Source: an uncultured archaeon (GTDB lineage: Archaea; Nanobdellota; Nanobdellia; Pacearchaeales; GW2011-AR1). Taken from it: a stretch of DNA of 64,000 nucleotides. The stretch's first letter is position 1. The number at the start of each line of letters is the position of its first letter. A model generated the notes under the pieces. The model made no database searches. It was not told the origin of the DNA and saw only the letters and a program-made list of their open reading frames with translations. Shown piece after piece: positions 1 through 64,000 of the stretch. The position numbers and the translations under genes are program-made. The stretch lies in the NCBI GenBank assembly GCA_903866625.1, contig CAIPOI010000008.1, positions 2,652 to 66,651 on the forward strand, written 5' to 3'.

Positions 1-753
1 TATCTGCAATCATAGTTACTAATATGTTCAGAGTTTTGTTTAATATTTCAAAATCTGAGCCAGAGCATTCAATAAAGATGTCTTTTGTTGTTTCTTCTAC
101 CCTCCCAGTTTTATGGCTGTTAATTATTGGTGGCATACTTAAAATTTCATTATTTGCATCGATAAATATTGGAAATCTTTCTTTACCCTCTAATAAGTTC
201 CCATATTCTCTTCCTGTTGGATGTTGTTGTAAGATTTGCAATCCGGTCATTTCTCTGTCTGATTCTAGAGGTTGGAATTTGATATTTTCTGGTTTTCTTG
301 CTTCAAATCTTATTGGAAGTTTTATTTTTTCAAGTGGGTAGATGCCTATCGCAATTCTTTTTCTATTTCTTCCAAGAGTTTGATGGAGTTTTTCTTGGAT
401 ATCTATTATTTCTTTAATTTTTTCATCGTTAAATTTTATGTTTTTAAGTATGGCACAAGCCGTAAAGGGTCTTACTTCTTTTACACTGGAGTCTATTTTT
501 ACTTCAAAATTTTTTTCAGGTTTTTCTATTTTGTATTTCTTTAATCCTGGCTTTTTATTTAGGAAAGCTAAGAATGCTCGCATAAAGCCTTGTAATGAGT
601 ATAAGTCGGGTCTATTAGCTGTTATTTCTAATTCTATTTCATTTTCATCTATTCTTTCAAGGGCTACTCCCATTTGAGGTATTTGTTCTTCTATCTCTTT
701 TGTAATTTTTACATATTCTTCAAATTCTTTTCTGGATATTTTTATGTTTGCCA
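1..753 (-). CDS. pheT: Phenylalanyl-tRNA synthetase beta subunit, archaeal/eukaryotic type (N-terminal 251 codons; rest runs off the window)
   Basis: Absent from ORF track because it is open at the window edge. My reverse-strand translation from ATG at 753 gives MANIKISRKEFEEYVKITKEIEEQIPQMGVALERIDENEIELEITANRPDLYSLQGFMRAFL...GRNRKRIAIGIYPLEKIKLPIRFEA...ILSMPPIINSHKTG. These are typical archaeal PheT B3/B4-region motifs. It starts 10 nt after the pheS stop. The + strand ORFs at 24-677 are its antisense shadows. Confidence 0.8.
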
Positions 754-763
754 TAGTTATTTT

Positions 764-2287
764 TTATTGGGACAAAAATTTAATTTTTCTTAGTTGATCT
801 AAATCGTTTTTGTATAATTCTCTCATGTCGCTGATAGCATAAATTCCCATCATCATCCTGTCAAATCCTGGACCCCATGCTAAAACTGGAATGGGTTTGC
901 CTAATAATGGTTCTGTAACTTCGGGTCTAAATATTCCTGCTGCTAAAACTTCAATCCATTGCTTTTTTTGTTCATTCCAGACATAACCCTCTATACTTGG
1001 TTCAGTATATGGGAAGAAACTTGGTTGGAACTTTACTTTTTCATAACCCATTTTCTTTGCAAATTCTTTTAAATAACCTATTAGATTTCTAAAGTTAGCA
1101 TTTTCATCTACAACTATGCCCTCTGTTTGATTAAATTCAAAACCATGACTCCAATCTACAGTTTCATTTCTAAAACACTTTCCAACTGCAAAGAATTTTT
1201 GTGGAAGTTTTTTAATATCTAGGCTCGCGAGGGTTTTTGCAGATAGGGCTGTTGTATGTGTTCTAAGAATTATTCTTTGAGCTTCTTCTTCTTTCCAGTT
1301 GTATCTCCAACCTTTACTTCCTGCAACTCCTTTTTCATGAGATTTTTTTACTTGTTCCACTAGTTTTTTATCCGGGAGTTTTCCTTTTGCATTTTTTATA
1401 TAGAAAGTATCGTGTATTTCTCTCACTGGATGATTTTGAGCAGTGAATAAGGCATCAAAATTCCAGAATCCAACTTGCGTAGAAGTTCCAGTCATCTCTT
1501 TAAAACCCATTTCACTCCAAACTTTTCTTGCATAATCTCTGGCTTGATTAACAAAATGTCTTTTAGCTCCGTATATTTGTGGAACAGGAGATTTTATATC
1601 ATATCTTCTGAATTTTTTGCCTTTCCAAGAATTGCTTGTTAAGACTTCGGGAGTTAAGGCCTCAATTAAGTCTTCTCCTTTGATATTTTTTGATTCATTT
1701 ATTATTTCTTTTCCAAGTTCAGTAACCTCGAAGTTAACATTATTGTTGGTTATTAATTCAATTATGTTTTTTCTTCCCTTTAAACTTTCAAAAGCATATT
1801 TTTCTTCAGGTTTTAGAGCTTCAAAATCCATTGGTAATTTTTCTAAAAATTGTTCTTCTAATGTTTTTGTGGTTATTTCTTCTTTATTTCCATTAAATAC
1901 AAGGTTTCCTTCTGTTAAGGCTATTAAGGCTTTCTTCTTTAGAGCACCAAGTGCTGCTTGGAATTCATTATCTGTTAATCCTGAAGACTTTTTAGCATCA
2001 TTAAGGCTTATTGTCTTTTTATCCGCTACTACATTGATTAATCTTCTCTCAGGCAATCCTTTTTGTTTGTAAAGTATGCCATTAACTCCTAAATCAACTT
2101 GTTTAATTGAAGAGCTATTTAGTGTTAAGATTCCTTTATTTCCAAGGTATTCTAAAGCTCTTAATACTGCTACTTCTTCAAGCTGAGATTTTTTAGCTAT
2201 CTCTTTTATCACTTTTTCTTTTAATAGTGGAAGAATTTTTCTTTCATTTAAACTAAGAGATTCTAAAATTTCTTGTTTTTTATCCAT
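764..2287 (-). CDS. pheS: Phenylalanyl-tRNA synthetase alpha subunit (archaeal type)
   Basis: 507-aa ORF with class II aaRS motifs: GFWNFDALFTAQNHPVREIHDTFY, GKCFRNETVD, LAWGPGFDRMMM. N-terminal winged-helix-like repeats. Lies immediately upstream of pheT. A TATA-like box starts 29 nt upstream of the ATG. Confidence 0.93.
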   Translation of the reverse strand: MDKKQEILESLSLNERKILPLLKEKVIKEIAKKSQLEEVAVLRALEYLGNKGILTLNSSSIKQVDLGVNGILYKQKGLPERRLINVVADKKTISLNDAKKSSGLTDNEFQAALGALKKKALIALTEGNLVFNGNKEEITTKTLEEQFLEKLPMDFEALKPEEKYAFESLKGRKNIIELITNNNVNFEVTELGKEIINESKNIKGEDLIEALTPEVLTSNSWKGKKFRRYDIKSPVPQIYGAKRHFVNQARDYARKVWSEMGFKEMTGTSTQVGFWNFDALFTAQNHPVREIHDTFYIKNAKGKLPDKKLVEQVKKSHEKGVAGSKGWRYNWKEEEAQRIILRTHTTALSAKTLASLDIKKLPQKFFAVGKCFRNETVDWSHGFEFNQTEGIVVDENANFRNLIGYLKEFAKKMGYEKVKFQPSFFPYTEPSIEGYVWNEQKKQWIEVLAAGIFRPEVTEPLLGKPIPVLAWGPGFDRMMMGIYAISDMRELYKNDLDQLRKIKFLSQ

Positions 2288-2334
2288 TTTTATGATAGTT
2301 GATTGTTGTTTAAAAAGGTTGGTTTTACCAGAAT

Positions 2335-2793
2335 TTAATTAAAAAATAAAGCATCACTTGCTTGTTTTGTTGATGCTCCCAAACTAATAAGAATTGCTTG
2401 AAGTTCCTGCTTTTTTCTACTTTTTGTTAAGAAAACAATTTTTGTTCCTGCTTTTTTTGATAGCATTATATTTTGTTTTAATCTTGCTAGGCTTTTTGCT
2501 TGTTCAACATTGTTCTTTTTTATTATCTTGTCTAAATCTATTGCTATGCTTATGCTGTTTTTTTCTGCTAATTTTGCTAAAACTTCATTTAAATCCGAGT
2601 TTCTTTGTTTGCTATAATCTTTCTTATCCTGTTCTTCATTTATTATCAAGAAGTCAATTTTTATTTCAAGAGCCTTTCTATTGAACTCTTCATCTTGGCT
2701 GAGCACTGCTATTTGTTCTTGCGGATTATCTTTCTTTAATTTCTGAACCTGTTTTCTAAGTTCATTAAGATTATCTGTTGTTAGGGTTTGCAT
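2335..2793 (-). CDS. Possible RNase P protein component 3 (Rpp30-like), shortened
   Basis: 152-aa ORF. The segment IDFLII...LNEVLAKLAEKNSISIAIDLDKII...ARLKQNIMLSKKAGTKIVFLTKSRKKQELQAILISLGAS resembles the C-terminal TIM-barrel strands of archaeal Rpp30. It is much shorter than typical, so the assignment is tentative. Confidence 0.4.
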   Translation of the reverse strand: MQTLTTDNLNELRKQVQKLKKDNPQEQIAVLSQDEEFNRKALEIKIDFLIINEEQDKKDYSKQRNSDLNEVLAKLAEKNSISIAIDLDKIIKKNNVEQAKSLARLKQNIMLSKKAGTKIVFLTKSRKKQELQAILISLGASTKQASDALFFN

Positions 2794-2851
2794 TTTGTTA
2801 TATATTTTAAAAGATAACTTTATTTATAAACTTCTTGGAAGTTAAATTTTT

Positions 2852-3202
2852 ATGGCAGAAATAGACAGATTATTTGTTAACCTTACTGGAGACTCATTTG
2901 ATGATTTTGGTTTAAGAGGTAAGCGTTATGAAGTTAGAGCCTATGATTCTAGATTTAATGAGAAAACTGTTTTTAGGGGTAGGCAAGTTGAATTAAGGAA
3001 AGCCTACAGTCGCGGAAGTATTTGGACGATTATTGGAGATGTTTTTGTGTTAGATGATTTATCTGATTTTTTTCAAGCGGTTGATTATAGAAAAGTTGAA
3101 CCTCGAGCAAAGTCTAGGGAAGATGCAATAGCCGAGAATGCTCGGCTTCTTAAAAATCCTGAAAAATATATTGTTTTTGAAGTAGAGTTAAATAGAAGAT
3201 AA
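2852..3202 (+). CDS. Hypothetical protein (small soluble, possibly ASCH/PUA-like)
   Basis: 116-aa ORF with non-low-complexity composition. TTTATAAA box at 2823-2830, exactly 29 nt upstream of the ATG. Confidence 0.6.
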   Translation: MAEIDRLFVNLTGDSFDDFGLRGKRYEVRAYDSRFNEKTVFRGRQVELRKAYSRGSIWTIIGDVFVLDDLSDFFQAVDYRKVEPRAKSREDAIAENARLLKNPEKYIVFEVELNRR

Positions 3203-3266
3203 ATTTATTCAATAATAGTAAGGTCTTTAACTAAAGATTTATAATCTAAGCTTTGATTGAGTGTTT

Positions 3267-3680
3267 ATGTTATCAAAGAGGACCCTTTCTATATTAAAAG
3301 TAACTTGGTTGCCTTTGCTTAGAATTATAGAGTTTTTACATTTACATGATTATCGAGAAAAGTATCCAATTGGTTTTATAGATAAAAAGAAAATAGAACA
3401 AGTTAAAGATTATCTTTTAAAGAGAGGTTTTGAAATAAATATTTTTGCTTGGACTGATTTGGGCCAGGTGTATAGTCTTGCCAAACCTGATAGAAAAATA
3501 TATCATTATCACCTGAGGATATTTAATGATGGAGAAGTAAGGGGGCATTATGAATATAATGGAATGGAAAGACCCATTAAACATGTACTTGAACTTTTTC
3601 TTGCTCCAAGATCTAATTATTTTAAGAAACTTTTAAAGAAATATTTAATTAAGAAACCTATTCAACAGTTGTCCCTATAA
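3267..3680 (+). CDS. Hypothetical protein
   Basis: ORF track starts at GTG 3261. I prefer ATG 3267 because the TTTATAAT box at 3238-3245 lies 29 nt upstream of it. The 3' end overlaps convergent pyrH by 23 nt. Confidence 0.5.
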   Translation: MLSKRTLSILKVTWLPLLRIIEFLHLHDYREKYPIGFIDKKKIEQVKDYLLKRGFEINIFAWTDLGQVYSLAKPDRKIYHYHLRIFNDGEVRGHYEYNGMERPIKHVLELFLAPRSNYFKKLLKKYLIKKPIQQLSL

Positions 3681-4356
3681 AATCTTTATTGTTTAGAAGA
3701 TTATCTAGTTGTTTTGTATCTGGGCCAATAATATAAGTTTTTATCTTATTTTCTCTTATTACTTTCATGGCAACATGGTCAACAGGAGCATGCATGCCTG
3801 GTTTGTTTGGAATTGCCATAACTATTTTATTAAACTCTGCTATAGATGTTCTTTCTATGAACTTTGCTCCTTTTAACTCAGGATTTTTATCATATAAACC
3901 TTTAACATTTGTAAGATTAATAAAATCTGTTTTTAGAAATGCTGCTAACTTACAGGCTGTTGCATCACTGGTTTGATTTGGAGCATATCTCAAGGCTCCG
4001 CAGAAGATTATATCATTCTTTTTTAGAAGATTTTCAACATTCTTCATATCATGGGCTATACCTTTTTCAGGATCTATCCCAAAGAAGTAACTCATAAATC
4101 TTGCATTTAATCTTGTTATAGAGATTCCTACTAAACTTTGAAGATATTCTGATTTTTTATCTTCATTTAGGGCTTGTATGTATTTTCTTGCAACACTTCC
4201 GCCGCCACAGACAATAACAAACTTATATTTTGATTTGTTTTTGTTTATAACTTCTCTAAATTTTCTTAGAAACTCTAGATTAATTTTATTTGGAACTATT
4301 AAGCTTCCGCCAAGACTGAGAACTTGAACTCTTTTTTGCATAATATTATCTAACAA
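3658..4356 (-). CDS. pyrH: Uridylate (UMP) kinase, archaeal type
   Basis: 232 aa with amino-acid-kinase fold motifs: VLSLGGSLI, FVIVCGGGSVARKYI, GALRYAPNQTSDATA, GLYDKNP. Confidence 0.88.
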   Translation of the reverse strand: MLDNIMQKRVQVLSLGGSLIVPNKINLEFLRKFREVINKNKSKYKFVIVCGGGSVARKYIQALNEDKKSEYLQSLVGISITRLNARFMSYFFGIDPEKGIAHDMKNVENLLKKNDIIFCGALRYAPNQTSDATACKLAAFLKTDFINLTNVKGLYDKNPELKGAKFIERTSIAEFNKIVMAIPNKPGMHAPVDHVAMKVIRENKIKTYIIGPDTKQLDNLLNNKDFIGTTVE

Positions 4357-4402
4357 AGTCGATTATATAAACATTTTTAAATAAGGGGGGGATTTTATTT
4401 TA

Positions 4403-5161
4403 ATGGATACTATATTTGAGACAGATAAAAGATTGAGGATTTCTAAGGATATTTCTTCTCAACTTGAAGGAATTGTTCAGATGGTCTTACTTGGTGGTTC
4501 CATGGGGTTTGGTCAAAATTTTTCCGTGACAGACAAGTCAGATATTGATATGGTTGTTGTCTGTGATAAGAATTATGCTAGGGTGTTGGCTAGTCGACCC
4601 TATTTCGAAGGAAATGTGCCTCAAAATGTACTGGGAATGTTTGAAGATGGAATAATAAATTTGTTTTGGGTGACAAAAGCAGTAGATTCTGTAGAAGTAA
4701 ATACTTTTGTTTATGAAACCGAGGGATACAAAAAGTTTTGTTCTTTTGAGGGCGGATTAAAAGGATATATACCTACAAGACCTGCTGAAACTCAAGAGAG
4801 TTATGGATTTGATGGAACAATGTTTACTTTTAAGAGAAATGTCGTTACATGTCCTGATGGATTTATTTATGAAAAACCTGCTTTGGCTAATGGAAGATTT
4901 TGGGGTGGTCCCCCAAGGGGAGATTTTCTTATTCGTTCTTGTATCTTATATCAAAAAGATGGATTTTTTGATGAAATGCAAAACAGAGTTTGGAAAAATG
5001 TTGTTAAGCAAATGGTTAAAGAGCATGGAAGGGCATTAGATTTAAATAAAATTAATATACTAAATACAGATTTTACTTATCAAAGAAAAAGAGAAAAGCT
5101 TTCTCCAGAAGTAATTGAAGAAACTATGGACCGAACTAGAAAGGAACTCGCTAAACGGTAA
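4403..5161 (+). CDS. Pol-beta-superfamily nucleotidyltransferase-domain protein
   Basis: LLGGSMGFGQNFSVTDKSDIDMVVV fits the G-S-x(9-13)-D-x-D minimal NTase motif. The rest is unassigned. Confidence 0.55.
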   Translation: MDTIFETDKRLRISKDISSQLEGIVQMVLLGGSMGFGQNFSVTDKSDIDMVVVCDKNYARVLASRPYFEGNVPQNVLGMFEDGIINLFWVTKAVDSVEVNTFVYETEGYKKFCSFEGGLKGYIPTRPAETQESYGFDGTMFTFKRNVVTCPDGFIYEKPALANGRFWGGPPRGDFLIRSCILYQKDGFFDEMQNRVWKNVVKQMVKEHGRALDLNKINILNTDFTYQRKREKLSPEVIEETMDRTRKELAKR

Positions 5162-5432
5162 ACAAACTTGAATCGTTAACATCAAAAACCTTTAATCTTG
5201 CGCCACAATCTAACCAACCATGAGCATAGTAAATTGCTCCGAAACTATTTATTAAATCTTCTTGTTTCTCAAAGTGTTTGCTGTCTTTTAGATAGCAGTC
5301 AACCATTTCAACTATTTCTTTTGCTTCTTTTTCTTTGCCTTTGCTTATGCTTTTTTTTATAATACCGAAGGCTTTTTCAGTAATTGCTCTATATTTTTCT
5401 ATAGTTTGTTTCGTTATTATTTCTTTAGTCAT
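5151..5432 (-). CDS. Small helical protein, DUF357-like
   Basis: 93 aa. C-terminal AIYYAHGWLDCGARL resembles the conserved Y-x-x-G-W-L-D-x-G motif of the archaeal DUF357 family. Confidence 0.45.
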   Translation of the reverse strand: MTKEIITKQTIEKYRAITEKAFGIIKKSISKGKEKEAKEIVEMVDCYLKDSKHFEKQEDLINSFGAIYYAHGWLDCGARLKVFDVNDSSLFTV

Positions 5433-5636
5433 AAATTATAGTATATATTACTATATTTAAGTTTTGGTGTATATCTCTTAACACTATAGTTCTAAAGATA
5501 TATCTAAAGAAATGGACTTTCCAAAGTTTTAGTTTTGAATATAATGTTTGAATTACAGAAATCGTTTAAAAAGCCAGATATTTAGTTTGTAAAAGAGGCT
5601 TGGGGGGGTTTGGTGATACCCTCCCTTCCTTTTTTC

Positions 5637-6305
5637 TTAAATTTTTGCTAAGGAAGGATTTTGTGGTAAGGGGTATCGAGGTCTGAATTGAATGCCCTGG
5701 GAAATTGGACTGATTTGGTTTAGATTTCTTTTTAATACAAATGAAGAGCCATTAGCAGAGAACACTGCGGCTATTTCTAAACTATTAAATCTTGCTTTTA
5801 ACATTCCTTCTATCAAGGGTATTCTTGCTTTTTCAGAAAATGATTTGATTATACTATCAATTTCCTCTTTATTTAGAGTTAAATCTACTTTCATTATTCT
5901 TCCAGCTTTTCTGATTGTTATATCTTTATTTTCTCCAGCACAATCAATGTAACTTACCGAAGGATCATTAACTAACGTCATAAGCTTTCCGAAATTTATT
6001 TCCCCGGGCTTAATTGGTATGTTCTGAATTGGAATTTTTATTTTTTGTTCTACTGGTTTTTGAATTAATGGTTTGGCGATTGGTTTTGGAGTATTTGGTT
6101 GATTTTGTGAATCTCGTTTTATTTTTTGTTCTTCAGAATATCCTGAAAATCTTATCTTTAGTTTTTCAGCCTGAACTTCTTGTTCTATTCTTTTTTCTTC
6201 AAAAATGTTGGCTTCTTGGGAATCTAATTCAAATTTCACTCTTAAAAGTATTTCTTCTGTAAATTTTTTTAGAAACCTATCGTATATTTCCTGTCGAGAT
6301 GACAT
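5637..6305 (-). CDS. Hypothetical protein with GspE/FlaI-N-terminal-like domain and no ATPase domain
   Basis: The track ORF extends to 6434 but overlaps the upstream gene by 128 nt. ATG at 6305 (MSSRQEIY...) sits 1 nt after that gene's stop. C-terminal LVNDPSVSYIDCAGENKDITIRKAGRIMKVDLTLNKEEIDSIIKSFSEKARIPLIEGMLKA resembles the N-domain of secretion/pilus ATPases. No Walker motif follows. Confidence 0.45.
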   Translation of the reverse strand: MSSRQEIYDRFLKKFTEEILLRVKFELDSQEANIFEEKRIEQEVQAEKLKIRFSGYSEEQKIKRDSQNQPNTPKPIAKPLIQKPVEQKIKIPIQNIPIKPGEINFGKLMTLVNDPSVSYIDCAGENKDITIRKAGRIMKVDLTLNKEEIDSIIKSFSEKARIPLIEGMLKARFNSLEIAAVFSANGSSFVLKRNLNQISPISQGIQFRPRYPLPQNPSLAKI

Positions 6306-6306
6306 A

Positions 6307-6747
6307 TTAAATTCTTGGAAGAGGTTTTGGTTTTGAAGGGTTTTCTTCGAGTCTTGGTAACAACTCTCGAGTTCTTTGAATATTTGGTTGATTTTGAGGC
6401 ATCTTTGGCATTGGATTTTCTCCTTGTTCGCCATAGATTCTATGTCTTATTTTCTCCTCCATAAGAGTTAAACCTTTAGCAATTGTTTTATTTTGATCCA
6501 ATAGAGTATCTAAACGATTTAACATAGCTTTTTCTTCACTTCCACCCAAATCCTCTTGTTTTTTTATGAAGCTCTTTGCAGATATTTCAAATAATTGCAA
6601 AAGTTTTGAAATATTGTCTGATAACCCATCAAATTTTACTGTTAAGTTTGTTAGAACTCTTTGGAGACTTACAAAATTTTCTAATATTGCTTGTTGAAGC
6701 TCTCTGTTAGTGAGTGGCTTAGATTTTCTTATTTCCCCTTTTTCCAT
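6307..6747 (-). CDS. Hypothetical coiled-coil protein
   Basis: 146-aa ORF, tightly coupled to the downstream gene. No recognisable motif. Confidence 0.5.
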   Translation of the reverse strand: MEKGEIRKSKPLTNRELQQAILENFVSLQRVLTNLTVKFDGLSDNISKLLQLFEISAKSFIKKQEDLGGSEEKAMLNRLDTLLDQNKTIAKGLTLMEEKIRHRIYGEQGENPMPKMPQNQPNIQRTRELLPRLEENPSKPKPLPRI

Positions 6748-6792
6748 CTTGTTTTTAATAGGTTTAAGTAATTTATAAAGTTTGCTTAATTA

Positions 6793-6863
6793 TGGACTCT
6801 TCGGGAATCGAACCCGAAACAACGGTTCTGGAGACCGGTATGATACCTTTTCACTAAGAGTCC
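6793..6863 (-). tRNA. tRNA-Trp (anticodon CCA)
   Basis: Reverse complement is GGACTCTTAGTGAAAAGGTATCATACCGGTCTCCAGAACCGTTGTTTCGGGTTCGATTCCCGAAGAGTCCA. It has a 7-bp acceptor stem, a TTCGATT T-loop and a CTCCAGA anticodon loop. It is a GC-rich island in AT-rich DNA. Confidence 0.85.
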
Positions 6864-6914
6864 TGAATTATAAATTAAGCAAAAAGGATGTTTTAAAGTT
6901 AACTCTTTGAAAAA

Positions 6915-7592
6915 TTAGCTCTTTTTCATAACTTGAATTTCTTTTTCAGTTATAGAAGCTCCGCCAAATTTTAGGGCATATAGTAAAGCTTCTAAGGCAT
7001 CTTTATCGTGGATTTCTAAGAGCTGTTTTTTTATTGCTATAAAAGCTAGTTCTGTGGAGCGAATTATTTTTATATTTTGGAAGTAGGAAAAATCACCTTT
7101 TATTAAAATTGGAGAATGAACTTTTTGCTCGATTATCTTTTTTAAGTTTTCTGGATTTTCTACTAAAAGTCTTGCAGTTCTTTCGTCTATCACTGAAATA
7201 TTTTCAATACCTTTTTCATTTAATATTTTTGATAAAGCCAAACATTCTATTTCTCCTTCTTCGACTAAACTTATGGGTTTGGTGTTAGCATAGAGCATAT
7301 TATTGGCTTTTAAGAGCATTTTTTGAGTTTCCCTTATTATTTCTTGCTCATTAAAGAATTCTTTTGCTTCTTCAAGTACTCCTAAACTTATAAGCTCCTC
7401 AATTCTTACTGCTCCCCACTCAAATCTCTGTATTTTTTTTGGATGTTCGAGTGTTTCATATTTCACTCCTGGAGTTATTATAAAGTGTCCGGCGAATTCT
7501 TTCTTTAGTTTTAAGATTAGATCAAATAAGCCGTTACTGATCATATTAATTAATGCACTTGAGTCAAATATAATGTACTTTTCTTTCTTCAT
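6915..7592 (-). CDS. PIN-like domain protein (large)
   Basis: N-terminal YIIFDSSALINM, mid EEGEIECLALS and VIDERTARLL supply the acidic residues spaced as in PIN nucleases. Its start overlaps the upstream gene's stop by 4 nt. Confidence 0.5.
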   Translation of the reverse strand: MKKEKYIIFDSSALINMISNGLFDLILKLKKEFAGHFIITPGVKYETLEHPKKIQRFEWGAVRIEELISLGVLEEAKEFFNEQEIIRETQKMLLKANNMLYANTKPISLVEEGEIECLALSKILNEKGIENISVIDERTARLLVENPENLKKIIEQKVHSPILIKGDFSYFQNIKIIRSTELAFIAIKKQLLEIHDKDALEALLYALKFGGASITEKEIQVMKKS

Positions 7593-8149
7593 TTGAATAT
7601 CTCCTGTGCTGTTTTTAACCTATCTTTTATATCTTGAGTATATGTTAAACTTAAATCTAAAAATTGTTTTTGCCCAATATACTGATTTAGATCCCATATG
7701 CTCAATCCAAGAATTTTTGCTGTTTTTTCCATAGAAATTCCGTGCTCATACATTTTTGAACCCTTGTTTATTTGAGCTTTTCTAAATATCTCTTGAATGT
7801 AACTTTTAAGATTAATCGGTAGTTTGTTAAGATTAGATTCAATATGTCCTATTTCTTCCCTATAGTTTTCTAAATCTTTTCTTTTTAGTGCAATAGAAGC
7901 TTGTTGAAGGCATTTTATGCTCTTTTTTGTAAAGTCATTCCAACCCGGAATAGCTTTTGAACCTTGTCTTTCCATAAGTTTTTCAATAGCATATAGAATT
8001 ACGGCTATTGCAATATTATCGGGGTCTTGGTAGATTGAAGCTGAGTGAATAGTTTGATTGCTTAGTTCTTTTATTTTGGAAAAATCATTCTCTTTTATTG
8101 CTCTATTAGCTTTTAAAAGAATCTCAAGTATGTGTTCGGGTTCTTGCAT
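7589..8149 (-). CDS. Hypothetical protein with C-terminal helix-turn-helix-like segment
   Basis: 186 aa. GISMEKTAKILGLSIWDLNQYIG looks like an HTH. Translationally coupled (4-nt overlap) to the downstream PIN-like gene. Confidence 0.5.
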   Translation of the reverse strand: MQEPEHILEILLKANRAIKENDFSKIKELSNQTIHSASIYQDPDNIAIAVILYAIEKLMERQGSKAIPGWNDFTKKSIKCLQQASIALKRKDLENYREEIGHIESNLNKLPINLKSYIQEIFRKAQINKGSKMYEHGISMEKTAKILGLSIWDLNQYIGQKQFLDLSLTYTQDIKDRLKTAQEIFK

Positions 8150-8210
8150 CCTCTCTTTAGTTTAGTAATGAAAAGCCAATATTTAAAACTTGGGTTTTCT
8201 TAGTTTATTC

Positions 8211-8597
8211 ATGAAATCAGTTATATTAGATACAAACTTTTTGATTTATTGTGCAGAAAATAAAGTAGATTATGCTACTGATATAATGAATATTATGTCT
8301 GGTGGTTATGAATTAATTGTTTTGAAACCAGTTTTGCTTGAGCTTACTCTTATAACTCAGAAAGCTAAGAAATATAGTGATAAACAGGCCGCAAATCTGG
8401 CTCTAAAGTTATTAGAATTTAATAAGGTTAGAATTGTAGATAGTTCTACAAACATAGCCGACGACGCTATTGTCAATTTTTGTGAAAAAAATTCAGGAGT
8501 TATTGTAGCTACCTTGGATTTAGCACTAAGAAAAAGGTTAAAAGAAATAGCCAAGGTGATGATTGTTAATGAAGCAAAAGAGCTTGGTTTTGCATAA
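8211..8597 (+). CDS. PIN-domain protein, Fcf1/Utp24-like (archaeal rRNA-processing-type PIN)
   Basis: VILDTNFLIY...VATLDLALRKRLKE. It sits directly upstream of rpoE', a position seen in many archaea. The track start is TTG 8190. ATG 8211 is preferred because a TATTTAAAA box ends 23 nt upstream of it. Confidence 0.7.
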   Translation: MKSVILDTNFLIYCAENKVDYATDIMNIMSGGYELIVLKPVLLELTLITQKAKKYSDKQAANLALKLLEFNKVRIVDSSTNIADDAIVNFCEKNSGVIVATLDLALRKRLKEIAKVMIVNEAKELGFA

Positions 8598-8653
8598 TTT
8601 GGTTTTTTGGGCTGTCACGTAAGCTTTATAAATCCATTTTTTGTCTTATTTTT

Positions 8654-9253
8654 ATGTTCTATGTTATTGATGTAGAGGACTATGTAAGAGTAGAGCCAAG
8701 ATTATTTGGATTAGATACAAAAACCGCTGTAGAGGAACAGTTACAGAATACTTATGCCAAATATCACGACGAAGAAATAGGTGAAGTTATTGGTGTCGTT
8801 AGTGTTTCTCAAGTGGGAGAGGGAATTATTATTCCTGGCGATGGTGCTGCTTATTATAATTCAGATTTCAAGCTTTTGGTATGGAAGCCTGAGATGAATG
8901 AATTAGTTTATGGAACTATTGCAGAAATAACTAATTTCGGCGCTTTTATCAATCTCGGAGCAATACAAGGAATGATACATATTAGCCAGACTATGGAAGA
9001 TTTTGTGAGCTTCTCAACTTCTAATGTTCTTACTGGAAAAGCTAGTAAAAGAGTTTTGAAAAAAGGCGATAATTGTTTAGCAAGAATTGTTGCAATTTCT
9101 TATAAAGGTGATTCACCTAAAATTGGTTTAACTATGAGACAACCTGGATTAGGAAAACTTGAATGGATAGAAGAAGAAAAGAAGAAACAAAAATCTGCTG
9201 AAAAGAAGGCTGCTAAAGAAGAAAAATCGGATAAAAAGGAGAAGAAAAAATAA
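8654..9253 (+). CDS. rpoE: DNA-directed RNA polymerase subunit E' (Rpo7), S1 domain, Lys/Glu-rich tail
   Basis: MFYVIDVEDYVRVEPRLFG..., S1 fold segment GTIAEITNFGAFINLGAIQGMIHISQ, gene order rpoE'-spt4-S24e-S27ae. Confidence 0.9.
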   Translation: MFYVIDVEDYVRVEPRLFGLDTKTAVEEQLQNTYAKYHDEEIGEVIGVVSVSQVGEGIIIPGDGAAYYNSDFKLLVWKPEMNELVYGTIAEITNFGAFINLGAIQGMIHISQTMEDFVSFSTSNVLTGKASKRVLKKGDNCLARIVAISYKGDSPKIGLTMRQPGLGKLEWIEEEKKKQKSAEKKAAKEEKSDKKEKKK

Positions 9254-9254
9254 T

Positions 9255-9449
9255 ATGGCAAAGAAAACAAAAGCATGCAAGAAATGCAGATTCATTTTTG
9301 AAGAAGGAGAAAAATGCCCAAAATGTGGAAGTGCTAGCATTACTGAGAACTGGAAAGGTAAAATTGAAATTATAAATGCTGAAAATTCAGAAATTGCTAA
9401 AGAATTAAAATTAAACGATAAAGGTATTTATACTATCAAGGTAGATTAA
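9255..9449 (+). CDS. spt4: Transcription elongation factor Spt4 / RpoE''
   Basis: 64 aa with zinc ribbon CKKCRFIF...CPKCGS followed by W-x-G. Starts 2 nt after rpoE'. Confidence 0.88.
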   Translation: MAKKTKACKKCRFIFEEGEKCPKCGSASITENWKGKIEIINAENSEIAKELKLNDKGIYTIKVD

Positions 9450-9452
9450 AAG

Positions 9453-9731
9453 ATGGAAATTAAAAAAGATACAAAAAATGCTCTGCTTGGAAGAAGAGAG
9501 ATAAAAGCGGTTTTAGAATCTGCTAAAAATCCTAGTTATGCTGAAGCTGCTAAATTAATTGCAGAACAATTTAAGGCTTCTGAAGAAAATATTCTTGTTG
9601 AAGCAGTAAAGGGAAAATTTGGTATGAGCACATTTTTAATTTCTGCAAGTATTTATGATAGTAAAGAATTAATGGAGGCTGCTAAAAAGCGACAGACAAA
9701 GGTTAAAAAAGCTGCTGCGCCTGCTGCTTAA
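9453..9731 (+). CDS. rps24e: 30S ribosomal protein S24e
   Basis: MEIKKDTKNALLGRREIKAVL... is a typical S24e N-terminus. Operon context supports it. Confidence 0.9.
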   Translation: MEIKKDTKNALLGRREIKAVLESAKNPSYAEAAKLIAEQFKASEENILVEAVKGKFGMSTFLISASIYDSKELMEAAKKRQTKVKKAAAPAA

Positions 9732-9756
9732 ATATACAAACAATTCCAAAAATAAT

Positions 9757-10005
9757 ATGGCAAAAAATAAATCAAAACGAAAGAAAATAAATAAGCCTAC
9801 TAGCAAGAAATATAAATTTTTCACAATTTCAGGAGATTCAGTTAAGAGAGCAAGGGCTTGCCCAAGATGTGGTCCCGGAATATTCTTAATGATTGCTAAA
9901 GATAGAGCTTATTGTGGAAAATGCCATTATACTGAATTTGTTGGAAAACCTACTCCCACTGCTGTAAAGGTAGAAACAAAAGAAGTTAAGAAAGCTAAGA
10001 AGTAA
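9757..10005 (+). CDS. rps27ae: 30S ribosomal protein S27ae
   Basis: Zinc ribbon CPRCGPGIFLMIAKDRAYCGKCHYTEF. Operon context supports it. Confidence 0.9.
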   Translation: MAKNKSKRKKINKPTSKKYKFFTISGDSVKRARACPRCGPGIFLMIAKDRAYCGKCHYTEFVGKPTPTAVKVETKEVKKAKK

Positions 10006-10006
10006 T

Positions 10007-10019
10007 CTTTTTTTATTTT
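10007..10019 (+). terminator. Oligo-T tract after the S27ae operon
   Basis: CTTTTTTTTATTTT begins 2 nt after the stop. Archaeal RNA polymerase terminates at oligo-T runs. Confidence 0.4.
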
Positions 10020-10086
10020 CGTTTAAATTTTGATATATATTCTCGGGTTCTATAATATTTAAAAGCAGGTTTTTTGTTATTAAAGT

Positions 10087-11244
10087 ATGAATAGTTCTAA
10101 TAGTCAAAAAGAAGAAAATTCAGTTAGAATTCCAGAGGATCCTAGAGAAAAACGCATAGCTCTTTTGAAGGCCAGAATGCCGAGATTTAATATGTTTATG
10201 AATCCTTCAAAACTTGCAGAAGCATACACTCTTTTTTTAATGCAAGAGTTGGATCAAATGAGGGGACAATTTAAGAGCGAACTTGATGGTTTAGCTCTTC
10301 GTATTGATGCTAACAAATTAGGTTTAAATGAACCCTTACCCTCTGTTGATGGTTTTATTGCAGAGATTGAAAGTATTATTGAAAAGAAAACTAATGAAGC
10401 TGAGCAAAAGGCCTATCTTGCAAAATGGCTTTCAAAATTCGGGCCTGAAAATGTTGATAAATTGTATAATCTGGGGGTTCATGTTTTTGAGTCTTTAGAA
10501 AAAAAAGCTATAGAATCCGCGCGAGCTCAGACAATAAAAGCAGTGTCTATTGTTGGCGTAGCAGGTATTATTTTGGCTGGTGCTACTCTTATTGGAGCAC
10601 ATTACGTGACAAGGTATAATTCAACTACTCAGATTCAGAAGGAGCAGAGATTAGAGTTAGAAGAATATAAAAAAACTCTAAGAGATTATAAAACTCAACT
10701 TGTAACCCAACAGAAAACTATTGAAGATTTGGGTCAAAGCCTAACTAATCATGCAGAATGTGTTGGAAGACTTTTCGGAGAAAACAGGACAGAATTTGCT
10801 AGTGCCTTAGCTCAATCTAAAAAAAATTTAGAAATACTACTAAACTCTAAGCTTGATGGAATTTATTCTAATCTTACTCAAGTTTCTTCAAATATGACTA
10901 ATTATGTTGATGCTATTGCTTCAACTCTAGGAGATAAGATTGATATGAACAGAAATGAAGTCTTAGGATTATTATGTTTAAATGAAGATGAAGCTGAAGA
11001 GAAACTTGGAAACCTTGGGAAAGATTTAAGGGGGGAAATAAGAGAAAACAGAGATGAGGCTTTCTGGGACGTTTATTCTTTAAGGGAAGATTTAGAAGGT
11101 GGAATTAAACGTTTAGATTTATCTTTGGGTTCGATTAGCAATAGACTTGAAAGAAAGAGTTTACTTCCAGTTTATTCTGTTCAATTGCCTGCAAGCGATT
11201 ATACTAATAGAATTAAGTTAAGGCTCCAATCGGGAAATAATTAA
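10087..11244 (+). CDS. Hypothetical membrane-associated coiled-coil protein
   Basis: 385 aa with a central hydrophobic helix AVSIVGVAGIILAGATLIGAHYV flanked by heptad-rich regions. Confidence 0.55.
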   Translation: MNSSNSQKEENSVRIPEDPREKRIALLKARMPRFNMFMNPSKLAEAYTLFLMQELDQMRGQFKSELDGLALRIDANKLGLNEPLPSVDGFIAEIESIIEKKTNEAEQKAYLAKWLSKFGPENVDKLYNLGVHVFESLEKKAIESARAQTIKAVSIVGVAGIILAGATLIGAHYVTRYNSTTQIQKEQRLELEEYKKTLRDYKTQLVTQQKTIEDLGQSLTNHAECVGRLFGENRTEFASALAQSKKNLEILLNSKLDGIYSNLTQVSSNMTNYVDAIASTLGDKIDMNRNEVLGLLCLNEDEAEEKLGNLGKDLRGEIRENRDEAFWDVYSLREDLEGGIKRLDLSLGSISNRLERKSLLPVYSVQLPASDYTNRIKLRLQSGNN

Positions 11245-11459
11245 TAATTATAAACCCATAGAGAGGCGCCAAGACATTCAAAATAGTACATCTTTTTGCC
11301 TCTCTAGGGAAAAAGAGGTGATAATATCTATACTCTTCTTAGCTATTTAAAGCTTTTGGTTGTGTTGTAATTAGATAGTGACAATAACGTCTTGTTTGTC
11401 TCGAATATATTGATTTTCTTTGGTTATATCTTTATAAATTTGATTTAACTAAACTTTTT

Positions 11460-12494
11460 ATGGAAGAAGGGGAAAAAAAAGGAATTACTTCAGAAGAAAT
11501 TTCAACAAGCGAAAGAGCAATATATGCTGAACATCCTCAACAGGTGCAGGTTTATGGCATAATTGAAAAAGAAGATCCAAGTTGGCAGACTATTATTTAT
11601 GATTTGATTAACTCTGAACAGCTAGATCCTTGGAATATAGACATAACTCTTTTGTGTAGGGGTTATCTTGCGAGATTAAGAGAACTACAAGAAAATAATT
11701 TTGTTGTTTCAAGTAAAGCTCTACTTGCGGCTTCACTTTTGCTTAGAATAAAATCTGATTTATTGATTAATAAGTATATTCCTGAAATAGATAATGTTTT
11801 ATTTAATAAACAGGAAAAAATTGAAAAAATAATTGAAAAGATTGAGTTAAATGAAGATGAAATTCCTTATCTTTCTCCAAAGACTCCTCTACCTAGATTT
11901 AAGAAAGTAACACTTCAAGAGTTGATGTCTGCGCTTGATGTAGCGATCAAAACAGAAGGGAGAAGAATTGAAAAGGAGATACAAAAAAAGCAGGCCGAAA
12001 GATTAAGTTATGTTGATATTCCTAAATTTAAAAAAATAAATATTAAAGATAGAATCAGACATCTATATGCTAAGATTCTTACGGCATTTAAGAATAAGAA
12101 ATCTGAATTAAAGTTACCCTATAGTTATTTTACTGGTTCTAATAAAGAAGAACGGATATCTTGCTTTTTACCTATGTTGCATTTAAGTAACAATAATAAA
12201 TTATGGTTAGAGCAGGAAAAACATTTTAGTGAAATATTTATATATCTATTTGAAAAGTTTAAGACTGCTTTTCCAGACCATGATAATGCTTTAGTTGAAA
12301 GCGAAATTAGTGAATTAAGTGAAGAAGATTTGAAAAAAATGGAATCTATGAAAGATGAATTCTTAGAAGAGATAAATCAGATGAAAGAAGAGATTGAAAA
12401 TGAAAAAGATAAACGAGTAGAAGAGATAAATAAAGATTTTGAAAATCCTGTTGGAGATTTGATTGAAGAGTCAGAAGAAACCAAAGAGGATTAA
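11460..12494 (+). CDS. scpA: Segregation and condensation protein A (kleisin)
   Basis: LINSEQLDPWNIDITLLCRGYLARLRE is the ScpA N-terminal signature. Acidic C-terminus. TTTATAAA box at 11431-11438, 29 nt upstream. Confidence 0.8.
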   Translation: MEEGEKKGITSEEISTSERAIYAEHPQQVQVYGIIEKEDPSWQTIIYDLINSEQLDPWNIDITLLCRGYLARLRELQENNFVVSSKALLAASLLLRIKSDLLINKYIPEIDNVLFNKQEKIEKIIEKIELNEDEIPYLSPKTPLPRFKKVTLQELMSALDVAIKTEGRRIEKEIQKKQAERLSYVDIPKFKKINIKDRIRHLYAKILTAFKNKKSELKLPYSYFTGSNKEERISCFLPMLHLSNNNKLWLEQEKHFSEIFIYLFEKFKTAFPDHDNALVESEISELSEEDLKKMESMKDEFLEEINQMKEEIENEKDKRVEEINKDFENPVGDLIEESEETKED

Positions 12495-12524
12495 ATTTAT
12501 TAATTTGGATTAATTAGGTTTATC

Positions 12525-12716
12525 ATGGGAAATCTGTCTAAGTTAGCCCTTATAGTTTTAGGGGCTGTAATTCTAGTTAGTCCTTATTCTTATCATAAAG
12601 AAACTCCTAAGCCAACAGAAGTTCCTAACTATGATGTTATAACTAATAATTGCAGAGTTGCAAGTAATAGTAAAATTAATTCTGTTCAGAGAATTGGTTA
12701 TGATTTTGCAAGATAG
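12525..12716 (+). CDS. Small hypothetical membrane/secreted protein
   Basis: 63 aa with N-terminal hydrophobic helix LSKLALIVLGAVILV. Confidence 0.35.
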   Translation: MGNLSKLALIVLGAVILVSPYSYHKETPKPTEVPNYDVITNNCRVASNSKINSVQRIGYDFAR

Positions 12717-12758
12717 TCGGTTCATAAGCTATTTAAGGTTTAGGTTATTATTTTTTCC

Positions 12759-13403
12759 ATGGATAATATAAATAATAAAAGAATAAGATATTACTCGGTT
12801 TGGTTAAGTTTAGTTTGCGTTTTAGTTTTTATTATTCAGAATATTATTCCAGGATTTACTGAAACTTTTTATCTTACTCAAGATGCTTTAACTCGGCCTT
12901 GGCAGTTCTTAACTGCGATTTTTTTGCATGGAAGCGTTGCTCATCTACTTTATAATATTTTTGCACTCATTTTATTTGGTATAATGCTTGAAACTATTAT
13001 TTGGAGCAAGAAGTTTCTTGGTTTATTTTTAATTTCAGGTATTCTTGCAAATATAGCTTCATTTCATTTTTATTCTGCTTCACTGGGAGCTTCTGGTGCT
13101 ATAATGGCTATACTTGGTTGTCTAGCAGTTTTAAGACCTTTGATGACTGTTTGGGCTTTTAATTTACCTATGCCTATGTTTATTGCTGCATTATTATGGG
13201 TTGGCGGTTCTGTTCTTGGAATTTTTGGATTTGGAGATCAATCAACAGGACATCTTGCTCATCTTTCGGGTATTGTTCTTGGAGTTTGTTATGGTTTTTA
13301 TTTGAGGTTTAGATATCGTAACAAAAATCAAGCTGGTTTTACTCAAAAGATAGTTTTAGATGAAAATTCTATGAGAAAGTGGGAAGAGGGGTATTTGAGA
13401 TAA
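12759..13403 (+). CDS. Rhomboid-family intramembrane serine protease
   Basis: Multi-TM protein with FLHGSVAHLLYN (H-x4-H-x3-N) and catalytic GASGAIMAILG (GxSG), plus a downstream His (GHLAHLSG). Confidence 0.88.
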   Translation: MDNINNKRIRYYSVWLSLVCVLVFIIQNIIPGFTETFYLTQDALTRPWQFLTAIFLHGSVAHLLYNIFALILFGIMLETIIWSKKFLGLFLISGILANIASFHFYSASLGASGAIMAILGCLAVLRPLMTVWAFNLPMPMFIAALLWVGGSVLGIFGFGDQSTGHLAHLSGIVLGVCYGFYLRFRYRNKNQAGFTQKIVLDENSMRKWEEGYLR

Positions 13404-13576
13404 ATTTTTAATTTAGTGCCGCATTATAGATTTTTTATTAGGTCTTATCTTAATTCGACTGTGGCTTAATCTTTAGGGAGTTCTTCTTATCTTTAGCGGT
13501 AAGATTTGTCTTCTAATTTAATTTTGGTTTATTAATGAAGCGTAGCGTCTCTTAGAATATTACGAGCGAGCAAGCA

Positions 13577-14752
13577 TTATCTCTTCGCAAAACTTTGACT
13601 TACTAAAAGAGGAAATAATATTGTAGCATCACCGAAAACCTTGATTGATTGAGCATTTGGTAAAATTTTTCCCCAGCTAACTGCTTCTTCTGGAAGCGCT
13701 CCGGCGTCAGACCCATCAAACTCTTGAGCATTATTTATGTAGACTGCATAGTCCAAACCATTTCTAAGCATATTTGCATTTAGAATAGCATGTTTGATTA
13801 TTCCAGAACCAAGAATAATTGCTCCTGATTTTTTTAAGCCTATAGTTGTATTGTTAAACCAAACAACATCATCCGTTATATCTATTTTAAAATCTTCATG
13901 TTTAAATTTAAAGAAGTAAACATTATCTCCTAGTGCTCCATCTAATATTGCGGGGCAGTATATAGGAATCTTATTTTTCCAGGCCCAGTAATAAATGCTT
14001 TCTTTATTGTTTATTTTTTCTCCAAGTTTCCAGATAATATCTAGGGGAGTTATTATTTTTCCAGTAGATTTTTGTTTTTGATAGAGTTCTTCGAGTATGG
14101 GTTGAAAAAATTCTTCGAATTCCACATATCTTTGGTTTGGAGCAAAAATATTTCCTATGCGATTAATTCCTTTTTTTCTTAGTTCGCTTCCTGATGCTCT
14201 AAAATCTCCGAGTTTAAAATCTCCTAGGCATTTTATTATATCTTCTTCTATTCCGCCTGTTGTTGTAATAAGAACATTTACTTTTTTATTTTGAACTAAA
14301 TATCTTATTATGTCTCTTAATCCTGAACTGACCATATTAGAAGTATAGCCTAGGAAAATAAAAGACTCGTCTTTTATCATATTGTTAGCTATCTCTATGG
14401 CTTTAGAAAAATGACTTGCTTGAAAGCCTGTTGTTGCATAGTCTTTTATTAGTTCTTCATAGTTAATTCCTTTATCAAAATTATAACCCTTAATAGTTTT
14501 TCCACTTGCTTCTTGGCTTTTTCTTAGAAGATTTTTTTTAGCTATTTTTTCTGTTTCTTTGCTTGCATGAGTCTTTTCTTGCTTTTGGGGTTTTAGATAT
14601 AGGTCTGCTCTTTCTTCTCTTAATTTTAGTTCTTCTGCTGAAAGATTATCTCCTAGATAGATTCGCTTCTTTTGAAAGTTCTCGCCGGTTCTTACTGAGA
14701 GGACTCGGTAGTAATATTTTTTCTTATTCTTTTCCTTTATTTCAGTGTACAT
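13577..14752 (-). CDS. dys: Deoxyhypusine synthase with ~85-aa N-terminal extension
   Basis: The DHS core is clear: GYTSNMVSSGLRDIIRYLVQNKKVNVLITTTGGIEEDIIKC, AWKNKIPIYCPAILDGALGD, GSGIIKHAILNAN, DGSDAGALPEEAVSWGK. There is no internal Met between the annotated start and residue ~125, so the extension (MYTEIKEKNKKKYYYRVLSVRTGENFQKKRIYLG...) appears to be translated. Confidence 0.88.
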   Translation of the reverse strand: MYTEIKEKNKKKYYYRVLSVRTGENFQKKRIYLGDNLSAEELKLREERADLYLKPQKQEKTHASKETEKIAKKNLLRKSQEASGKTIKGYNFDKGINYEELIKDYATTGFQASHFSKAIEIANNMIKDESFIFLGYTSNMVSSGLRDIIRYLVQNKKVNVLITTTGGIEEDIIKCLGDFKLGDFRASGSELRKKGINRIGNIFAPNQRYVEFEEFFQPILEELYQKQKSTGKIITPLDIIWKLGEKINNKESIYYWAWKNKIPIYCPAILDGALGDNVYFFKFKHEDFKIDITDDVVWFNNTTIGLKKSGAIILGSGIIKHAILNANMLRNGLDYAVYINNAQEFDGSDAGALPEEAVSWGKILPNAQSIKVFGDATILFPLLVSQSFAKR

Positions 14753-14845
14753 ATATATTGTACGTCCACATAGGTTTTAAAGCTTTTGGTTTGTGGACGT
14801 AACTGTTTTGAGAAGGTTTATTAATACCTTCTTCTTTTTAGTTTT

Positions 14846-15154
14846 ATGATAGAGTTCATAAAAGAGTTTAGAGATTTTCTTAAAGAGTATAAAGTTGTAG
14901 GACTTGCTGTTGGTATAATTATGGGTTTGGCTGCCACTGCTCTTGTTAATGCGCTTGTTAATGATATTATTATGCCTATTGTAACTCCTTTTATTAGCGG
15001 TGGAGCATGGGCTACAGCTACGCTTACTCTTGGGAAGGTTGTGATAAGTTGGGGTCATTTTCTTGGGGCTCTGATTAATTTTGTTATCTTGGCTTTAGTC
15101 GTATTCTTGATTGCTAAATTTATAATTAAAGAAGAAAAGGTTGGGAAGAAATAA
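14846..15154 (+). CDS. mscL: Large-conductance mechanosensitive channel (short form)
   Basis: EFRDFLKEYKVVGLAVGIIMGLAATALVNALVNDIIMPIV is the MscL TM1 signature. A second TM follows, with a KEE tail. Confidence 0.85.
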   Translation: MIEFIKEFRDFLKEYKVVGLAVGIIMGLAATALVNALVNDIIMPIVTPFISGGAWATATLTLGKVVISWGHFLGALINFVILALVVFLIAKFIIKEEKVGKK

Positions 15155-15167
15155 TTTTAACTAAAAC

Positions 15168-15311
15168 ATGGCGAAAACAATAGATATAACTGCAATTGTT
15201 TCAATAATTGTGGGTATAATTATCTTAGCTGCTCCGCAGATACTTGGCTGGGCGGTTGGATTATATCTGATTATTATTGGGATATTAAGTTTGATTGATA
15301 GAAAGAAATAA
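15168..15311 (+). CDS. Small two-helix membrane protein (DUF3096-like), not in ORF track
   Basis: My translation: MAKTIDITAIVSIIVGIIILAAPQILGWAVGLYLIIIGILSLIDRKK (47 aa). The pattern resembles the DUF3096 family. It is below the track length cutoff. Confidence 0.45.
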   Translation: MAKTIDITAIVSIIVGIIILAAPQILGWAVGLYLIIIGILSLIDRKK

Positions 15312-15323
15312 TTATCTTATTTT

Positions 15324-16484
15324 TTATTTTTTTATACTATCATCGGCTTTCTCATAAATCTTTTTAATCTTATTCTTAAACTCTAGGAATTTTCCTGCTT
15401 TTATTGCTTTTCTTGCTTGTTCCATTAAACGCATTAAATAATATAAATTGTGGAAAGTAGCTAATCTGTATCCAACTGCTTCTTCTTGGGTTAGTTGATA
15501 TTTTATGTAGGCGCGAGTATAATTCTTACAAACAAAACAATCACAATTCTTATCTAATGGTCTTGTGTCCTTTGAATACTCTTTTCTAAATATTCTTAGT
15601 TTTCCTTCACTCGTTAAAATAGTTCCATGTCTTGCATTCTGAGTTGGAAATCTTGAATCAAACATATCAACTCCTCTGCTTATTGCTTCTAAAAGTTCTA
15701 CAGGATTTCCAGCACCCATAAGATAACATGGCTTGTTTTCTGGAATAATTGCTTTTTGAATTTCCACCATAGACATTTCTTGTTCTATTGTTTCTCCTAA
15801 TGCTAAACCTCCAATAGAATAACCATCAAAATCAATTTTTGAAAGCTGTTCTGCAGATTTTTTCCTTAAATCTTTGTGAATACCCCCTTGCATTATGCCC
15901 CAGAGCAACTGCTTCTGATTAGACTTTAATTTTTCTTGAAGTTTATCATGGTGTTGCTTGCATCTTTTTGCCCAGTTTGTTGTTCTATTTACTGCTAAAT
16001 CAATATCTTTTTTAGAGTGATGAAGTAAGGGCATAGTATCTAAACACATAGCAATATCACTTCCTAAATCAATTTGAATTTGCATATCTTTTTCAGGTGT
16101 TATAAAAATAGTTTTCTTTTCAAAAGGGTCTTTAAAGTGAACTCCTTTTTCGTCGCTTTTAATATACAGGCTAGGAGAATACATCTGGAATCCCCCAGAA
16201 TCTGTAACATTTATTCCTTTAAAATTCATGAACTTACTTATTCCTCCAAGTTCTTTTATTAATTGCTCGCCGGGTCTAAGATGAAGAATAAAAGTATTAC
16301 TTATTACTGCTTTACAATTCATTTCTTCTAAATCTAAACTAGAGATATGTTTTACAGCAGTTTTTGTAGCTACGGGCATAAAAAAAGGTGTTTCTATTTT
16401 CTTGTTTCTTACTTTGAGAATTCCTACTCTGGCTTTTGTTTTTTTATCTTTTGCCAGAATTTTGAAACAAGAACTTTTTTTCAT
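15324..16484 (-). CDS. tgtA: tRNA-guanine(15) transglycosylase (archaeosine TGT), catalytic domain only
   Basis: TPFFMPVATK, VTDSGGFQ, GYSIGGLALGE, LMGAGNP, Zn site CDCFVCKNYTRAYIKY...FHN. At 386 aa it has no C-terminal C1/C2/PUA region. Confidence 0.88.
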   Translation of the reverse strand: MKKSSCFKILAKDKKTKARVGILKVRNKKIETPFFMPVATKTAVKHISSLDLEEMNCKAVISNTFILHLRPGEQLIKELGGISKFMNFKGINVTDSGGFQMYSPSLYIKSDEKGVHFKDPFEKKTIFITPEKDMQIQIDLGSDIAMCLDTMPLLHHSKKDIDLAVNRTTNWAKRCKQHHDKLQEKLKSNQKQLLWGIMQGGIHKDLRKKSAEQLSKIDFDGYSIGGLALGETIEQEMSMVEIQKAIIPENKPCYLMGAGNPVELLEAISRGVDMFDSRFPTQNARHGTILTSEGKLRIFRKEYSKDTRPLDKNCDCFVCKNYTRAYIKYQLTQEEAVGYRLATFHNLYYLMRLMEQARKAIKAGKFLEFKNKIKKIYEKADDSIKK

Positions 16485-16489
16485 TTGAT

Positions 16490-16789
16490 TTATTTAAATT
16501 CCTCTAAAATTTTATATGATTTTATATAGTGTGTATCTAAAAATGGTTCAGCTACATTACAAAAGAATCTTTCTTTTCCTAAAGAGTATCTTGAGATATA
16601 AAGTGCAGTTCTATCTTTATTGGTTCCAAAGACAAATCCTGCTTGTTCTTCTATCCCTGTTAGTGGATAAGCGATTATGAGTTTTGCAAGATGTTTTGCT
16701 GGAAATGTTTTTGAAGAAGATCTTAGCTCATTTTCATCTATGGTGGGTAAAGATTCTAAAATTTTTTTAAGGGTTGGCGATTTTTGCAT
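16490..16789 (-). CDS. Hypothetical protein
   Basis: 99-aa ORF lying 5 nt upstream of tgtA. No motif recognised. Confidence 0.45.
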   Translation of the reverse strand: MQKSPTLKKILESLPTIDENELRSSSKTFPAKHLAKLIIAYPLTGIEEQAGFVFGTNKDRTALYISRYSLGKERFFCNVAEPFLDTHYIKSYKILEEFK

Positions 16790-16879
16790 AAATAGATTAT
16801 TCTCCTGTCGGTTTTCAAAAATTCTCTGATAATTTTTGTGCCGTCAGTAGCTTAATGTTTTCTTTGTCAACATTATTTA

Positions 16880-16952
16880 TGCTCCTGCCGGGATTCGAAC
16901 CCGGGTCACAGCCTTGAAAGGGCCGTATACTTGGCCTCTGTACTACAGGAGC
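16880..16952 (-). tRNA. tRNA-Glu (anticodon TTC)
   Basis: Reverse complement is GCTCCTGTAGTACAGAGGCCAAGTATACGGCCCTTTCAAGGCTGTGACCCGGGTTCGAATCCCGGCAGGAGCA. The cloverleaf folds cleanly, with anticodon loop CTTTCAA. Confidence 0.88.
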
Positions 16953-17034
16953 TTATTGTTGATTATGAGAGTTTTTTTTGGCTTTTAAAGATTACTATTT
17001 GCTCTTGCCCTTTGTAAAAATAGCAAAACCAACA

Positions 17035-17044
17035 TTTAAAAATA
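17035..17044 (+). promoter_or_regulatory. TATA-like box for tRNA-Ile
   Basis: TTTAAAAATA ends 26 nt upstream of the tRNA 5' end at 17070. Confidence 0.5.
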
Positions 17045-17069
17045 TCTTATTCTCTGTTTTAGTATAGAT

Positions 17070-17207
17070 GAGCCCATAGCTCAGCCCGGTTAGAGCACCG
17101 CTCTTATAGGTATAGATTCCGTTAGGAATTTACTTTCGTGCTCCCAGTTTTAGGATTGGGGCGGCTAAGAAAGGCGGGGGTCCGAAGTTCAAATCTTCGT
17201 GGGCTCA
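17070..17207 (+). tRNA. tRNA-Ile (anticodon TAT) interrupted by a 63-nt intron at the canonical 37/38 position
   Basis: Acceptor GAGCCCA/TGGGCTC, D arm GCTC-AGCCCGGTTA-GAGC, anticodon stem CCGCT/GGCGG, loop C-T-TAT-A | intron | A, T arm CGAAG-TTCAAAT-CTTCG, discriminator A. The anticodon is at 17105-17107. Confidence 0.8.
17109..17171 (+). other. tRNA intron with bulge-helix-bulge splice motif
   Basis: Exon CTTA (17103-17106) pairs with intron TAAG (17166-17169) to form a 4-bp helix. It is flanked by the 3-nt bulges TA|G (17107-17109) and AA|A (17170-17172). Both predicted cuts fall after the second bulge nucleotide, as in archaeal BHB substrates. Confidence 0.7.
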
Positions 17208-17316
17208 TTTTCTTTAATCGAAGATTTGAACAGATTCGAAGTTCAAATACTTCAAAATTTAAAATTTTGAATGTCCCCGAAAATTAGAAATTTTCGCGGC
17301 TTCGTGGGCTCATTTT
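17183..17316 (+). repeat. Cluster of T-arm/3'-acceptor-derived repeats downstream of tRNA-Ile
   Basis: Direct 12-mer CGAAGTTCAAAT at 17183-17194 and 17237-17248. Perfect 13-nt inverted copy (GTTCAAATCTTCG at 17187-17199 versus CGAAGATTTGAAC at 17219-17231). Direct 17-mer CTTCGTGGGCTCATTTT at 17195-17211 and 17300-17316. Confidence 0.85.
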
Positions 17317-17371
17317 ATATTTTTAGAATATCACTGAATCATTTAAAGGTTTTTCTAAGATTCTTATTGAA

Positions 17372-17668
17372 TTATTTTGCTGGAGCAACAATATCTTCTG
17401 CAGAAACAATATCATCTAAGGGAATTTTAACCAAGATTGGTTTTTGCTCTAGATGGTCAGTTATTATGGCGTGAACTAGTTCTCTTTCTTTTTTAATTTC
17501 GCTGGCTCTAATAACATAATCTCCTCTTTTTGTAGTAAATAGATTAAAAGATTCAATCACTATAGGGGTTGGATAATAGCTCGGATTTATTTGTCTCCAA
17601 GAAGAAAAACCTCCTTTTAACAGTTCGGGCTTTCCGCATAATGCATAAACATAATCTCCAAATACCAT
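17372..17668 (-). CDS. Hypothetical small protein (paralog of the adjacent gene)
   Basis: 98 aa. It shares PIVIESFNLFTTKRGDYVIRASEI / VKIPLDDIVSAEDI with PIIVEPFFLYKTDIEEPVIKAEEI / RKVAVDDLIDPNKV of the upstream ORF. Confidence 0.55.
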   Translation of the reverse strand: MVFGDYVYALCGKPELLKGGFSSWRQINPSYYPTPIVIESFNLFTTKRGDYVIRASEIKKERELVHAIITDHLEQKPILVKIPLDDIVSAEDIVAPAK

Positions 17669-17967
17669 TATACTGAGAAAGAAGTAACTTTATTTGGGTC
17701 TATTAAATCATCTACTGCAACTTTTCTTAGAGCATACTCTCCTCTCGAATTTGCTATTGCTATTTCTACCATCCCTTTGCTTCTAGAAATTTCTTCAGCT
17801 TTTATTACTGGTTCTTCAATATCTGTTTTATAAAGAAAAAATGGTTCAACAATTATTGGCGCATCTTTATCGCCTATAACAACTTCTTGTTCATTACCAA
17901 ATATTCCCTTGTTAGTTTTTCTGCAGATCCTGCAAGGAACATAGACTTCTGGATTTTCTCGTGGCAT
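17668..17967 (-). CDS. Hypothetical small protein (paralog of the adjacent gene)
   Basis: 99 aa. It overlaps the downstream paralog by 1 nt. Confidence 0.55.
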   Translation of the reverse strand: MPRENPEVYVPCRICRKTNKGIFGNEQEVVIGDKDAPIIVEPFFLYKTDIEEPVIKAEEISRSKGMVEIAIANSRGEYALRKVAVDDLIDPNKVTSFSV

Positions 17968-18085
17968 GTATTTTTTAGTTCAATTAAATATTTAAACTTT
18001 TATCTAGTGCAAATCTTTTATTACTTTTGAAATGTAGCTTAGACTTTTAAAGAATCAAAATGGTATTCTCTCTGAAATAAAACAT

Positions 18086-18166
18086 TCAAAAACTAACTAT
18101 CCCTTCGGGTTCAACCTTGATAGTTTTTGAAACTCAGAAATCTTAGATTTCTGATTTTTTATTTTT
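18086..18166 (+). ncRNA. Candidate structured RNA / terminator-like element in a divergent intergenic region
   Basis: Hairpin 1 at 18086-18130: TCAAAAACTAACTATC...GATAGTTTTTGA enclosing C(TTCG)G. Hairpin 2 at 18135-18153: the perfect palindrome CAGAAATC-TTA-GATTTCTG. A T-tract follows at 18155-18166. A CTTTTAAAG box lies about 40 nt upstream of hairpin 1. Confidence 0.3.
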
Positions 18167-18189
18167 AATTAAAACTGAAAAAAATAAAA

Positions 18190-18753
18190 ATGATAATTGG
18201 GGTGTGTGGAACTATAGCTGCTGGAAAAGAGACTCTTACAAGCTTTTTTAGAGAGAGAGGTTTTGTTTATTTAGAGACTTCTGCAATAATAAAAGAAAAT
18301 TTAATTAAACAGGGTATAGAAGTTACAAGAACAAATATGCAAGATTGGGCTGACGAATTACGAAAAAAAGATGGAGTCGAAGCACTTATGAAAATTATGC
18401 TGGAAATAGCTAAAGCTAATCCGGCTAAACACTTTATGTTTGATAGTTTAAGAAATCATGGTGAGGCTGATTTTTTAAGGCAGAATAGCGAGAATTTTAT
18501 TCTGATAGCGGTTGATGCGCCAAAGGAAATAAGATTTCAGAGAATAATTTCTCGCGGTAAGCTTCATGACCCGAAAACTTGGGAAGATTTTTTAGTTGTG
18601 GACAATAGAGATTTAAATGATGAATTTAATCCTCATGGTCAACATACTCAAAAGTTAATAGATATGGCGGATTTTGTTATTGTAAATGATCAAGATTTGG
18701 AAAGTGGAAAAAAGAAAGTTGAGGAGATTTGGAATAAAATTATGGTGAAATAA
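18190..18753 (+). CDS. P-loop nucleotide/nucleoside kinase (dephospho-CoA-kinase / dNMP-kinase-like)
   Basis: MIIGVCGTIAAGKETL is a CoaE-like P-loop at the extreme N-terminus. 187 aa. A DSLRN..E lid-like region is present. Confidence 0.55.
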   Translation: MIIGVCGTIAAGKETLTSFFRERGFVYLETSAIIKENLIKQGIEVTRTNMQDWADELRKKDGVEALMKIMLEIAKANPAKHFMFDSLRNHGEADFLRQNSENFILIAVDAPKEIRFQRIISRGKLHDPKTWEDFLVVDNRDLNDEFNPHGQHTQKLIDMADFVIVNDQDLESGKKKVEEIWNKIMVK

Positions 18754-19168
18754 GAGCGAGCTCTTCAATACCTTCTTCTAATAGGTGTCTATAGATTGGT
18801 GCGGTTAGGTTGTATAGTTTTATCCAATCTAATGGATTAATTGAACTTGGTCCTCCTGAAAATGGGGCTGCTTGGTCTATTGAATTATCTACTTGATCAA
18901 GCGCTAGCTTTTCATTTTCAAATCTTTCCTTTAGATATTTATCTACTTCAACAGTTATTTTTGCTCTTCTACGCGTATGTTCATCAGAAAAATTTTCCGG
19001 AACCAAAATTTGATCTAGAAATATCCAAGAATCTTCACTGAACCCATATATGGTTCGGACATTACCACTCATTCTTCTGGAAGGATAATAACCTCTGAAA
19101 TGTGCAAGAGATATTCTTTGTTTTGTAACTGCAACTTCTTGGTTTTCTGTATCTAGATATTTACCCAT
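18740..19168 (-). CDS. Hypothetical protein
   Basis: 142-aa ORF, convergent with the kinase gene with a 14-nt overlap. No motif recognised. Confidence 0.45.
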   Translation of the reverse strand: MGKYLDTENQEVAVTKQRISLAHFRGYYPSRRMSGNVRTIYGFSEDSWIFLDQILVPENFSDEHTRRRAKITVEVDKYLKERFENEKLALDQVDNSIDQAAPFSGGPSSINPLDWIKLYNLTAPIYRHLLEEGIEELALISP

Positions 19169-19257
19169 CGTAATCCGAATCTTCCTAGTGTTTTAAGTAT
19201 TATTATAGTTTTATAGATAAGACAAAAATATAAAAACCAAGTTCTTGATGTATTTTT

Positions 19258-20442
19258 ATGTTAGTAGGAATAGTAGGCAAGCCCAACGTGGGAAAAAGTA
19301 CATTTTTTAAAGCTGCAACTCTAGCAGATGTTTTAATTGCTAACTATCCTTTTGCAACTATCAAACCTAATCATGGTGTTGCTTATGTTAGAATTGATTG
19401 TATTGATAAGGAGTTTAAAGTTCAGTGCATGCCAAGAACGGGCTATTGCATAAATAATCAGAGATTTGTTCCTGTTGAATTAATGGACGTTGCTGGATTG
19501 GTTGAAGGGGCTTCAGAAGGAAAGGGTTTGGGAAATCAATTTTTAGATGATCTTCGTCAAGCAGATTGTTTTATTCAGATAGTTGATGTTTCTGGTACAA
19601 CTGATGCAGGTGGAAAAGAAGGAAAAGGAGATCCTATAGCAGATGTAAGAATGTTAGAGAAAGAATTAGATTTATGGTATTTAGGGATATTAAACAAAGT
19701 TTGGAAAACTTTTGCTCGAGCTTTACAACAAAGAAAAGAAGATTTTGCTAAATCTATTGCTAAACAATTTTCAGGTTTAAAGGTTACAGAAGATGATGTT
19801 AAACGAGTTGTTTTAAAATTAAAGTTTAATACAGATAATCCTGCAGCTTGGACTGAAGAACAATTGCTTGGTTTTGCACACGCACTTAGACATTTAACAA
19901 AACCTATGATTATCGCTGCTAATAAAGCTGACAAAACCGGCTCTTCTGAAAACCTTGAACTTTTAAGAAAAACTTTCCCAGATTATATGATTGCTCCGTG
20001 TTCTGCTGATTCTGAACTTGCTCTTAGACAAGCAAGTAAGGCAGGACTTATAGAGTATATTCCTGGAGATAGAGATTTTAAATTAAAAAAAGAGTTAAAT
20101 GAAAAACAGAAACAAGCTTTAGAAGAAATAAGAAAAAATGTTCTACAAAAATATGATAGTGGTACTGGAGTTCAACAGATAATGAATAAAGCTGTTTTTG
20201 AATTGTTAAAATATATTGCAATTTTTCCTGCTGGGGCTCATAAACTTGCGGATTCAAAAGGAAATATATTACCCGATTGTTTTTTACTTCCCGAAGGTTC
20301 TACTGCTTTAGATTTTGCTTTTTCTCTTCATACAGATATAGGAAATAATTTTGTAAAAGCCATTGATGCTAGAACTGGAAAGGCTCTTGGTAAAGATCAT
20401 GTTCTAAAGAACAGAGATGCTCTAGAGATTGCTGTGAAGTAA
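19258..20442 (+). CDS. Obg-family (YchF/DRG-type) GTP-binding protein with C-terminal TGS-like domain
   Basis: G1 VGIVGKPNVGKSTFF, G3 DVAGLVEGAS, G4 IIAANKADK, C-terminal LPEGSTALDFAFSLHTDIGNNFVKAIDARTGKALGKDHVLKNRDALEI. Confidence 0.85.
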   Translation: MLVGIVGKPNVGKSTFFKAATLADVLIANYPFATIKPNHGVAYVRIDCIDKEFKVQCMPRTGYCINNQRFVPVELMDVAGLVEGASEGKGLGNQFLDDLRQADCFIQIVDVSGTTDAGGKEGKGDPIADVRMLEKELDLWYLGILNKVWKTFARALQQRKEDFAKSIAKQFSGLKVTEDDVKRVVLKLKFNTDNPAAWTEEQLLGFAHALRHLTKPMIIAANKADKTGSSENLELLRKTFPDYMIAPCSADSELALRQASKAGLIEYIPGDRDFKLKKELNEKQKQALEEIRKNVLQKYDSGTGVQQIMNKAVFELLKYIAIFPAGAHKLADSKGNILPDCFLLPEGSTALDFAFSLHTDIGNNFVKAIDARTGKALGKDHVLKNRDALEIAVK

Positions 20443-20695
20443 TTAGTTTTAATATAAGGTTCGCCTAACGGCTCGCTTGAAAAATTGTCTGCTTCACAAT
20501 CTGCTTAAGCTTGATTGTTCTCGCAGTTATTTATCACTTATTTTAATAATTAAACTAGGACTAATAACTAAAAATTATTCAACGCTTTTCAATACTTTGT
20601 AGAAAATAAATAATGCAAGGCACAATTGGTAGAAGGGTTCTTTCTTTTTATTAAAATCAAAAGTATTAAATATTCTGGGATAACTATTATAAAAC

Positions 20696-20923
20696 ATGAT
20701 AACAAAAATAAATGTTAGAGTTAGAGCAAATTCTTCTGAGTCAAAGATTGAAGATTTTGGTGATTACAAGTTTTTAGTTTATGTTAAATCTCCTGCCGAA
20801 GATAATAAGGCAAATATTGAGATGTTAAATCTTGTTGCAAAACATATTGGAGTTCCTGCGACAAAACTAAGAATTATTTCTGGAGCTAGTGGTAAGGATA
20901 AGACTATTGAGATAAGTTATTAG
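20696..20923 (+). CDS. DUF167 (YggU/UPF0235) family protein
   Basis: 75 aa. VKSPAEDNKANIEMLNLVAKHIGVPATKLRIISGASGKDKTIEI matches the family's K-A-N ... G-x-x-S-x-x-K pattern. Confidence 0.7.
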   Translation: MITKINVRVRANSSESKIEDFGDYKFLVYVKSPAEDNKANIEMLNLVAKHIGVPATKLRIISGASGKDKTIEISY

Positions 20924-20973
20924 TTATTCTAGCATACATAAATACTTTTAAACTAATTTTCTAAATAGATCTT

Positions 20974-21558
20974 ATGGGTTTGTTAGATTTTTTCAGAAAT
21001 GAAGTTGATACTGGAATTGAATTTGAATTAGAGCATATTAGTGTTTTTGATTTAGCTAGCTTTATTCGTGTAAAAGACAAGCCAAATTTTACTGGTGCTT
21101 ACAGAGAGATTGAATTAGGGGCGATAGAATATGCGGGTCTGGCTAATCTTTTTTCTGGTAGATTTAGAGTTTTTATGAATAAAATTGACCAAGGCTATAA
21201 GCCAATTTTGAAACCTATTCAAATACATTCTTCAAATGCTAATGTTATAACTGCTAGAATTATTTTTCCTAAAGAAATAAATGATGAGGCTGATGGTGCG
21301 ACTTCTTCTTGGGCTCCAAGTCTTGAAGACTGGAAATTATATGGTAGAGTTCAACCAGTTTTAGTTTGTTCAATACCCACTTCTACTTCTCAATCTACTC
21401 TGGCTAGAATTTATTTTGAAAGTGTTAAGGGCAGTCCTCTTTCTGAAGTAATTTGTAAAACTAATGGGAATGTAAGGCATTGTTATATTGGAAGACTGCA
21501 TGATGTATCGGTTGGGTTTACGGATCAGAGATACGCTTTTGAAAAGTGGAAACTTTAA
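20974..21558 (+). CDS. Hypothetical protein
   Basis: 194-aa ORF with ordinary composition and no recognised motif. Confidence 0.5.
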   Translation: MGLLDFFRNEVDTGIEFELEHISVFDLASFIRVKDKPNFTGAYREIELGAIEYAGLANLFSGRFRVFMNKIDQGYKPILKPIQIHSSNANVITARIIFPKEINDEADGATSSWAPSLEDWKLYGRVQPVLVCSIPTSTSQSTLARIYFESVKGSPLSEVICKTNGNVRHCYIGRLHDVSVGFTDQRYAFEKWKL

Positions 21559-21604
21559 TTCTTATTAATATTAATAAACTAGCAAATCTGTAAACTATTA
21601 TAAA

Positions 21605-22072
21605 ATGGGTATAAAATACGAGTTAGATTCAGGAATTATGACAAGAATATATGACATAGCTAAGACTCTTGGAATGGAACACATAAAACTTTCTGGGATT
21701 TATGCTATAAGAAGTTATGGGAGTGGTTCAAGTCGAACAATTGCAAGATGTCATGCACTTTCTAAAATATGGCAGTTAGCTCTAGGAATAAATGCAGTCT
21801 ATCTTATTGAAGTTATAAGTGAAAGATTTGATAAGATGAGTAGAGAAGACCAAGATCGAGTGCTGATACATGAACTCATTCACATACCACTTAGTTTTGG
21901 AGGAGGATTTAAGCATCATGATTTTGTTAATGAGAGAAATGTTGAAAAATTATATCAAAAATATGTTTTGTTGAAGAATAATAATTTAGTTTCTAGTGAT
22001 AATCATGTTCGCGAAGAAATTAAAAAGCATGAAAAAAAGAAAAAAGGTGTTTTTGGAGGGAGATGGTTTTAG
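21605..22072 (+). CDS. Putative zinc metallopeptidase (HExxH; SprT/DUF45-like)
   Basis: RVLIHELIHIPLSFGGGFKHHD contains HELIH plus downstream His residues. 155 aa. Confidence 0.5.
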   Translation: MGIKYELDSGIMTRIYDIAKTLGMEHIKLSGIYAIRSYGSGSSRTIARCHALSKIWQLALGINAVYLIEVISERFDKMSREDQDRVLIHELIHIPLSFGGGFKHHDFVNERNVEKLYQKYVLLKNNNLVSSDNHVREEIKKHEKKKKGVFGGRWF

Positions 22073-22342
22073 TTATTTTGGAACATAGATCTCTATAACT
22101 TTTTCTTTTCTGTAGTCACTATTCCCTATTTGTTCGTCTTTTCTCCTGGGTCTTATTCTTAAGAATACTTGTTCAAATTCAAGTTTTTTTATTCTTTGCC
22201 ACTCTTCTAATTTTTTTCCAATCTCTTCCATCGTGACTCTTGAAAATGTTTCGGTTTGCCATTCGTAAACTCCCACATTGTTCATATGTTCAAAACCACT
22301 TTCTTCTAATTGTTTTTCTAGAGTTTTAAATGAGAATCTCAT
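22073..22342 (-). CDS. Hypothetical protein, third gene of an overlapping three-gene operon
   Basis: 89-aa ORF. Its ATG (22342-22340) overlaps the TGA (22341-22339) of the upstream small ORF. Confidence 0.55.
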   Translation of the reverse strand: MRFSFKTLEKQLEESGFEHMNNVGVYEWQTETFSRVTMEEIGKKLEEWQRIKKLEFEQVFLRIRPRRKDEQIGNSDYRKEKVIEIYVPK

Positions 22343-22491
22343 AGTAACCTAATTTCTTCTTTAATTTCAAAAGTAATTTGTACTAACTTGCCAGGACAAA
22401 GATGTTCTTGAAGCATCGTTGGAACTATTATTACTGCTTGTTTACCATGCTTTGCTATTTTCTTTGTAATGGTGAAGGTTTGAGATGTCAT
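22339..22491 (-). CDS. AbrB/SpoVT-like small DNA-binding protein (50 aa), not in ORF track
   Basis: My codon-by-codon translation: MTSQTFTITKKIAKHGKQAVIIVPTMLQEHLCPGKLVQITFEIKEEIRLL. The K-x-G-K-Q-x-x-I-I-V-P ... P-G-x-x-V pattern resembles swapped-hairpin AbrB/MazE domains. ATGA overlaps occur at both ends. Confidence 0.55.
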   Translation of the reverse strand: MTSQTFTITKKIAKHGKQAVIIVPTMLQEHLCPGKLVQITFEIKEEIRLL

Positions 22492-23264
22492 TTTCTTGCC
22501 TCGCAGGTATATCCTTGTCTTTCTAATTCTGGTCGTAAAATGCTTGCATAAATAAGAGGTACATCACTCCAATCCGACATCTCTGAAAGATGAGAATGTT
22601 CAAAATCTCTTTTATTTTCCTGCCACCAACTTTCTAAAGATAAATGCGTCTCTGGAACAAGAGCCACAATTGGAAAAAAGTGATCATCATCTTTATATTT
22701 TGAGCTCCACCAATCATGTAAAAAGTCATTAGGTTCTTTAAGAAAGCTACTTATTGTGGACTTTAATATTCCTTCATAGGGTCTAGAAATTAAATGTCTG
22801 CTATCATTCATCATTGATACAAGAACTGTTTGATTGTGAGCTCTAATTCCGTATCTCGGTCTCATATCTAGTGCTTCTCTAAAGATTATCCCCTCTTCTC
22901 CTAATATTATTTGTTGTTGATCATTTGAATGAGGAGCAAATGTTTCTTCAGGGACTTCAATATATCCATCAGGAATACTCCCTTTGTAAGGAACTATGGC
23001 CAGTTCTAATATATTGCTCCCAGAATGTTCATAGTGATAAGAATTCCCTCTAATTGCTAATCTTCGTTGATCGGCATTGTATCTTTCAATCTCTTCTTTT
23101 GCTCTAGGAAATGTTTTTCTCCACATCTCTTTGATCGGTAATCTTAGAGGTCTTTGTTGTAAAGCTTCATCTATTCTTCCAGAGCTTACTCTTTGTAGCT
23201 TTGTAGCTATATCTGCTCCTTGTAGTTCTTCTTCTACTATTCTTTTAAGTGTTGGACTTATCAT
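22488..23264 (-). CDS. Hypothetical protein (Trp/His/Arg-rich, compositionally unlike its neighbours), first gene of the overlapping operon
   Basis: 258-aa ORF. No family recognised. Its TGA overlaps the ATG of the AbrB-like ORF. Confidence 0.6.
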   Translation of the reverse strand: MISPTLKRIVEEELQGADIATKLQRVSSGRIDEALQQRPLRLPIKEMWRKTFPRAKEEIERYNADQRRLAIRGNSYHYEHSGSNILELAIVPYKGSIPDGYIEVPEETFAPHSNDQQQIILGEEGIIFREALDMRPRYGIRAHNQTVLVSMMNDSRHLISRPYEGILKSTISSFLKEPNDFLHDWWSSKYKDDDHFFPIVALVPETHLSLESWWQENKRDFEHSHLSEMSDWSDVPLIYASILRPELERQGYTCEARK

Positions 23265-23377
23265 GTTGTTTTTATCGTCGTGTTTTTAGCACAGAACAGT
23301 AACAACATAGCTTCTTATTAATATTATTTCTCCTTATTAGGAGAAAGATTTATATAGTAAAATCCTCTTGGTGTAAT

Positions 23378-24115
23378 ATGGAAATAAAACAACTTGAAGA
23401 ATTAGGATTAACTAAGAATGAAGCACTTGTTTATGTTTTTCTTCTGAGAAATGGAGAAACTACAACTGGAAAAATTATCAAGGATACCCAAATAGTTAAC
23501 TCACAGGTTTATGAAACTCTTAATTCGCTTATTTCTAGAGGACTAGTCTCGTATAATGTTCAAAAGGATGGAAAACACTTTAGTGCTGAAGATCCTCGCA
23601 AGTTTCTTGAACTTGAAGAACAAAGAAAAAAGAAAGTGATGGAGTTTATTCCTGACCTTATGAAACTGAAGAATTCTAGCGGAGATGAAACGATTACTGC
23701 AGTTTATGAGGGATATGAGGGATTTAAAACAGCATTTAAGAAAATAATTGATGATTGTCCAAAAGGGAAGGAGATTTACATACTTGGATTTTCAGATAGA
23801 ATGTATAAAACCGAATCCTTGAGATTATTTTTAAGTAATATGAATCTTAAAACTGTGGAGAAAAAACAGAAATTAAAGATTATACTTGATAAGGATTCAA
23901 GAGAACAACTAGGCAAGGATAGAGAAGCTGAAAGAAATACAGAAGTTAGATATATGCCTAAAGGTTATATTAATCCTGCAGCCCTGGACATCTTTGAAGA
24001 TTATGTTTATATGTTTCTTTGGGAAGAAAAGCCTTTTGTATTTATGATTAAGAATAAAGCTATAGCTGAAAGCTTTAAACAATATTTTAAAATGCTTTGG
24101 AGAATAGCTAAATAA
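23378..24115 (+). CDS. TrmB-family transcriptional regulator
   Basis: N-terminal wHTH: LEELGLTKNEALVYVFLLRNGETTTGKIIKDTQIVNSQVYETLNSLISRGLVSY. TTTATATA box at 23349-23356, 29 nt upstream. Confidence 0.8.
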   Translation: MEIKQLEELGLTKNEALVYVFLLRNGETTTGKIIKDTQIVNSQVYETLNSLISRGLVSYNVQKDGKHFSAEDPRKFLELEEQRKKKVMEFIPDLMKLKNSSGDETITAVYEGYEGFKTAFKKIIDDCPKGKEIYILGFSDRMYKTESLRLFLSNMNLKTVEKKQKLKIILDKDSREQLGKDREAERNTEVRYMPKGYINPAALDIFEDYVYMFLWEEKPFVFMIKNKAIAESFKQYFKMLWRIAK

Positions 24116-24116
24116 T

Positions 24117-24455
24117 ATGAAACTCCAATTAAAAGAACAAAAAATTCCAAAAACTATCAACTTTAAGCTTAATGGAAAAGAGTTTTGTGTTGGAGAATAT
24201 AGAATATTGAAAAATATTTTTGCTAAGATGCGAGGACTTATGTTTAGGTCGAGAAAATTTAATACTCCACTGCTTTTTGTTTTTTCTCGGCCAGGAATTT
24301 ATGCTATTCATTCATTTTTTTGCAGAAAATTTATTGCAGTTTGGATGCTTGATGAAAAAGTTATCGACGTGAAAATTGTAACTCCTTATAAATTTAGTGT
24401 TACTCCTGAAAAAAAGTTTAATTTGCTACTTGAAGTACCTTTACAGAAAGTTTAA
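24117..24455 (+). CDS. DUF192 (COG1430) family protein
   Basis: 112 aa. MRGLMFRSR...PLLFVF fits the G-L-M-x-R ... F motif of DUF192. Confidence 0.6.
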   Translation: MKLQLKEQKIPKTINFKLNGKEFCVGEYRILKNIFAKMRGLMFRSRKFNTPLLFVFSRPGIYAIHSFFCRKFIAVWMLDEKVIDVKIVTPYKFSVTPEKKFNLLLEVPLQKV

Positions 24456-24543
24456 TTTCCCGTCGGAAAGAGAAACATTTAAATACTAGTTGTAAGATTT
24501 TATATTAGAATAAATGATATACTCGCTAAAAAGGAGGTAAAAA

Positions 24544-24666
24544 ATGGGATCAGTTATTGTAAAGAACGCTGTTAAGCGAAAACCAGGTTATCTTTACTAC
24601 GTTGACGGAAAAGGAAACGTTTGTGAAGCTAAAATGGCTCGTGGCGGAAAAAAGAAAAAGAAATAA
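24544..24666 (+). CDS. Small basic protein (40 aa) with strong Shine-Dalgarno, not in ORF track
   Basis: MGSVIVKNAVKRKPGYLYYVDGKGNVCEAKMARGGKKKKK. GGAGGT at 24533-24538 lies 5 nt before the ATG. A ~100-nt T-rich tract follows. Confidence 0.5.
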   Translation: MGSVIVKNAVKRKPGYLYYVDGKGNVCEAKMARGGKKKKK

Positions 24667-24788
24667 ATCTTTTTCGTGACGCTTATTTATTATTTTTATT
24701 TTACTTTTTCTTTATTTTTATTCTTTTATTTTTTATCTGTTTTTTATTTTTTAGTTAAGTTTTTATAGGCATATTTTCTGATTTTTAT

Positions 24789-25502
24789 ATGGTATATTAT
24801 GATAGAAGAAAATTGCTCTTTGATACTTGCGCATTAGTAAGATTAGCTGAAGCTTTGCCAAAAATTCCTGAACCTCTTATTATTTCTGATGTTCATAGGG
24901 AATTGAGAACTCTTTCTCAAGCTGATGTTTGTAATCATCTTCATGGAGATATGAGAAAAGATAATCGTGAGTCTATTCAATCTGCAAGCGTTGTTGCAAG
25001 ATTTTATGATGCTCATCCTGAATATACAATCCCCCCAGTTTCTTCTTCAACGTTACATAAACTAACTCCTTTAACTGGAAAACAAATAGCTTGGGATTTG
25101 GGAAAAGGTATAATTTTTCAAGAGAAGCATGTTCTAAGTAATGATCTGACTGATGTTGGCAAGACTATTGGGCAAACCCTTCTTCAGAGAGTTAAAGATT
25201 TGGGTATTGTTATTGATGAGCATAATTCTACTCAGCTTATTCGAGTAGCTCTTGATAGTCAAAAGTATATTCTTAATTGTGTTAGAAAACATCACGGGAA
25301 AATTCAAGAACCAAAATTTGATACTGATTTATTGATTTTAGCTACGGCAAGACATTCTCCAGTCTATTCTGGATGTGAAACTTGGGTTGTTTCTTATGAT
25401 TGTGATATCAAGCATATAAATTGGTTTGCAGAAAAAGTTAGAGATAGATTTGTAAAATTTATGCATCCTGAAAGATTCTTGGCTGAAACAGGATTAATCT
25501 AA
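24789..25502 (+). CDS. Hypothetical protein, possibly PIN-like
   Basis: LLFDTCALVRLAE near the N-terminus and DTDLLILATARH near the C-terminus are spaced like PIN acidic motifs. Weak assignment. Confidence 0.4.
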   Translation: MVYYDRRKLLFDTCALVRLAEALPKIPEPLIISDVHRELRTLSQADVCNHLHGDMRKDNRESIQSASVVARFYDAHPEYTIPPVSSSTLHKLTPLTGKQIAWDLGKGIIFQEKHVLSNDLTDVGKTIGQTLLQRVKDLGIVIDEHNSTQLIRVALDSQKYILNCVRKHHGKIQEPKFDTDLLILATARHSPVYSGCETWVVSYDCDIKHINWFAEKVRDRFVKFMHPERFLAETGLI

Positions 25503-25540
25503 TTAGTCAAATTTTTATATTTGGACTTTCTTAATATATT

Positions 25541-25912
25541 ATGTCTAAAGATAGTAAAACTTTTTTTAATTTGTTCTTAATTGGAGTTTTATCTACTACT
25601 TTAGGAGTTTCTGTAAACTATTTTACTAGGAAAATTGGATTAGGAATTCAGGATGAATTTGGTTTAGTTCCCTTAGATAAATTTTCTAGTGCTCAAACTT
25701 CTCCAAATGATAATCGTATAATTCAAGAGCAAGCACGAAGGAATTATGCTGCTTCAAAAAAAAGATTGGAAGTGCTTATTACTGATTGTTTGGCTAATCC
25801 TGAAATAACCAACAAGAGCTCGGATGTTTACCAAACTTATTTAATATTTTTAGGGAAGTATTCTACTCTTACTAACAACTTTTATATTTCTAATAAAAAT
25901 TCTGTTAAATAA
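25541..25912 (+). CDS. Hypothetical membrane-anchored protein
   Basis: 123 aa with N-terminal helix FFNLFLIGVLSTTLGVSVNYF. TATA-like box 29 nt upstream. Confidence 0.5.
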   Translation: MSKDSKTFFNLFLIGVLSTTLGVSVNYFTRKIGLGIQDEFGLVPLDKFSSAQTSPNDNRIIQEQARRNYAASKKRLEVLITDCLANPEITNKSSDVYQTYLIFLGKYSTLTNNFYISNKNSVK

Positions 25913-25924
25913 GCACGAGAATAG

Positions 25925-25932
25925 TTTAAAAA
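25925..25932 (+). promoter_or_regulatory. TATA-like box of kae1
   Basis: TTTAAAAA starts exactly 29 nt upstream of ATG 25954. Confidence 0.5.
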
Positions 25933-25953
25933 CTTTAATTTTGTTAAAACTTT

Positions 25954-26961
25954 ATGATACTTGGAATAGAAAGTACAGCACATACTTTTGGAATTGCAGT
26001 AGTAGATAATGGAAAAGTTCTTTCAAATGTGAGGGATATGTACACCACTGAGAAGGGAGGTATAGTTCCTCTTGATTCTGCTAAACATCATAAAGAAGTT
26101 TTTTCTAGAGTTTACAAAGAAGCACTTGAAAAAGCGGGGATTGCTAATGATGAAAATCAAATAAAAGCTATTGCTTTTTCTCAGGGTCCTGGAATTCCTC
26201 CTTGTTTGCTTGCTGGATTACATATAACTAAAGAATTGTCTAAAAGACTTAATGTTCCTGTTATTCCTATTAATCATTGTATAGCTCATTTAGAAATAGG
26301 TGCTTTGACTGGAGCTAAGGATCCAGTACTGCTTTATGCTTCTGGAGCTAATACTCAGATAATTGCTTATGCTGCTGGAAAATATAGGGTATTTGGAGAG
26401 ACTCTTGATTTGGGTGTTGGAAATTTTATAGATACTTTTGCAAGACATGCGGGTATTGGTTTTCCTGGAGGACCTAAAATTGCAGCTCTTGCTGAAAAAG
26501 CTTCTGAAGAAGTTAAAAACAATCTTATTGAACTACCTTATTCAATAAAGGGTATGGATGTTGCTTTTTCGGGTGCCCAGACAAAATTGAAACAACTCCT
26601 GGATTCCAAAAAATATCCGCTTGAAGATTTATCTTATAGTCTTCAGGAAACTATTTTTGCTATGCTTGTTGAAGCTTCTGAAAGAGCGTTAGCTCATACT
26701 GGTAAAAAAGAGCTTTTGATTGGTGGGGGCGTTGGTTGTAATAAAAGATTGCAAGAAATGTGTAAGATTATGTGTGAAGAAAGAGGTTGTAAATTTTTTT
26801 CTCCAGAAATTCAATTCTTAGTAGATAATGCAGGTATGATTGCTTATCTTGGGGAAATCTTATTTAATAAGAAACTTTTTGTTGAAGTTGATAATGTTTC
26901 TGAATTAGATATAAGACCGCGAGAAAGAACCGATGATGTAGAAGTTTCATGGAAAGACTAA
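25954..26961 (+). CDS. kae1: tRNA N6-adenosine threonylcarbamoyltransferase Kae1 (not fused to Bud32)
   Basis: ILGIESTAHTFGIAVV, AFSQGPGIPPCLLAG, NHCIAHLE, GGGVGCNKRLQEM, DNAGMIA. Confidence 0.92.
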   Translation: MILGIESTAHTFGIAVVDNGKVLSNVRDMYTTEKGGIVPLDSAKHHKEVFSRVYKEALEKAGIANDENQIKAIAFSQGPGIPPCLLAGLHITKELSKRLNVPVIPINHCIAHLEIGALTGAKDPVLLYASGANTQIIAYAAGKYRVFGETLDLGVGNFIDTFARHAGIGFPGGPKIAALAEKASEEVKNNLIELPYSIKGMDVAFSGAQTKLKQLLDSKKYPLEDLSYSLQETIFAMLVEASERALAHTGKKELLIGGGVGCNKRLQEMCKIMCEERGCKFFSPEIQFLVDNAGMIAYLGEILFNKKLFVEVDNVSELDIRPRERTDDVEVSWKD

Positions 26962-27094
26962 AACTTCTATCTGTTAAAAATCCTTTAATAAGATTTTTCC
27001 CATGTAGAAGTTTTATGGAAAGATTAAATTTTAGGGGTTTATTTCTGTTTAGAAAGCTTTAAATATTGTTACTATCTAATAGTTACATAATAAC

Positions 27095-27628
27095 ATGGCA
27101 GAAAAACAACTTGGAAAGGCAGGAATGCTTGTTGCTTTAGCATTTGCAGCAGTTAGTTTTGTGGGTGGAAAAGAAAAACTTGATGATTATCTTACTAAAG
27201 TTTTTCCTGTAACTCCGTATCAATATGAAGCTTATGAAGAACCAAGATTTAATATTCCTGCTAAGACTGATAGAGATTTGCTGTTTGTTAATACTACTTC
27301 AGATCCTTATCTTTTGCAAATTGATGGTAGTGATTATATGGTTGAAGGAAATTCGTATAGAACTCCTGGAGTTAATTTTGGCATTAAAATAGATGCTTCA
27401 AAATTTCCAAATTTTAAACCTGTAAAATTTGCTAATCTTAAAAAACAAGAAAAAAATTATCACAATGAATTTGAAATTCCTCAAAACTCCTCAAATGATA
27501 TTTTTTCTGTTAGATTTACTGAAGCTGACGCTCTTTCTCATGAAAGGGAAAATATTGCCAATATCGGAAAACCCTATACTGATGAAGAATTAGAGAAGAT
27601 GCTTAAAGAGTCTCTTAACAAAAGGTAA
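27095..27628 (+). CDS. Hypothetical secreted/membrane-anchored protein
   Basis: 177 aa with N-terminal hydrophobic segment AGMLVALAFAAVSFVGG. Confidence 0.5.
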   Translation: MAEKQLGKAGMLVALAFAAVSFVGGKEKLDDYLTKVFPVTPYQYEAYEEPRFNIPAKTDRDLLFVNTTSDPYLLQIDGSDYMVEGNSYRTPGVNFGIKIDASKFPNFKPVKFANLKKQEKNYHNEFEIPQNSSNDIFSVRFTEADALSHERENIANIGKPYTDEELEKMLKESLNKR

Positions 27629-27775
27629 TATCGAATATTTTTTATATAAAAACATTTATAAACCTACTTTTCACATTTATTTTAACAACCAATGACCTTT
27701 TATAGGGAGGGCTTAAAATCTTTCTATAAATTTTGTTGGGATAAATAAAAACTAAAAACAAATAAATAAAACAAA

Positions 27776-28090
27776 ATGGTTTCAGTATACGAAATAATTG
27801 AAAAGGCAAGAAAGACTGGAAAAATAGAAAAAGGAGCAAACGAAACTACCAAAGCTATTGAACTAGGAACTGCCAAGCTTGTTGCTTATGCTGCTGATGT
27901 TGATCCAAAAGAAATTGTTCAACATCTTCCAATTATAGCCAAAGAAAAAGAAATTCTTTGTGTTGAAGCAGATAGCAAAAAGAAACTTGGTGTTGCAGTT
28001 GGTATTGGTGTTGGTTGCTCAAGTGTTGCTATTATTGATGCAGGTGAAGCAGAAAAAGATTTAGCTGCTTTTAAGAAAAGCATTAAATAA
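27776..28090 (+). CDS. rpl7ae: 50S ribosomal protein L7Ae (short form)
   Basis: KGANETTKAIELGTAKLVAYAADVDPKEIVQHLPIIAKEKEILCVEADSKKKLG. L7Ae-S28e-L24e gene order. Confidence 0.9.
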   Translation: MVSVYEIIEKARKTGKIEKGANETTKAIELGTAKLVAYAADVDPKEIVQHLPIIAKEKEILCVEADSKKKLGVAVGIGVGCSSVAIIDAGEAEKDLAAFKKSIK

Positions 28091-28128
28091 TAATTAAATA
28101 AATTACTTTATTTATATAATCAATAAAA

Positions 28129-28413
28129 ATGGCAAAACCACAACAACAGTCTCAAGGTGAAAAGAAAATGTCTCTTATCGGAGATAGTAATGAAGCTTTT
28201 CCTGCAATAGTTGAAGAATTAGTTGGAAGAACAGGAAAATTTGGAGAGGTTACTCAAGTTAAAGCAAGAATTTTACAGGGTCCTGATAGGGGAAAAGTAA
28301 TGAGAAGAAATGTTAAAGGTCCAATAAGAATAAAAGATGTATTAATGTTAAGAGAAACTCAAATCGAAGCAAGAAGGCTAAGAACAAGAGTTGGAAGAGG
28401 AGGTTTTGCTTAA
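28129..28413 (+). CDS. rps28e: 30S ribosomal protein S28e (with N-terminal extension)
   Basis: [60 protein letters not shown]. Confidence 0.9.
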
Positions 28414-28414
28414 G

Positions 28415-28624
28415 ATGCCAAGATGTTCATTCTGTAAGAAAAACTATGAATTTCCATTAGGATTAACTTTGGTCTTAAATGATGGAAATATTCTTTATTT
28501 TTGCTCTTCTAAGTGTAGAAAAAACCAGCTTAAACTGAAAAGAGATAATAAGAAAGTTAATTGGATTAGAAAAGATTCTACTATTGAACAAGAAGCTGCA
28601 GAATCTAAAGATAGTAAGAAATAG
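28415..28624 (+). CDS. rpl24e: 50S ribosomal protein L24e
   Basis: MPRCSFCKKNYEFPLGLTLVLNDGNILYFCSSKCRKN. The track start at 28391 would overlap S28e. ATG 28415 follows the S28e stop by 1 nt and is preceded by GAGGAGG. Confidence 0.88.
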   Translation: MPRCSFCKKNYEFPLGLTLVLNDGNILYFCSSKCRKNQLKLKRDNKKVNWIRKDSTIEQEAAESKDSKK

Positions 28625-28667
28625 TTTTCTACGTTAATTATATAAACACTTGAATTTTAAGATAGTT

Positions 28668-29780
28668 ATGAAAGTCAAAAGGGGGCAGAGTAGTATAATC
28701 AGTACAGTTTTGATTGTTCTTGTGGCGTTGGTTGCTGTGGGTATTCTTGGAGTTTTTATTTTTAATCAAGTTAGAAGTTCTATGCAAGAGGCAGAAGTAA
28801 AAGCCAAGCTATCTCAACTTTCAATTTCAGTTACTAGTGCAGAAGCAGGGAATAACTATATTATATTAAGAAAAGATAGTCAAGTTAACTTTAATATTTC
28901 AAATATTTCAATTTTAATAAAGGGATATTCAGTTAATGCTAACTATCCCAGTTTATTAGATTGGCAAGTTTTAGATACCCGAAAGATTATGCTACCCAAT
29001 GATGTTCTCATGAGTGGTGATTCTATCGAAATTTTTATTATACCTTTTGAGTTAGGTAGCTCAACACCTTTTTTGGTTGCTAAAACTCAAATTTTAAAAA
29101 ATTCAAGCTCCCCTACAAATATAACTGATTCAAGTCTTATTGGTTATTGGGCTTTAGATAATAATACTAATGATTTTTTTAAATTAAATAATGGAGTCTG
29201 GGGCGGTACAGAAAGTTATGTTTTAGGAGTTAAGGGCTATGCTGCAAGTTTTAATGGGGTTAATAGTTCTATTGCTCTTGGAAATGGAATAAATGGAAGT
29301 AATATGAAAACTATTTCAGTTTGGCTTAAATTTAATAGTATTAATACTCCTCAGGAGATTATTTCTGCTTCAAGTAATCATTGTGGTTTAGAACTAGTTA
29401 TGTATGCTAATTATTTGGGGAGTTATGCTATGAGTACTTATTGTTCTGATACTTTAGATCATGGTGGTTCTTCTGTCACTTATCCTGGAAGTTCTTTAAC
29501 TTTAAATAAATGGTATCATGTGGTTGTAACTCAAAACGGTTCTGGAAGTTTGCTTAATCTTTATGTAAATGGTAGTTTGGTTGGTTCAACTCTTCTGGAT
29601 AATTCAATTGGAAATATAAAAAGTGATGGTTCTCCGGAACTTTTAAAACTTGGAAGTTGGTATGAACCTGTAAGTTACCCTTATGGAGGTAGAAGATTTT
29701 TTAATGGTGCGATAGATGAGTTAAAGATTTATAATCGTGCTTTTAATTCTACTGAAGTTCAAGCACTTTATCTTAGTTAG
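28668..29780 (+). CDS. Archaeal type-IV-pilin-like (class III signal peptide) protein with C-terminal LamG/ConA-like lectin domain
   Basis: MKVKRG|QSSIISTVLIVLVALVAVGILGVFIF is a prepilin-peptidase-type signal. The C-terminal half has LamG_3-type strands: LIGYWALDNNTND...GYAASFNG...WYHVVVTQNGSGSLLNLYVNGSLVGS...FNGAIDELKIYNRAFNSTEV. ATG 28668 is preferred over TTG 28650 because the TATA box at 28638-28646 lies 30 nt upstream of it. Confidence 0.75.
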   Translation: MKVKRGQSSIISTVLIVLVALVAVGILGVFIFNQVRSSMQEAEVKAKLSQLSISVTSAEAGNNYIILRKDSQVNFNISNISILIKGYSVNANYPSLLDWQVLDTRKIMLPNDVLMSGDSIEIFIIPFELGSSTPFLVAKTQILKNSSSPTNITDSSLIGYWALDNNTNDFFKLNNGVWGGTESYVLGVKGYAASFNGVNSSIALGNGINGSNMKTISVWLKFNSINTPQEIISASSNHCGLELVMYANYLGSYAMSTYCSDTLDHGGSSVTYPGSSLTLNKWYHVVVTQNGSGSLLNLYVNGSLVGSTLLDNSIGNIKSDGSPELLKLGSWYEPVSYPYGGRRFFNGAIDELKIYNRAFNSTEVQALYLS

Positions 29781-29894
29781 TTAATTTCCAGTTATATTTA
29801 AATTATTTATCTTTTCTCCTACAATTTTATTATTTTTTTTGTTAAAAACTCTTTAAATTTTGCCTAAAAAGTAGGGTAAAAAATCATAAAAGCA

Positions 29895-29902
29895 TTTATA
29901 AA
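29895..29902 (+). promoter_or_regulatory. TATA-like box upstream of the first giant gene
   Basis: TTTATAAA lies 54 nt upstream of ATG 29949. Unlike most genes here, this implies a ~25-nt leader, which contains AAGGTG just before the ATG. Confidence 0.4.
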
Positions 29903-29948
29903 CTCTAAATTGTTAAAATAATTAAGGTAACTTAAAAAAGGTGTGTGA

Positions 29949-32900
29949 ATGGTGTTCAAAAAATATTCTGTTAAGAATGGAAAAAAGTATGGGCCCTATT
30001 TGTATCACAATGAACGTGTAGGAGAAAAGGTCGTTACTTCTTATGTTGGTAGGGGAAAAGAAGAAAAATCCCGACGGTTATCTAGTCCACTAATCGCTTT
30101 TGTTTTAGTTTTAGCATTTTTAGTTCTTGCTTTGGTTTTTTTTGTTTTATACAAATCTTCTCCTACAGGTTTTGTTTCTTTGGAAGTTCAACCGCAGTAT
30201 AATCTTGGCGAAAATTTGAATGGTATTGTAAATTTTAATTTTAAAAAAGGAGAATTAATTCCCAGTGATTCTAAAATTCTAATTAGTTTGGGCAGTCAAT
30301 CCAAAGAAGTTTCTTTAGCGAGTTTAATAGATGATCATATTATTTCTGGAGATTATTATGCTGAACAACATCCATTAAATGGTGCTGGTGAGGGATATGG
30401 TGTAATAGGTGAAAAAATAAGTTATCCTACAATTGACTTTGAACTTCTTATAAAAAATCAAGAAGAAAGTTCTGAAACTTCTAGTTCAACTGATTCTTCT
30501 GAAACTTCTGCTCCTGAAACTCCAACAACAGAAGAAATACAAACTACTGAAACTTCTGAACAAACAACCGAAACTTTAACTCAGGAAAATACCGAAACTT
30601 CCACAATTTCAACTTCTCCAGAAACAACAGAAAGTTCTGAAGCTTCAAGTTTTGAGAGTTCTTCTTCAACAGATTCATCTTCAAGCGAAAGTTCATCAGA
30701 TTCTGATAGTTCTTCTTCAAGCGATACAAGTTCAAGTGAATCTTCATCATCTTCGGATTCTGGTTCTTCTGATAGTTCTGGTGGAGATAGTGGTGGAATA
30801 ACTGGAAATGTAATTGAAGAAAATGAATTTACAGTTTCAGGAAGTGTAAGTAATGGCGAAAATTTTGAATATAATCTTGATGATGGTCGAAGTGCAGAAT
30901 TTGTTCCTGGAAGCGCAAAAATTAATGGAGAGAGTGTGGATGATAGTCTTATAAGCATAAGGGAGTCTTCTGGAAAATTAATTGCTAGTACTGATTACAC
31001 TATTAAAGAAGAAGGTTTTGGCAGAGATTATCTTGGTAATTTTGGTTTGAGTCTTCCTATCGATTTAGGAAAATTAGGAATAACTGCTGAACAAGGAATT
31101 CTTAATATAGAAATTATTGCTCAAGATTCTGCAATTGCTCATTCTGAACAGATAATAGGCATAAGACCTGAATCAATACCTACAAATACTTCACTTGAAT
31201 TTGTTAAAGATATACCTCAACAAAGAATAAAATCTGGAGATTCAATAGAACTAAATCTTAGAGAGTATTTTACTGGTGCAGAGCAATATGCTTTTGAAGC
31301 TAATAATATAACTGCTAAGATAGATGATTCTAGCGGATTAATTACTTTAGTTGCAGATGAAGGATTTAAGGGTGCGAAAAAAGCAAAGATTATTGCTATA
31401 AAAGGTAGTGAACAGGTTGAATCTAACGAGTTTAATATTCTTGTAAGTTCTGGAGCTATTAATATAGACACTACTCATACTCCTATAAAGGTAGGGGAAG
31501 AGGTTAAATGGACTCAAAAGATAAATCTTGAAACACCTGAAGCTATAACTATTGATTTACCTAAAGATGCAGAAAATGTAAACATCTCCAAACTTGATGT
31601 TAATTTAGAACAAGTTCCTGTTTCAGAAACTAATGTTGAAAGTTCTGATTCTGGTTTTAGTTTAACTGGAAATGTTGTTATTGATATAGAACTTCATAAT
31701 CAACCAAGAATAATAACTATCCTAAAAAATTTCTTTTCAGGTATGACTGGAAATGTTATTGAGGGCCAAGAAGAAGTTAATGCTGAAACTTCAATAACTC
31801 CTACAGAAACTCAAGAGGTTACTATAACTGATGCTTCTACGCAATATACTGTTGAATATACTACTCCAGCTCCAACTGCTGAAGAAATTAGCACAAGAGA
31901 AGGAAAGCAAGTTACAGTTTCAGCTGAGGATAGCCTTGGATATAAAGATGTTTTAGCTTATGCAAATATTCCTGAGGTTTATTCAGTTGGACAAGAAAAT
32001 TCTATTAAAATTTACTGGGCAAATAATGATTCTTACTTGCCTTTTGATGCTTATGATTTAGATGGAAATGGCAAAATAGATTATATTGAATGGATTGTTC
32101 CTCATTTATCTAATCAAACTTTTGAAATTATTTTGATAACTAAGGCTATGCAGTTAGATTCTAATAAAAATGTTGTTCAAGATATTTATAATCTGGTTGG
32201 AAAGAAAGATGGTGTTAGTGCTTATATCTCTGAACAAAATTATATTCAAGTAATGTTCGAGCAAAATCTTACTCTTGGAAAAGATATGACTGTTTATGCT
32301 AAGGGTATTGGAATGATTTATGTTTATAATGTTAATTCTAATGATCCCATTGGTGAGATTAGTGTTAATAGTCCTGATATAAAAGAATATAAAATTTATC
32401 CAAGCTATACTTTCGGAGATAGTTATGATTTAAAGATAACTGGAAATATTGAAGTGGATTATATTGTTGATCCTATTGATTGTTCAAGTTATGGTTTTTC
32501 TGATTGTCAAGCTAATTCTCTTTGTACTGTTAATACTGATCCAAATATTTGTAGTTCTTATGGTTCCTATGAATCTTGTTCTGGGGCTTCTGATTTTGGT
32601 TGTTCTCCAAGTATGAATGGAGATTGTAGCATATATGGGGGGACGGGCATGGATAGTGATTGCTACAATAATCCTGGTTGTTCTGCAGATTATACGCAAA
32701 GTTGTGAGGGATTAGGTGAAAATGATTGTGGAGTTGGTTCTTATTCTAGTTGTACTCCGGTGCCCTTTGATTGTGGGACTTTTTCAAATATAGATGATTG
32801 TAATATGCAAAGCGGAAACGGTTGTGTAAGTAATACTGACTCTTGTTCCAATTTAGCTTATCCTGATTGTACTTCGGTAACTGGTTGTAGTGATTACTCG

Positions 32901-35900
32901 GATCATTGCGAGGGTACTTATTTAACAAGTTGTTCTGGTGGGAATTTTGCTTCTTGTAGTGGTACTTATGCAGGTTCTTATAATAATAATTGTCTGAATA
33001 ATCCTGGCTATTTTATTAGTTGCTCAGGAGATTATTTCACGGGTTGTTCCGGAACTATTTATCTAAATGGCGATAGTGGTTGTAGTAGTAGTCCGAATAA
33101 TTGCGAGGATGGTACTTCTTGTATTTCCTACAGTGATTCTACTATTTGCACTAATGGTGCTGAAGGAAGTGCTTGTAATTCCAATGGTGTTTGTACTTCA
33201 GGTTATTGTTCTGCACCTATCGGTATATGTACTAATGGCTCAGTTAATTCTGGTTGTATTGATAGTTCTAGTTGTGTAGGAGGTTTATGCGCTTCTAATA
33301 ATAAATGTGGCGGTTTGGTTGGTGATAGTTGTGAAACTGTTAGCTGTCAAACTGGATATTACTGCGGTATTTATACTTGTACAACAGGAGAAACAGGTTC
33401 AGAATGTAATGATAATGGTGATTGTATTTCTCAGAGCTGTAGTGATGGTTATTGTATTTCTCCAGATCCTGCTTTAATTGCGAAATACAGTTTTGAAAAT
33501 AATGCTGATGATAGTTCTGGAAATAATAATAATGGTATTTGGGGCGGTGTACAAAGTAGTATAGCTTATACAACAGGAGTTTCTGGTCAAGCTGCAAGTT
33601 TTAATTCAGAAACTTATGTTAATGCTTCAATAACAGGTATACCTACTGGGTCTCAACCTAGAACTTATGCTTTCTGGATTAACTATGCTCAGGATGAAAA
33701 TACAATTATGTTTTCTCAGGGTACTACTTCTTCTAATGATGCTTTCTATATGTTTAGATATGGTCCTAATAATGGAGATATTTCTGGAAAAATGGTAGTT
33801 GGTATTTGGGGTTCTGGTAGTTATAATGGCGTCTCTTTATCAACAGTTTCTACAAATGAATGGCATCATGTTGTAGTTTCTTATAATGGGACCTATGTTG
33901 ACTTTTATTTAGATGATGTTTTACAAAGTTCGCAAGCAGCAACTTATAGTACAAGTTCTGGAAATTTATTCATTGGTAAGTTTGATCCAGAACAATATAA
34001 TAGTTATTTGTTTGTAGGCGCTATGGATGAGTTCCAAGTTTATAATTATGCTTTGAGCTCTAGCGATGTAACAACACTATATAATTCTTATAGCTCAACT
34101 CCTGCTTTAATAGCAGAATATGATTTTGAAAATAATGCAAATGATGCTCTTGGTGTGAATAATGGAACATGGGCTGGAGAAGGAAATCTTAATCAATATG
34201 CTGCAGGAGTTTCTGGGCAAGCCGCTTATTTTGATGGAGCGAGTTATATTACTACTCCTTTAACTATCTCAAGTATTCCTTTAACAGTTTCTGGTTGGTT
34301 CTATATAACTTCAACAGAACCTGGAAATCAATGGCTTCTTGGAGCTGATGATGGTAATGGTAATACTGTTGGAGTGGACCTTTGGTATAATCAATTCCAA
34401 AACTTTTATGGAACTGGTTATGAAAATACTGGAGTTTATATTACTCCTAATACTTGGACTTATCTAACCTATACGATTAATTCCAGTGAGTCTAAACTTT
34501 ATGTTGATGGACAACTAGCTTATACTGGTTCTGCTGGAGAGTCACCAAGTTCAACTGCTGTAACTATTGGTGCAAATGGAAATGCGGCTTCAAAAGTTAA
34601 TGGTTATATTGATGAATACAAAGTTTATAACTATGTTTTAACTGCTGAGGAAATAAATACGTCATTTAATTCACTTGCAGTTTTGGGATGTATGAATTCA
34701 AGTGCTATAAACTATAATCCTTCTGCAAATATAGATGACTCAAGCTGCACTGGAAGAATTGGAGATAGTTGTGATCCTAGTAGTGATCCAAGTACTCAAT
34801 GCGTTTCTGGTTATTGTAGCGGTTCTTCTTTCGTTTGTTCTAGCGGAGAAATTGGAGTTTCATGCGATGATATTTATAATCAGGCTTGGCAATGTTCTTC
34901 AAGTCGTTGTGTAGATGGTTATTGTGCTGCAGCTTTGGCAGGTCATGGAGAATCTTGTGCTTTAATTGAGTGTTCACAATCTCCAGATGGTCAGATTTGT
35001 AATACTTATGATTATACTTGTACTTGGGGACAGATTGGAGAACCTTGTAATACGGGTGATGAGTGTCCTTATGCAAGTAACATTTGTGGAAGTAATAATC
35101 TTTGCGGGGCTAATAATGGAGATTTATGTAGCGGTGGTGAACCTTGTCAGTCTAGTTATTGTTTGGATGATTCTCTTGCAGGTTACACTGGTTCTGGTGC
35201 TATTTGTTCAGATAAATCTATTGGTTCGCCTTGTTCGACTACTAATCAAGCAACAGAATGTAGTAGTGGTTATTGTTCTGGAGAGCCAGGAGTTTGTTCA
35301 TTAAAATCTAATGGTGTTCCTTGTTCAGCTGATGGAGAATGTAGTTCTGGAGTTTGTGGAACTAATAATTTGTGTGGAATTACGCTTGGAACTACTTGCG
35401 ATGATAATTCAAAATGTCAATCAGGTTATTGTGGTTATGGTGATGGAAGAGTTTGTACTACTGGAGAAAATGGTCAGGGATGTACATCTGGAGGAAATGA
35501 TCAATGTATTTCTGGGATTTGTAATGAACTTTATTATGATAACTTTTTCTGTGTAGGCAGTGATGGTCAAGATTGTACTATAAATGAGTATAGTGGTTTA
35601 GGTTATTGTAATTCTACTTATTGTGGTTCTGATTCAAAATGTACTGATAAACAGATTGGTTCACATTGTGGGAATGCAACAGATTGTGATTCTCAAATTT
35701 GTATCTCTAATATTTGTGCTTCAGATACAATTTATCCTCAAGTAAGCTTTGCAACAGGAACTCCCGATGACGCTTCATCTCAATCGAGAACAAGCATTTA
35801 TGCAGATGTAAATGTAGTAGAAGATAATTTTGCTAACTTAACAATTTATTTATATAATACTAGCTTAGTAAGTTCTCAAACTTTTACAAATTCAGTTAGA

Positions 35901-37097
35901 GCTTATAACTTTACTTCACTTGCTGATGGAACTTATTACTTGAATGCAACTGCTTGCGATCTTGCTAATCAATGCAACTCTACAGAAACAAGAACAATAA
36001 CTATTGATAGTGTTGCTCCAACTATAACCTTTATCCAAACCACACCTAATAACAATAGTTATATGGATGCTTCACCTTCAGGAGTTTTAACTGTTAATGT
36101 TTCTGCAACTGGAACTCTTTCAACTATAACTTTTGATTTGATAAATTCTTCAGGTTCACATAACTTTACAACTTACTCTGGTGCTCAAGCTCTTAGTGTT
36201 AGAGGATATTCTTGGGTTATACCTGCTGGAGCAGATGGAACTTATACTTACAAAGTAAATGTTACAAAGACTAATGGTTTAAGTGCTACATCTGCGGTTA
36301 GAACTATAAATGCTCTGCCTTCTTGTTTAGAGCAGTGTTCTGAAGGCGCAGAAAGTGATTGTAATATTACTTTAGATTGTTACTTATTCAGTACTCTTTG
36401 TACTAACTCTGTTTGTGACTTTAGAAATTTAGAAGTTGGAGCAAAGATTAGAACACTTTATGATCCTACTACTGGAGATGCTCTTAATTTAGCTATTAAT
36501 TTAAGTGGAAATCTAAGTTTTGTTTATGGTGCAGGAGAAATAATCTTCTCAGGAAGAGAGGGAAGTGATTTAGGAACAGGAAGTGCTGGTGGAGATGCTT
36601 CAATTGTTAATATAACTGTAGCTAATCTTTTGAATACTCGTTACGCTGTGTTTAAGGGTCTTGGTGGAAAATCAACTGCTGCAGCTACTAATGGTGGAAA
36701 TGGTGGAAGTTTAGTTTTGAATTACAGAGGTTTGATTGGAAATTTCAGTGATGCTGCTGATTTAGGTAGTTACTGGGATGATAATCTACAAGACTCTGTA
36801 AACTATGCAGATAATGCTCCAGCTATGACTGGTGGAGCAAATGCTCTTGATGCTGTTACAGGAAGCACTGGAACAATAGTTTACAATAAAAATATTGATT
36901 GTACTGTTCAACTAAGAGATGCGGATATAACTGGGGATGGTCTAATTGGTGCTGCCGACTGGGGAATAATACAAGAGGATTATAATGATAGGAGCGGAGT
37001 AGATTCAAATTACTCAGCAGCTTATGATATTAATTGCGATAATATCTTGAATATCAAAGAAATTGCTAAGATAGGATTCCAAGTTGGAACAAGATAG
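29949..37097 (+). CDS. Giant membrane-anchored surface protein (2382 aa): Cys-rich repeats, 2x LamG, Ig-like repeats, C-terminal dockerin-like module
   Basis: Uninterrupted ORF. N-terminal basic motif MVFKKYSVKNGKKYGPYLYHNERVGEKVVTSYVGRG, then a TM helix. S/T/E-rich linker. EF-hand loop DLDGNGKIDYIE. More than 10 copies of the G-x2-C-x(4-9)-C-x-SGYC-type motif. Two LamG modules. Ig-like repeats ending T-I-D-S-x-x-P. Dockerin-like C-terminus. Confidence 0.85.
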   Translation: MVFKKYSVKNGKKYGPYLYHNERVGEKVVTSYVGRGKEEKSRRLSSPLIAFVLVLAFLVLALVFFVLYKSSPTGFVSLEVQPQYNLGENLNGIVNFNFKKGELIPSDSKILISLGSQSKEVSLASLIDDHIISGDYYAEQHPLNGAGEGYGVIGEKISYPTIDFELLIKNQEESSETSSSTDSSETSAPETPTTEEIQTTETSEQTTETLTQENTETSTISTSPETTESSEASSFESSSSTDSSSSESSSDSDSSSSSDTSSSESSSSSDSGSSDSSGGDSGGITGNVIEENEFTVSGSVSNGENFEYNLDDGRSAEFVPGSAKINGESVDDSLISIRESSGKLIASTDYTIKEEGFGRDYLGNFGLSLPIDLGKLGITAEQGILNIEIIAQDSAIAHSEQIIGIRPESIPTNTSLEFVKDIPQQRIKSGDSIELNLREYFTGAEQYAFEANNITAKIDDSSGLITLVADEGFKGAKKAKIIAIKGSEQVESNEFNILVSSGAINIDTTHTPIKVGEEVKWTQKINLETPEAITIDLPKDAENVNISKLDVNLEQVPVSETNVESSDSGFSLTGNVVIDIELHNQPRIITILKNFFSGMTGNVIEGQEEVNAETSITPTETQEVTITDASTQYTVEYTTPAPTAEEISTREGKQVTVSAEDSLGYKDVLAYANIPEVYSVGQENSIKIYWANNDSYLPFDAYDLDGNGKIDYIEWIVPHLSNQTFEIILITKAMQLDSNKNVVQDIYNLVGKKDGVSAYISEQNYIQVMFEQNLTLGKDMTVYAKGIGMIYVYNVNSNDPIGEISVNSPDIKEYKIYPSYTFGDSYDLKITGNIEVDYIVDPIDCSSYGFSDCQANSLCTVNTDPNICSSYGSYESCSGASDFGCSPSMNGDCSIYGGTGMDSDCYNNPGCSADYTQSCEGLGENDCGVGSYSSCTPVPFDCGTFSNIDDCNMQSGNGCVSNTDSCSNLAYPDCTSVTGCSDYSDHCEGTYLTSCSGGNFASCSGTYAGSYNNNCLNNPGYFISCSGDYFTGCSGTIYLNGDSGCSSSPNNCEDGTSCISYSDSTICTNGAEGSACNSNGVCTSGYCSAPIGICTNGSVNSGCIDSSSCVGGLCASNNKCGGLVGDSCETVSCQTGYYCGIYTCTTGETGSECNDNGDCISQSCSDGYCISPDPALIAKYSFENNADDSSGNNNNGIWGGVQSSIAYTTGVSGQAASFNSETYVNASITGIPTGSQPRTYAFWINYAQDENTIMFSQGTTSSNDAFYMFRYGPNNGDISGKMVVGIWGSGSYNGVSLSTVSTNEWHHVVVSYNGTYVDFYLDDVLQSSQAATYSTSSGNLFIGKFDPEQYNSYLFVGAMDEFQVYNYALSSSDVTTLYNSYSSTPALIAEYDFENNANDALGVNNGTWAGEGNLNQYAAGVSGQAAYFDGASYITTPLTISSIPLTVSGWFYITSTEPGNQWLLGADDGNGNTVGVDLWYNQFQNFYGTGYENTGVYITPNTWTYLTYTINSSESKLYVDGQLAYTGSAGESPSSTAVTIGANGNAASKVNGYIDEYKVYNYVLTAEEINTSFNSLAVLGCMNSSAINYNPSANIDDSSCTGRIGDSCDPSSDPSTQCVSGYCSGSSFVCSSGEIGVSCDDIYNQAWQCSSSRCVDGYCAAALAGHGESCALIECSQSPDGQICNTYDYTCTWGQIGEPCNTGDECPYASNICGSNNLCGANNGDLCSGGEPCQSSYCLDDSLAGYTGSGAICSDKSIGSPCSTTNQATECSSGYCSGEPGVCSLKSNGVPCSADGECSSGVCGTNNLCGITLGTTCDDNSKCQSGYCGYGDGRVCTTGENGQGCTSGGNDQCISGICNELYYDNFFCVGSDGQDCTINEYSGLGYCNSTYCGSDSKCTDKQIGSHCGNATDCDSQICISNICASDTIYPQVSFATGTPDDASSQSRTSIYADVNVVEDNFANLTIYLYNTSLVSSQTFTNSVRAYNFTSLADGTYYLNATACDLANQCNSTETRTITIDSVAPTITFIQTTPNNNSYMDASPSGVLTVNVSATGTLSTITFDLINSSGSHNFTTYSGAQALSVRGYSWVIPAGADGTYTYKVNVTKTNGLSATSAVRTINALPSCLEQCSEGAESDCNITLDCYLFSTLCTNSVCDFRNLEVGAKIRTLYDPTTGDALNLAINLSGNLSFVYGAGEIIFSGREGSDLGTGSAGGDASIVNITVANLLNTRYAVFKGLGGKSTAAATNGGNGGSLVLNYRGLIGNFSDAADLGSYWDDNLQDSVNYADNAPAMTGGANALDAVTGSTGTIVYNKNIDCTVQLRDADITGDGLIGAADWGIIQEDYNDRSGVDSNYSAAYDINCDNILNIKEIAKIGFQVGTR
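30087..30152 (+). other. N-terminal transmembrane helix of giant protein 1
   Basis: PLIAFVLVLAFLVLALVFFVLY, preceded by KEEKSRRLSS (positive-inside rule). Confidence 0.7.
30463..30795 (+). repeat. Ser/Thr/Glu-rich low-complexity linker (coding)
   Basis: ESSETSSSTDSSETSAPETPTTEE...SSSSDSGSSDSSGGDSGG, built from reiterated TCT/AGT/GAA/ACT codons. Confidence 0.85.
32481..33455 (+). repeat. Cys-rich repeat array 1 of giant protein 1
   Basis: Dense Cys spacing, for example GSACNSNGVCTSGYCS, GDSCETVSCQTGYYCG, GSECNDNGDCISQSCSDGYC. Confidence 0.75.
33468..34100 (+). other. LamG/ConA-like domain 1
   Basis: PALIAKYSFENNADDSSGNNNNGIWGG...GQAASFNS...WHHVVVSYNGTYVDFYLDD...GAMDEFQVYNYALSSSDV. Confidence 0.75.
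34101..34670 (+). other. LamG/ConA-like domain 2
   Basis: PALIAEYDFENNANDALGVNNGTWAG...GQAAYFDG...WTYLTYTINSSESKLYVDG...GYIDEYKVYNYVLTAEEI. Confidence 0.75.
34686..35719 (+). repeat. Cys-rich repeat array 2 of giant protein 1
   Basis: GDSCDPSSDPSTQCVSGYCSG, GVSCDD...CSSSRCVDGYC, GSPCSTTNQATECSSGYCSG, GVPCSADGECSSGVCG, GTTCDDNSKCQSGYCG, GSHCGNATDCDSQICISNIC. Confidence 0.75.
36918..37085 (+). other. Dockerin-like double calcium-loop module at the C-terminus of giant protein 1
   Basis: DADITGDGLIGAADWGIIQEDY ... YDINCDNILNIKEIAKIGF: two D-x-D/N-x-D/N-G-x-I...D/E loops, each followed by a helix. Confidence 0.55.
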
Positions 37098-37130
37098 TTG
37101 TTACCTCTCCAGAGTAACATTAACCAAAGA

Positions 37131-37138
37131 TTTATAAA
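37131..37138 (+). promoter_or_regulatory. TATA-like box
   Basis: TTTATAAA starts exactly 29 nt upstream of ATG 37160. Confidence 0.5.
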
Positions 37139-37159
37139 CTGAGATTTCTCTTTATTTTT

Positions 37160-37987
37160 ATGAATAAAAAATCTAGTTTAAGAGCTTTAACAGCAGCAGG
37201 ACTTATAGGTTTAGCAGGAGTTCTAACTTCTCAATCTGCTAAGTCTAATGTTATTATTGGCTATACGGTTTGTGATACCAACAATGTTGATGTAGGAACA
37301 AATCTTGTTGTAAATACACCTTATAGGGTTGGAGTTTATTTAGATTCTACTCCAGAATCTACTGTTGGAATAAATAATGCTGATTGGGATATTTTATTAC
37401 CTTATGGGGGAGGTTATACTAATTATCTAGCTGTTACTGGAGCTTCTTTACCTAATCATAATACTACTGAAGATTTCTTTTATAATTTAAGTATGAATTC
37501 TGGTTTGAATAGAGTAGATTCTACCCCCAATAGTCTTGGTCAACTTGACGACAATTGGAGAGATGTTAATGGAACAACTTCTGGAAGAACAAATGCTTGG
37601 GGATATCTTGGATGGTTGAATGTTACTTTTACTAATACTTTTACTAATAAAAAGTTTACCCTCTCTGCAGCACATGTAACTGATACTGCTGGACAATCAA
37701 AGGCCATAACCTACAACAACCCTTATCTTAATGTCAACGCGATACCAGAACCAACAACTGCTGCTTTGTACTTAATGGGTGTGCCTGCAATAGTTTATGC
37801 AGCGAGACGCAGAAGAAAAGAACTTAATTTAGAATCTGAAACTGATAGACAGGTGTCTATTGAAGCTCGAGTTGCAGAAGCAGAACTTAATAAAAGAAGT
37901 AAAATAAGAGATTGGCAACAACAAATTGGAAGAAAATGCAGAAGATATTCTCCTTCGGTTGAAGTTGCTTTGCCTCAAGCAGCGTAA
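37160..37987 (+). CDS. Secreted protein with internal PEP-CTERM-like anchor and ~55-aa basic cytoplasmic tail
   Basis: Signal-peptide-like N-terminus LRALTAAGLIGLAGVLTSQSAKS. AIPEPTTAALYLMGVPAIVYAARRRRKE at 37742-37819 has the form PEP + hydrophobic helix + Arg cluster. The ORF then continues for ~55 codons. Confidence 0.65.
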   Translation: MNKKSSLRALTAAGLIGLAGVLTSQSAKSNVIIGYTVCDTNNVDVGTNLVVNTPYRVGVYLDSTPESTVGINNADWDILLPYGGGYTNYLAVTGASLPNHNTTEDFFYNLSMNSGLNRVDSTPNSLGQLDDNWRDVNGTTSGRTNAWGYLGWLNVTFTNTFTNKKFTLSAAHVTDTAGQSKAITYNNPYLNVNAIPEPTTAALYLMGVPAIVYAARRRRKELNLESETDRQVSIEARVAEAELNKRSKIRDWQQQIGRKCRRYSPSVEVALPQAA

Positions 37988-38088
37988 TTTTAGTTTAATC
38001 TTTAATTTTTTATTCTTATCATTTTTCCGACGGGAAACTTTCTCAAACCCAGAGAAACCTTTAAATATGCCTTTTGTTTAATATATTC

Positions 38089-39345
38089 ATGAAAAAAGAG
38101 ATGAATAAATTTGGATTAGTCTTAGCACTATTTTCCTTTGCTTTGCTTATTTTAGTTTCATCTTCTTTATCTTTAGTTTCTGCTCTTACAATTTCAACAA
38201 CTGATTATAGTCCTACAGTTACGGGAGTAAAAATATCTGACTCTGTAAACTTATATTCTTATGAAATAAATTTTGTAGTTGTTTCTGGAACTCCAAGTTT
38301 AACTTTTGCAGATGCTTTAGCAAAAGATGGAGCTACAACAACAAATGGTTATGAATTAAAAGAAATTAACGGAGCAAATATTCTTGCAGTTTATGAATCT
38401 ATTCTTGATCCTGAGAGTCCTGGAGTAAATCTTAGTGATGATTATGTTTTTAATATAACTCATTCAGGTACAATAACCCTAAGACAGATTATAGATGTGA
38501 ATGGTCAACAAAGTGAAGATACAGATAATTTATGCACTGAAACTTTAACTTGTGGGGATTGGAGTACTTGTGTTGGTGGAGTTCAATCGAGAACTTGCCA
38601 GTCTTTAACTTGCCACTATGATAATACTACTGAGAATCAAGCCTGTTCTGCTACTGTAACTAATCCTTCAGGAGGAGCGGGTGGTGGAAGTTCAACAACT
38701 CAAAATATAAAAATAGAATTTGGAGTTCCAAATATTCAAGAGTCTGGATATGTTGAAGTTCCAGTTACAATAAGAAATGCTGGAACAATTCCTTTTAATG
38801 ATATAACTTTAACTTCTTATCTAATGAAAAACGGCCAAGCTATTAATGGAACAACTAAATTAACTAAGACAAATATTGCTTCTCTTTCTGCAGGAGCTAA
38901 GGAAGATTTGACTGTTTCTGCAAATATAAAAGAAAACGATGTTAATTTTTATGAATTAGTTGTTAAATTTGATGCAAAATCTCCTGTTTATAGTGATTCT
39001 AATAAAGTTTTATTTACTTTTGTAGGTAAAGAGGGTGGAAAGGTTTTGAAGGTTGTAGCATTTACTTCCGGACTTATCGATGAGCATCCTGAATGTTTAG
39101 AATTAAAAGATATGATTCTAGAAGCTCAATCTGAATTTAATAAAGGAAATATACAGTTAGCCTTACAAATGGCAAATCAAGCAGTAGATGCTTGTAAAAA
39201 CTATCTAGAAAGCCCATTAAAACCTGTGATATCTCAAAAACAATATGATAAAATTCCCTTGTATCTTGGAATTGGAATAACTGCTGCAATTCTTTTAGGA
39301 ATTATTTTTAATATCTATCGTACTTATTATTTTAGAAGAAGATAG
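38089..39345 (+). CDS. Membrane-anchored surface protein: possible cohesin-like N-domain, TSP1-like Cys motif, CARDB-like domain, C-terminal TM anchor
   Basis: ATG 38089 is preferred over TTG 38074 because the TTTAAATA box at 38060 lies 29 nt upstream. CTETLTCGDWSTCVGGVQSRTCQSLTC; VEVPVTIRNAGTIPFNDITLTSY; C-terminal IPLYLGIGITAAILLGIIFNIYRTYYFRRR. Confidence 0.7.
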   Translation: MKKEMNKFGLVLALFSFALLILVSSSLSLVSALTISTTDYSPTVTGVKISDSVNLYSYEINFVVVSGTPSLTFADALAKDGATTTNGYELKEINGANILAVYESILDPESPGVNLSDDYVFNITHSGTITLRQIIDVNGQQSEDTDNLCTETLTCGDWSTCVGGVQSRTCQSLTCHYDNTTENQACSATVTNPSGGAGGGSSTTQNIKIEFGVPNIQESGYVEVPVTIRNAGTIPFNDITLTSYLMKNGQAINGTTKLTKTNIASLSAGAKEDLTVSANIKENDVNFYELVVKFDAKSPVYSDSNKVLFTFVGKEGGKVLKVVAFTSGLIDEHPECLELKDMILEAQSEFNKGNIQLALQMANQAVDACKNYLESPLKPVISQKQYDKIPLYLGIGITAAILLGIIFNIYRTYYFRRR

Positions 39346-39385
39346 ATTAAATTAAAGCAATATATTGTAATAAAAAGAGGGTTTT

Positions 39386-40402
39386 ATGATTAATTCACCA
39401 AAACGAGACGAACAGAAATCAGTAGTAGAAGATAAAGCATTTAATAATAAAATTAAAACTTGCTCTGATAAGATTCTTCTTTTAAAAAAGGAGATGAGTA
39501 AGGCTGTTGTTGGTCAAGAAACTATCATAAATGCGCTGATAAGGGCTTTAATCTGTAATGGACATGTTTTAGTAGAAGGAGTTCCAGGAGTTGCTAAAAC
39601 TTTTGTTATAAAGTGCCTTGGAACTGTTTCTGGTTGCGAGGTTAAAAGGGTTCAGTTTACAGTAGATTTGTTACCTACCGATATAACGGGTCAAACTATC
39701 TATCATCAGGGAAAGGGCTTTGAGTTAGTTAAGGGACCTGTTTTCGCAAATTTTCTTATTGCAGATGAAATAAACCGATCTCCACCAAAAACTCAATCGG
39801 CCTTACTAGAAGCGATGCAAGAAAAACAGGTAACTGTTGGAAAAGAGACTTTAGATCTACCAAAACCTTTTTTTGTTATGGCTACCCAAAATCCTTTAGA
39901 ACAAGCAGGAGTTTATACTTTACCCGAAGCACAAGTAGATAGATTTATTTTTAAATTAATTATGGGTTATCCTACTAAGGAACAAGAGAGAACTATTCTT
40001 AGGCAGAATACTGATTTAAGCAGTTTTGATAATTTTGATTTAAAAAAAATAGTTTCTCCTAAGGATATTCTTGAAATGCAAGAACTTGTAAAAAAAGTTT
40101 ATATCAGCAAAGAAATTGAGGAGTATATTATTAATATTGTTGCTCTAACCCGTAGTAAACAAGGAAGATTAGCAAAATATATTGATTGGGGTGCCTCTCC
40201 AAGGGCGAGTATAAGTTTATTTAGTGCCGCAAGAGCAGAGGCTTTTATGAACTCAAGAAGTTTTGTTATTCCGCAAGATGTTAAAAAAGTTGCACATGAT
40301 GTTTTGAGACATAGAATTTTGCTTAACTATGAAGCAGAAGCAGATAATATAACCTCTGATGCCCTTATAGAAGAGATACTAAATGAAATCCAAGTACCAT
40401 AA
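39386..40402 (+). CDS. moxR: MoxR-family AAA+ ATPase
   Basis: GHVLVEGVPGVAKT (Walker A), FLIADEINRSPPKTQSALLEAMQE (Walker B / sensor), VMATQNPLEQAGVYTLPEAQVDRF. Confidence 0.92.
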   Translation: MINSPKRDEQKSVVEDKAFNNKIKTCSDKILLLKKEMSKAVVGQETIINALIRALICNGHVLVEGVPGVAKTFVIKCLGTVSGCEVKRVQFTVDLLPTDITGQTIYHQGKGFELVKGPVFANFLIADEINRSPPKTQSALLEAMQEKQVTVGKETLDLPKPFFVMATQNPLEQAGVYTLPEAQVDRFIFKLIMGYPTKEQERTILRQNTDLSSFDNFDLKKIVSPKDILEMQELVKKVYISKEIEEYIINIVALTRSKQGRLAKYIDWGASPRASISLFSAARAEAFMNSRSFVIPQDVKKVAHDVLRHRILLNYEAEADNITSDALIEEILNEIQVP

Positions 40403-40407
40403 TTCCT

Positions 40408-41310
40408 ATGAAAAATCTGAATGTAGATTTTCCTAGAGCAGTAACCCATTTTGAGGCTGCAATGAAATCTCAACTTCTTATAAAAACTGTTTTCTATAAG
40501 AGAATATTTGGTGGCAAGGGTTTTGAATTTGATTCTTATAGGATGTATTCTCCTGAGAATGATGATGCTGGATTAATAGACTGGAAAGCAAGTATGAGAA
40601 ACCCCGCTAAAACTTTGGTGAGACAGTATGTTGAAGAAAGAGATCTTAGAATATTTTTAGTAGTAGATGTGGGTGATAATATGATCTTTGGTTCTGGCAA
40701 CAAATTAAAGAACGAAGTCGCTGCAGAAATAACTGCGGCTTTATGTCATTTGGTATTAAGCTCGGGAGATAGTATTGGTGTGGTTTTATATAGTGATAAA
40801 CTCGTTAAAATTATTCCTCCTTCGGGAGGTATGGCTCAATTTCATGCAATTGTAAAGGCACTTAAAAATCCTAATAACTATGGCGGTAAATCTGATATGA
40901 AACGAGTTCTAAAATATTTATTACCCAGTTTAAAAAATATTTCTGCAGTTTTTATTTTATCAGATTTTCTTAATTTAGATGATGAAACTCTAAAAACTAT
41001 CAAAACTTTTTCAAGTATTTATGAAACTGCGGGCATAATGCTTAGAGATAGAGTAGATTCTTCCCTCCCAAATATTAAGAATGAAGTAATTGTAGAAGAT
41101 ATTTATACTGGCCAGCAAAAAATTATAAATCCCTCTTTAATCCGCGAACAATATCAAGCTTATTCTAATGAGCAGAAAAACAGGATTATTAATGTTTTTA
41201 AGAAGACTGGCTCCGATATCTTAGATTTATCTACAGATGAAGATTTTGCTATAAGTCTTTCAAAATTCCTTAAAAATAGAGCTAAAAAAAGAAAATTTCG
41301 CAACAACTAA
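40408..41310 (+). CDS. DUF58-domain protein (MoxR partner)
   Basis: YRMYSPENDDAGLIDWKASMR is the DUF58 signature, followed by a VWA-like fold (FLVVDVGDNM). Lies 5 nt after moxR. Confidence 0.85.
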   Translation: MKNLNVDFPRAVTHFEAAMKSQLLIKTVFYKRIFGGKGFEFDSYRMYSPENDDAGLIDWKASMRNPAKTLVRQYVEERDLRIFLVVDVGDNMIFGSGNKLKNEVAAEITAALCHLVLSSGDSIGVVLYSDKLVKIIPPSGGMAQFHAIVKALKNPNNYGGKSDMKRVLKYLLPSLKNISAVFILSDFLNLDDETLKTIKTFSSIYETAGIMLRDRVDSSLPNIKNEVIVEDIYTGQQKIINPSLIREQYQAYSNEQKNRIINVFKKTGSDILDLSTDEDFAISLSKFLKNRAKKRKFRNN

Positions 41311-41397
41311 TGTTGTTTTAGCAAGAATCTTTAAGGAAGAAGAATTAAAAAGAGAGGATAACTGATAATATTAAGGTAATAAAATAAAAGAGGAAAA

Positions 41398-42321
41398 ATG
41401 TTTATTATATTTACTAGGCCGATGTATTTGTTTTTTATTTTAGTCATACCTCTGATAATCTTTTTTCATATAATCTCAATTACACTTTCAAAAAGAAAAG
41501 CTATTAAGTTTGCTAATTTTGATGCTATATCTCGAGTTCAGGGTTCAGATGTTTTCTCGAAAAATTTAACTTTACTCTATATTCACTTAGCTGTTGTGCT
41601 TTTAATTGTTTTATCAGTTTCTGGTACAAGTCTTGTTGCTTCTGTTGAAGCTACAGATCAATCTTTTGTTTTGGCTATAGATGCTTCAAGAAGTATGTCT
41701 GCAACAGATATTGCTCCTACTCGAATGGAAGTTGCCAAGGTTGCAGCAAAAGACTTTCTTAAAATGATGCCCCCACAAACAAGAATAGGAGTCTTATCTT
41801 TCTCAGGTACAACTTATATCGAGCAAGATATGACTAATGATGAATATTTAGTAAGGTCTGCAATTGAAAATATAAATATAAAAAACGTGGGCGGTACAGA
41901 TTTTTTGAGTATGTTCGCAGCGGCAACAAACATGCTTAGAGATGAAGAAACAAAAAATGTTATTTTAATAAGTGATGGTTCTGCTAATCTAAATGATATT
42001 CAAACCATTAATGATTATTTACAAAAGAATAGGGTTGTTGTTTATTCTTTAGGCGTAGGAACCTCTGAGGGCGGAAGTGATAGTTCTGGTGGAGAATTTA
42101 AGCTTTCAGAGGATACACTTAATATAATTTCGGAAAATAGCGGTGGTAAGTATTATAACATCAATAACTTGGAGGATTTTTATTCTTCTTTTAACGAAAT
42201 TCTTAGTCTATCTAAGAAGAATATAGTCTTTGATTTGTCGCTTTATCTAATGATTGGCGCATTATTACTTTTTGTTATAGAATTCATACTGATGAACACA
42301 AGATTTAGAACTCTGCCTTAA
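41398..42321 (+). CDS. von Willebrand factor A domain membrane protein (BatA-like)
   Basis: N-terminal TM helices, MIDAS-type FVLAIDASRSMSATD, ILISDGSAN, C-terminal TM helix. Confidence 0.85.
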   Translation: MFIIFTRPMYLFFILVIPLIIFFHIISITLSKRKAIKFANFDAISRVQGSDVFSKNLTLLYIHLAVVLLIVLSVSGTSLVASVEATDQSFVLAIDASRSMSATDIAPTRMEVAKVAAKDFLKMMPPQTRIGVLSFSGTTYIEQDMTNDEYLVRSAIENINIKNVGGTDFLSMFAAATNMLRDEETKNVILISDGSANLNDIQTINDYLQKNRVVVYSLGVGTSEGGSDSSGGEFKLSEDTLNIISENSGGKYYNINNLEDFYSSFNEILSLSKKNIVFDLSLYLMIGALLLFVIEFILMNTRFRTLP

Positions 42322-42721
42322 ATTTCTTACTTTTTGTTAAAAATATAAATTGATTTGCCATAGCTATAGCGTCTTGTTTTGTCAGTGTTGTTCCAGAATA
42401 GAGTAAATAATCCATTCTGTTACAAAAATCTGCTAGTCCGGACTCTTTTTTTTGTTTTAGTATTTCTGAAATCTCAGGGTAAGTAAGTTCTGCTTTTAAT
42501 TTTAAATAATTTTTAAAAAAGTTTTTAGCTAGTTTATTTAGAGATTCTAAGCTATCTTTAGGTGTTTCAATCTTTTCCTTCTTACTCTGAATTTCTGCAT
42601 AGGCCCTTTTAGCCTCATTTCTTTCTTTTATCTTATTCCTGTTTTTTATTAATAGAAGCAAGGCAGATAGAATTAGAGCGATAATCAACAGTATAATCGG
42701 TAAAATCCAAGCAGTATTCAT
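42305..42721 (-). CDS. Hypothetical N-terminally anchored protein (possibly DUF4129/DUF4381-like)
   Basis: 138 aa. TM AWILPIILLIIALILSALLLLI, then a helical domain with LTYPEISEIL...RMDYLLYSG. Convergent with the VWA gene, overlapping it by 17 nt. Confidence 0.45.
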   Translation of the reverse strand: MNTAWILPIILLIIALILSALLLLIKNRNKIKERNEAKRAYAEIQSKKEKIETPKDSLESLNKLAKNFFKNYLKLKAELTYPEISEILKQKKESGLADFCNRMDYLLYSGTTLTKQDAIAMANQFIFLTKSKKFKAEF

Positions 42722-42818
42722 TTTGTTCCTCTTTGTTTCTACTAAAAGTTAAGGATAGTATAAAAACCTTTTGAACTATTTTGATAAGATTTAAATAAGT
42801 ATTTTGACATTATATTCT

Positions 42819-43685
42819 ATGGGTTTAAAAGAAGAGGGGAGTCTTAGATATTCAGGTTTAATACTAACTATGATCTTAGTTCTTGGTCTGCTTCTTTTAT
42901 TAATATTTTACTATATTTTTCTCTTAACGCGATTTGATATAGGAGATTATGTTCTTATTAAAGATACTAATCAAATAGGCAGAATTGATGGATTGTCTTT
43001 ATTTAAAGCAGGTTATCTAGAGAAATTATCTACCGGAGAATACATTAGTACGCCTTTTTGGAAAATTAGTTCTCTAAGTCAAATCCAGAATTATAATCTA
43101 ATCTATACTCAAGCAAAAATTGTGAATGTTTCTAAAGGATATACCTATGATCCTAACTTCAAAAAAGAGGATAGTTTTAATGATTATATTATTTCTCAGG
43201 ATGTTAATTTCTCTGGGAAGTATAATTTAATCTATTTAGGAATTTCTAATAATCTAAGTTATTTTAATAGTAATCTTGATTGCACACCAGATTTTTCTTG
43301 TAGTGATTGGGGCGAATGTCATGCAGAATACACTTTAAGAAATATTTTAAATAATGAATCTGTTCAGGGCATATCTTATAGATTTTGTCAGGATTCTAAG
43401 GGTTGCTTTCCAAATCTTATTGATTCCAAAGTTTGTGAAGATAAGGTAGTTATAACTACCCAAGTTAAAACTTGGTGTAATAAGGAGTATCTGGAGGTTA
43501 TTGATGGGTATGGCCGCGTCTTAGCAAGACTTAATAATAACGACCGCTCTAATTATATGGACATAAGCTTAAATGTGTTTGATAGAGGGTACTGTTATTA
43601 TTGCTTTGATGGAAAGAAAGATTTTGATGAGACTGGTAAAGATTGCGGAGGAAGTTGTTTTGCTTGTACCTCAAAAAAGAAGTAA
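42819..43685 (+). CDS. Membrane-anchored Cys-motif protein (TSP1-like C-x-x-W-x-x-C module; C-terminal D-C-G-G-x-C-x-x-C module)
   Basis: ATG 42819 is preferred over TTG 42804 because the TTTAAATA box at 42790 lies 29 nt upstream. CTPDFSCSDWGECHAEY...RFCQDSKGC...SKVC; CYYCFDGKKDFDETGKDCGGSCFAC. Confidence 0.65.
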   Translation: MGLKEEGSLRYSGLILTMILVLGLLLLLIFYYIFLLTRFDIGDYVLIKDTNQIGRIDGLSLFKAGYLEKLSTGEYISTPFWKISSLSQIQNYNLIYTQAKIVNVSKGYTYDPNFKKEDSFNDYIISQDVNFSGKYNLIYLGISNNLSYFNSNLDCTPDFSCSDWGECHAEYTLRNILNNESVQGISYRFCQDSKGCFPNLIDSKVCEDKVVITTQVKTWCNKEYLEVIDGYGRVLARLNNNDRSNYMDISLNVFDRGYCYYCFDGKKDFDETGKDCGGSCFACTSKKK

Positions 43686-43758
43686 GAAAATATAAAAATA
43701 AAGAATGAATAAATAAAATAACATCATAAAAGATAAAATTTAGCTAAACAAATAGATT

Positions 43759-44997
43759 ATGGAAAAAGATAAACTAACTAAGAAAGAAATTGATCCAAGT
43801 GTATTTATCAAGGCTGCTGAAGAGCTTTTAAGAGATACAGAGAATATTGGCTTGAAAGAAAAATCTCAAGAATCTTCTGATTCTAAACATTTTAAAGATT
43901 CTAAAAGAATAATTAAAAATCCCGGATTGCCAGAAATAAAGAAAGAGGTTGAAACTAAGGTTCATATTAAACCCATTAAGAAGAGTCAGGAGAATGAGCA
44001 GAAATTTGAAAAATTTAATGAGATAAGTGAAATAGAAAAACCTCGCATAACTGTGGAGGTAGATATTGCAAGAACTATTGAACCTGAACCCATAAAAAAG
44101 GAGTCTGGAGGTTATAAAGTGAATTTATCTGAACTTTTTCATAAGCATCTTCCTTTAAAAAAAGAAAAGGAAGAAAGAAAAGAAAATAGAACTGATGAAG
44201 CTGTAAAAGGACTGAGAATAATAAACCTCCCAGAAGTAATAGTTCACTCACCTAAATTTAAAATTTTAAAACCAAGTAAAAATCCTAAAGATGTTTTTAA
44301 GAATATTGAATCTGAGAGATTAATAAAAGAAATTCAGGATTATAAAAAATCAAAAGATATACCTATAGAAAAACCTGTTTTTAAGAATCCTATTAAACCC
44401 TCTCTAAAGAAAAAATCTTCTCTTCTTCCGGAAGTTGACTTTGGAGATATAAAAGAAGATTTTAAGATTGATAATCTGGATTATTTTTCAAAATCTGAAG
44501 ATTTGGGAAGCGCCGAACAACAAAAAATTTTAGAGCAACCTTCAATATCCTTAACAGATTCAGAGATTAGTTATGATTCTCAAGTTGAGGCTGAAAAGAT
44601 TGGCCAAGTAATTGAAGCAGAATCTATTGGTCAGTTTATAGATGCTAAGGCAATTGGTAAAGAAAGAGAGATACAAAAAAATGCTTCTAGTTTAATAGAA
44701 GAATATAGATTTGAAGAAAAATCAAAATCAAAGCCGCAAAGATTTGAGAATGTTAAAAAAACTCAAAGAGTAACTGGTAGAAATTATATCGAAAAACAGA
44801 AATTTAAAGCATTGATTTTCAATCTTGGAGAGATACAAAATATTATAATTAAAAATAAAAAATCTTTTGAAGAAATCTTAGATTTAGATAAAAATTTAGA
44901 AGATAAAAACATTAAAAAAATTGATTTTTCCAACGATAAAATGCTAAAAAATGTATCATCTTTAAAACAAGATTTTTTAGCTGAAATTAAAATTTGA
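43759..44997 (+). CDS. Hypothetical Lys/Glu-rich protein
   Basis: 412-aa ORF, highly charged, with no TM helix and no recognised motif. Confidence 0.5.
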   Translation: MEKDKLTKKEIDPSVFIKAAEELLRDTENIGLKEKSQESSDSKHFKDSKRIIKNPGLPEIKKEVETKVHIKPIKKSQENEQKFEKFNEISEIEKPRITVEVDIARTIEPEPIKKESGGYKVNLSELFHKHLPLKKEKEERKENRTDEAVKGLRIINLPEVIVHSPKFKILKPSKNPKDVFKNIESERLIKEIQDYKKSKDIPIEKPVFKNPIKPSLKKKSSLLPEVDFGDIKEDFKIDNLDYFSKSEDLGSAEQQKILEQPSISLTDSEISYDSQVEAEKIGQVIEAESIGQFIDAKAIGKEREIQKNASSLIEEYRFEEKSKSKPQRFENVKKTQRVTGRNYIEKQKFKALIFNLGEIQNIIIKNKKSFEEILDLDKNLEDKNIKKIDFSNDKMLKNVSSLKQDFLAEIKI

Positions 44998-45118
44998 TTT
45001 TGTGAAATATCTTATTTTAGGCTCTAAAATGCCTAAAAAATAGGAGAAACCTTTTTAAATGGCTCTTGCTTCTCCAAGCTGAAAAGAGCAATTTTTCATA
45101 AATTCTCTTCTAATTATT

Positions 45119-47011
45119 ATGGCAGAACAAAAGAAAGAATATACAGCAGAAAGCATCAAAATCCTTGAGGGTTTGGAAGGTGTAAGAAGAAGGCCTGCAA
45201 TGTACATTGGAGGTACTGGTAAGGATGGTTTGCATCATTTGGTCTATGAAATTGTAGATAATTCTGTTGATGAATCCATGGCAGGATATTGTAAGACTAT
45301 TAATATTCAGATTGGTAAGGATGGTAGCTGTACGGTTATTGATGATGGTAGGGGTATTCCTGTTGATGTAAACAAACAGTATAAGAAAACTGGAGTAGAA
45401 ATTGCTTTCACCAAGCTTCATGCTGGTGGAAAGTTTGATAAAGATACCTATAAGATTTCTGGAGGTTTGCATGGAGTTGGGGCTTCAGTAGTAAATGCAC
45501 TTTCCACTAAATTAACTGTTCAAGTTAGAAAATCTGGAAAAATTTATGAGCAGTCTTATAAAAGAGGAAATCCTACTGGAGATCTCGAAGTTGTTGGAAA
45601 ATGCAAGGATGATGAACATGGAACTTCTGTTTCTTTTTTACCCGATCCAGAAATCTTCTCAACAGTAGAATTTGATTTTGCATTTCTTAAAAAAAGATTG
45701 CAGGAGATTGCTTTCTTAAATGCTGGTTTGAAGATTATACTTGAAGATGTTAGAACTGGAAAGAAAGAAGAATTTTATTATGCTGGAGGTTTAATAGAGT
45801 TTATACAACACATTACTCATTCAAAATCTCCTCTGCATAAACCTATTTATTTTAAAAAACAACAGGAGACTACTGTTGTTGAAGTTGCAGTGCAGTATTC
45901 TGAGAGTTATAATGAAAATATTTTTGGTTTTGTTAATACGATTAATACTACTGAAGGTGGAACTCATATTTCTGGATTTAAATCTGCTTTAACTGGAGTT
46001 ATTAATGATTATGCAAAGAAAAAAGGCTTGCTAAAAGATGTAGATGTAGAAGGAGATGATACTCGTGAAGGAGTTAATGCTATTGTTAGCTTAAAATTAG
46101 CAGATCCTCAGTTCGAAGGTCAGACTAAAACCAAGCTGGGTAATTCTGAAATAAAAGGAGTTGTGGATTCTCTGACTACTACTGCACTTAGTGAATATTT
46201 TGAAGAAAATCCGAGCATTGCAAATAAGATTGTTCAAAAGGCAATTGCTGCTGCAAAGGCAAGAGATGCTGCTAAAAAAGCAAGGGATCTAGTTAGAAGA
46301 AAAAATGCTTTAGGATTTTCGGGTTTGCCTGGAAAACTTGCAGATTGTTCTTCTAAGAAGTTTGAGAAAACAGAGATGTATATTGTAGAGGGAGATTCTG
46401 CTGCAGGTTCGAGTAAGATGGCGAGAGATAAAGATTTCCAAGCAATTCTTCCTTTAAAGGGTAAAATTTTAAATGTAGAAAAGGCAAATCCTGTAAAAGC
46501 TTTATCCAGTGAAGAAGTTGCTAATTTAATTACTGCTGTTGGAACCGGAATAAAAGAAAATTTTGATCAATCTAAATTAAGATATAATAAAATAATAATT
46601 ATGTGCGATGCAGATGTAGATGGTCAGCATATTACCACTTTGCTTTTAACTTTCTTTTTTAGGTACACACCGCAATTAATTGAAAATGGAAATATTTACA
46701 TTGCTGTAGCTCCTTTATTTAGAATTAGAAAAGGAAAAGATCTTTATGTTTATACTGAAGAAGAAAAAGAAAAAAAAGTTAAAGAGCTTGGTGGAAAAGC
46801 AGATGTTCAAAGATTTAAAGGTCTTGGAGAGATGAATCCTCAACAGTTATGGGATACCACTATGAATCCAAAATCAAGAATTCTTAAGAGAGTTACTATT
46901 GAAGATGCGGTTGAAGCAGATAAAACTTTTTCAATGTTGATGGGTGATGAAGTCGGTCCGCGTAAGGAATTCATAACTAAAAATGCACATATTGCAGAGG
47001 TTGATTTATAA
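45119..47011 (+). CDS. gyrB: DNA gyrase subunit B
   Basis: LEGLEGVRRRPAMYIG, GLHHLVYEIVDNSVDE, GGLHGVGASVVNALS, EGDSAGGS-type (VEGDSAAGS), PLKGKILNVEKA, IMCDADVDGQHI, QRFKGLGEMNP. Confidence 0.95.
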   Translation: MAEQKKEYTAESIKILEGLEGVRRRPAMYIGGTGKDGLHHLVYEIVDNSVDESMAGYCKTINIQIGKDGSCTVIDDGRGIPVDVNKQYKKTGVEIAFTKLHAGGKFDKDTYKISGGLHGVGASVVNALSTKLTVQVRKSGKIYEQSYKRGNPTGDLEVVGKCKDDEHGTSVSFLPDPEIFSTVEFDFAFLKKRLQEIAFLNAGLKIILEDVRTGKKEEFYYAGGLIEFIQHITHSKSPLHKPIYFKKQQETTVVEVAVQYSESYNENIFGFVNTINTTEGGTHISGFKSALTGVINDYAKKKGLLKDVDVEGDDTREGVNAIVSLKLADPQFEGQTKTKLGNSEIKGVVDSLTTTALSEYFEENPSIANKIVQKAIAAAKARDAAKKARDLVRRKNALGFSGLPGKLADCSSKKFEKTEMYIVEGDSAAGSSKMARDKDFQAILPLKGKILNVEKANPVKALSSEEVANLITAVGTGIKENFDQSKLRYNKIIIMCDADVDGQHITTLLLTFFFRYTPQLIENGNIYIAVAPLFRIRKGKDLYVYTEEEKEKKVKELGGKADVQRFKGLGEMNPQQLWDTTMNPKSRILKRVTIEDAVEADKTFSMLMGDEVGPRKEFITKNAHIAEVDL

Positions 47012-47013
47012 AA

Positions 47014-47208
47014 ATGGACTTTGAAAAACAAAGAGGATTGATTAGAGCATTAAGATTATTTAAACAAGGATTAGATGTAAATGGAAATCCAGTTAATCTT
47101 TCATTAGTGGGTATTGAAGCTTCATTGCAGGGAGCAAATTATGTTACTTCTCAAGCAAGAGCTCAGAGTTCAACTAGTTGTCAAGATGTAAGATACAGGA
47201 GATATTAA
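47014..47208 (+). CDS. Hypothetical small protein between gyrB and gyrA
   Basis: 64-aa ORF starting 3 nt after the gyrB stop. No motif recognised. Confidence 0.4.
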   Translation: MDFEKQRGLIRALRLFKQGLDVNGNPVNLSLVGIEASLQGANYVTSQARAQSSTSCQDVRYRRY

Positions 47209-47209
47209 C

Positions 47210-47440
47210 ATGCCACAAATAAATGAAAATAAAATAAAGAAACTTGAAGAAAAAATGAAAATGGGTTGTGATGTTAATCATACCAAGTTCTGTCCTAAAT
47301 GTGGCAGCGAAGAGATCGGAATAGAAGCTGAGGATTTAACCACACATGATTTTTGTAGGTCTTGTGGATTTAATAGTCTTAAAAAAGATGTTGTTGAAAC
47401 ATTGCACTTTCCAACTAAACTTAAGGGGGCAAAAAAATAA
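47210..47440 (+). CDS. Small zinc-ribbon protein between gyrB and gyrA
   Basis: 76 aa with CPKCGSEE...CRSCGF (CxxC-x20-CxxC). Starts 2 nt after the previous stop and ends 3 nt before gyrA. Confidence 0.5.
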
Positions 47441-47442
47441 AA

Positions 47443-50034
47443 ATGACCGAAGAAGAAAAAAAGAAAAAGCTTCAAGAAGGGGAACAAGAAACATTAGAAA
47501 CTGGAAAGGAAGTTGAAGATAAGGATTATGAAGCAGATGTACTTGAAAAAGAAACAATTAATCTAAAAGATTTAGATGAACATAGAGTTTTGGGTGCAGA
47601 AATTTCTACTGAAATGAAGAGGAGTTATATTGACTACGCTATGTCGGTTATTGTTGCAAGAGCCTTGCCAAGTGCAGAAGATGGATTAAAACCGGTTCAT
47701 AGAAGAATTTTGTATGCTATGAAGTTGTTAGGTTTAGAAAAAGGTGCAACAAAGAAATGTGCGAGAATTGTTGGAGATACTATGGGTAAATTCCATCCTC
47801 ACGGAGATATGGCTATCTATGATGCTTTAGTTAGAATGGCTCAAGATTTTAGCCTTAGATATCCTTTAGTACATGGACAAGGAAACTTTGGTTCAGTTGA
47901 TGGAGATAATGCAGCTGCTTCGAGATATACTGAAGCTAAATTGGATAAGATGGCTGTAGCTTTACTTGAAGATATTGATAAAGAAACAGTTAAGTTTGTT
48001 CCTAACTTTGATAATTCTGCAGATGAACCTTTAATTTTGCCTGGAAAAATTCCAAATTTGATTATTAATGGTTCTTCGGGTATTGCGGTTGGTATGGCTA
48101 CAAATATGCCGCCCCATAATCTTATTGAAGTTTGCGATGCTATTTCTGCTTTAATCGATAATCCAAAGATAACTATTGAAGAACTTATGGAAATAGTTAA
48201 GGGCCCAGATTTTCCAACTGGCGGAGTTGTTGTAGCAGAAAATTTAAAGACTCTTTATGAAACCGGCAGAGGAAGTTTTGTTGTTAGAGGTAAAGTTACA
48301 ACTGAAGAAGAGGACAAAGGTAGAGAGAATATAATTATTACAGAAATTCCTTATCAGGTTAATAAATCCGAGTTAATTAAGTCAATAGCAGAGCTTGTTA
48401 GAGATAAAAAGCTTCCAGATATTTCTGATATTAGGGACGAATCTAGTAAAGGTAAGATAAGAGTAGTTATTGAATTGAAAAAAGGTGCAGATAGCAAGTT
48501 TACAATTAACAGATTATATAAATCTACAAGTTTACAGACGAAATTTGATGCTGTTATGATTGCTCTTGTTAATGGCGTTCCACAACTTTTAACCTTAAAA
48601 CAGATTATGCAGGTTTATGTTGACTACAGAAGAAAGATTATCAGAAATAAAACCAAGTTTGAACTTAAGGAAGCTGAAGAAAGAGAACATTTAGTTCAAG
48701 GATTTTTAATTGCTCTTAAAAATATTGAAGATATAATCGAATTAATTAAGAAAAGTAGAGAAGGCACAGCAGATAAGCTTATGGATAAGTTCAAGCTTTC
48801 TAAAAAGCAAGCAGAAGCAATTCTTGAGATGAAATTGCGCCAGTTGGGAGCACTTGAACATGAAAAACTTAAGAAAGAGGAAGAAGAACTTACAGCTAAG
48901 ATAAAAGAACTTAAGGAAATTCTTGGTGATGAGAAATTAATATTAAAATTGATTAAGAAAGATCTTTCTGAAATTAAGAAAGAGTATGGTGATGAAAGAA
49001 GAAGCAGAATGATTGCTGGAATAAAAGAATTGCAAGAGAAAGATTTAGTAAAGAAAGAAGATGTTATTGTTAGCATAACTGATAAGGGATATATTAAAAG
49101 AATGCCTTACAAAGCTTATCGTGAACAGAAAAGGGGCGGTAAGGGAGTAATTGGTGCAGATCTTTCGACAGGAGATTTTGTTAAGCAGGTTATATCTTGT
49201 TCAACTCATGACTATCTTTTATTATTTACTCAACGTGGAAGAGTATTCTGGCTTAAAGCTTATCAGGTTCCAGAAACACAACGATATGGGCGAGGTCAGG
49301 CAATAGTTAATCTTCTTAGTCTTAAAGATGATAATGTTTCATCGGTAATTCCTATTAAAGAATTTAAGAATGGTTTCTTATTTTTGGCAACAAAACTTGG
49401 AGTTGTAAAAAAGATGAAACTAGAAATGTTTGCAAACCCGAGAAATACCGGCGTAAGAGCGATAAATCTTCCTTTAGACAATACTGATTCATTAATTGAT
49501 GTATCTGTAATTGAAGTTGGACAAGAAGTTATGATGACAACCGCAGATGGACAAGCTATAAGATTTAACTCTGATGAAGTAAGAGATATGGGTCGAGCTT
49601 CTTATGGAGTTACTGGAATAAAACTGGAGAAAGGTGATGAGGTTGTAAGTCTTGTAGTTGTTAGCAAGGATGAAAAAGTAAAAAAAGAAGAAACAGTTTT
49701 AACGGTTACTAAAGATGGATATGGAAAGAGAAGTTTAATCGAAGATTATAGATTAACTGGAAGAGCTTGTAAGGGAGTTATAAATCTTAAGATAACTGGT
49801 AAAAATGGCAAGGTTATGAGAACTATTTCAGTAAATAATAGTGATTACATAATTGTTTCAACAGAAAAAGGTATAATGATTAAAACTCCTGTAAAAGACA
49901 TAAGAGTTATGGGCAGAGCTACTCAGGGAGTGAGAGTTATCAAGCTTAATGATTCTGATAAAGTAGCAGATGTTGCAAAACTTGAAAAGGATGACGAAGA
50001 AGAGGAAGTTCCTAAGGTCGAGGAAAAGAAATAA
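47443..50034 (+). CDS. gyrA: DNA gyrase subunit A
   Basis: [46 protein letters not shown], active-site [12 protein letters not shown]-terminal beta-pinwheel repeats ([37 protein letters not shown]). Confidence 0.95.
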
Positions 50035-50063
50035 TTTTTAAACTCGTTTTTACATATGATTTT

Positions 50064-50540
50064 ATGAGAAAAAAGAATCATGTGATATTTGGTTTTGTTT
50101 TAAGCTTTTTATTTATTTTGCTGTTTGGCTTCTTGAAATGGGACATTTTTTATTTTGATTTGAAGAATATTATTCTTATTTGTGGGATTATTGTTTTTTA
50201 TTCTCTTCTTGCAGATATAGATCATAGGGGTTCAACAATTGTCTGGTTCTTTTTAGGTCTTGGATTATTTGGTTTGCTTGTAGGAATTATGCTGCTTTTA
50301 TCTAATTATACTGAAATAAATGGAATTATTATAATACTATTATCTTTTGTATTATTAGTCTTAACTTTTGTTTTTCCTAGAGTTTTTAGTCATAGGGGGA
50401 TTATACATACAATCTGGGTTGGTTTTTTAGCAGTTATACCTCTTTGGATTGTTTTTCATAATTATGGTTATTGTGTTATAGCTTATGTTTCTTGGTATTC
50501 TCATCTACTTGGTGATGGTTTTATTTTTAAGATTAAATAG
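50064..50540 (+). CDS. Membrane-bound metal-dependent hydrolase, YdjM/DUF457 family
   Basis: Multi-TM protein with LLADIDHRGS, SHRGIIHT and SHLLGD His/Asp motifs. Confidence 0.7.
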   Translation: MRKKNHVIFGFVLSFLFILLFGFLKWDIFYFDLKNIILICGIIVFYSLLADIDHRGSTIVWFFLGLGLFGLLVGIMLLLSNYTEINGIIIILLSFVLLVLTFVFPRVFSHRGIIHTIWVGFLAVIPLWIVFHNYGYCVIAYVSWYSHLLGDGFIFKIK

Positions 50541-51078
50541 AATCCTTTATTGCTCTTGCGGAAAATTGTATTCCTATTGAATCAACTCGCTGTACTTTTA
50601 TATCTAAACCACTTTTTGGATTACCAAAAATATAACTTTTACCCGGTTCAACAATTTTCTTTAGGGTACAATCGCCTATTGTTACTGCAAGGATGTTATT
50701 AGTTTTTGGAGCAAGCCAGAAAGTATAAGCTTCATGTTTTTTTCCATCTTCGTGTGGAACTTCAAATTTAGCTTTTAATCCCTTTACAACAGAAACTTCA
50801 CCATTATTTGAATAAGAGGTATGGACCCATGTATTAGATTCTGAAACATAGGTTCGATATTCTATTTTTTTTGGAAATATTGGAATTCTCTCGGTTAATC
50901 CCAGTATTTTTAGTAATTTTGGCTCATTTAGCATTCTTCTAGATTCAGATAGTTGTGTCTTGCTTGTCATATATCCTGGAATTGTTTCTGCTTTATCTTC
51001 TGCTTTAGCTTCTAGATTTGAATATCCGAAGCTTAATGCTAGTAAGGTACTTGTGATTACAGTTTTTAGATAACTCAT
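50533..51078 (-). CDS. Hypothetical secreted protein
   Basis: 181 aa with an N-terminal signal-like helix VITSTLLALSFGYSNLEA. Confidence 0.5.
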   Translation of the reverse strand: MSYLKTVITSTLLALSFGYSNLEAKAEDKAETIPGYMTSKTQLSESRRMLNEPKLLKILGLTERIPIFPKKIEYRTYVSESNTWVHTSYSNNGEVSVVKGLKAKFEVPHEDGKKHEAYTFWLAPKTNNILAVTIGDCTLKKIVEPGKSYIFGNPKSGLDIKVQRVDSIGIQFSARAIKDSI

Positions 51079-51210
51079 AATTAGCTATGTTTTAGTGGCT
51101 TTTTAAACTTAATTCCTTGCATTTATGTAGTGTAAACTAAAATTTTGGTAGTGTAATTCCAGTTTTTTGGGTTTTTATCTTTCATTATTTTTTCCTCATT
51201 TCTAATAAGC

Positions 51211-51218
51211 TTTAAATA
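51211..51218 (+). promoter_or_regulatory. TATA-like box upstream of the second giant gene
   Basis: TTTAAATA. The 29-nt rule places transcription start near 51240, giving a ~17-nt leader to ATG 51257, or a leaderless TTG at 51239. Confidence 0.4.
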
Positions 51219-51256
51219 CCTAAAAAACCATATTTTTATTGAGTTACATTACGCTC

Positions 51257-54200
51257 ATGGTTTATAAGAGGTATATAAAAAGAGGGGGGAAGGTTTTTGG
51301 ACCGTATTATTATGAAAGTCATAGAAATTCTAATGGTAATGTAACTACAAGTTATGTTAAATCTAAACCTAAAAATAATTCGATTAATTCTTTGTTAATG
51401 TTTGTTTTAGTGGGGCTTATTTTATTTGGAATATTTTATTATTTTGAAAATTCTTCGAATATTAACTCTAATTTATCTAATTTCAAACCATTATTACACT
51501 ACAGTTTTACAGGTAATGTAATCGATGAAGGTGGTTCAGATTCTTCTCCATCTAGTTCTGAAGCGTCTTCTACTTCTGATTCTTCTACTGCCTCCACTTC
51601 TTCTACTTCTTCATCAGATTCCAGTCCTTCTTCTGATAGTTCTTCTATTTCTACGGAAACTCAAACAACCGAAGCGACTCCTGAAGCTATAACTGAAGCT
51701 TCTACTGAGACTCAAATTTCTGAACAAATAACAGAAACAAGTTCACCTGACTCGGGTTCTTCTGATAGTTCCGGAGCTGAAACAACAATAAATTCTGAAT
51801 ATAATGAAACTACTCCTATTGAAATTACTCAAAATGATTCTATTAACGAAAACAATCAAACGATAAATGAAACTTTAGAATTTGTAAATTCTACATTAAT
51901 CAACGAAACTTTTACAAATGAAACTCTAATTAATAATACTTCACTAGATGAAACTCTAATCAATCAGACCTTAACGAATCAAACTTGGAATAATGAAACT
52001 CTAATCAATGAGACTTTTTATTCTGCTAATTTAACAATTCAAACTAAACAGTATCAGGCGGTTATTAATCGACCGGTTAAATGGATTAAAATTATTAATG
52101 TGACTAATGAATCTGCGATTGATGAGATTCTTTCTGAAGTTCGCAATATTTCTATTGATTTGCCTAAAGAGGCAACAGAAATCCAAATAAAAACAGGTTC
52201 CGACATAGAACAAAGTCTTAGTAATGCTGAAAATTATGCAGAAGAATTTAATCAATCTGTTAGCAAGGAAGATATTGCTCCTGGAAGTATGACTGGATTA
52301 GTTATAAGTGAATCTAATAATTTTGGGATTATCACCCGAGTCTATAACTGGTTATTAGGTCTTTTTAAGAGCAGTCAGATTACTGGCAATGTAGTTGAAG
52401 ATCAAGGTTCTTTTGAAGTTCAAGATCAATTAATTGAAACTTCAGATTCAAAATCCTTGGATGTAGCTCCTTTAGTTCAAGAAATTGTTAATAATATTTC
52501 GGATAACAACTCTATAGCTATAGAGTATACTACTCCGGCTCCAATTGCCGAAGAAAATTTAACTTCGCAAGGAAAACAGATAACCATTTTATCAGAAAGC
52601 GAATATAATTATACCGAAATTTTAGCTTATACTTTAATTGATGATGTTACTGGAATGCAAAATATTCCTATTAATGATACTTCTAAAATAAAACTATACT
52701 GGTATGCTAGTACGGAAGATGCTAAAAAATATGGTTACTCTGAAAAATCTATAGAAGCTTCGGAAGAGTTTAAGATAGAAACTCTTCAGATAAACACTTC
52801 CAAATCTGATGAAGAAATTAATTCAAATCAAGAAGTTTTACCAAAATTTGAAGATAATACTAGCAATAATTCTGAGCAGATAATAAATTCAACAATAGAT
52901 AATGTTGCATCCGAACCAGCAACTTTAACTGCAGAAACTCAAACAACAGAAACAACTCAAGAAACCCCTACTGAAGATGTCGCAAATTCGGAAATAGCTA
53001 TTACAGGAAATGTTGTTGCATCTAATGAAGAGCCAGGAATGATTACTAAATTAGTGGGGGGTATTATGGGAATTACTGGAAATGTTATTGAAACCTCAGA
53101 AGATAATTTAAAAAACAACTCTAATAGTGAAGCTACTTCAGAAACTTTGGAAACTTCAAATCAAAATAATCTGATAAAAGTAGAAGTTAGTTATAATGCT
53201 TATGATTTAGATGGGGATGGTTTTGTAGATTATATTGAATGGGTAGTTCCGCATCTTTCTACTCAAACTTATCAGCTTATTTTAATTACTAAAGCAGAGC
53301 ATTTAGATTCTAATAGAAATTCTATTGAGGACATTTATAATTTTGTTAAATCTTTGGATAGTTCACTATTTGCTGTTCCTAACGGGGATTATATCAGAGC
53401 CAAATTTGAGAAAAATTTAACCATTGGAAAAGATATGACTCTTTATGCAAATGGGAGCGGGGTTGTAAGAGTTTACAATGAAAATAAAAATGATTCTATC
53501 GGAGAATTTTTAATTAATTCTGAAAATATTTCTGAATACAAAATTTATCCTAACTATACTTCTTCAGATACTTATGATCTTGGGTTTATGGGTAATATAA
53601 GCGTAGACTATATTGTTGACCCTCTAACCTGTCCAGATGCTGGTGGAAATTGGGTAGTATCTAATAATTATGTTCTTAGTACTTCTGTAAACTGTTCTAC
53701 TATAACTATTGGTAACGGAGTTACTTTAATAATTAATAGCACTGCTGCGGGAAATCAGTCCGTGAATTTAAGTGCCTTTAACATTACTATTTCTGCTGGT
53801 GGAATTATTAATGGTAACGGAACAGGATACTTGGGGGGTTTAACCGGAAATCCCGGCACAGCAGGATTTGGTCCTGGCGGCGGTGGTTATGGTACTTATG
53901 GTGGTGGCGGTGCAAGCCATGCTTCTGCCGGAGGTGCAGGTTCAAATGGTGCCGCAAATCTTACTATTTATGATTCTGTAACACAACCTATTATGCCAGG
54001 TTCTGGTGGCGGAGGAATTTATACTGGTAGGGGTACTAGTGGTAATGGGGGTAGTGCAATTTATCTCTATCTTTATGATACTCTTGTTAATAATGGAAGT
54101 ATTTTTGTAGATGGTACTAGTGGAAATAGCGGAACTACTACTTATTCCGGTGGCGGCGGTGGTTCTGGTGGAAGTATTTTTATTAATGCTTCTCAAGTAA

Positions 54201-57200
54201 ATGGTATTGGTATACTTTCAGCTGCAGGTGGAACAGGCGGAGCTACTACTCGATCTTCTTCTGGCGGCGGTGGTGGTGGTTCTGGTGGAATAATAAGTCT
54301 TATTGCTCGAGATTATGATAGTTATGCGGGTAGTTTGATAGTTTCATCGGGATCTGGATATTCTGGAACTGTTGCAGGCTCAGTTTATAGACCTGCATCA
54401 TCAACTCTAGGGAATGTGATAATTCCTTCAGGTCAAACTACTACTTGGACTCTTGGAAATTTTACTTTTAATAATTTTACTTTAGAATCCGGTGCTACTT
54501 TGCTTGTTGTAAATGCTGCTAGCCCCTCAAATTGTTTTGGTGGAATTGGTGGAGGTTCCGGTCCTGGAGTTTCTTCAAGTGGTTCTGGTGCGGGTGGTGG
54601 AGCAGGACATGGAGCTAATGGTGGAGCAGGAAGTTCTGCGGGTGGAACAGGCGGAGCTAGTTATGATAATTCTACCTGGCCTTCTATTATCGGTTCTGGC
54701 GGCGGTGGCGGAAGTTCAACCACTACCGCTATGCCTACTGGAGGTTTTGGGGGAGGACAGATTTATCTTAATGTTGTTAATACTGCTAATATAAATGGAA
54801 CTCTTTCAGCTGATGGAACCAATGCACTCACTGGAAGCAATGGTGGCGGCGGTGGTGGTTCTGGTGGAAGTATTTTGTTGAACTCTTCTAATTTTATTGG
54901 TAGTGGAACAATAACTGCGAAAGGTGGAAATGGAAGTTTATATGCAGGTAATACTGGCGGCGGTGGCGGAGCTGGAGGAAGATTAGGTATTTTCTTTACA
55001 ACAAGCCAGTATACTGGAACTTTAACTACTGCTAATGTTGCAGGAGGTAGTGTTAATCATACGAGTGCGGTTGCAGGAGGAACAGGAACTTTATCCATAT
55101 CTGATTTTATAGCCCCAACAATAGTTTATGATGGAACTTCTGAAAATACTAGTACTACTTTAACTGCAAGAAATAACATTTTTGTTAGTGCAACAGCTTC
55201 AGATGATATTAGTCTTGCTTCAATTAATATTACATTATACAATTCTCAAGGTTTGACTAATTATTCTGTGCAAACTTATGTAACTAATGCTACAAATACC
55301 TATACTTATAACTTTACTAATCTTGTTGATGGAGTTTATTCCTTTAATGCTACTGCCAAAGATAGCACTGGAAATTCTAATTCTTCAGGTTCAAGAACAG
55401 TAACTATTGATTATTTATCTCCTAACGCAGATTATTCTACTGGAACTGAGATTGCTTCATCTTATCTGCCAAGAAATTATGCCTTCGTTAATGTTAGCTC
55501 AACCGCTCCTGATGTTCAGAATGTTACAATTAATTTGTATAATACTAGTTTAGTTAATTCAACTCTTATTACTTCTGCTCCTTATCAACTTAATTTTACT
55601 AATCTTGCCGACGGAATTTATTATTTTAATGCTACTCTTAAGGATCCTACTCATTCAAATTCAACGACAACTAGGACGGTAACTATTGATACTATAAGTC
55701 CTCAACTAACTTTTGCTTATCCTGTTTCAGGAACAACTTATGAAGTTGATGTTACTAACTTTAGTTATAATTATATCGAAGCAAATCCTGCTTCTTGCTG
55801 GTATTCCTTGAATGGGGGAACAACTAATACTACAATTACCTGCGGCAATAATGTTACGGGTTTAACTGCTTCTTCGGGAAGCAATAGTTGGAATTTATGG
55901 ATGAATGATAGTGCGGGACATCTTACTAATAGTGCACTAACTTTTACTAAAAATATTTCAAGAATTAGTTTTTGCAGAACTCTTAGTGATTCTGGGGCTT
56001 ATACTGTTTTGAATAATATTAGTAGTGTTTCTGGTAACTGCTTAACGGTCAATTCTAATAATGTTATTATTGAGGGTAATGGATTTACTTTTAGTGGAGA
56101 TAGGGTAGGAGATGATTATGGAGTCTATATTAATGGCAGAAGCAATGTAACCGTTCAAAATTTTGGAAACATAACAAATTTTGCCAAGGGTGTTGGAGTT
56201 ATTTCCTCAAGCAATTGCTTAGTAAAAAATCTTTCTATAAGTTCTTCTACAGATCATGGTATCTATGTTCAGTGGGCTTCTACTAATACTTTTAGAGATT
56301 TAATATTAAATGGAAATGCTGGTGCTGGAATTTATGTAAACTTTTATGCAACTCTAAACAATTTGATTAATGTAACTGCCCAAGGCAATAGTGGAAATGG
56401 AATAGGGATAAATGATAATTCTAACAATAACACTTTAACTAATTGTACTGTTAGTGGGAATTCCCAAAGTGGTGTTGCTATATTGACCTCTGTAGGAAAT
56501 ACGTCTATAAATAATCTTTATTCCTCAAGCAATCTTGGAAGTGAAATTTATGATAATTCTGGGAACTCTAAGATTAATTATCTAAGATATGAAAATCAAT
56601 ATGGGAAGATTGAATGGACTAACACTAGTGATGGGAACTTTTTAAAAAATTTGGGTGTTGAAGGTTCGCTTATTCTTGGGCAAACCTTGAATATCACTCA
56701 GTCTTTTATAGCTTTAGCTACAAGCTCATTTAGCTCTAGTAATATTAGTTCTTCGGCTAATATAACCCTCTACGGAGTTAATACTAGTACTATAAGGCCT
56801 GTAGTTTATAGAAATTCTAGTGCTTTATGCACCTCGGTTTCTTCTCCAAGTTGTTATAATTTTACTAATCTTAATGTAGCTAATCCTGTGTTTAATATTT
56901 CTAGTTGGAGTAATTACACTATAATTGATTTAGGGAGTAGTTATCTTGGAATTACTATTAATAGTCCTGCAAATACTACTTATACAACTTCTAATATTCT
57001 AGTTAATTTATCTGTTCTAAATTCTTCTTCTACAACTTTTTATAATGGTAGTGCTAATAATACTTATACCACTCCAGCTAGCCATAGTTTCGGACAAGGA
57101 AGCACTAATCTTTTAGTTTATGCTACAGATGGTTACGGAAATTATAATGATGCAAATGTTGTATTTTTTGTGGATTCAATTTTGCCGCAAATAACAATTG

Positions 57201-60200
57201 TTTCTCCTAGCGTTAATAGTTATTATAATTCGCCAACTACTGCAACGATGACTTATGTAGAAACAAATCCTGCTTCTTGCTGGTATTCTTTGAATGGAGG
57301 AATAAATACTAGTTTTGTTTGCAATAATAATATAAGCGGCATGAATCCTGTGGAGGGTTTGAATAGTTTGATAATCTGGATGAACGATACTCTTGGAAAC
57401 AAAAACTCTTCGAGCGTTTCTTTCTATAAAGATACTACTCCTCCCCAAATAACAATTACTCAACCAAGTTCATTAACCTCTACTTCAACTTCTATAAACG
57501 TTGAATTTAGTTCTAGCGATTCTGGAGTTGGTGTTTCATCAAGATGGTTTAATGATGGTGTAAATAATATTTCTTATTCTACTCCTACAACTGCAACTCT
57601 TGGGCAAGGCAATACAACTATTATCCTTTATTCTAATGATAGTCTAAATAATTTAAATTCAACTTCATTAAATGTTTTTGTTGATTCTATAGCTCCTGCT
57701 GTTTCATTTATCTATCCATTAAATGTTTCTAGTTTAACTTCTAATTCTTTTAGTCTTTCTTATAGTGCTTCAGATACTACTCTTGATGATTGCTATTGGA
57801 GTTCTAATAATGGTGCTTCAAATACTACTCTTGCTTCTTGTTCAACAAATATAACTTCTAGTTGGGGTCAGGGTTGGAATAATATTACACTTTATGCTAA
57901 TGATAGTCTTGGAAATATCGGCTCTACAAATGTTGTATTTTTTGTGGATAGTATCTATCCTACTATAACAATCAATAGTCCAAATAATGATAGTGACTTT
58001 GGAACAAATTATTTTGCAGTTAATGTAAGTGCGGTAGATACTAATTTTAATAATATAACTACTAGATTGTATAATTCTTCTTTAAGTCTTATTAATACTA
58101 CTTCTTTAAGTACTACTCCTTTTACAATAAGTTTTGTTAGCCTGGGTGATGGAATTTATTATTTTAATTCAACTGCTTGTGATATTCTAGGAAATTGTAA
58201 TAGTAGTGAAACCCGAAAGTTGTATATTGATAGTGGTTTGCCAACCCTAAGTTTATCTTCACCTTCTGATAATTCTTATCTTAATTATACTAATGTAAAT
58301 TATAGCCTTTCAGTTTCTGATACTACTTCTGGAATTTCAAATTATAGTTTGAATATTTATAATTCAACAAGTCTTGTTAATCAAACAACAAAAACTGTTG
58401 GCTTTAGAACTAATAGTTTAACCGACGGAATAAATGTAACTTTGAATACTGGAAATTATACTTGGTTCTATCAGGCTTATGATTTGGCCGGAAATTCTAA
58501 TCTGAGCACTAATAGAACTGTTATTATTGATATGGTTTTGCCTCAGATTAATATTACATATCCTGTTGAAGGAATGCTTTATGCTTCTAGACCCAATACT
58601 ATAAATTATACTACTTCGGATAATTTTGGAGTTGATAAATGTTGGAATACTTTTGATAGCAGACCTCTTAGCTGTTTAGGTTATGTAACCGGACTTTCAA
58701 ATGTAGTAGCTGAAGGAAGTAATACCTGGAATATTTATACTAAGGATTTGGCGGGAAATCTTAATTCTACTAGTGTAACCTTTTTGGTTGATACTCAAGC
58801 ACCAAGAATCTCTTTTATTGATACAACTACTGCTACTGGAAATTATAGCAATGTTAATTATGTTTATGCTAATTTAACTGCTTCAGATACTCGTTACGCT
58901 AATGCAACAATTTACATTTATACTCCTTCAGAATTATTCTATAATCTTACAAGTACTGAAACTCAATTTAATCTAACTAAATTAATGCTACAAGATGATA
59001 TGTATTATCTTAATGCTAGTGCTTGGGATCTTGGCGGAAATAGTAATTCTACTGAAACTAGAAGAATAATGCTTGATAGAAACTTCCCCCAAATTTCTTT
59101 TGGTGCTGGAATGCTGGATAATGGTTCTTCATTTTCTTCAAATAGCCTTTTCGCAAATATAAGTTTAGATGAACAATTTACAAAAAATATAACTTTTTAT
59201 TTGTTTGAAGAGACTACAAATAGTTTGGTTTCAAGCAAGACTTTCACTAATTCGACTAACTCTACTTATTTTGATACTTCTGAAGATGGGTTGTATGATG
59301 TAGAAGTTATTGCTTATGATTGGGTTGGACATTCAAACTCTACCGGCAATAGAACTTTCTATAAGGATACTATAGGACCGGTTTTTTCAGGATACAAATA
59401 TAACTCTAATTCCAGTTTTGCACAAGTAAACATAACTGCAAGAGATGTTCCTTCAGGAGTTGATAGTGTTTGGGCGGAAATTTTAGATAGTAACAATACT
59501 TCCATTGGAGGTTATGAATTTTCTAGACAGGCTGGAGATTTATACAATGGCAATTATAGCGTAAGCATAACTAATATTACTAATATCGGGGATTATAGAA
59601 TTCAAATCTACGCGAATGATACGGGTAATGCTACTTCTAATTCAAGTTATTATTTTGATATTTATCCAACAACGAGTTTTAGAGTTAATCCTAATGTAAC
59701 TAATTCTAATGTGACATATAACTTTACTTTTTTTGGTTCGGGTAATGATTTGGGCGAGATAAATACTTCTTTAAGTTCTAACTCTACTCTTAAGAATCGT
59801 GAATATGATGTCTCAGTTAATGCTTCTGATAACAGTTCAATTGTATTTTATAATCTTACTCTTGGAATCTCTAGCCCAAATATTAATATCCAACAAATTA
59901 ATAACAGTATTCAGTCTACTCCTTCTTTATATAAGCCTCTTAAAGTTTTAGCAGTAGAATTAAATAATTTAACTCTGGGTAATGGGGCAAGAATAGAGAT
60001 GGATTATTCTGGAAAGTTTGATAGTGGAGATTACCCTATAATTAATGAAAGTCAGTTAACAGTTCATAAATGTTCTTCTTGGAGTATTTCTTCTCAAACC
60101 TGTAGCTCTGACTGGATAGAAGTTAATGGAACTACGATTAATACTCTTGCAAAGAAAATAAGTTTTGATGTATCGGGGTTTTCTGCTTATGAAATTACTG

Positions 60201-62203
60201 AATACCGATGTGGAAATGGTATTTGTGAAACTGCTTATGGAGAAACTACTATTACTTGTTCTTTAGATTGTAGTTCTGAACAGACAAATAACACTACTAC
60301 CCAGAATAATAATGGTGGTGGAGGCGGCGGAGGCGGAGCTCCAAAAATTGATGGTTCAAAAAGTCTTAGTTTGAGTACACTTGAAATATCTGAAGAGTTA
60401 AGAGTACACGACTCCGCAAATAGAAGCATAACTGTTTCCAATCCTCAAACTACTTCTGTAGAAGCTAGTGTTACTCTTGATGGCGAAGCGGCTCTAATTG
60501 CTCAGGTTTATCCTACTAATTTAACTATTCCCCCTCTAAGCACCAGGGCAGTTACACTTATGATTTCTGCAGATAAAGAGGGATTTTATTCTGGGGAGAT
60601 AACTATTAAATCTGCTACGAGTGAACTAAAAGTTCCTGTTAAAATTTTAGTTAGGGGAAATAGTGATAAACTAATGGACTTAAATGTTCAGATTGATAAT
60701 AAGAAAGTTGCAAAGGGTGAAGATTTGGATTTTAGATTAGCGGCATTTAATTTGGGGAAACTTTCAAGATATGATATTAATATTAGATATGAAGTTATAG
60801 GTAGTGATAATAAGACTTATGCTTCTCAACAGGAAGCAATTGCTATAGAAACTTCATTAAATCTTGTTCGAAGTATAGCCATTCCAAGAGATATGCCCCT
60901 TGGATCTTCTTCTTTGGTTGTAACTGCATTTTACGACGAGAATAGTGCTAAATCTGTTTCTTCATTTGAGGTTGTTAAGCCCGAGTTTACAATGAACCTG
61001 CCCGCGATAATAAAAGAAGGACTGCCATTGTTTATGACCGCTATTTTATTAATCTTTTTTGCGGTTGTTGGCTACTATTATTTTACTTTCATGAGAAAAA
61101 AATTGTTTGAAAAGGAGATGGAGGAGATAAAAAAGAAGAGTATATATAAATTCCCTGATTTTGATTTACTTCCAAAATCTCATTTTGCGTATATTGGTTT
61201 AATTGCGGATACAAAAGTAAAGACTTATTTGGATTATACTCAGTTGAATAGACATACACTTATAGCTGGTGGAACTGGAAGCGGTAAAACTATTTCTGGG
61301 ATGGTAATTGCAGAAGAACTATTAAGAAGAGATCAGACTGTAATTGTATTTGATCCGGTTGGACAGTGGAGTGGATTTTTTAATAAAGATGGTGATAAGA
61401 TGATGCTCAGCAAGTTCAGAAAATTCGGCATGAGTTCAGCTAGGTCCTTTGGTGGAAAAGTTATTCAGATAACTAAAGATAGTATGAATCTTGATATTTT
61501 GAAATACATGAATACTGGAAAATTAACTATACTCAGAATGGATGCTTTGAAGCCAAATGAAGCAGATACTTTTATTGAGCAGTGCTTGGAAAAGATTTAC
61601 AGGGCAAATCTGTCTGAAGTTACTAGTTTGAAAAATCTTTTGGTATTAGACGAAGTTCATAGACTGCTTCCTAAATATGGCGGAAGAAAAGCTTATATGA
61701 AACTAGAACAAGCAGTTCGTGAGTTTAGAAAGTGGGGTATTGGACTTTTAATGATTTCACAGGTACTGACTGATTTTAAAGGTGCTATTAGGGGGAATAT
61801 TGGAACAGAAATACAGTTGTTCTCTAGATACGAGGGAGATATTAAAAGAGTTAGAGAAAGACATGGTTCGGATATTAGCAAATTAATACCTAAACTTCCA
61901 ATTGGTATTGGTATGGTTGAGGCTGGAGGATATAATCGTGGTAGTCCTTACTTCGTAGATTTTAGACCTATCTATCACTCTCCTTTGAAATTGACTGATA
62001 AAGAGTTAGCAAGATATGTTGATAAAAAACCTTATTTGAGTGCTATGCCGGCTAAAACTTCTAAGGGTCACGAAGCTAAAAGCGAAGGCAAATCTGAAGA
62101 TAGCAGGGAAGAAGCAAAGGAGGATAAATCAGAAAAGAAACCTGAACATAAGAAAACAGAACATCATCCAACTCCTCATACTTCTCATAAACATAAAAAG
62201 TAA
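51257..62203 (+). CDS. Giant two-pass membrane protein (~3648 aa): extracellular adhesin-like region fused to a C-terminal cytoplasmic HerA/FtsK-type P-loop ATPase
   Basis: Uninterrupted ORF (the track starts it at TTG 51239). ATG 51257 gives MVYKRYIKRGGKVFGPYYYESHRNSNGNVTTSYVKS, colinear with the N-terminus of giant protein 1. Order of elements: TM1, S/T-rich linker, sequon-rich repeats, EF-hand loop, Gly-rich solenoid, PbH1-type beta-helix, many Ig-like modules, poly-Gly, CARDB-like region, TM2, then Walker A/B ATPase. Confidence 0.85.
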   Translation: MVYKRYIKRGGKVFGPYYYESHRNSNGNVTTSYVKSKPKNNSINSLLMFVLVGLILFGIFYYFENSSNINSNLSNFKPLLHYSFTGNVIDEGGSDSSPSSSEASSTSDSSTASTSSTSSSDSSPSSDSSSISTETQTTEATPEAITEASTETQISEQITETSSPDSGSSDSSGAETTINSEYNETTPIEITQNDSINENNQTINETLEFVNSTLINETFTNETLINNTSLDETLINQTLTNQTWNNETLINETFYSANLTIQTKQYQAVINRPVKWIKIINVTNESAIDEILSEVRNISIDLPKEATEIQIKTGSDIEQSLSNAENYAEEFNQSVSKEDIAPGSMTGLVISESNNFGIITRVYNWLLGLFKSSQITGNVVEDQGSFEVQDQLIETSDSKSLDVAPLVQEIVNNISDNNSIAIEYTTPAPIAEENLTSQGKQITILSESEYNYTEILAYTLIDDVTGMQNIPINDTSKIKLYWYASTEDAKKYGYSEKSIEASEEFKIETLQINTSKSDEEINSNQEVLPKFEDNTSNNSEQIINSTIDNVASEPATLTAETQTTETTQETPTEDVANSEIAITGNVVASNEEPGMITKLVGGIMGITGNVIETSEDNLKNNSNSEATSETLETSNQNNLIKVEVSYNAYDLDGDGFVDYIEWVVPHLSTQTYQLILITKAEHLDSNRNSIEDIYNFVKSLDSSLFAVPNGDYIRAKFEKNLTIGKDMTLYANGSGVVRVYNENKNDSIGEFLINSENISEYKIYPNYTSSDTYDLGFMGNISVDYIVDPLTCPDAGGNWVVSNNYVLSTSVNCSTITIGNGVTLIINSTAAGNQSVNLSAFNITISAGGIINGNGTGYLGGLTGNPGTAGFGPGGGGYGTYGGGGASHASAGGAGSNGAANLTIYDSVTQPIMPGSGGGGIYTGRGTSGNGGSAIYLYLYDTLVNNGSIFVDGTSGNSGTTTYSGGGGGSGGSIFINASQVNGIGILSAAGGTGGATTRSSSGGGGGGSGGIISLIARDYDSYAGSLIVSSGSGYSGTVAGSVYRPASSTLGNVIIPSGQTTTWTLGNFTFNNFTLESGATLLVVNAASPSNCFGGIGGGSGPGVSSSGSGAGGGAGHGANGGAGSSAGGTGGASYDNSTWPSIIGSGGGGGSSTTTAMPTGGFGGGQIYLNVVNTANINGTLSADGTNALTGSNGGGGGGSGGSILLNSSNFIGSGTITAKGGNGSLYAGNTGGGGGAGGRLGIFFTTSQYTGTLTTANVAGGSVNHTSAVAGGTGTLSISDFIAPTIVYDGTSENTSTTLTARNNIFVSATASDDISLASINITLYNSQGLTNYSVQTYVTNATNTYTYNFTNLVDGVYSFNATAKDSTGNSNSSGSRTVTIDYLSPNADYSTGTEIASSYLPRNYAFVNVSSTAPDVQNVTINLYNTSLVNSTLITSAPYQLNFTNLADGIYYFNATLKDPTHSNSTTTRTVTIDTISPQLTFAYPVSGTTYEVDVTNFSYNYIEANPASCWYSLNGGTTNTTITCGNNVTGLTASSGSNSWNLWMNDSAGHLTNSALTFTKNISRISFCRTLSDSGAYTVLNNISSVSGNCLTVNSNNVIIEGNGFTFSGDRVGDDYGVYINGRSNVTVQNFGNITNFAKGVGVISSSNCLVKNLSISSSTDHGIYVQWASTNTFRDLILNGNAGAGIYVNFYATLNNLINVTAQGNSGNGIGINDNSNNNTLTNCTVSGNSQSGVAILTSVGNTSINNLYSSSNLGSEIYDNSGNSKINYLRYENQYGKIEWTNTSDGNFLKNLGVEGSLILGQTLNITQSFIALATSSFSSSNISSSANITLYGVNTSTIRPVVYRNSSALCTSVSSPSCYNFTNLNVANPVFNISSWSNYTIIDLGSSYLGITINSPANTTYTTSNILVNLSVLNSSSTTFYNGSANNTYTTPASHSFGQGSTNLLVYATDGYGNYNDANVVFFVDSILPQITIVSPSVNSYYNSPTTATMTYVETNPASCWYSLNGGINTSFVCNNNISGMNPVEGLNSLIIWMNDTLGNKNSSSVSFYKDTTPPQITITQPSSLTSTSTSINVEFSSSDSGVGVSSRWFNDGVNNISYSTPTTATLGQGNTTIILYSNDSLNNLNSTSLNVFVDSIAPAVSFIYPLNVSSLTSNSFSLSYSASDTTLDDCYWSSNNGASNTTLASCSTNITSSWGQGWNNITLYANDSLGNIGSTNVVFFVDSIYPTITINSPNNDSDFGTNYFAVNVSAVDTNFNNITTRLYNSSLSLINTTSLSTTPFTISFVSLGDGIYYFNSTACDILGNCNSSETRKLYIDSGLPTLSLSSPSDNSYLNYTNVNYSLSVSDTTSGISNYSLNIYNSTSLVNQTTKTVGFRTNSLTDGINVTLNTGNYTWFYQAYDLAGNSNLSTNRTVIIDMVLPQINITYPVEGMLYASRPNTINYTTSDNFGVDKCWNTFDSRPLSCLGYVTGLSNVVAEGSNTWNIYTKDLAGNLNSTSVTFLVDTQAPRISFIDTTTATGNYSNVNYVYANLTASDTRYANATIYIYTPSELFYNLTSTETQFNLTKLMLQDDMYYLNASAWDLGGNSNSTETRRIMLDRNFPQISFGAGMLDNGSSFSSNSLFANISLDEQFTKNITFYLFEETTNSLVSSKTFTNSTNSTYFDTSEDGLYDVEVIAYDWVGHSNSTGNRTFYKDTIGPVFSGYKYNSNSSFAQVNITARDVPSGVDSVWAEILDSNNTSIGGYEFSRQAGDLYNGNYSVSITNITNIGDYRIQIYANDTGNATSNSSYYFDIYPTTSFRVNPNVTNSNVTYNFTFFGSGNDLGEINTSLSSNSTLKNREYDVSVNASDNSSIVFYNLTLGISSPNINIQQINNSIQSTPSLYKPLKVLAVELNNLTLGNGARIEMDYSGKFDSGDYPIINESQLTVHKCSSWSISSQTCSSDWIEVNGTTINTLAKKISFDVSGFSAYEITEYRCGNGICETAYGETTITCSLDCSSEQTNNTTTQNNNGGGGGGGGAPKIDGSKSLSLSTLEISEELRVHDSANRSITVSNPQTTSVEASVTLDGEAALIAQVYPTNLTIPPLSTRAVTLMISADKEGFYSGEITIKSATSELKVPVKILVRGNSDKLMDLNVQIDNKKVAKGEDLDFRLAAFNLGKLSRYDINIRYEVIGSDNKTYASQQEAIAIETSLNLVRSIAIPRDMPLGSSSLVVTAFYDENSAKSVSSFEVVKPEFTMNLPAIIKEGLPLFMTAILLIFFAVVGYYYFTFMRKKLFEKEMEEIKKKSIYKFPDFDLLPKSHFAYIGLIADTKVKTYLDYTQLNRHTLIAGGTGSGKTISGMVIAEELLRRDQTVIVFDPVGQWSGFFNKDGDKMMLSKFRKFGMSSARSFGGKVIQITKDSMNLDILKYMNTGKLTILRMDALKPNEADTFIEQCLEKIYRANLSEVTSLKNLLVLDEVHRLLPKYGGRKAYMKLEQAVREFRKWGIGLLMISQVLTDFKGAIRGNIGTEIQLFSRYEGDIKRVRERHGSDISKLIPKLPIGIGMVEAGGYNRGSPYFVDFRPIYHSPLKLTDKELARYVDKKPYLSAMPAKTSKGHEAKSEGKSEDSREEAKEDKSEKKPEHKKTEHHPTPHTSHKHKK
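51383..51448 (+). other. TM helix 1 of giant protein 2
   Basis: INSLLMFVLVGLILFGIFYYF, following the basic segment KSKPKNNS. Confidence 0.7.
51530..51790 (+). repeat. Ser/Thr-rich low-complexity linker (coding)
   Basis: GGSDSSPSSSEASSTSDSSTASTSSTSSSDSSPSSDSSSISTETQTTEATPE...SSPDSGSSDSSGAETT. Confidence 0.85.
51865..52017 (+). repeat. Degenerate tandem repeat rich in N-x-T/S sequons (coding)
   Basis: NETLEFVNSTLINETFTNETLINNTSLDETLINQTLTNQTWNNETLINETF. The DNA unit GAAACTCTAATCAAT recurs. Confidence 0.8.
53630..55110 (+). other. Gly-rich beta-solenoid-like region
   Basis: Periodic segments such as GGGGSGGSIFINAS, GGGGGGSGGIISLIA, GGGGGSGGSILLNSS, GGGGGAGGRLGIFF alternate with short hydrophobic strands. 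Confidence 0.55.
55960..56620 (+). other. Right-handed parallel beta-helix (PbH1/NosD-like) repeats
   Basis: NNVIIEGNGFTFSG, GVYINGRSNVTVQNFGNI, GVGVISSSNCLVKNLSI, HGIYVQWASTNTFRDLIL, AGIYVNFYATLNNLINVTA, NGIGINDNSNNNTLTNCTV, SGVAILTSVGNTSI: a ~22-aa periodicity. Confidence 0.65.
61022..61090 (+). other. TM helix 2 of giant protein 2
   Basis: LPLFMTAILLIFFAVVGYYYFTF, followed immediately by MRKKLFEKEMEEIKKK. The basic residues on the C-terminal side imply a cytoplasmic location for what follows. Confidence 0.7.
61150..62030 (+). other. HerA/FtsK-like (COG0433/DUF87-type) ATPase domain
   Basis: RHTLIAGGTGSGKT (Walker A codons at 61268-61291), VIVFDPVGQW, LLVLDEVHRL (Walker B at 61637-61654), EFRKWGIGLLMISQ (resembles the EGRKFG...SQ motif of HerA-type ATPases), IQLFSRYEGD. 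Confidence 0.7.
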
Positions 62204-62593
62204 TTATCTCCTTAACAAGGATCTTTGCTCAACTAATTCTTTTAAGAAAGCTTCTTTGAAAAGTTTTTCAATAATCTTATAGTTGTGTTCATTGAATTGG
62301 CAGAGAACCCACGCAAATCTATCTACTTTAATCATATCAGTATTTGCTACGTATCTTATTCTTTCTGAATCTGGACTTCCTACCTGAAGCCTTAGATGAT
62401 AGGGTTTTTTGAACTCTCTGAAAAACTTTTCAAGAGTCATATTTTCTTCATCTACTCTTTTTATACTACCTGGCGGGATTATATCAAAAAATCTTGTAGG
62501 ATTTAGCAGTTCTTGAGTAGTATACATTAACTCTAAAAATTTTTTATTTTTTTCTGAGCCAAATCTGTTTAAAGAATATTGCCCTATTTGCAT
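62204..62593 (-). CDS. Hypothetical protein downstream of aIF2-gamma
   Basis: 129-aa ORF lying 2 nt after the aIF2-gamma stop. Its stop codon abuts the stop codon of the convergent giant gene with no spacer. Confidence 0.5.
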   Translation of the reverse strand: MQIGQYSLNRFGSEKNKKFLELMYTTQELLNPTRFFDIIPPGSIKRVDEENMTLEKFFREFKKPYHLRLQVGSPDSERIRYVANTDMIKVDRFAWVLCQFNEHNYKIIEKLFKEAFLKELVEQRSLLRR

Positions 62594-62595
62594 TT

Positions 62596-63795
62596 CTATA
62601 ATAACTCTCCGAATCCAATAAGTCTCCAGTGATTATTAATGTTTCTTGCTAGTCCAATATTTTCAGATTTTATTGGAACTATTGGAATTCTAAGATGAAC
62701 TTCTGCAATATTATTTTTTATAGTCTTTATCATACCCACAGTTATACCTGTATTTACGCTTAACATTATTAACTCGCTTGGTTTTAGATTTTCAATTTTT
62801 AATTCTTCATTTGCCCCAAATACTTTTTCAAAAAGATTAAACTTTATTTTTATTTTTTCTACAATTTCCGGTAGCTCCCCTACTTTTGATGCAACACATC
62901 CAGAGAGTAAATCTGTTTTAGTCAAAATATTATCTAATTCTGTTCCTATTGCTAAACTTCCACCAGGTGTAGCACTTTGTATCGCATGATTGCCCCTGAA
63001 TATAGAGGTTATTTTTGTTTTAATTGTTTGATAGATAAATTGGTTGGCTTTTTTTTCATAACTTCCGGGTTTTATCTCTATTTCATCTCCAACTTTCAGT
63101 GCTCCTTGTTTTAAGACTCCGGCTATAACTCCCCCAGACATTTTGTTTATTTCTGTTCCTGGTTTGTTTATATCAAAACTTCTTGCTATTAGGAAAAGAG
63201 GCTTTGAAGTTGTATCTCTTTGAGGGATAGGTATTTTTAGTAGTTGCTCTTTTATGAGGTTTATATTTATATTTTGCTGAGCAGAAACAGGAATTATTAC
63301 TGCGTTTTCTGCAACACTTCCCTTAACAAAATCCTTTATTTCTTTATAACTCTTTAGTGCTTGTTCTTTTGTTACTAAATCTATTTTATTTTGAACTATA
63401 ATAATATTTTTTACATTTTTTGCTTTTAATGCTACAAGATGTTCTCTTGTTTGAGGTTTTATTCCCTCATTTGCAGCGATAACTAATATTGCAGCATCTA
63501 ACATTGCTGCTCCTGAGAGCATGGTAGCCATTAACATTTCATGCCCTGGGGCATCTACAAAACTAATATATCTTTTATTTTCACCATCGCCAATAATAGA
63601 TTCAGCGTAACCTAATTTTATAGTAATTCCTCTTTTCAATTCTTCAGAATGTGTATCTGCAAATTTTCCTGTTAACTTGTATAATAAAGTAGTTTTACCA
63701 TGGTCAATATGTCCTACTGTACCCACATTTAACATTGGAAGTTTTTCTATATCTAATTTTTCTTCTTTGATAGTTTTAGTTTCTTGTTTAGCCAT
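62596..63795 (-). CDS. eif2g: Translation initiation factor aIF2 gamma subunit
   Basis: NVGTVGHIDHGKTTL, DAPGHE, VQNKIDL. Domains II/III are present. 399 aa. Confidence 0.93.
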   Translation of the reverse strand: MAKQETKTIKEEKLDIEKLPMLNVGTVGHIDHGKTTLLYKLTGKFADTHSEELKRGITIKLGYAESIIGDGENKRYISFVDAPGHEMLMATMLSGAAMLDAAILVIAANEGIKPQTREHLVALKAKNVKNIIIVQNKIDLVTKEQALKSYKEIKDFVKGSVAENAVIIPVSAQQNININLIKEQLLKIPIPQRDTTSKPLFLIARSFDINKPGTEINKMSGGVIAGVLKQGALKVGDEIEIKPGSYEKKANQFIYQTIKTKITSIFRGNHAIQSATPGGSLAIGTELDNILTKTDLLSGCVASKVGELPEIVEKIKIKFNLFEKVFGANEELKIENLKPSELIMLSVNTGITVGMIKTIKNNIAEVHLRIPIVPIKSENIGLARNINNHWRLIGFGELL

Positions 63796-63832
63796 ATTTG
63801 TTTTAAAGAAGGGTTGTTTTTAAACCTATTTT

Positions 63833-64000
63833 TTAGAGTTTTCCTTTTGTTAGAAGAGTAATTATGTGGCTACGAATCGGTTCTCTATAGAAACTTGTGG
63901 GTTTTTTTAGTATTAAATCTGCATGCTCACATTTTAAATTTTGATAGCCACTTAATACGACTACCGGGATATTGGGGTTTGCTTCTTTTGATTGCTTGGC
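63833..64000 (-). CDS. Response-regulator receiver domain protein (C-terminal 55 codons; 5' part outside the window)
   Basis: My reverse translation: AKQSKEANPNIPVVVLSGYQNLKCEHADLILKKPTSFYREPIRSHIITLLTKGKL*. The IPVVVLSG...AD..L.KP pattern is the beta4-alpha4-beta5 region of CheY-like receivers. Confidence 0.5.
   Translation of the reverse strand, partial: AKQSKEANPNIPVVVLSGYQNLKCEHADLILKKPTSFYREPIRSHIITLLTKGKL

Follow-up and report, generated by a model that had tools for sequence, protein, structure and literature searches.

The giant protein P0001, encoded in a 64,000-nucleotide stretch of archaeal DNA (the window), is a real feature and a variant of the already known LamG giant adhesins of DPANN archaea, with predicted binding and function. 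With a probability of roughly 0.6, we read it as an anchored giant surface protein with a LamG payload, which likely docks through its C-terminal cassette on a cohesin encoded by the next gene and binds a ligand of a host or partner cell. The new element is this next-door gene, P0058, whose product has no sequence-detectable domain and is the predicted cohesin partner of the cassette. Giant surface proteins account for several percent of DPANN genomes and are the leading candidates for recognizing hosts. The model bears on how they are arranged on cells, and LamG-rich members have already been proposed to function in DPANN-host attachment (PMC10266531). The window has archaeal markers (S28e, L7Ae, Kae1), an intron-containing tRNA and a GC content of ~32%, and the related loci carry Pacearchaeota, Woesearchaeota or Nanoarchaeota titles. 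With lake water metagenomes as further context, the DNA is assigned to a Pacearchaeota/Woesearchaeota-type DPANN archaeon of lake water.

P0001 is a single unbroken ORF of 2382 amino acids (29949..37097, plus strand). The first-pass annotation of this DNA had described an N-terminally anchored giant surface protein, a description that our results support, and all the features it listed are present where it located them. The first 46 residues (29949..30086, +) form a basic cytoplasmic N-terminus (12 Lys/Arg vs 4 Asp/Glu) with the conserved motif MVFKKYSVKNGKKYGPYLYHNERVGEKVVTSYVG, which recurs in the second giant of the window and, as segment Nterm1_75, in ~25 giant ORFs from related MAGs. They are followed by a signal-anchor transmembrane (TM) helix (aa 47-68; 30087..30152, +), which gives the peak 19-residue hydropathy window of the protein (mean 3.4) and is its only strong hydrophobic segment, in agreement with the one TM helix recognized earlier. 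The acidic Ser/Thr-rich stalk, also correctly recognized, spans aa 170-282 (30456..30794, +) and is defined by its composition (47 Ser, 21 Thr, 18 Glu and 8 Asp among 113 residues); DNA tandem repeats within the P0001 gene are confined to it (Tandem Repeats Finder). The conserved base of the chassis (aa 283-844; 30795..32480, +) includes a DxDxDG-type Ca-loop, DLDGNGKIDYIE, identified by loop match (aa 703-714; 32055-32090, +). This had been called a canonical EF-hand; the loop sequence and its position hold, but the helix-loop-helix does not, as the EF-hand Pfam models (PF13202 / PF00036) stay below threshold (19 vs 25.9 bits for EF-hand_5 and 16.6 vs 25.4 bits for the second model) and align with just the 12-residue loop. 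Residues 285-560 have no Pfam or NCBIfam match in scans of the whole protein and of eight pieces.

A comparison with giant ORFs of related MAGs, as the first-pass annotation had proposed, located the first 845 residues of P0001 at no fewer than 55 loci (at least 55 giants) in MAGs labelled Pacearchaeota, Woesearchaeota or Nanoarchaeota. The conserved base (aa 283-844) is 41% identical between P0001 and P0002, which is the single full-length homologue of P0001 among 5.8 billion proteins. Both giants of the window have the N-terminal motif, a TM helix and a stalk, and their bases are 55% identical over aa 682-845; beyond the chassis the payload differs strongly among genomes. As judged by sequence comparison, residues 1-845 form a chassis common to the whole lineage and bearing a variable payload, which provides a handle for cataloguing the payloads of such giants.

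The C-terminal cassette of P0001 begins with a six-Cys linker and a Gly-rich module (aa 2125-2315; 36321..36893, +), which resemble the X-module as a companion and are recovered by phmmer (E 1.6e-68 to 6.7e-27) in the C-terminal ends of the giants from loci L002, L029, L035 and L046, always directly before the dockerin-like end. The Gly-rich module has no Pfam or NCBIfam match. It precedes a dockerin-like double Ca-loop (aa 2316-2382 plus stop; 36894..37097, +; the loops themselves at aa 2324-2379) with the C-terminus IGFQVGTR, and the whole cassette is conserved at giant-ORF ends of six independent loci. Dockerins contain two tandem 12-residue Ca-binding loops, each with a helix-forming segment, with ~22 residues per repeat and a short linker. 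The P0001 C-terminus has helix-forming segments and such tandem 12-residue loops, DITGDGLIGAAD and DINCDNILNIKE, which carry Asp, Asn or Thr at positions 1, 3 and 5 and Asp or Glu at position 12 and are both retained in an alignment of five orthologous ends (A2). Of the terminal dockerin-like module reported by the first-pass annotation, the double loop and a profile match to dockerins stand, but the Pfam cut-off is missed: Dockerin_1 (PF00404) gives 12.5-15.4 bits for P0001 and 19.8 bits for the P0002 copy, below the gathering score of 22.9. A PDB sequence search with the C-terminal 268 residues of P0001 returned nothing useful.

The A2 profile matched the PDB dockerins 2b59_B, 2y3n_B and 3kcp_A (E ~2e-5) and scored calmodulin and other EF-hand proteins about as well. 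Such scores, together with the sub-threshold Pfam result, would also suit another explanation, in which the double loop is an EF-hand-type structural Ca cap, P0058 is a co-inherited but unrelated β-sandwich, and P0001 is a free, singly anchored fibre. However, the dockerin matches cover both loops (positions 14-62) with dockerin spacing, whereas those to EF-hand proteins extend across one loop only, and Dockerin_1 is the top Pfam family for five out of five orthologous ends (best E 3.3e-5). We regard a dockerin-like C-terminus as supported at the profile level, and the adjoining gene for a cohesin-fold partner strengthens this reading.

This gene, P0058 (37160..37987, +), lies immediately downstream of P0001 and encodes the proposed docking partner, with a signal peptide, a cohesin-fold ectodomain (aa 30-195), a PEP-CTERM-like part and a basic helical tail. 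The AF2 model of the ectodomain has a pLDDT of > 90 and shows the nine-stranded β-sandwich of the cohesin type. Its top 47 Foldseek matches in the PDB, including the Archaeoglobus fulgidus cohesin 2xdh, are exclusively cohesins (probability 1.00, E 2.9e-7 to 3e-4, TM 0.64-0.75 normalised to target). P0058 is thus predicted to fold as a cohesin, an assignment made from one AF2 model built on a 7-row alignment. Pfam models, including the cohesin family PF00963, gave no match to P0058 or its orthologues at E <= 10, a PDB sequence search with P0058 gave no match, and hhalign of the P0058 family against two genuine cohesin domains (P0027/P0031) returned a probability of 0.1. That Pfam and hhalign see no cohesin here would fit an unrelated β-sandwich, but the fold matches argue against it. 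Because the family is detectable by fold only, archaeal cohesins may be under-counted.

Residues 194-220 of P0058 (IPEPTT, a TM segment and RRRRK) resemble a PEP-CTERM anchor, with 14.0 bits for TIGR02595 (PEP_CTERM, cut-off 16) and ~55 residues trailing the motif; the orthologues P0077, P0060 and P0076 score 24.4, 17.8 and 15.9 bits. No exosortase or archaeosortase was found among those plus-strand ORFs of the window that were scanned. Since a PEP-CTERM-like anchor is present in only three of six cohesin-fold orthologues (the window, L002 and L059), two-point anchoring is not general across cassette loci.

The dockerin cassette is strictly linked to the cohesin-fold gene. A P0058-family gene directly follows the cassette in the window and at L002, L029, L035 and L046, and none follows the 27 complete chassis giants that have no cassette (Fisher p = 5e-6, with loci treated as independent although phylogenetically they are not). 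A search from the cohesin side with a 4-row cohesin-fold alignment found only two metagenome loci, one of them from the organism of L002, and added a sixth independent locus, L059, where the cassette again precedes the gene. At L029, the cohesin-fold protein bears its own canonical double dockerin, as in a cellulosomal adaptor scaffoldin. Regulation alone can keep operon neighbours together, but a co-occurrence of 6/6 vs 0/27, with synteny persisting to 19% protein identity, and the presence of a cohesin-plus-dockerin adaptor both speak against mere co-inheritance, and we consider it unlikely that the double loop is only a structural cap next to an unrelated protein. No paper linking dockerins with Woese-, Pace- or Nanoarchaeota was found in the literature that was searched. 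The cassette and P0058 represent a small, soluble and expressible linked pair and provide a concrete assembly model for a hypothetical giant protein.

In the preferred model, P0001 docked on P0058, the basic motif would lie inside the cell, followed by the TM helix, the acidic stalk and the ~560-residue conserved part with its Ca-loop. The payload would continue with the Cys arrays around the LamG pair, the two Ig-like modules and the cassette, which most likely docks in a Ca-dependent manner onto P0058. In this genome P0058 would itself be tethered to the membrane through its PEP-CTERM-like helix, and P0001 would then be anchored at either end, as is the neighbouring paralogue. Because P0001 is probably tethered at both ends, a simple free fibre is less likely. 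The LamG pair, which lies near the middle of the chain with a Cys array on each side, would be displayed outward and could bind a carbohydrate or glycoprotein ligand of a host or partner cell. For this arrangement we infer dockerin-cohesin binding, the loop topology, a glycan ligand, host adhesion and disulfide bonding. More tentatively, and at somewhat worse than even odds in our view, Pacearchaeota/Woesearchaeota-type DPANN may use a cellulosome-style plug-and-socket, in which a divergent X-dockerin pairs with an HMM-invisible cohesin occurring in anchored, free and adaptor variants, and P0001 would be looped with LamG at its apex and the four-Cys repeats as a brace.

The two-loop module behind a conserved companion resembles the type II X-dockerin of CipA, with its SdbA/OlpB cohesins. 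As in cellulosomal pairs, the proposed cohesin-fold partner of P0001 is encoded next door and has a putative cell-surface anchor, and the adaptor at L029 also has cellulosomal counterparts. An archaeal system for comparison is formed by the non-cellulosomal cohesin-dockerin pairs of A. fulgidus (PDB 2xdh). In contrast to cellulosomal systems, no glycoside hydrolases or CBMs accompany P0001, the anchor of P0058 is PEP-CTERM-like instead of SLH or sortase, and P0001 itself is membrane-anchored at the end opposite to its docking module. Unlike known cohesins and dockerins, P0058 escapes PF00963 and the end of P0001 falls below the cut-off of PF00404.

Like the LamG-rich giants of DPANN archaea (nanohaloarchaeal LamG and SPEARE-type proteins; PMC10266531, PMC6642349), P0001 is a giant membrane-anchored protein with an acidic ectodomain that combines LamG and Ig-like modules, and host attachment is the presumed role. 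The second giant of the window (ORF 51239-62203; DUF87/HerA 47.3 bits) is a SPEARE-type paralogue with a second TM helix and a HerA-type ATPase at its C-terminus, and it has the whole N-terminal chassis and, beyond that, only the Ig-like repeats in common with P0001. In contrast to SPEARE-type giants, P0001 has neither a C-terminal TM helix nor a HerA/VirB4-like ATPase tail (one TM, no P-loop domain), but ends in a dockerin-like module whose cohesin-fold partner is encoded by a gene of its own. It also differs from its relatives, which contain 0-1.9% Cys, in having 90 array cysteines.

The two tandem LamG/ConA-like domains reported by the first-pass annotation (aa 1172-1377 and 1378-1578; 33462..34682, +) are genuine, with Laminin_G_3 (PF13385) matching in two stretches well above the Pfam gathering threshold (129.5 bits vs 27.6, E 1.5e-37). 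The best stretch, aa 1222-1374, covers model positions 5-150 of 151; Laminin_G_2 gives 24.7 bits, and each domain opens with the repeated motif PALIA(K/E)Y.FENNA.D. LamG domains are commonly linked to ligand binding, and the pair in P0001 may bind glycans, judging from its domain family; across this superfamily, ligand-site residues vary too much to be recognized by sequence. A glucanase-type enzymatic role was set aside, as the LamG HMM matches point to no catalytic family. Farther downstream are two Ig-like modules (aa 1926-2124; 35724..36320, +), where the Ig-like repeats noted before are backed by 38-44% identity to more than six Ig-like repeats of the second giant ORF, but not by Pfam (Big_13 25.2 bits vs a cut-off of 27; SdrD_B 23.1 bits, also sub-threshold).

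Of the 100 cysteines of P0001, 44 lie within aa 845-1169 and 46 within aa 1581-1923, and its arrays reach ~13% Cys compared to 0.93% in the other ORFs of the window. The repeats are of two kinds, about 15 units with four cysteines and about 8-9 with three. Array 1a (aa 845-1033; 32481..33047, +) consists of ~8-9 three-Cys units with a Cys spacing of ~8 residues, a pattern that recurs in P0002. Four-Cys units make up array 1b (4-5 units; aa 1034-1169; 33048..33455, +) and array 2 (11 units; aa 1601-1923; 34749..35717, +), confirming that more than ten copies of a Cys unit flank the LamG pair in two arrays. The four-Cys units are 24-38 residues long, occur in 4-26 head-to-tail copies, and have the consensus [ST]-D-G-x-h-G-x-x-C-x5-C-x-S-G-Y-C-x4-7-C with a modal Cys spacing of 9-6-5-(5-8).

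Pfam gave no match to the Cys arrays even at E <= 10, nor did NCBIfam, and in a set of 1.84 billion representative proteins just 15 are related to the repeats by sequence. In a 24-row repeat alignment with a mean column identity of 26%, each of the 16 Cys columns reaches a conservation of at least 90%, and the Cys pattern is preserved in P0002 as well as in surface or pilin-like proteins that are unrelated. Other proteins of the surface, pilin-like and LamG types carry arrays of 8-26 units. Since Tandem Repeats Finder detected no DNA-level tandem repeats in the Cys arrays, we take them, on sequence grounds, to be old, diverged protein repeats. Low-complexity drift was rejected in view of the Cys columns conserved across distant proteins, the absence of DNA repeats and a confident AF2 model. 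This model covers four units (array 2 units 6-9; pLDDT 82.7), and the structure prediction suggested by the first-pass annotation thus yielded a confident model but no significant known disulfide-rich fold, the nearest Foldseek neighbours being knottins and colipase at E > 2. For one unit, knottins were the top neighbours (TM 0.67-0.79 target-normalised, rmsd 0.7-2.1 Å over 26-32 residues), again at E > 2 and with no weight. Unlike knottins, which have six cysteines and three threaded disulfides, the unit has four cysteines. The earlier label "Cys-knot-like" was dropped because Foldseek gave no significant match. The array cysteines are presumably disulfide-bonded, which is assumed although the habitat is probably oxygen-poor.

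At the sequence level, the unit comes closest to the first finger of Dickkopf CRD2 and to colipase-like models, with marginal similarity in every case. The best PDB matches of the unit profile are the CRD2 domains of Dickkopf-2 and -1 (E 0.025-0.3), and the Dickkopf-2 match at E 0.025 spans 17 residues. The repeat relative P0048 reaches Dickkopf_N (29.4 bits, cut-off 25), and other relatives approach the Colipase-like and DUF7107 models. In common with DUF7107 and the fingers of Dickkopf CRD and colipase (PF04706, PF15083; 2jtk, 3s2k, 1eth), the unit has the motif G-x-x-C-x4-[DE]-C-x-S-G-x-C and, like those fingers, a predicted geometry of a small disulfide-rich hairpin. In contrast to Dickkopf and colipase, which have a single 10-Cys domain, P0001 repeats a four-Cys unit that has no Pfam match.

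Colipase is known to bind to lipid interfaces, and Dickkopf to LRP6. With such binding modules as nearest neighbours (Dickkopf CRD2, colipase, LEAP-2, and knottin toxins or inhibitors), the arrays could themselves be the working part of P0001, as multivalent Dickkopf/colipase/knottin-like fingers that bind a host-membrane lipid or protein or block a host protein, with LamG as an accessory. The Cys repeats do dominate the ectodomain, as the main extracellular part, of some pilin-like and propeller proteins without LamG, but the similarities behind this idea are all marginal (E from 0.025 to above 2). Moreover, outside the Cys, Gly and SG-aromatic motif the unit surfaces are poorly conserved, which is more in keeping with a scaffold than with a specific binding site, and P0002 retains one array only, yet multiplies its LamG domains. 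We therefore consider this alternative improbable and prefer LamG as the binding payload. Pilin-like and LamG proteins of archaea and bacteria share this four-Cys repeat, an extracellular module that is still uncurated and would deserve its own family definition as well as a solved structure.

The gene upstream of P0001, P0062 (28668..29780, +), encodes a protein with an archaeal type IV pilin-like N-terminus (TIGR02537, 25.3 bits; cut-off 20) and a LamG domain (Laminin_G_3, 78.6 bits), and belongs to a surface island around P0001 with MoxR, DUF58, VWA and BatA genes. Although this setting and a two-point anchoring that would lay P0001 along the archaeon's own surface are compatible with P0001 being mainly a structural envelope or S-layer-associated part, tied by cohesin and binding no other cells, such a role is quite improbable, considering that payload variability among genomes typifies interaction or host-range proteins and not core envelope parts, that one full-length homologue only is known in the billions of proteins searched, and that LamG is tied to ligand binding and linked to host attachment in the DPANN literature (PMC10266531).

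The second syntenic gene downstream, P0059 (38074..39345, +), belongs to a 14-member family that has no Pfam domain. A PDB sequence search with P0059 gave nothing useful, and hhalign revealed no similarity of its family to cohesin profiles or to the P0058 family. The protein has a signal peptide, a β-rich N-domain, a C-x2-W-x2-C motif, a weak CARDB-like domain, a helical region and a C-terminal TM segment, and its synteny is kept at L002, L035 and L046.

P0001, the giant ORF at 29949-37097 (+ strand), comprises 2382 uninterrupted codons. Its sole strongly hydrophobic segment (aa 47-68) follows a basic 46-residue N-terminus, and the 113 residues of aa 170-282 include 47 Ser, 21 Thr, 18 Glu and 8 Asp, bearing out the first-pass annotation of one ORF with an N-terminal TM helix and an acidic S/T-rich stalk. 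A Pfam scan of the whole protein confirmed the two LamG domains at the level of sequence profiles (Laminin_G_3, 129.5 bits, cut-off 27.6) and reported no other family above threshold. The proposed Ig-like repeats are common to the second giant ORF of the window, but in the scan of P0001 in pieces they scored just near threshold (aa ~1955-2030). Likewise, the loop DLDGNGKIDYIE, read as a canonical EF-hand, is present as a Ca-loop at aa 703-714 (32055-32090, + strand), but EF-hand models match the loop alone and remain sub-threshold on P0001 pieces (19 bits vs a cut-off of 25.9).

The last ~260 residues of P0001 form a cassette consisting of a six-Cys linker, a Gly-rich module and a double Ca-loop ending in IGF.xxTR, and the same cassette ends the giant ORFs of four related loci (L002, L029, L035 and L046). 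A profile of the five cassette ends covered both loops of the solved dockerins 2b59_B, 2y3n_B and 3kcp_A (E about 2e-5). Calmodulin-type proteins reached similar scores, mostly over one loop and in a few cases (3pm8_A, 6hcs_A) over longer stretches. Each of the five ends had Dockerin_1 as its best Pfam family (best E 3.3e-5). Since the profile matches dockerins across both loops and Dockerin_1 is the best family in every case, the module is dockerin-like in its predicted architecture, as had been proposed, but the window copy itself falls below the curated Pfam cut-off (12.5-15.4 bits over the last 70-93 residues).

The next gene, P0058 (37160-37987, + strand), lies 62 nt downstream of P0001. 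It has no sequence matches in Pfam or PDB and aligns with the gene right after each of the other four cassette giants, at identities down to 19%. Its AF2 model, built on a 7-row alignment, has pLDDT >90 for aa 30-195, and in a Foldseek search of the PDB its first 47 matches were exclusively cohesins, many of them solved in complex with a dockerin (E 2.9e-7 to 3e-4, probability 1.00, target-normalised TM 0.64-0.75). Among them is a cohesin of non-cellulosomal origin, 2xdh from Archaeoglobus fulgidus, and the model thus gives P0058 a predicted cohesin fold. Genetic linkage between the dockerin-like cassette and the cohesin-fold gene is strict: P0058-family HMM members occur at five of five cassette loci and at none of 27 complete cassette-less giants that share the N-terminal ~845 aa of P0001 (the chassis) and are followed by 900 nt or more of sequence (p = 5e-6 in Fisher's test, the loci being related). 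Starting from the cohesin, a search of metagenome contigs added one independent locus, L059, with the cassette again upstream.

The P0058-family copies of the window, L002 and L059 carry an anchor of IPEP[TS]T, a TM helix and basic residues; those of L035 and L046 lack any anchor. In P0058 this PEP-CTERM-like motif (IPEPTT, helix, RRRRK; 37739-37819) is followed by ~55 extra basic, helical residues. PEP_CTERM (TIGR02595, cut-off 16) scores 14.0 bits on P0058, and two orthologues, P0060 (17.8) and P0077 (24.4), pass. No exosortase or archaeosortase was found in the scanned subset of window ORFs, all of them on the plus strand. The L029 copy (12502-13281, Pacearchaeota MAG) ends in a canonical double dockerin of its own (GDLNCDGLVNNGDIDPF... 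twice) and in this resembles an adaptor scaffoldin, implying that the L029 genome encodes at least one other cohesin.

The second downstream gene, P0059 (38074-39345, + strand), is also syntenic with the dockerin-cassette giants (L002 12797-14104, L035 12114-13433, L046 3554-4855). Its family of 14 members lacks a Pfam domain. It has a beta-rich N-domain, in which the motif NLYSYEINF / VYES.LD is conserved, and also a thrombospondin-like C-x2-W-x2-C...Q-x-R-x-C motif, a helical Cys pair, a weak CARDB-like domain and a C-terminal TM helix. Profile comparisons detected no cohesin signal in P0059. These genes belong to a same-strand surface island, with a pilin-like LamG gene upstream of P0001, two small anchored proteins downstream and then, directly 3' of the surface-protein genes, a MoxR AAA (AAA_3, 194 bits), DUF58 and VWA/BatA-like cluster (39386-42321, +). 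The upstream gene (28668-29780, +) fuses an N-terminal domain of archaeal type IV pilin/archaellin type (TIGR02537, 25.3 bits, cut-off 20) to LamG (Laminin_G_3, 78.6 bits), suggesting a lectin-tipped pilin encoded beside the giant LamG protein.

The second giant ORF of the window (51239-62203, +, 3654 aa) and P0001 have in common the N-terminal motif MV[FY]K[KR]Y..GK.[YF]GPY.Y, a TM helix, an S/T stalk and Ig-like repeats, and its base is 55% identical to P0001 aa 682-845. It contains many Ig-like repeats and Gly-rich beta-helix-like stretches, and its C-terminal second TM helix and DUF87/HerA-type P-loop ATPase (47.3 bits) identify it as a SPEARE-type giant (PMC10266531). When one genome per species was scanned with the alignment of aa 682-845, 55 chassis loci came up; the presence of the Ca-loop in them is partly by construction, since the search patterns included part of it. 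In segment-wise phmmer searches aa 1-845 recurred in chassis giants and everything past residue 845 differed. A search of 5.8 billion proteins turned up a single full-length homologue, P0002, which has 3024 aa and is 41% identical over aa 283-1575. The N-terminal motif of P0001 (aa 1-17, 29949-30000; KKYSVKNGKKYGPY) bears a loose resemblance to KxYKxGKxW, a motif in the signal peptides of serine-rich giant adhesins from Gram-positive bacteria; an NCBIfam scan of the whole protein gave no report for the KxYKxGKxW model, so the resemblance is no more than a lead. Near another chassis giant, in a Nanoarchaeia MAG, a 766-aa ORF (L031 1271-3568; 4.4% Cys) has several canonical dockerin-type repeats at its start (DINNDGSIGAADLSLL...) and represents another dockerin-bearing Cys-rich protein.

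P0001 contains 100 Cys (4.2%, vs 0-1.9% in chassis giants), of which 44 fall in aa 845-1169 and another 46 in aa 1581-1923. The mean Cys content of the remaining ORFs of the window is 0.93%. Splitting the arrays at each Cys revealed two unit types. Three-Cys units (about 8-9, spacing ~8 residues) occupy aa 845-1033, with the same pattern in P0002, and four-Cys units occur 4-5 times in aa 1034-1169 and 11 times in array 2 (modal spacing 9-6-5-(5-8); consensus [ST]-D-G-x-h-G-S-x-C-x4-D-C-x-S-G-Y-C-x4-7-C). Between the second LamG domain and array 2, a short two-Cys motif, GC-MNSSAINYNPSANIDDSS-C (aa 1580-1600, 34686-34748), resembles a presumed mini-repeat of other surface proteins, 'C..A.NY.p.A..DDGSC'. 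The arrays contain no DNA-level tandem repeats, so their units are old, diverged repeats constrained at the protein level.

Exhaustive phmmer against 1.84 billion representative proteins gave only 15 matches to array 2, with runs of 2-26 four-Cys units. Among these proteins, one combines an archaeal class III signal with beta-propeller repeats, one has LamG at its end, two have N-termini of bacterial pilin type, and several are eukaryote-like secreted proteins. The Cys pattern is conserved, which settles the refuting condition set for it in the first-pass annotation: in 24 aligned four-unit windows (mean column identity 26%), each of the 16 Cys columns reaches a conservation of at least 90%. 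Together with the confident compact AF2 model of units 6-9 (aa 1754-1868, mean pLDDT 82.7), this defines a conserved repeat family with a predicted fold. Foldseek found no significant PDB match for the four-unit model, the closest shapes being knottin peptides, trypsin inhibitor, colipase and LEAP-2 (target-normalised TM 0.67-0.79 over 26-32 residues, E >2). The earlier description as Cys-knot-like was rejected, because a cystine knot needs six Cys and the unit has four. A 41-unit single-unit profile best matched the first finger of the Dickkopf-2 / Dickkopf-1 CRD2 (E 0.025-0.3), and relatives of the repeat reached Dickkopf_N (29.4 bits, cut-off 25) or approached Colipase-like and DUF7107. We therefore call the unit a four-Cys module of Dickkopf/colipase-finger-like type.

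The P0001 cassette would dock Ca-dependently onto the P0058 cohesin and, because the cohesin protein of this genome is membrane-tethered, P0001 would be held at both ends. This topology would be that of the SPEARE-type paralogue, where it is covalent through the second TM helix. The LamG pair, placed about mid-ectodomain and bordered by the two Cys arrays, would then form an apex binding a glycan or glycoprotein of a partner cell, and the arrays would serve as its stiff, protease-resistant legs. This loop model is the weakest step, since P0002 has one array only and no anchor is present in half of the cohesin orthologues.

Giant surface proteins rich in LamG domains are already a recognised theme among DPANN archaea (PMC10266531), other large extracellular proteins of Pace- and Woesearchaeota have been reported (PMC8204110), and archaeal non-cellulosomal cohesin-dockerin pairs are already known (PDB 2xdh). 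Within the library searched, no paper pairs dockerin with Woese-, Pace- or Nanoarchaeota. We found no earlier account of the conserved tandem, in Pace/Woesearchaeota-type genomes, of a giant bearing the dockerin cassette and a cohesin gene that sequence comparison misses, nor a family definition for the four-Cys repeat. The dockerin-cassette/cohesin pair is open to a clear and inexpensive biochemical test.

The window (GC ~32%) contains archaeal flanking genes for ribosomal S28e, L7Ae and Kae1, and an identical P0001 gene is present on metagenome contigs from lake water. Nearly all related loci belong to MAGs whose titles name Pacearchaeota, Woesearchaeota or Nanoarchaeota. Chassis loci L013, L016, L017, L020, L021, L023, L024, L026, L030, L036, L037, L041 and L043 stand under the titles Saccharibacteria, Staskawiczbacteria, Patescibacteria, Gastranaerophilales, 'bacterium' or Methanosarcinales. 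These are probably mis-binned low-GC DPANN contigs, or possibly cases of real transfer. The window also encodes a rhomboid-family intramembrane protease (12759-13403, +, 90.6 bits) and a tRNA gene (17070-17207, +), which at 138 nt must contain an intron.

Follow-up and report, generated by a model that had tools for sequence, protein, structure and literature searches.

Is the giant gene of this archaeal locus, which reads as an adhesin-like surface protein ending in a cytoplasmic ATPase, a genuine fusion, and what would such a protein do for the cell? The window, that is the whole 64,000-nt stretch of DNA that was analysed, carries the gene at 51257..62203, and this gene and all features given below lie on the + strand. 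The frame is open from a TTG at 51239 or an ATG at 51257 to 62203 (3,654 or 3,648 codons), and no stop codon was found between the ATG and 62203, so the single uninterrupted ORF of about 3650 codons in the original prediction is real and encodes 3,648 aa. At 32% GC, an ORF of this size cannot be of chance origin. The likely start codon from the sequence is ATG 51257, because the leader M-[VA]-[YF]-K-[KR]-Y also opens the proteins of relatives, and a putative archaeal TATA-like box (TTTAAATA, 51211..51218), picked by eye, may lie ~40 nt 5' of this ATG. The giant gene lies among gyrase, a YdjM-like membrane protein, two small unannotated ORFs and aIF2-gamma, with a convergent 129-aa ORF and aIF2-gamma on the downstream side. 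No VirB6/CedA-like channel, pilin, NurA-like nuclease or second ATPase adjoins the giant gene, and no T4SS gene or relaxase was found near it. A DPANN origin, as had been suspected, is plausible: the best matches come from Woese-, Pace- and Nanoarchaeota, and the window has an archaeal aIF2-gamma.

Giant repetitive genes are error-prone in metagenome assemblies, and what reads as one gene might be two, an adhesin gene and a TM-ATPase gene, brought together by a frameshift or a chimeric assembly; in favour of this, one relative (L049) has an in-frame stop within the conserved module. However, base composition is even along the whole giant gene, and the junction (two Ig-like domains, TM and ATPase) lies inside a conserved block that is collinear, with no gap in the alignment, with relatives from dozens of independent assemblies and with the SPEARE protein of a cultured organism. 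When relatives were searched for the same adhesin-TM-ATPase architecture, it recurred in many independent assemblies. The C-terminal core was collinear in 10/10 compared relatives, with the last 950–1,580 residues covered in seven of them, and collinearity began at ~aa 2,060–2,660 in 7/10 and at ~aa 3,020 in the others. Species-representative genomes hold 467 confirmed relatives, and an exhaustive search gave 331 cluster representatives at E<=1e-30 (clusters at 50% identity). The ORF is at least 1,000 aa long in 52 of the 70 analysed loci, and in 23 of the 70 the frame is still open past 3,000 aa at the start of the locus DNA (10-kb flank in most), the lengths being lower bounds there. Moreover, 108 of the 137 newly retrieved representatives reach at least 1,000 aa (longest 7,665 aa), and in nearly all of the 150 matches listed, a soluble form excepted, the ATPase ends no more than a few hundred residues from the C-terminus. 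Because the fusion recurs collinearly across many independent assemblies, we consider it genuine and an artefact of assembly or annotation extremely improbable.

The original prediction knew of no described equivalent, but the architecture had been published as SPEARE by Hamm et al. 2019 (PMC6642349) and was re-described by Reva et al. 2023 as an ectodomain, a TM and a cytosolic VirB4/TraG-like ATPase (PMC10266531), and the window protein is a direct homologue. BLASTP of the window core against the printed SPEARE of Ca. Nanohaloarchaeum antarcticus (NAR1_1133, 5,998 aa; PMC6642349) gave 33% identity over 559 columns (E=9e-91), and the alignment runs through ectodomain, TM and ATPase. Judged from its sequence, the window gene is a genuine member of the SPEARE family. 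Hamm et al. reported SPEARE proteins of 655–8,553 aa in Ca. Nanopetramus SG9, detected SPEARE expression in culture with 81 peptides, described an ectodomain with one or more laminin-G domains and pointed to relatives in Woesearchaeota, Aenigmarchaeota, Micrarchaeota and Altiarchaeales (PMC6642349). The window protein resembles SPEARE in its huge adhesin-type region, TM near the C-terminus, conserved cytoplasmic P-loop domain, poly-Gly hinge and Gly-rich solenoid, and the SPEARE layout (mostly extracytoplasmic, TM near the C-terminus, cytoplasmic C-terminal region) is also predicted for it. Unlike SPEARE, which has a plain signal peptide, it begins with a long basic leader and TM1, and it has no detected laminin-G and no C-terminal coiled coil but a basic low-complexity tail. 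SVXNc_0300 (9,409 aa) and BNXNv_0298 (8,880 aa), giant surface proteins of cultivated nanohaloarchaea with a signal sequence, ~75 Ig domains, WD40-like propellers and a terminal coiled coil (PMC10266531), are like the window protein in their Ig-rich ectodomain, TM, cytosolic FtsK/HerA-superfamily ATPase and predicted topology. In contrast, a VirB4/TraG-family ATPase gene lies directly downstream of both and the window gene has no such partner, and the window ATPase classes with HerA and not with VirB4/TraG as given for these two proteins.

How the protein would sit in the membrane can be predicted from its two hydrophobic helices. The basic leader (MVYKRYIKRGGKVFGPYYYES...TSYVKS, 51257..51379), with a net charge of +8 by charge count and a predicted cytoplasmic location, had no family match in Pfam or NCBIfam and recurs in the second giant ORF of the window as well as in the close relatives P0007, P0121, P0123, P0127, P0129 and P0131. 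It is followed by TM1, a putative signal-anchor helix (aa 42–63, 51380..51448; Kyte–Doolittle 19-residue mean 2.38), so that the basic N-terminal motif and hydrophobic helix seen at first reading are both present, and TM2 (LPLFMTAILLIFFAVVGYYYFTF, 61019..61090; Kyte–Doolittle mean 2.22) was found where it had been placed before (aa 3256–3278 of 3,648, 61022–61090). TM2 is part of a single unbroken helix (aa 3250–3294) in the AF2 model and runs on into a basic, probably cytoplasmic juxtamembrane helix MRKKLFEKEMEEIKKK (61091..61138, net charge +4). The ectodomain has 165 N-x-S/T sequons, a density of 5.2 per 100 aa and 1.85x what its composition would predict, versus 3 in the cytoplasmic parts, and would be open to heavy N-glycosylation. 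The charges before TM1 and after TM2, the distribution of sequons and the continuous TM2 helix argue for the earlier proposal that both termini are cytoplasmic and enclose a huge external loop, that is a predicted N-in/C-in topology with an ectodomain of ~3,190 aa outside. SPEARE identity and this topology, taken jointly, appear highly probable. Leader, TM1, TM2 and basic tail are shared with the close relatives P0121 (2,138 aa), P0123 (3,543 aa) and P0127 (3,256 aa).

The predicted external loop begins with an S/T-rich linker (aa 70–179, 51464..51793), in which 60-aa windows hold >50% Ser+Thr. A canonical EF-hand-type Ca-binding loop DLDGDGFVDYIE (aa 650–661, 53204..53239) follows, and the surrounding aa 644–802 have 41–47% identity with P0127 and P0129. 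The Gly-rich solenoid-like region (aa 816–1286, 53702..55114; 25–45% Gly) gave a weak match to the Gly-rich region of Nha SPEARE (E=2e-4). Two Ig-like modules of a first block (aa 1283–1380 and 1381–1473, 55103..55675), with VTID..SP end motifs and a weak Big_13 match, are supported by internal BLAST (E=1.6e-11 and 1.7e-17), and a right-handed beta-helix of PbH1 type (aa 1599–1753, 56051..56515) matches Pfam PF13229 with E=5.7e-14 (52.5 bits, cut-off 25.9). The second Ig-like block (aa 1894–2699, 56936..59353) has ~8 modules ending x-[IV]-D-[ST]-x-x-P, recognised by internal BLAST and a motif spacing of 87–100 aa. Near the membrane, a Cys-rich knob (YRCGNGICETAYGETTITCSLDC) with a poly-Gly hinge (60203..60334) is common to P0022, P0113 and Aenigmarchaeota members, and its poly-G is also found in the printed SPEARE sequence. 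Two membrane-proximal beta-sandwich (Ig-like) domains (60365..60976; AF2 residues 11–107 and 114–214, block-mean pLDDT 75–93) form the ecto part of the family core; they are kept in most of the 30 aligned members and in SPEARE, and their fold matches are tandem beta-sandwich proteins.

Most of the module claims made at first reading stand, namely the S/T linker, the sequon-rich character, the EF-hand loop, the Gly-rich region, the beta-helix and more than 10 Ig-like modules, the last count being fair because nine modules of ~90 aa are backed by internal BLAST (E<=1.3e-4) and two further beta-sandwich domains are present in the AF2 model. The CARDB-like region agrees at fold level only: no CARDB HMM matched, and the region corresponds to the two beta-sandwich domains. 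The adhesion-type modules of the SPEARE ectodomain are represented in the window protein by Beta_helix and the Ig-like repeats. No segment of the window protein matched Laminin_G at E<=0.01, and we treated laminin-G as a feature of the variable part that does not define SPEARE. Laminin_G_3 is present in the relative P0123 and in the other giant ORF of the window. The distal tip is variable and the base (Cys-rich knob, poly-Gly hinge and two Ig-like domains) conserved.

The cytoplasmic end carries a P-loop ATPase domain (61184..61981) that Pfam, a PDB profile and Foldseek all place with HerA. Walker A (GGTGSGKT, 61268–61291), Walker B (LLVLDEVH, 61637–61660) and the further motif EFRKWGIGLLMISQ (61721–61762), in which R would be the Arg finger and Q the sensor of the superfamily, are intact as had been claimed. 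Hence the tail has the Walker A/B (D-E) and R-K-x-G-h5-S-Q motifs of the HerA clade. Walker A G-x-x-G-x-GK, Walker B D-E and F-R-x-W-G...S-Q are invariant in 30 members, together with 47 other positions, and the ATPase is predicted to be catalytically intact. The HMM and monomer structure checks bear out the HerA-type tail. PF01935 (DUF87/HerA) scored 52.9 bits against a cut-off of 23.2 and PF05872 (HerA_C) 42.6 bits against 22, and both by fold and by sequence the nearest solved structures are HerA-type hexameric translocases. The family profile reached YjgR (1.3e-10), SIR2-associated HerA (9e-10) and S. solfataricus HerA (3e-9) among PDB sequences, the ATPase part matching HerA-type proteins only and two marginal matches (E=0.0013) falling on the ecto module. 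The AF2 model has two beta-sandwiches, one long helix and a RecA-like fold with a mean pLDDT of 84.7, its pTM of 0.57 leaving the relative arrangement of the domains uncertain. Foldseek with the ATPase part returned the HerA entries 4d2i (7e-14), 8xav, 8xau, 8sub, 9x1m and 8woc, and no VirB4, TrwB or FtsK structure was among the best 50 matches. Canonical HerA (4d2i, 9x1m) and bacterial YjgR/DUF853, the best matches in sequence and structure, have the RecA-like core, Walker A/B and Arg-finger/sensor-Gln motif in common with the window ATPase. The window protein departs from canonical HerA in its membrane anchor and its fusion to an ectodomain, and it has no HAS barrel and no NurA partner; in the AF2 model the TM helix passes straight into the ATPase.

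Narrower identities were tried and rejected. The best partial matches in NCBIfam were CedD (DNA-import ATPase), HerA, TraD and CedB, and every curated equivalog was far under its cut-off for the window tail. FtsK/SpoIIIE scored 16.1 bits with PF01580 (cut-off 24). The canonical HerA repair helicase models gave 36 bits versus 800 (NF040937) and 23.6 versus 970 (NF040819), and neither HAS barrel nor nuclease neighbour was found. For VirB4/VirD4 (TraG, TrwB), PF02534 and PF10412 matched only residues ~96–152 of the tail query, with no T4SS neighbours; by NCBIfam, VirB4 (TIGR00929) reached 14.5 bits versus 643 and TraD models 17–27 bits versus 366–648. A Ced ATPase is likewise excluded by CedD at 44.9 bits versus 600 and CedB at 26.1 versus 700, with no partner seen. 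On sequence and model, the ATPase is of the HerA clade and neither a restriction enzyme nor a VirB4/TraG protein. After it comes a Lys/Glu/His-rich low-complexity tail (62024..62200), which is disordered and stands in place of the coiled coil of other subfamilies; P0123–P0129 have similar basic tails and other clades a coiled coil.

Type IV coupling proteins (TrwB/VirD4/TraD) and Streptomyces TraB have an N-in terminus, a TM, an external loop, a second TM and a cytoplasmic hexameric ATPase of the FtsK/HerA superfamily that moves DNA between cells. Their external loop has a few dozen residues, versus 3,190 in the window protein. The likeness is one of topology, and the HMM matches of the window protein to these families were confined to the P-loop. 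In Sulfolobales, experiments have shown that DNA import depends on CedB and CedD, two ATPases of the HerA clade with a membrane anchor (PMC11868833). They are like the window ATPase in being TM-anchored, they act at cell-cell contacts, and CedD is the best NCBIfam partial match of the window tail (E=6e-12). The Ced ATPases, however, have a VirB4-like N-terminal domain and no ectodomain, and they act together with pili and the channel proteins CedA/CedE, no counterpart of which was seen beside the window gene. By analogy, they may be the best guide to how the window ATPase works.

Across the family the ectodomain varies from ~250 to >7,000 aa on a constant core, and adhesin-free forms exist, both a minimal TM+ATPase and a soluble one (L064, L008). 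The conserved machine is the core of two Ig-like domains, TM and ATPase, and the giant ectodomain is a lineage-specific extension, predicted to serve reach and binding. In 54 of the 70 related loci a gene for a coiled-coil partner, whose product has no Pfam family, lies downstream. The closest relatives of the window gene are, like it, without coiled-coil end, partner gene, second ATPase or VirB6-like gene; therefore the terminal coiled coil and the downstream VirB4/TraG-like gene are features of subfamilies. The window gene belongs to a Woese/Nanoarchaeota-type subfamily with a 'GKxFGPYYY' leader plus TM1, a basic disordered tail, no C-terminal coiled coil and no coiled-coil partner. This subfamily lost the partner gene and has instead the distinctive leader, which is also found on other giant surface proteins of the same genome.

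What then would the protein do? We consider it probable, as a whole, that this is a SPEARE member with a stalk outside and a predicted hexameric HerA-clade motor that threads a polymer, probably DNA. Leader and TM1 would anchor one end, and TM2 would run as a rigid helix into the cytoplasm, straight to the ATPase. Like its relatives, the ATPase would probably form a hexameric ring under the membrane, bundling six stalks, and the ring, powered by ATP, could pull a polymer through at the point where a partner cell is held by the stalk. The polymer would most likely be DNA because of the HerA/Ced affinity and the basic tail, although the DNA-translocation step by itself is tentative and has somewhat less than even chances. 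It counts against a pump that six single TM helices, or twelve with TM1 retained, do not readily suggest a channel for DNA; the missing HAS barrel, the low equivalog scores and the lack of a channel, pilin, nuclease or second ATPase gene next door count against it as well. The two published proposals for SPEARE function disagree, one being DNA uptake and degradation and the other effector secretion, and the coupling and translocation scheme of the original prediction, a hypothesis, is essentially the same as these. In the data of Hamm et al., peptides of the ectodomain and those of the TM and cytoplasmic part came from different size fractions (PMC6642349); mature SPEARE may therefore be cleaved, and direct mechanical coupling would then be less likely.

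Several other readings of the same architecture have to be weighed. In the 'straw' model of Reva et al. 2023, a type-IV-secretion-like effector injector, an Ig-rich stalk binds the host and a VirB4/VirD4-like ATPase exports proteins into it; this is the published reading of the homologous SVXNc_0300 and BNXNv_0298, with their VirB4/TraG-family ATPase gene next downstream (PMC10266531). In Pfam, too, the P-loop region of the window protein passes the threshold of T4SS-DNA_transf (27.8 bits versus 20.1) and that of TrwB_AAD_bind (26.5 bits versus 20.5), and with TM1 kept its topology resembles that of the coupling proteins. Yet these matches span just ~40–50 residues round Walker A, there is no VirB4 N-terminal domain, and the NCBIfam VirB4 score and the best 50 Foldseek matches described above speak against VirB4 and TrwB. 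Moreover, the beta-helix and Ig modules form no conduit, the window gene and its closest relatives have no flanking second ATPase or VirB6-like gene, and the usual downstream partner is the coiled-coil protein, not VirB4. An ATPase of the HerA clade favours nucleic-acid translocation over effector secretion, and we regard the injector as unlikely here. A further reading takes SIR2-HerA and DUF4297-HerA as models and sees a HerA-based antiviral defence module, the ATPase being joined to a surface sensor or decoy. In its favour, PADLOC matched mad8 (2e-14) and, at 6e-14 and weaker, several HerA models, and defence-system HerA complexes are among the structural neighbours. These matches nevertheless reach no further than the ATPase core common to HerA proteins in general, neither a fused nor an adjoining effector (SIR2 or nuclease, as domain or as gene) is present, the neighbours are housekeeping genes and not a defence island, and known defence HerAs are soluble, all of which makes this reading very improbable.

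Alternatively, the ring ATPase could act on its own protein and not on cargo, nucleotide-dependent hexamerisation clustering or stiffening six stalks or driving their assembly, tensioning or turnover, as an inside-out control of attachment. The rigid continuous helix that joins TM2 to the ATPase, the conserved Ig-like pair directly above the membrane in most aligned members, the constancy of the core under ectodomains of such different length, and the C-terminal coiled coil and coiled-coil partner gene of most clades, which are typical scaffold elements, would all suit an ATP-regulated adhesin. But there is no precedent for it among the characterised proteins of the FtsK-HerA superfamily, all of which move nucleic acids or secretion substrates, and the minimal TM+ATPase and soluble forms have no adhesin; therefore the ATPase has a job independent of the stalk. 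We judge regulated adhesion, too, to be improbable. Translocation of a polymer, probably DNA, at the site of host contact remains the leading hypothesis for a candidate role. A bolder form of it, which we think doubtful, would make the SPEARE core, found only in DPANN and a few other archaea, a trans-membrane polymer pump that consists of one polypeptide and is sufficient in itself, a minimal conjugation- or Ced-like machine that does without a VirB6/CedA channel. In the window subfamily, each hexamer would then have a pore of 12 helices through the cytoplasmic leader and TM1, the host would be held by the 3,190-aa loop, and host DNA or nucleotide polymers would be pulled in.

The window adds no new kind of system, the SPEARE family being already published and widespread. 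The fusion is authentic and the usual state in the family, in at least 331 clusters with most members >1,000 aa, and the downstream coiled-coil partner gene of most clades was previously unremarked. SPEARE-type genes are the most conspicuous and most costly in many DPANN genomes, and their products are prime candidates for the device by which these tiny archaea attach to and exploit their hosts. If the pump reading were true, they would be the main route of nucleic-acid supply for biosynthetically deficient DPANN cells.

We examined the giant protein encoded on the plus strand as a single open frame, which runs from TTG at 51239 or ATG at 51257 to TAA at 62201–62203 and gives 3,648 residues from the ATG. 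The ATG is likely the start codon on sequence grounds; the same leader, M-[VA]-[YF]-K-[KR]-Y...G-K-x-[FY]-G-P-Y-x-Y, opens the closest relatives and the other giant ORF of the window, and a TATA-like TTTAAATA, read by eye, lies ~40 nt upstream. A hydropathy scan gave the two clear TM helices of the original prediction, TM1 at residues 42–63 and TM2 at residues 3255–3278, together with one further segment, barely above cut-off, inside an Ig-like module. The segment ahead of TM1 carries a net charge of +8 and the one behind TM2 a net charge of +4. Between the two helices we counted 165 N-x-S/T sequons, or 5.2 per 100 aa, which is 1.85 times what composition alone predicts; the putatively cytoplasmic segments have 3. 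The charge bias and the sequon split both fit the predicted topology with the two termini in the cytoplasm. Most of the proposed ectodomain inventory was recovered: an S/T-rich linker (residues 70–179), a Gly-rich zone (816–1286), a textbook EF-hand-type loop in the sequence (DLDGDGFVDYIE), a Beta_helix match in Pfam (E=5.7e-14), nine Ig-like modules of ~90 aa each with internal BLAST support, and two beta-sandwich domains that adjoin the membrane in the structure model. The proposed CARDB-like region stands as a fold-level description only, because the protein has no CARDB HMM match. A short motif, [I/L/M/F]-T-G-N-V-[I/V], recurs in both giants of the window, often right after a mildly hydrophobic stretch (residues 84, 375, 582 and 606, nt ~51506, 52379, 53000 and 53072, in the ATPase-bearing giant; residues 280, 568 and 595 in the second); fused leaders may have left it behind, or it may mark a place where the protein is processed or modified.

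The Walker A, Walker B and EFRKWGIGLLMISQ motifs lie where the original prediction had placed them, and the HerA/FtsK-type ATPase it proposed was recovered by profile and by structure. In Pfam, the last ~370 residues score 52.9 bits against the DUF87/HerA central domain (cut-off 23.2) and 42.6 bits against HerA_C (cut-off 22), and FtsK_SpoIIIE falls below threshold on this tail. T4SS-DNA_transf, TrwB_AAD_bind and ResIII also score above cut-off; the matches of the former two are confined to the P-loop neighbourhood, and that of ResIII is to a generic helicase core. When a profile of 18 family members was searched against all PDB sequences, the ATPase region found HerA-type proteins only (YjgR 1.3e-10, SIR2-associated HerA 9e-10, S. 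solfataricus HerA 3e-9); two marginal matches (both E=0.0013) fell on the ecto module. An AF2 model of residues 3027–3598, built as a monomer from a 30-sequence alignment (mean pLDDT 84.7, pTM 0.57), placed in order two beta-sandwich domains, a 45-residue helix that runs unbroken through TM2 and the basic juxtamembrane segment, and a RecA-like alpha/beta domain. In Foldseek searches of the PDB the ATPase part of this model retrieved the HerA hexamers 4d2i, HerA-NurA 9x1m, and SIR2-HerA 8sub and 8woc, as well as 8xau, and VirB4, TrwB and FtsK entries were absent from the top 50. The best NCBIfam matches, all far below threshold, were the archaeal DNA-import ATPase CedD, HerA, TraD and CedB. Taken together, these searches place the tail ATPase in the HerA clade. 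Hence we do not retain the 'type III restriction enzyme' label of the first paper on SPEARE proteins, a family of giant DPANN-archaeal surface proteins, nor the specifically VirB4/TraG identity proposed later.

The same architecture is widespread in related genomes. A homologue search with the tail returned 307 proteins, of which Pace-, Woese-, Nano- and Aenigmarchaeota contribute most, and a scan of species-representative genomes gave 467 confirmed relatives. Complete short homologues (~500–730 aa) share the plan of signal peptide or leader, two Ig-like domains, TM helix, basic stretch and ATPase. When the frame was extended upstream at 70 loci, the ORF reached 1,000 aa or more at 52 of them and 2,000 aa or more at 32; at 23 of the loci the frame was still open beyond 3,000 aa at the start of the locus DNA, and these 23 lengths are lower bounds set by the 10-kb flank limit. 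An exhaustive HMMER scan of 1.84 billion cluster representatives gave 331 matches at E<=1e-30, and in nearly all among the matches listed the ATPase is near the C-terminus; of 137 newly retrieved sequences, 108 reach 1,000 aa, 30 reach 3,000 aa and the longest has 7,665 aa. The closest relatives, with 58–69% tail identity, are P0121 (2,138 aa), P0123 (3,543 aa, from an NCBI MAG), P0127 (3,256 aa), P0129 (1,942 aa) and P0131 (2,103 aa), and all five have the N-terminal leader, TM1, TM2 and a basic tail. The C-terminal core is collinear in 10 of 10 compared relatives, and over the last 950–1,580 residues in seven of them; their distal ectodomains are a shuffled module set. What is conserved is a core of two Ig-like domains, a TM helix and a HerA-clade ATPase whose catalytic motifs are intact; the ectodomains mounted on it range from ~250 to >7,000 aa.

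The architecture, ATPase class and topology of the original prediction therefore stand, but its view that no equivalent had been described does not. Hamm et al. (2019) described the SPEARE proteins of Nanohaloarchaeota, which have 655 to 8,553 aa, are mostly extracytoplasmic, and bear a single TM close to the C-terminus; their C-terminal region is cytoplasmic and conserved. The authors noted similar sequences in Woesearchaeota, Aenigmarchaeota, Micrarchaeota and Altiarchaeales (PMC6642349). Reva et al. (2023) re-analysed them with two 9-kaa proteins of cultivated nanohaloarchaea; in their description a signal peptide is followed by an Ig-rich ectodomain, a TM, a cytosolic VirB4/TraG-like ATPase and a coiled coil, with a second VirB4/TraG ATPase gene downstream, and they proposed a secretion 'straw' (PMC10266531). 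We took the Ca. Nha. antarcticus SPEARE sequence from the 2019 supplement and compared its last 643 residues with the core of the window giant; in BLASTP the two share 33% of residues across 559 columns (E=9e-91), and Ig-like domains, TM helix and ATPase all fall within the alignment. The window giant is thus a bona fide SPEARE member from a different DPANN lineage. A weak, composition-prone match of its Gly-rich solenoid to the SPEARE protein (E=2e-4) was not used as evidence.

Within the family, the subfamily of the window giant has traits of its own. Its 41-residue basic leader (KRYIKRGGKVFGPYYYES...TSYV, 51257–51379) follows the consensus M-x-[YF]-K-[KR]-Y-x-K-x-G-K-x-[FY]-G-P-Y-x-Y-x-[ST]...G-K-V-x-T-x-Y-[VL]-G, is predicted to be cytoplasmic before the first TM, and has no family match in Pfam or NCBIfam. 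Of the 137 representatives, 9 carry the leader, and five of the 9 are among the 16 closest, which were inspected; besides the five closest relatives it is present in P0007. It also heads giants that lack the ATPase, one in the related locus L005 (11168–15928) and one in the window, where a second surface-protein gene of ~2,380 aa (29961–37097, plus strand) begins with 'KKYSVKNGKKYGPYLYH...TSYVG' and a TM and continues with two Laminin_G_3 stretches (family E=1.3e-36) to a dockerin-like C-terminus. The sequence appears to be a leader that large surface proteins of this lineage have in common. An ORF upstream of the second giant (28650–29780) also has Laminin_G_3, and a short way downstream is a Bat/MoxR-VWA-type operon encoding a MoxR-type AAA_3 ATPase, a DUF58 protein and a VWA/BatA-like protein (39386–42321, plus strand), which perhaps reaches 44997 and is followed by two ORFs without annotation.

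The C-terminal side varies as well. In most clades the ATPase runs on into a coiled coil, and at 54 of 70 loci a gene for a 347–600-aa coiled-coil protein follows on the same strand after ~48 nt (e.g. 11601–12920 in L042 and 6384–7427 in L077). This protein matches no Pfam family, with sub-threshold coiled-coil noise only, and no mention of it was found in the passages on SPEARE proteins that were read in the two papers (PMC6642349, PMC10266531). The window giant and its closest relatives (loci L001–L008 and L081) have neither the C-terminal coiled coil nor the partner gene, for which tblastn found nothing in the window, and carry a Lys/His-rich disordered tail instead. Of three apparent short forms that were checked, one is genuine: the 402-aa TM and ATPase protein of L064 (1363–2571) is a minimal form. 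L008 (8700–11816) encodes a soluble form with an N-terminal ATPase and a 650-aa C-terminal extension, and P0134 is soluble too. The other two apparent short forms were rejected: L006 was an artefact of a forced ATG start, and L049 is an otherwise collinear giant with a single in-frame stop at ~8533, inside the conserved second Ig-like domain, which could reflect a pseudogene, read-through or a mistake in the sequencing.

The window is archaeal and chromosomal; it carries aIF2-gamma, gyrase A/B, a MoxR/DUF58/VWA operon, a 138-nt tRNA match (17070–17207, plus strand) that is presumably an intron-containing archaeal tRNA, and two other tRNAs (6793–6863 and 16880–16952); its base composition is uniform, with ~32% GC. 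The giant is flanked by gyrase A, a YdjM-like membrane protein, two unannotated small ORFs and aIF2-gamma. Among these flanking genes we found no VirB4-like neighbour, channel protein or nuclease, and the 64-kb window contains no second paralogue of the core; the giant differs in its neighbours from the nanohaloarchaeal proteins of Reva et al., which have a downstream VirB4/TraG ATPase gene. Its TAA abuts the stop of a convergent 129-aa ORF without family match (62204–62593, minus strand), with zero intergenic bases (62201–62206). Small ORFs abutting the stop codon in the window and in L081 are not homologous, so there is no conserved small partner in this subfamily.

We propose that the ATPase would form a hexameric ring beneath the membrane, as in its structural relatives, that the rigid TM-juxtamembrane helix would couple this ring to a six-fold array of stalks, and that the variable distal modules may bind a partner cell while the ring translocates a polymer. 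DNA is our tentative choice for this polymer, because the domain is HerA-clade, because DNA import requires CedB and CedD (PMC11868833), the closest of its membrane-anchored relatives to have been characterised, and because the tail of this subfamily is strongly basic. However, six to twelve TM helices would make a thin channel, a channel partner is not evident, and the protein may be cleaved; the last point is hinted at by the proteomics of Hamm et al., in which 81 ectodomain peptides came from fractions >315 kDa and TM and cytoplasmic peptides from smaller fractions only (PMC6642349).

We consider effector secretion unlikely; ATP-regulated clustering or assembly of the adhesin is likewise doubtful. 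A defence role is highly improbable: PADLOC matched models of HerA-type ATPases and of generic helicases, no effector partner accompanied these matches, and we therefore reject it. That the protein is an artefact is barely credible. The junction at 60.9–61.2 kb sits within a block that aligns undisrupted across independent assemblies, and a chimeric join there is very unlikely on this comparison. The window giant belongs to a family of biological importance, to which it adds little apart from subfamily variation and the comparative points given here.

Follow-up and report, generated by a model that had tools for sequence, protein, structure and literature searches.

A HerA-Clade ATPase Module in a Giant SPEARE-Type Surface Protein of a DPANN Archaeon

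Introduction

VirB4, VirD4 and HerA are members of a single superfamily. In the SPEARE family of giant archaeal surface proteins, the cytoplasmic domain was at first taken for a (type III) restriction enzyme, the "RE" domain (Hamm et al. 2019, PMC6642349), and that of the nanohaloarchaeal homologues was later named "VirB4/TraG-like" (La Cono/Reva et al. 2023, PMC10266531). For HerA itself, Asp176 is essential for ATPase activity, the R381K substitution abolishes that activity, and a DNA-binding loop in the segment between Glu356 and Arg381 moves with Arg381 (PMC4351679). Membrane-anchored members of the HerA clade are also known: CedB and CedD are required for DNA import (PMC11868833).

Here we describe a giant gene in a 64-kb stretch of DNA from a DPANN archaeon, a tiny symbiont (the whole stretch analysed, referred to as the window). 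Judged by sequence similarity, its product is a member of the already published SPEARE family, a widespread one among DPANN archaea, and the fusion of an ATPase to an adhesin is neither unique nor new.

Architecture of the Giant Protein

The reading frame is open without a break from 51239 to 62203. It opens at a TTG at 51239, and the true start is probably the ATG at 51257, since homologues begin MVYKKY... (MVYKKYIKRGGK). The chain runs from an N-terminal anchor through an ectodomain, a second membrane helix and a helical stalk to a single RecA-like ATPase:

51257-62203, + strand: gene for the giant SPEARE-type protein, a single unbroken ORF of ~3,648 aa
51257-51358, + strand: N-terminal cytoplasmic motif MVYKRYIKRGGKVFGPYYYESHR...TSYV, ahead of the first membrane helix
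51380-51436, + strand: first membrane helix (signal anchor), ORF residues 48-66, Kyte-Doolittle 19-residue peak 2.38
51437-61021, + strand: ectodomain of about 3,190 aa, recognized by sequon density and shared modules
61022-61093, + strand: second membrane helix LPLFMTAILLIFFAVVGYYYFTFM, ORF residues 3262-3285, hydropathy peak 2.22
61094-61186, + strand: Lys-rich juxtamembrane stalk with a conserved Y..P/LP motif, which prolongs the membrane helix in the model
61187-61981, + strand: HerA-clade RecA-like ATPase domain, identified by Pfam, profile-PDB comparison and Foldseek
62063-62200, + strand: low-complexity Lys/Glu/His tail of 46 aa (KGHEAK...SHKHKK), defined by residue composition

The assignment of outside and inside rests on the density of N-x-S/T glycosylation sequons, which is 5.2 per 100 residues in the ectodomain and 0.27 in the cytoplasmic part. 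The ectodomain, built of adhesin-like modules, comprises a Ser/Thr-rich linker, a Gly-rich beta-helix-like region, many Ig-like modules, a parallel beta-helix-like region, a Cys-rich mini-module with a poly-Gly tract (60314-60337) and two membrane-proximal Ig-like domains. Its modules are 25-47% identical to those in other family members, and a Pfam scan returned PKD/Ig matches, all of them weak. Among the long family proteins retrieved, 106 of which begin with M, 10 carry the N-terminal motif MVYKRYIKRGGKVFGPYYYESHR; at a 90% identity threshold, 9 of these 10 are distinct. A second giant ORF in the window also carries this motif.

As reference we used the SPEARE sequence of Ca. Nanohaloarchaeum antarcticus (Hamm 2019, SI Fig. 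S18). The two cytoplasmic domains are 38% identical (E 3e-83), and residues 3101-3638 can be aligned to the last 560 aa of the reference at 33% identity (E 6e-83). The homology reaches into the last ectodomain Ig-like module, and this domain and the poly-Gly arrangement are also present in SPEARE. At E<1e-30, 332 cluster representatives match. The best 150 of these are mostly proteins of 600-7,665 aa with the ATPase at the C terminus and a membrane helix 65-80 residues ahead of Walker A, a spacing seen in nearly all relatives. The species genomes of GTDB hold at least 558 family loci; among the 80 listed, 79 are labelled DPANN or unclassified archaea, and in 44 of the 80 the frame stays open for more than 2,000 codons ahead of the ATPase. 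Some relatives (P0095, P0105, P0107) have no membrane helix at all, so the ATPase can work unanchored. Across relatives the second membrane helix is hydrophobic and its sequence is not conserved. In the AlphaFold2 model (mean pLDDT 94) it continues into the stalk as one long helix (residues 5-49 of the modelled segment), and the stalk is conserved at Tyr52 (90%), Leu60 and Pro61 (92-98%).

The ATPase Domain and Its Catalytic Residues

The stretch 61091-62203 encodes a cytoplasmic module with a single RecA-like ATPase of the HerA clade of the FtsK-HerA superfamily, as the original prediction of a HerA-like domain had it. Pfam matches DUF87, the HerA central domain (53 bits, E 5e-14), and HerA_C (3e-11). 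A family profile run against the PDB gave HerA proteins at 1e-10 to 3e-12, DotL at 2e-5 and TrwB/FtsK at about 0.03, and a Foldseek search with the model returned the Sulfolobus HerA hexamer (4d2i) as its best match (E 2e-14). The best NCBIfam match is CedD, at a score far under the CedD cut-off; Pfam, NCBIfam and PADLOC matches all point to the HerA clade. The domain groups with translocase-type ATPases of the FtsK-HerA superfamily and not with signalling NTPases.

The following motifs were located in the domain:

61268-61291, + strand: Walker A, GGTGSGKT, in frame with the giant ORF, read from the sequence
61352-61354, + strand: Asp of VFDPVGQW, ORF residue 3372, equivalent to HerA Asp176 in the alignment to 4d2i, 100% conserved
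61637-61654, + strand: Walker B, LLVLDE, read from the sequence and aligned to HerA
61658-61684, + strand: HRLLPKYGG loop right after Walker B, which may contact the substrate (candidate pore loop)
61718-61738, + strand: REFRKWG motif, aligned with HerA REGRKFG
61757-61762, + strand: Ser-Gln closing the sensor-1 strand (ISQ), aligned with HerA VSQ, 100% conserved
61790-61867, + strand: Arg-rich segment RGNIGTEIQLFSRYEGDIKRVRERHG, a conserved strand-loop-helix with a basic patch
61961-61978, + strand: FRPIYH, the family signature at the end of the domain (R 99%, P 99%, H 100%)

The positions first proposed for Walker A and for Walker B with its acidic D-E pair agree with the sequence. The Walker A lysine (ORF residue 3350, nt 61286-61288) aligns with HerA Lys154 and is present in 100% of 248 relatives. 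The Walker B glutamate (ORF residue 3472, nt 61652-61654) corresponds to the catalytic Glu356 of HerA and is 98% conserved, while the preceding aspartate is conserved in 96% and replaced by Glu in the remainder. The second Arg of REFRKWG (ORF residue 3497, nt 61727-61729) is the equivalent of the trans-acting arginine finger Arg381; across 257 relatives, the window protein and the distant SPEARE protein among them, conservation in this motif is 100% for each of R, E, R, K, W and G and 98% for F. All four residues essential in Sulfolobus HerA (Lys154, Asp176, Glu356 and Arg381) are therefore present, at 96-100% across the same 257 proteins. The module had been predicted to be catalytically intact, and its catalytic residues are indeed intact, with no catalytic position substituted. 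The loop after Walker B (H 100%, R 98%, L 98%, K 93%) aligns with the HerA segment between Glu356 and Arg381, and by analogy it may face the pore.

An Arg-rich segment had been noted to lie where HerA-like proteins have arginine-finger or sensor residues. The segment, RGNIGTEIQLFSRYEGDIKRVRERHG, is found at the position given for it; it is not the canonical arginine finger, and the Arg381 equivalent is the invariant Arg of REFRKWG, about 20 residues upstream. It is nevertheless well conserved, with Lys or Arg at positions 267, 279 and 290 in 90-96% of relatives, Arg at position 286 in 91%, and Gln275 and Asp283 in 99%. Position 277 is Arg in 73% of relatives, Phe in the window protein and Ser in SPEARE.

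The C-Terminal Tail and Neighboring Genes

The His/Lys-rich character ascribed to the C terminus is reflected in the residue counts: the tail contains 13 K+R, 11 D+E and 7 H, and its final 22 residues include 7 K and 6 H. It is of mixed charge and its sequence is not conserved. It stands where the family usually has a helical extension of about 60-75 residues, whose motif is matched by 161 of 255 members. Its nearest relatives (P0001, P0123, P0124, P0127 and P0128) end in similar K/R/H-rich tails that cannot be aligned with it. Basic low-complexity tails are frequent in this closest subclade, and the basic composition recurs only there.

Most family members have a conserved partner gene immediately downstream, encoding a coiled-coil protein, whereas the subclade of the window protein lacks it. 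This gene (350-650 aa, same strand, median gap 26 nt) follows at 61 of the 72 related loci with enough downstream sequence, although the grouping of these coiled-coil genes may partly reflect amino-acid composition. In 14 related loci a gene for a MinD/ParA-type ATPase follows. By sequence comparison, neither the helical extension nor the coiled-coil partner gene survives in the window protein's subclade, yet its ATPase is still fully conserved. In the window, the TAA stop (62201-62203) directly adjoins, with zero spacer as originally read, the stop codon (62204-62206) of a convergent gene:

62204-62593, - strand: convergent ORF of 129 aa with no Pfam match, followed by an aIF2-gamma gene

This ORF has no counterpart beside homologues and is outside the system.

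To look for partner genes, Pfam was run on 42 ORFs that are 100 aa or longer, which make up the majority of ORFs of that size in the window. Only archaeal housekeeping and surface-protein genes were found among them. The claim that the usual partners are missing holds for NurA, VirD4/TraG and PilB/FlaI-type genes, and equally for VirB6/CedA/TrbL and the VirB4 N-domain, none of which was detected in the 42 scanned ORFs; it does not extend to small pilins without a Pfam signature, to which such a scan is blind.

Possible Functions of the Module

On balance, we slightly favor the view that the module is a ring-forming, membrane-tethered translocation motor of a SPEARE-type giant protein, acting at the site of host contact. 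The ATPase would assemble just beneath the membrane as a ring, probably a hexamer, because its arginine finger has to work from one subunit on the next. To our knowledge all solved relatives of the domain are rings, and since the trans-acting Arg is invariant as well, it is reasonable to infer hexamerization and an assembly with six-fold symmetry at the surface. Within such a ring the second membrane helices would be bundled, along with the first ones if these are still attached. In the proteomics of Hamm 2019 on a nanohaloarchaeal homologue, the ectodomain and the membrane/cytoplasmic part were found in gel fractions of different size, which may mean that the ectodomain is cleaved off and that the ring detaches from the adhesin. 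ATP hydrolysis would shift HRLLPKYGG, the invariant basic loop, and so push a polymer through the ring at the point where the ectodomain grips the host cell. By analogy with HerA and with CedB/CedD, whose membrane anchoring offers a precedent for the window protein, the polymer would most plausibly be DNA; an effector protein is less likely. The disordered basic Lys/His tail could keep a polyanion, either nucleic acid or acidic lipid head groups, close to the ring. Several observations count against this picture: no VirB6/CedA-like channel protein is encoded among the Pfam-scanned ORFs of the window, the two parts of the homologue were found in separate gel fractions, some relatives have no membrane helix, and the tail is of mixed charge with an unconserved sequence.

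The lack of sequence conservation in the second membrane helix also argues against its lining a specific channel, and would fit an organizer or anchor through which nothing passes, the ring serving to cluster, position or remodel giant adhesins and to couple them to a cytoplasmic coiled-coil scaffold. The coiled-coil gene behind most related ATPase genes points the same way, as do the MinD/ParA-type genes and the helical-extension motif, which together with tails of equal length accounts for most members. On the other hand, the loop that follows Walker B has the invariant, basic character seen in translocating relatives, the window's subclade kept its ATPase fully conserved when extension and coiled-coil gene were lost, and the coiled-coil clustering is possibly driven in part by composition. 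All characterized members of the HerA clade that we know of act on DNA, and we consider an organizer unlikely. Somewhat more doubtful still is a T4SS-like "straw", put forward for two nanohaloarchaeal homologues, SVXNc_0300 and BNXNv_0298. In this model Ig-like domains bind the host and the "VirB4/TraG-like" ATPase powers secretion of effector proteins into it; both genes are followed by one for a true VirB4-family ATPase with PF03135 (PMC10266531). The common superfamily of VirB4, VirD4 and HerA, the two-helix topology with a cytoplasmic ATPase, as in coupling proteins such as TrwB, and Pfam matches to T4SS-DNA_transf and TrwB_AAD_bind slightly over their cut-offs are consistent with such a device. 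However, these matches are confined to the P-loop region (residues 49-105), and the protein lacks a VirB4 N-domain (AAA_10 E 0.033; TIGR00929 14.5 bits against a cut-off of 643). What is more, VirB4 structures are absent from the results of the profile-PDB search, coupling proteins ranked below HerA proteins in every search (Foldseek and profile against PDB), VirB4, VirB6 and other T4SS genes are absent among the Pfam-scanned ORFs of the window, and the commonest gene downstream of relatives encodes a coiled-coil protein rather than an ATPase.

Two further readings are very improbable. Hamm et al. 2019 took the intracellular domain for a type III restriction enzyme that breaks down host DNA after import, which is how the "RE" domain was originally annotated (PMC6642349). 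We reproduced a Pfam ResIII match (28.2 bits, cut-off 22.5), but it is limited to the span from Walker A to Walker B (residues 51-206), and the HerA-family matches are far stronger. The fold of the model contradicts this identity, being a single RecA-like domain with neither a second helicase lobe nor a nuclease fold; La Cono/Reva et al. did not find an endonuclease domain either (PMC10266531). A degenerate or vestigial P-loop that does no more than plug the anchor on the cytoplasmic side would accord with the lack of partner genes among the scanned ORFs of the window and with a subclade without the C-terminal extension, yet Walker A, Walker B, the arginine finger and about 40 more positions are at least 95% conserved among the 257 relatives.

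Layout of the Giant Gene and Topology of Its Product

The ATPase module forms the 3' end of one long ORF. The true start of the gene is probably the ATG at 51257, because homologues begin MVYKKYIKRGGK.

Features of the giant gene (coordinates in the window, strand, description)
51239-62203, +, giant ORF (single ORF, 3,654 codons) with the module at its 3' end
51257-51358, +, N-terminal cytoplasmic motif MVYKRYIKRGGKVFGPYYYESHR..G.V.TSYV, ahead of the first membrane helix (sequence comparison)
60314-60337 and ~70 codons upstream, +, Cys-rich mini-module (CGNGICETAYGETTITCSLDCS) and run of eight Gly, ahead of the last two Ig-like domains (sequence)

By hydropathy there are two membrane helices, one spanning ORF residues 48-66 and the other about 3262-3285. 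The ~3,190 residues between them contain 165 N-x-S/T sequons (5.2 per 100), compared with a single one in the 369 residues after the second helix (0.27 per 100), a contrast that agrees with an outside/inside topology. The ectodomain carries Ig-like modules common to family members; Pfam searches of the giant protein returned only weak PKD/Ig matches and none to laminin-G. The N-terminal cytoplasmic motif, which has no match in Pfam, is present in 10 long family proteins among those retrieved (106 of which start with Met), nine of them distinct at 90% identity. The same motif was also found in a giant protein that has no ATPase.

We considered whether the module might be encoded by a separate gene starting from the Met ahead of the second helix (60992). 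This was ruled out, since in 44 of the 80 relatives' loci listed the open frame extends upstream by over 2,000 codons and since short family members have their own N-terminal anchor and Ig domains. The AlphaFold2 model of the protein from the second helix onward, built with 65 homologues (mean pLDDT 94, pTM 0.90), consists of one long helix comprising the membrane helix and a Lys-rich stalk, followed by a short beta-hairpin and a single RecA-like alpha/beta domain.

Assignment of the ATPase Module

Sequence and structure searches were concordant, and on this basis the module is assigned, by its sequence and predicted fold, to the HerA clade of the FtsK-HerA superfamily. Pfam matched DUF87 (the HerA central domain) with 53 bits and HerA_C with 43 bits. 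The matches to T4SS-DNA_transf, TrwB and ResIII were weaker than those to HerA and covered only the P-loop or the stretch from Walker A to Walker B, those to TrwB_AAD_bind and T4SS-DNA_transf spanning residues 49-105 only. The best NCBIfam matches, CedD (E 6e-12; 44.9 bits against a cut-off of 600) and HerA, were both far under the cut-offs; CedB reached 26.1 bits against 700 and TIGR00929 14.5 bits against 643, and the HerA matches from PADLOC were weak. When the family profile was searched against the PDB, HerA proteins were found at E 3e-12 to 1e-10, DotL at 2e-5, and TcpA, TrwB and FtsK at ~0.02-0.04 (TrwB 0.03), with no VirB4 chain among the matches. Foldseek placed the Sulfolobus HerA hexamer 4d2i (E 2e-14) at the top together with anti-phage HerAs and the HerA of Thermococcus, ahead of the STIV2 packaging ATPase and the coupling protein TcpA. 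The module lacks a HAS barrel and has a membrane anchor in its place, the model having only a long helix and two short strands before Walker A. No match to the VirB4 N-terminal domain PF03135 was found in the giant protein by Pfam, and AAA_10 reached only E 0.033.

Mutagenesis of Sulfolobus HerA showed that K154, D176, E356 and the trans-acting arginine finger R381 are essential (PMC4351679). We mapped these residues onto the window using HMMER alignments.

Equivalents of the essential HerA residues (nt position in the window, strand, residue; HMMER alignment)
61286, +, Lys of GSGKT, equivalent of K154
61352, +, Asp of VFDPVGQW, equivalent of D176
61652, +, Glu of LDEVH, equivalent of E356
61727-61729, +, second Arg of REFRKWG, equivalent of R381

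Across an aligned set of 257 family members, conservation is at least 95% at these four residues and at about 40 further positions; for the four it is 98-100%. Judged by its residues, the module is an intact HerA-clade ATPase, in agreement with the original prediction, which had located Walker A at 61268-61291 and Walker B at 61637-61654; both motifs (GGTGSGKT and LLVLDE) are there. It was mistaken about the arginine finger, which it had sought in the Arg-rich segment RGNIGTEIQLFSRYEGDIKRVRERHG at 61790-61867. The segment is present and corresponds to a conserved strand-loop-helix in which positions 267, 279, 286 and 290 are basic in at least 90% of relatives, but the finger is the second Arg of REFRKWG. 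Position 277, which aligns with a HerA Arg, is Arg in 73% of the family, Phe in the window protein and Ser in SPEARE; it is variable (also His, Gly, Asn or Lys) and not diagnostic, so that the Phe was ruled out as an inactivating substitution. The HRLLPKYGG loop after Walker B is basic and nearly invariant. The matching region of HerA holds a DNA-binding loop whose movement is coupled to R381 (PMC4351679), and by analogy HRLLPKYGG may act as a pore loop.

Relationship to the SPEARE Proteins

The SPEARE proteins of Nanohaloarchaeota were described as giant, mostly extracellular proteins that have a membrane helix close to the C-terminal end and, inside the cell, a conserved region that was read as a type III restriction enzyme; their production was shown by mass spectrometry, and similar sequences were noted in Woesearchaeota, Aenigmarchaeota, Micrarchaeota and Altiarchaeales (Hamm et al. 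2019, PMC6642349). A 2023 paper renamed the region a 'VirB4/TraG-like ATPase' plus coiled coil and proposed a secretion 'straw' (PMC10266531). For the single conserved enzymatic part of these proteins, three names that conflict are in use: restriction enzyme, VirB4/TraG and HerA.

The SPEARE sequence printed in SI Fig. S18 of Hamm et al. aligns with the module by BLASTP at 38% identity over 381 columns (E 3e-83), and the homology reaches back into the last Ig-like module of the ectodomain (window residues 3101-3638). All of the family's motifs, LIAGxTGSGKT, DPxxQWxGF, DEVHRLL, REFRKWG, SQV..DF and FRPxxH, are common to both. The Pfam ResIII match recurs in our analysis and explains the original 'restriction enzyme' name. 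It runs from Walker A to Walker B only, and the model contains a single HerA-type RecA-like domain; the module was therefore rejected as the Res subunit of a type III restriction enzyme, which has a two-lobed SF2 helicase together with an endonuclease motif.

Known SPEARE proteins (Ca. Nanohaloarchaeum antarcticus NAR1_1133 and the Ca. Nanopetramus SG9 paralogues, PMC6642349; SVXNc_0300 and BNXNv_0298, PMC10266531) share with the window protein a giant ectodomain of adhesin-like modules, followed toward the C-terminus by a single membrane helix, and a cytoplasmic ATPase homologous to the one studied here, as well as a membrane-proximal Ig-like domain, a poly-Gly tract and a Gly-rich beta-helix-like region. 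Unlike them, the window protein comes from a non-halophilic DPANN lineage with 31% GC in the window, and it has a cytoplasmic motif before the first helix. Pfam finds no laminin-G domain in it; SPEARE proteins are described as having at least one, together with other adhesion domains. Compared with SPEARE as redescribed in PMC10266531, the C-terminal coiled-coil/helical extension is missing and a Lys/His tail is found instead; downstream coiled-coil and VirB4-like genes are absent as well. The order of an Ig-like domain with a C..W....C.SDW motif, poly-Gly, two Ig-like domains and the membrane helix is identical in the SPEARE protein, and Cys-rich and poly-Gly elements resembling those of the window are also found in two relatives (P0129, P0196).

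The family is very large and mostly fused to giant ectodomains. Cluster representatives, searched exhaustively, yielded 1,429 matches, of which 332 were at E<1e-30. The 150 best representatives are mostly 600-7,665 aa long with the ATPase domain at the extreme C-terminus, and nearly all have a membrane helix 65-80 residues ahead of Walker A. At least 558 loci were detected when one genome for each GTDB species was scanned, and several of the genomes have more than one copy. Of the 80 loci listed, all but one carry the label of a DPANN lineage (Woese-, Pace-, Nano-, Aenigmat-, Micr-, Alti-, Nanohal- or Parvarchaeota) or of unclassified archaea; the exception is a short contig with the label Heimdallarchaeota. 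MAGs labelled Woesearchaeota or 'Nanoarchaeota' contain the nearest relatives of the ATPase. A word-indexed search had returned only proteins of up to 620 aa, as if fusion to a giant ectodomain were unusual; the exhaustive search and the genome scan gave the opposite result, and we attribute the former to an artefact of the index. Many of the giants from the exhaustive search score higher than the word-index matches, and at least the ten that were checked belong to the same collection, so the word index seems to miss domains at the C-terminus of giant proteins.

Three family members of 345-417 aa (P0095, P0105, P0107) have neither membrane helix nor ectodomain and keep all ATPase motifs and the C-terminal helical extension. 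Two of them are on contigs of 1.2-1.3 Mb, one of these contigs being labelled Micrarchaeia.

A Subclade with a Lys/His-Rich Tail and No Coiled-Coil Partner

The family has a conserved C-terminal helical extension of ~60-75 residues. Its motif was detected in 161 of 255 members, and most members either match it or end in an equally long tail. Where enough downstream sequence is available, 61 of 72 loci have, next after the ATPase gene on the same strand (median gap 26 nt), a gene encoding a coiled-coil protein of 350-650 aa, which may be the partner of the helical extension. These genes, for example at 6790-8400 (+) of relatives' locus L015 and in ~60 other loci (L016-L086), start a few tens of bases after the ATPase stop and encode Lys/Glu-rich proteins of no Pfam family; their clustering by BLAST may in part reflect composition. 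In 14 loci (L015 8401-9162, +, and 13 others) the next gene after the coiled-coil gene encodes a MinD/ParA-type P-loop ATPase, and in 38 loci a gene for another large, N-terminally anchored surface protein lies further downstream.

The window protein and its closest relatives (loci L008, L010-L014; proteins P0001-P0012, P0121-P0135) have neither the extension nor the coiled-coil neighbor, and no homologue of the neighbor was found anywhere in the window with an HMM of the neighbor cluster and BLASTP. ORF 10087-11244, which shows the same weak 'Baculo_PEP_C' coiled-coil match as the neighbors, was ruled out as the missing partner, being negative in both searches. The 46-residue tail described in the original prediction (KGHEAK...SHKHKK, 62063-62200) is indeed present, and its stop codon (TAA, 62201-62203) directly abuts, as had been claimed, the stop of a convergent ORF of 129 codons. 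The tail is of mixed charge (13 Lys+Arg, 11 Asp+Glu, 7 His), with the Lys/His richness concentrated in its last 22 residues. Many proteins of the subclade (P0001, P0123, P0124, P0127 and P0128) likewise have K/R/H-rich ends, which cannot be aligned with one another, so the tail is, by sequence comparison, a compositional trait of the subclade and not a conserved motif.

Genomic Context and Comparison with Related ATPases

The window contains aIF2-gamma directly downstream of the giant gene on the opposite strand, gyrase A and B just upstream, and genes for PheRS, an RNase P subunit, Rpo7, ScpA, deoxyhypusine synthase, archaeosine TGT and Kae1. Because of this housekeeping content it is a chromosomal segment of an archaeon. 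Among the 42 window ORFs of at least 100 aa scanned with Pfam there was no NurA, VirB6/CedA/TrbL, VirD4, VirB4 N-domain or pilus-assembly ATPase, nor any SIR2, DUF4297 or nuclease partner or Mre11/Rad50. The claim that the usual partners are lacking is therefore upheld at the sensitivity of Pfam, which small pilins could escape.

HerA of HerA-NurA (4d2i) and the anti-phage HerAs (SIR2-HerA, DUF4297-HerA), the best structural and profile matches to the module, have the same catalytic residues and the same IG...L..RH..I.G.TGSGKS lead-in to Walker A. They differ from it in having the HAS barrel, where the window protein has the membrane helix and stalk, an insertion the size of a four-helix bundle, and a NurA, SIR2 or nuclease partner; identity is only 12-19%. 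A role as an anti-phage HerA was rejected, given the weak PADLOC matches, the lack of a SIR2, DUF4297 or nuclease partner and the location of the gene among housekeeping genes. CedB and CedD (PMC11868833) are, like the window protein, membrane-anchored HerA-clade ATPases, and they act at cell-cell contacts. However, a VirB4-like N-terminal domain is missing from the window protein, genes for a CedA/CedE channel or for Ced pilins are absent, and its extracellular part is a giant adhesin, as opposed to a short loop in CedB/CedD. The coupling proteins (TrwB/VirD4/TraG, TcpA, DotL) and VirB4 belong to the same superfamily. Coupling proteins, which are hexameric, share with the window protein the order of helix 1, outside loop, helix 2 and cytoplasmic ATPase, but the module matches them less well than HerA and only around the P-loop, it lacks the all-alpha domain and the VirB4 N-domain, and the 'outside loop' of the window protein is ~3,190 residues long.

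Possible Mechanism

DPANN archaea rely on physical contact with their hosts, and SPEARE-type proteins are among the leading candidates for the contact machinery. The chain that builds the giant adhesin-like ectodomain also tethers an intact HerA-clade ATPase to the membrane's inner face. The ATPase would be expected to form a ring, as every solved relative does and as its trans-acting arginine finger suggests. ATP could then drive movement of the basic loop after Walker B, and a polymer might be translocated at the site of host contact. DNA would be the likeliest substrate, to judge from HerA and from CedB/CedD, membrane-anchored ATPases that are needed for DNA import (PMC11868833). Several observations weigh against this scheme or leave room for doubt: the sequence of the second membrane helix is not conserved, the genes nearby include none for a channel protein, some versions of the ATPase have no membrane helix, and in the gels of Hamm et al. 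the ectodomain and the anchor/cytoplasmic part are in different size fractions (PMC6642349). Rival explanations are effector secretion and a scaffold-organizing role tied to the coiled-coil partner, while restriction-type DNA degradation and a vestigial domain are both contradicted by the fold and the conservation.

Taken to its full extent, this scheme would make the family a one-polypeptide contact-dependent translocon, in which six chains form a HerA-type ring, the 12 membrane helices and the membrane-proximal Ig/poly-Gly stalks form a conduit, and the giant ectodomain finds and holds the host. We consider this an unlikely, speculative possibility. If the translocon were real, DPANN archaea would move DNA, or another polymer, between cells without a VirB6/CedA-type channel or pilus, and the window subclade would be a pared-down form lacking the coiled-coil partner, with the basic tail handling the substrate. 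The two versions of the family, one with the helical extension and the coiled-coil partner gene and the other with basic tails and no partner, offer a natural experiment by comparison. By its residues, the module of this freshwater-type DPANN genome is a fully intact HerA-clade ATPase, and the catalytic positions to mutate are now identified. What the window adds is one more member and a describable subclade of an already known protein type; it does not reveal a new type of system.

Other Genes in the Window

Further features of the window (coordinates, strand, description)
21605-22072, +, 155-aa ORF, Pfam 'putative phage metallopeptidase' (E 9e-21), in an otherwise housekeeping stretch
29949-37097, +, second giant ORF, 2,382 aa (sequence, Pfam)
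37160-37987, +, 275-aa ORF, just 3' of the second giant gene (sequence)
39386-42321, +, MoxR-type AAA ATPase, DUF58 protein and VWA/BatA-like membrane protein in a row, between the two giant genes

The second giant protein starts with the same cytoplasmic motif as the ATPase-bearing giant (MVFKKYSVKNGKKYGPYLYHNER...) and an anchor helix, and the two have in common an internal module, YDLDGxGxIDYIEWxVPHLSxQT.... It has two laminin-G matches, long Cys-rich repeats and a dockerin-like repeat at its end, and lacks both a second membrane helix and an ATPase. The C-terminus of the 275-aa ORF (...IPEPTTAALYLMGVPAIVYAARRRRK) resembles a C-terminal sorting signal of the PEP-CTERM/archaeosortase type.
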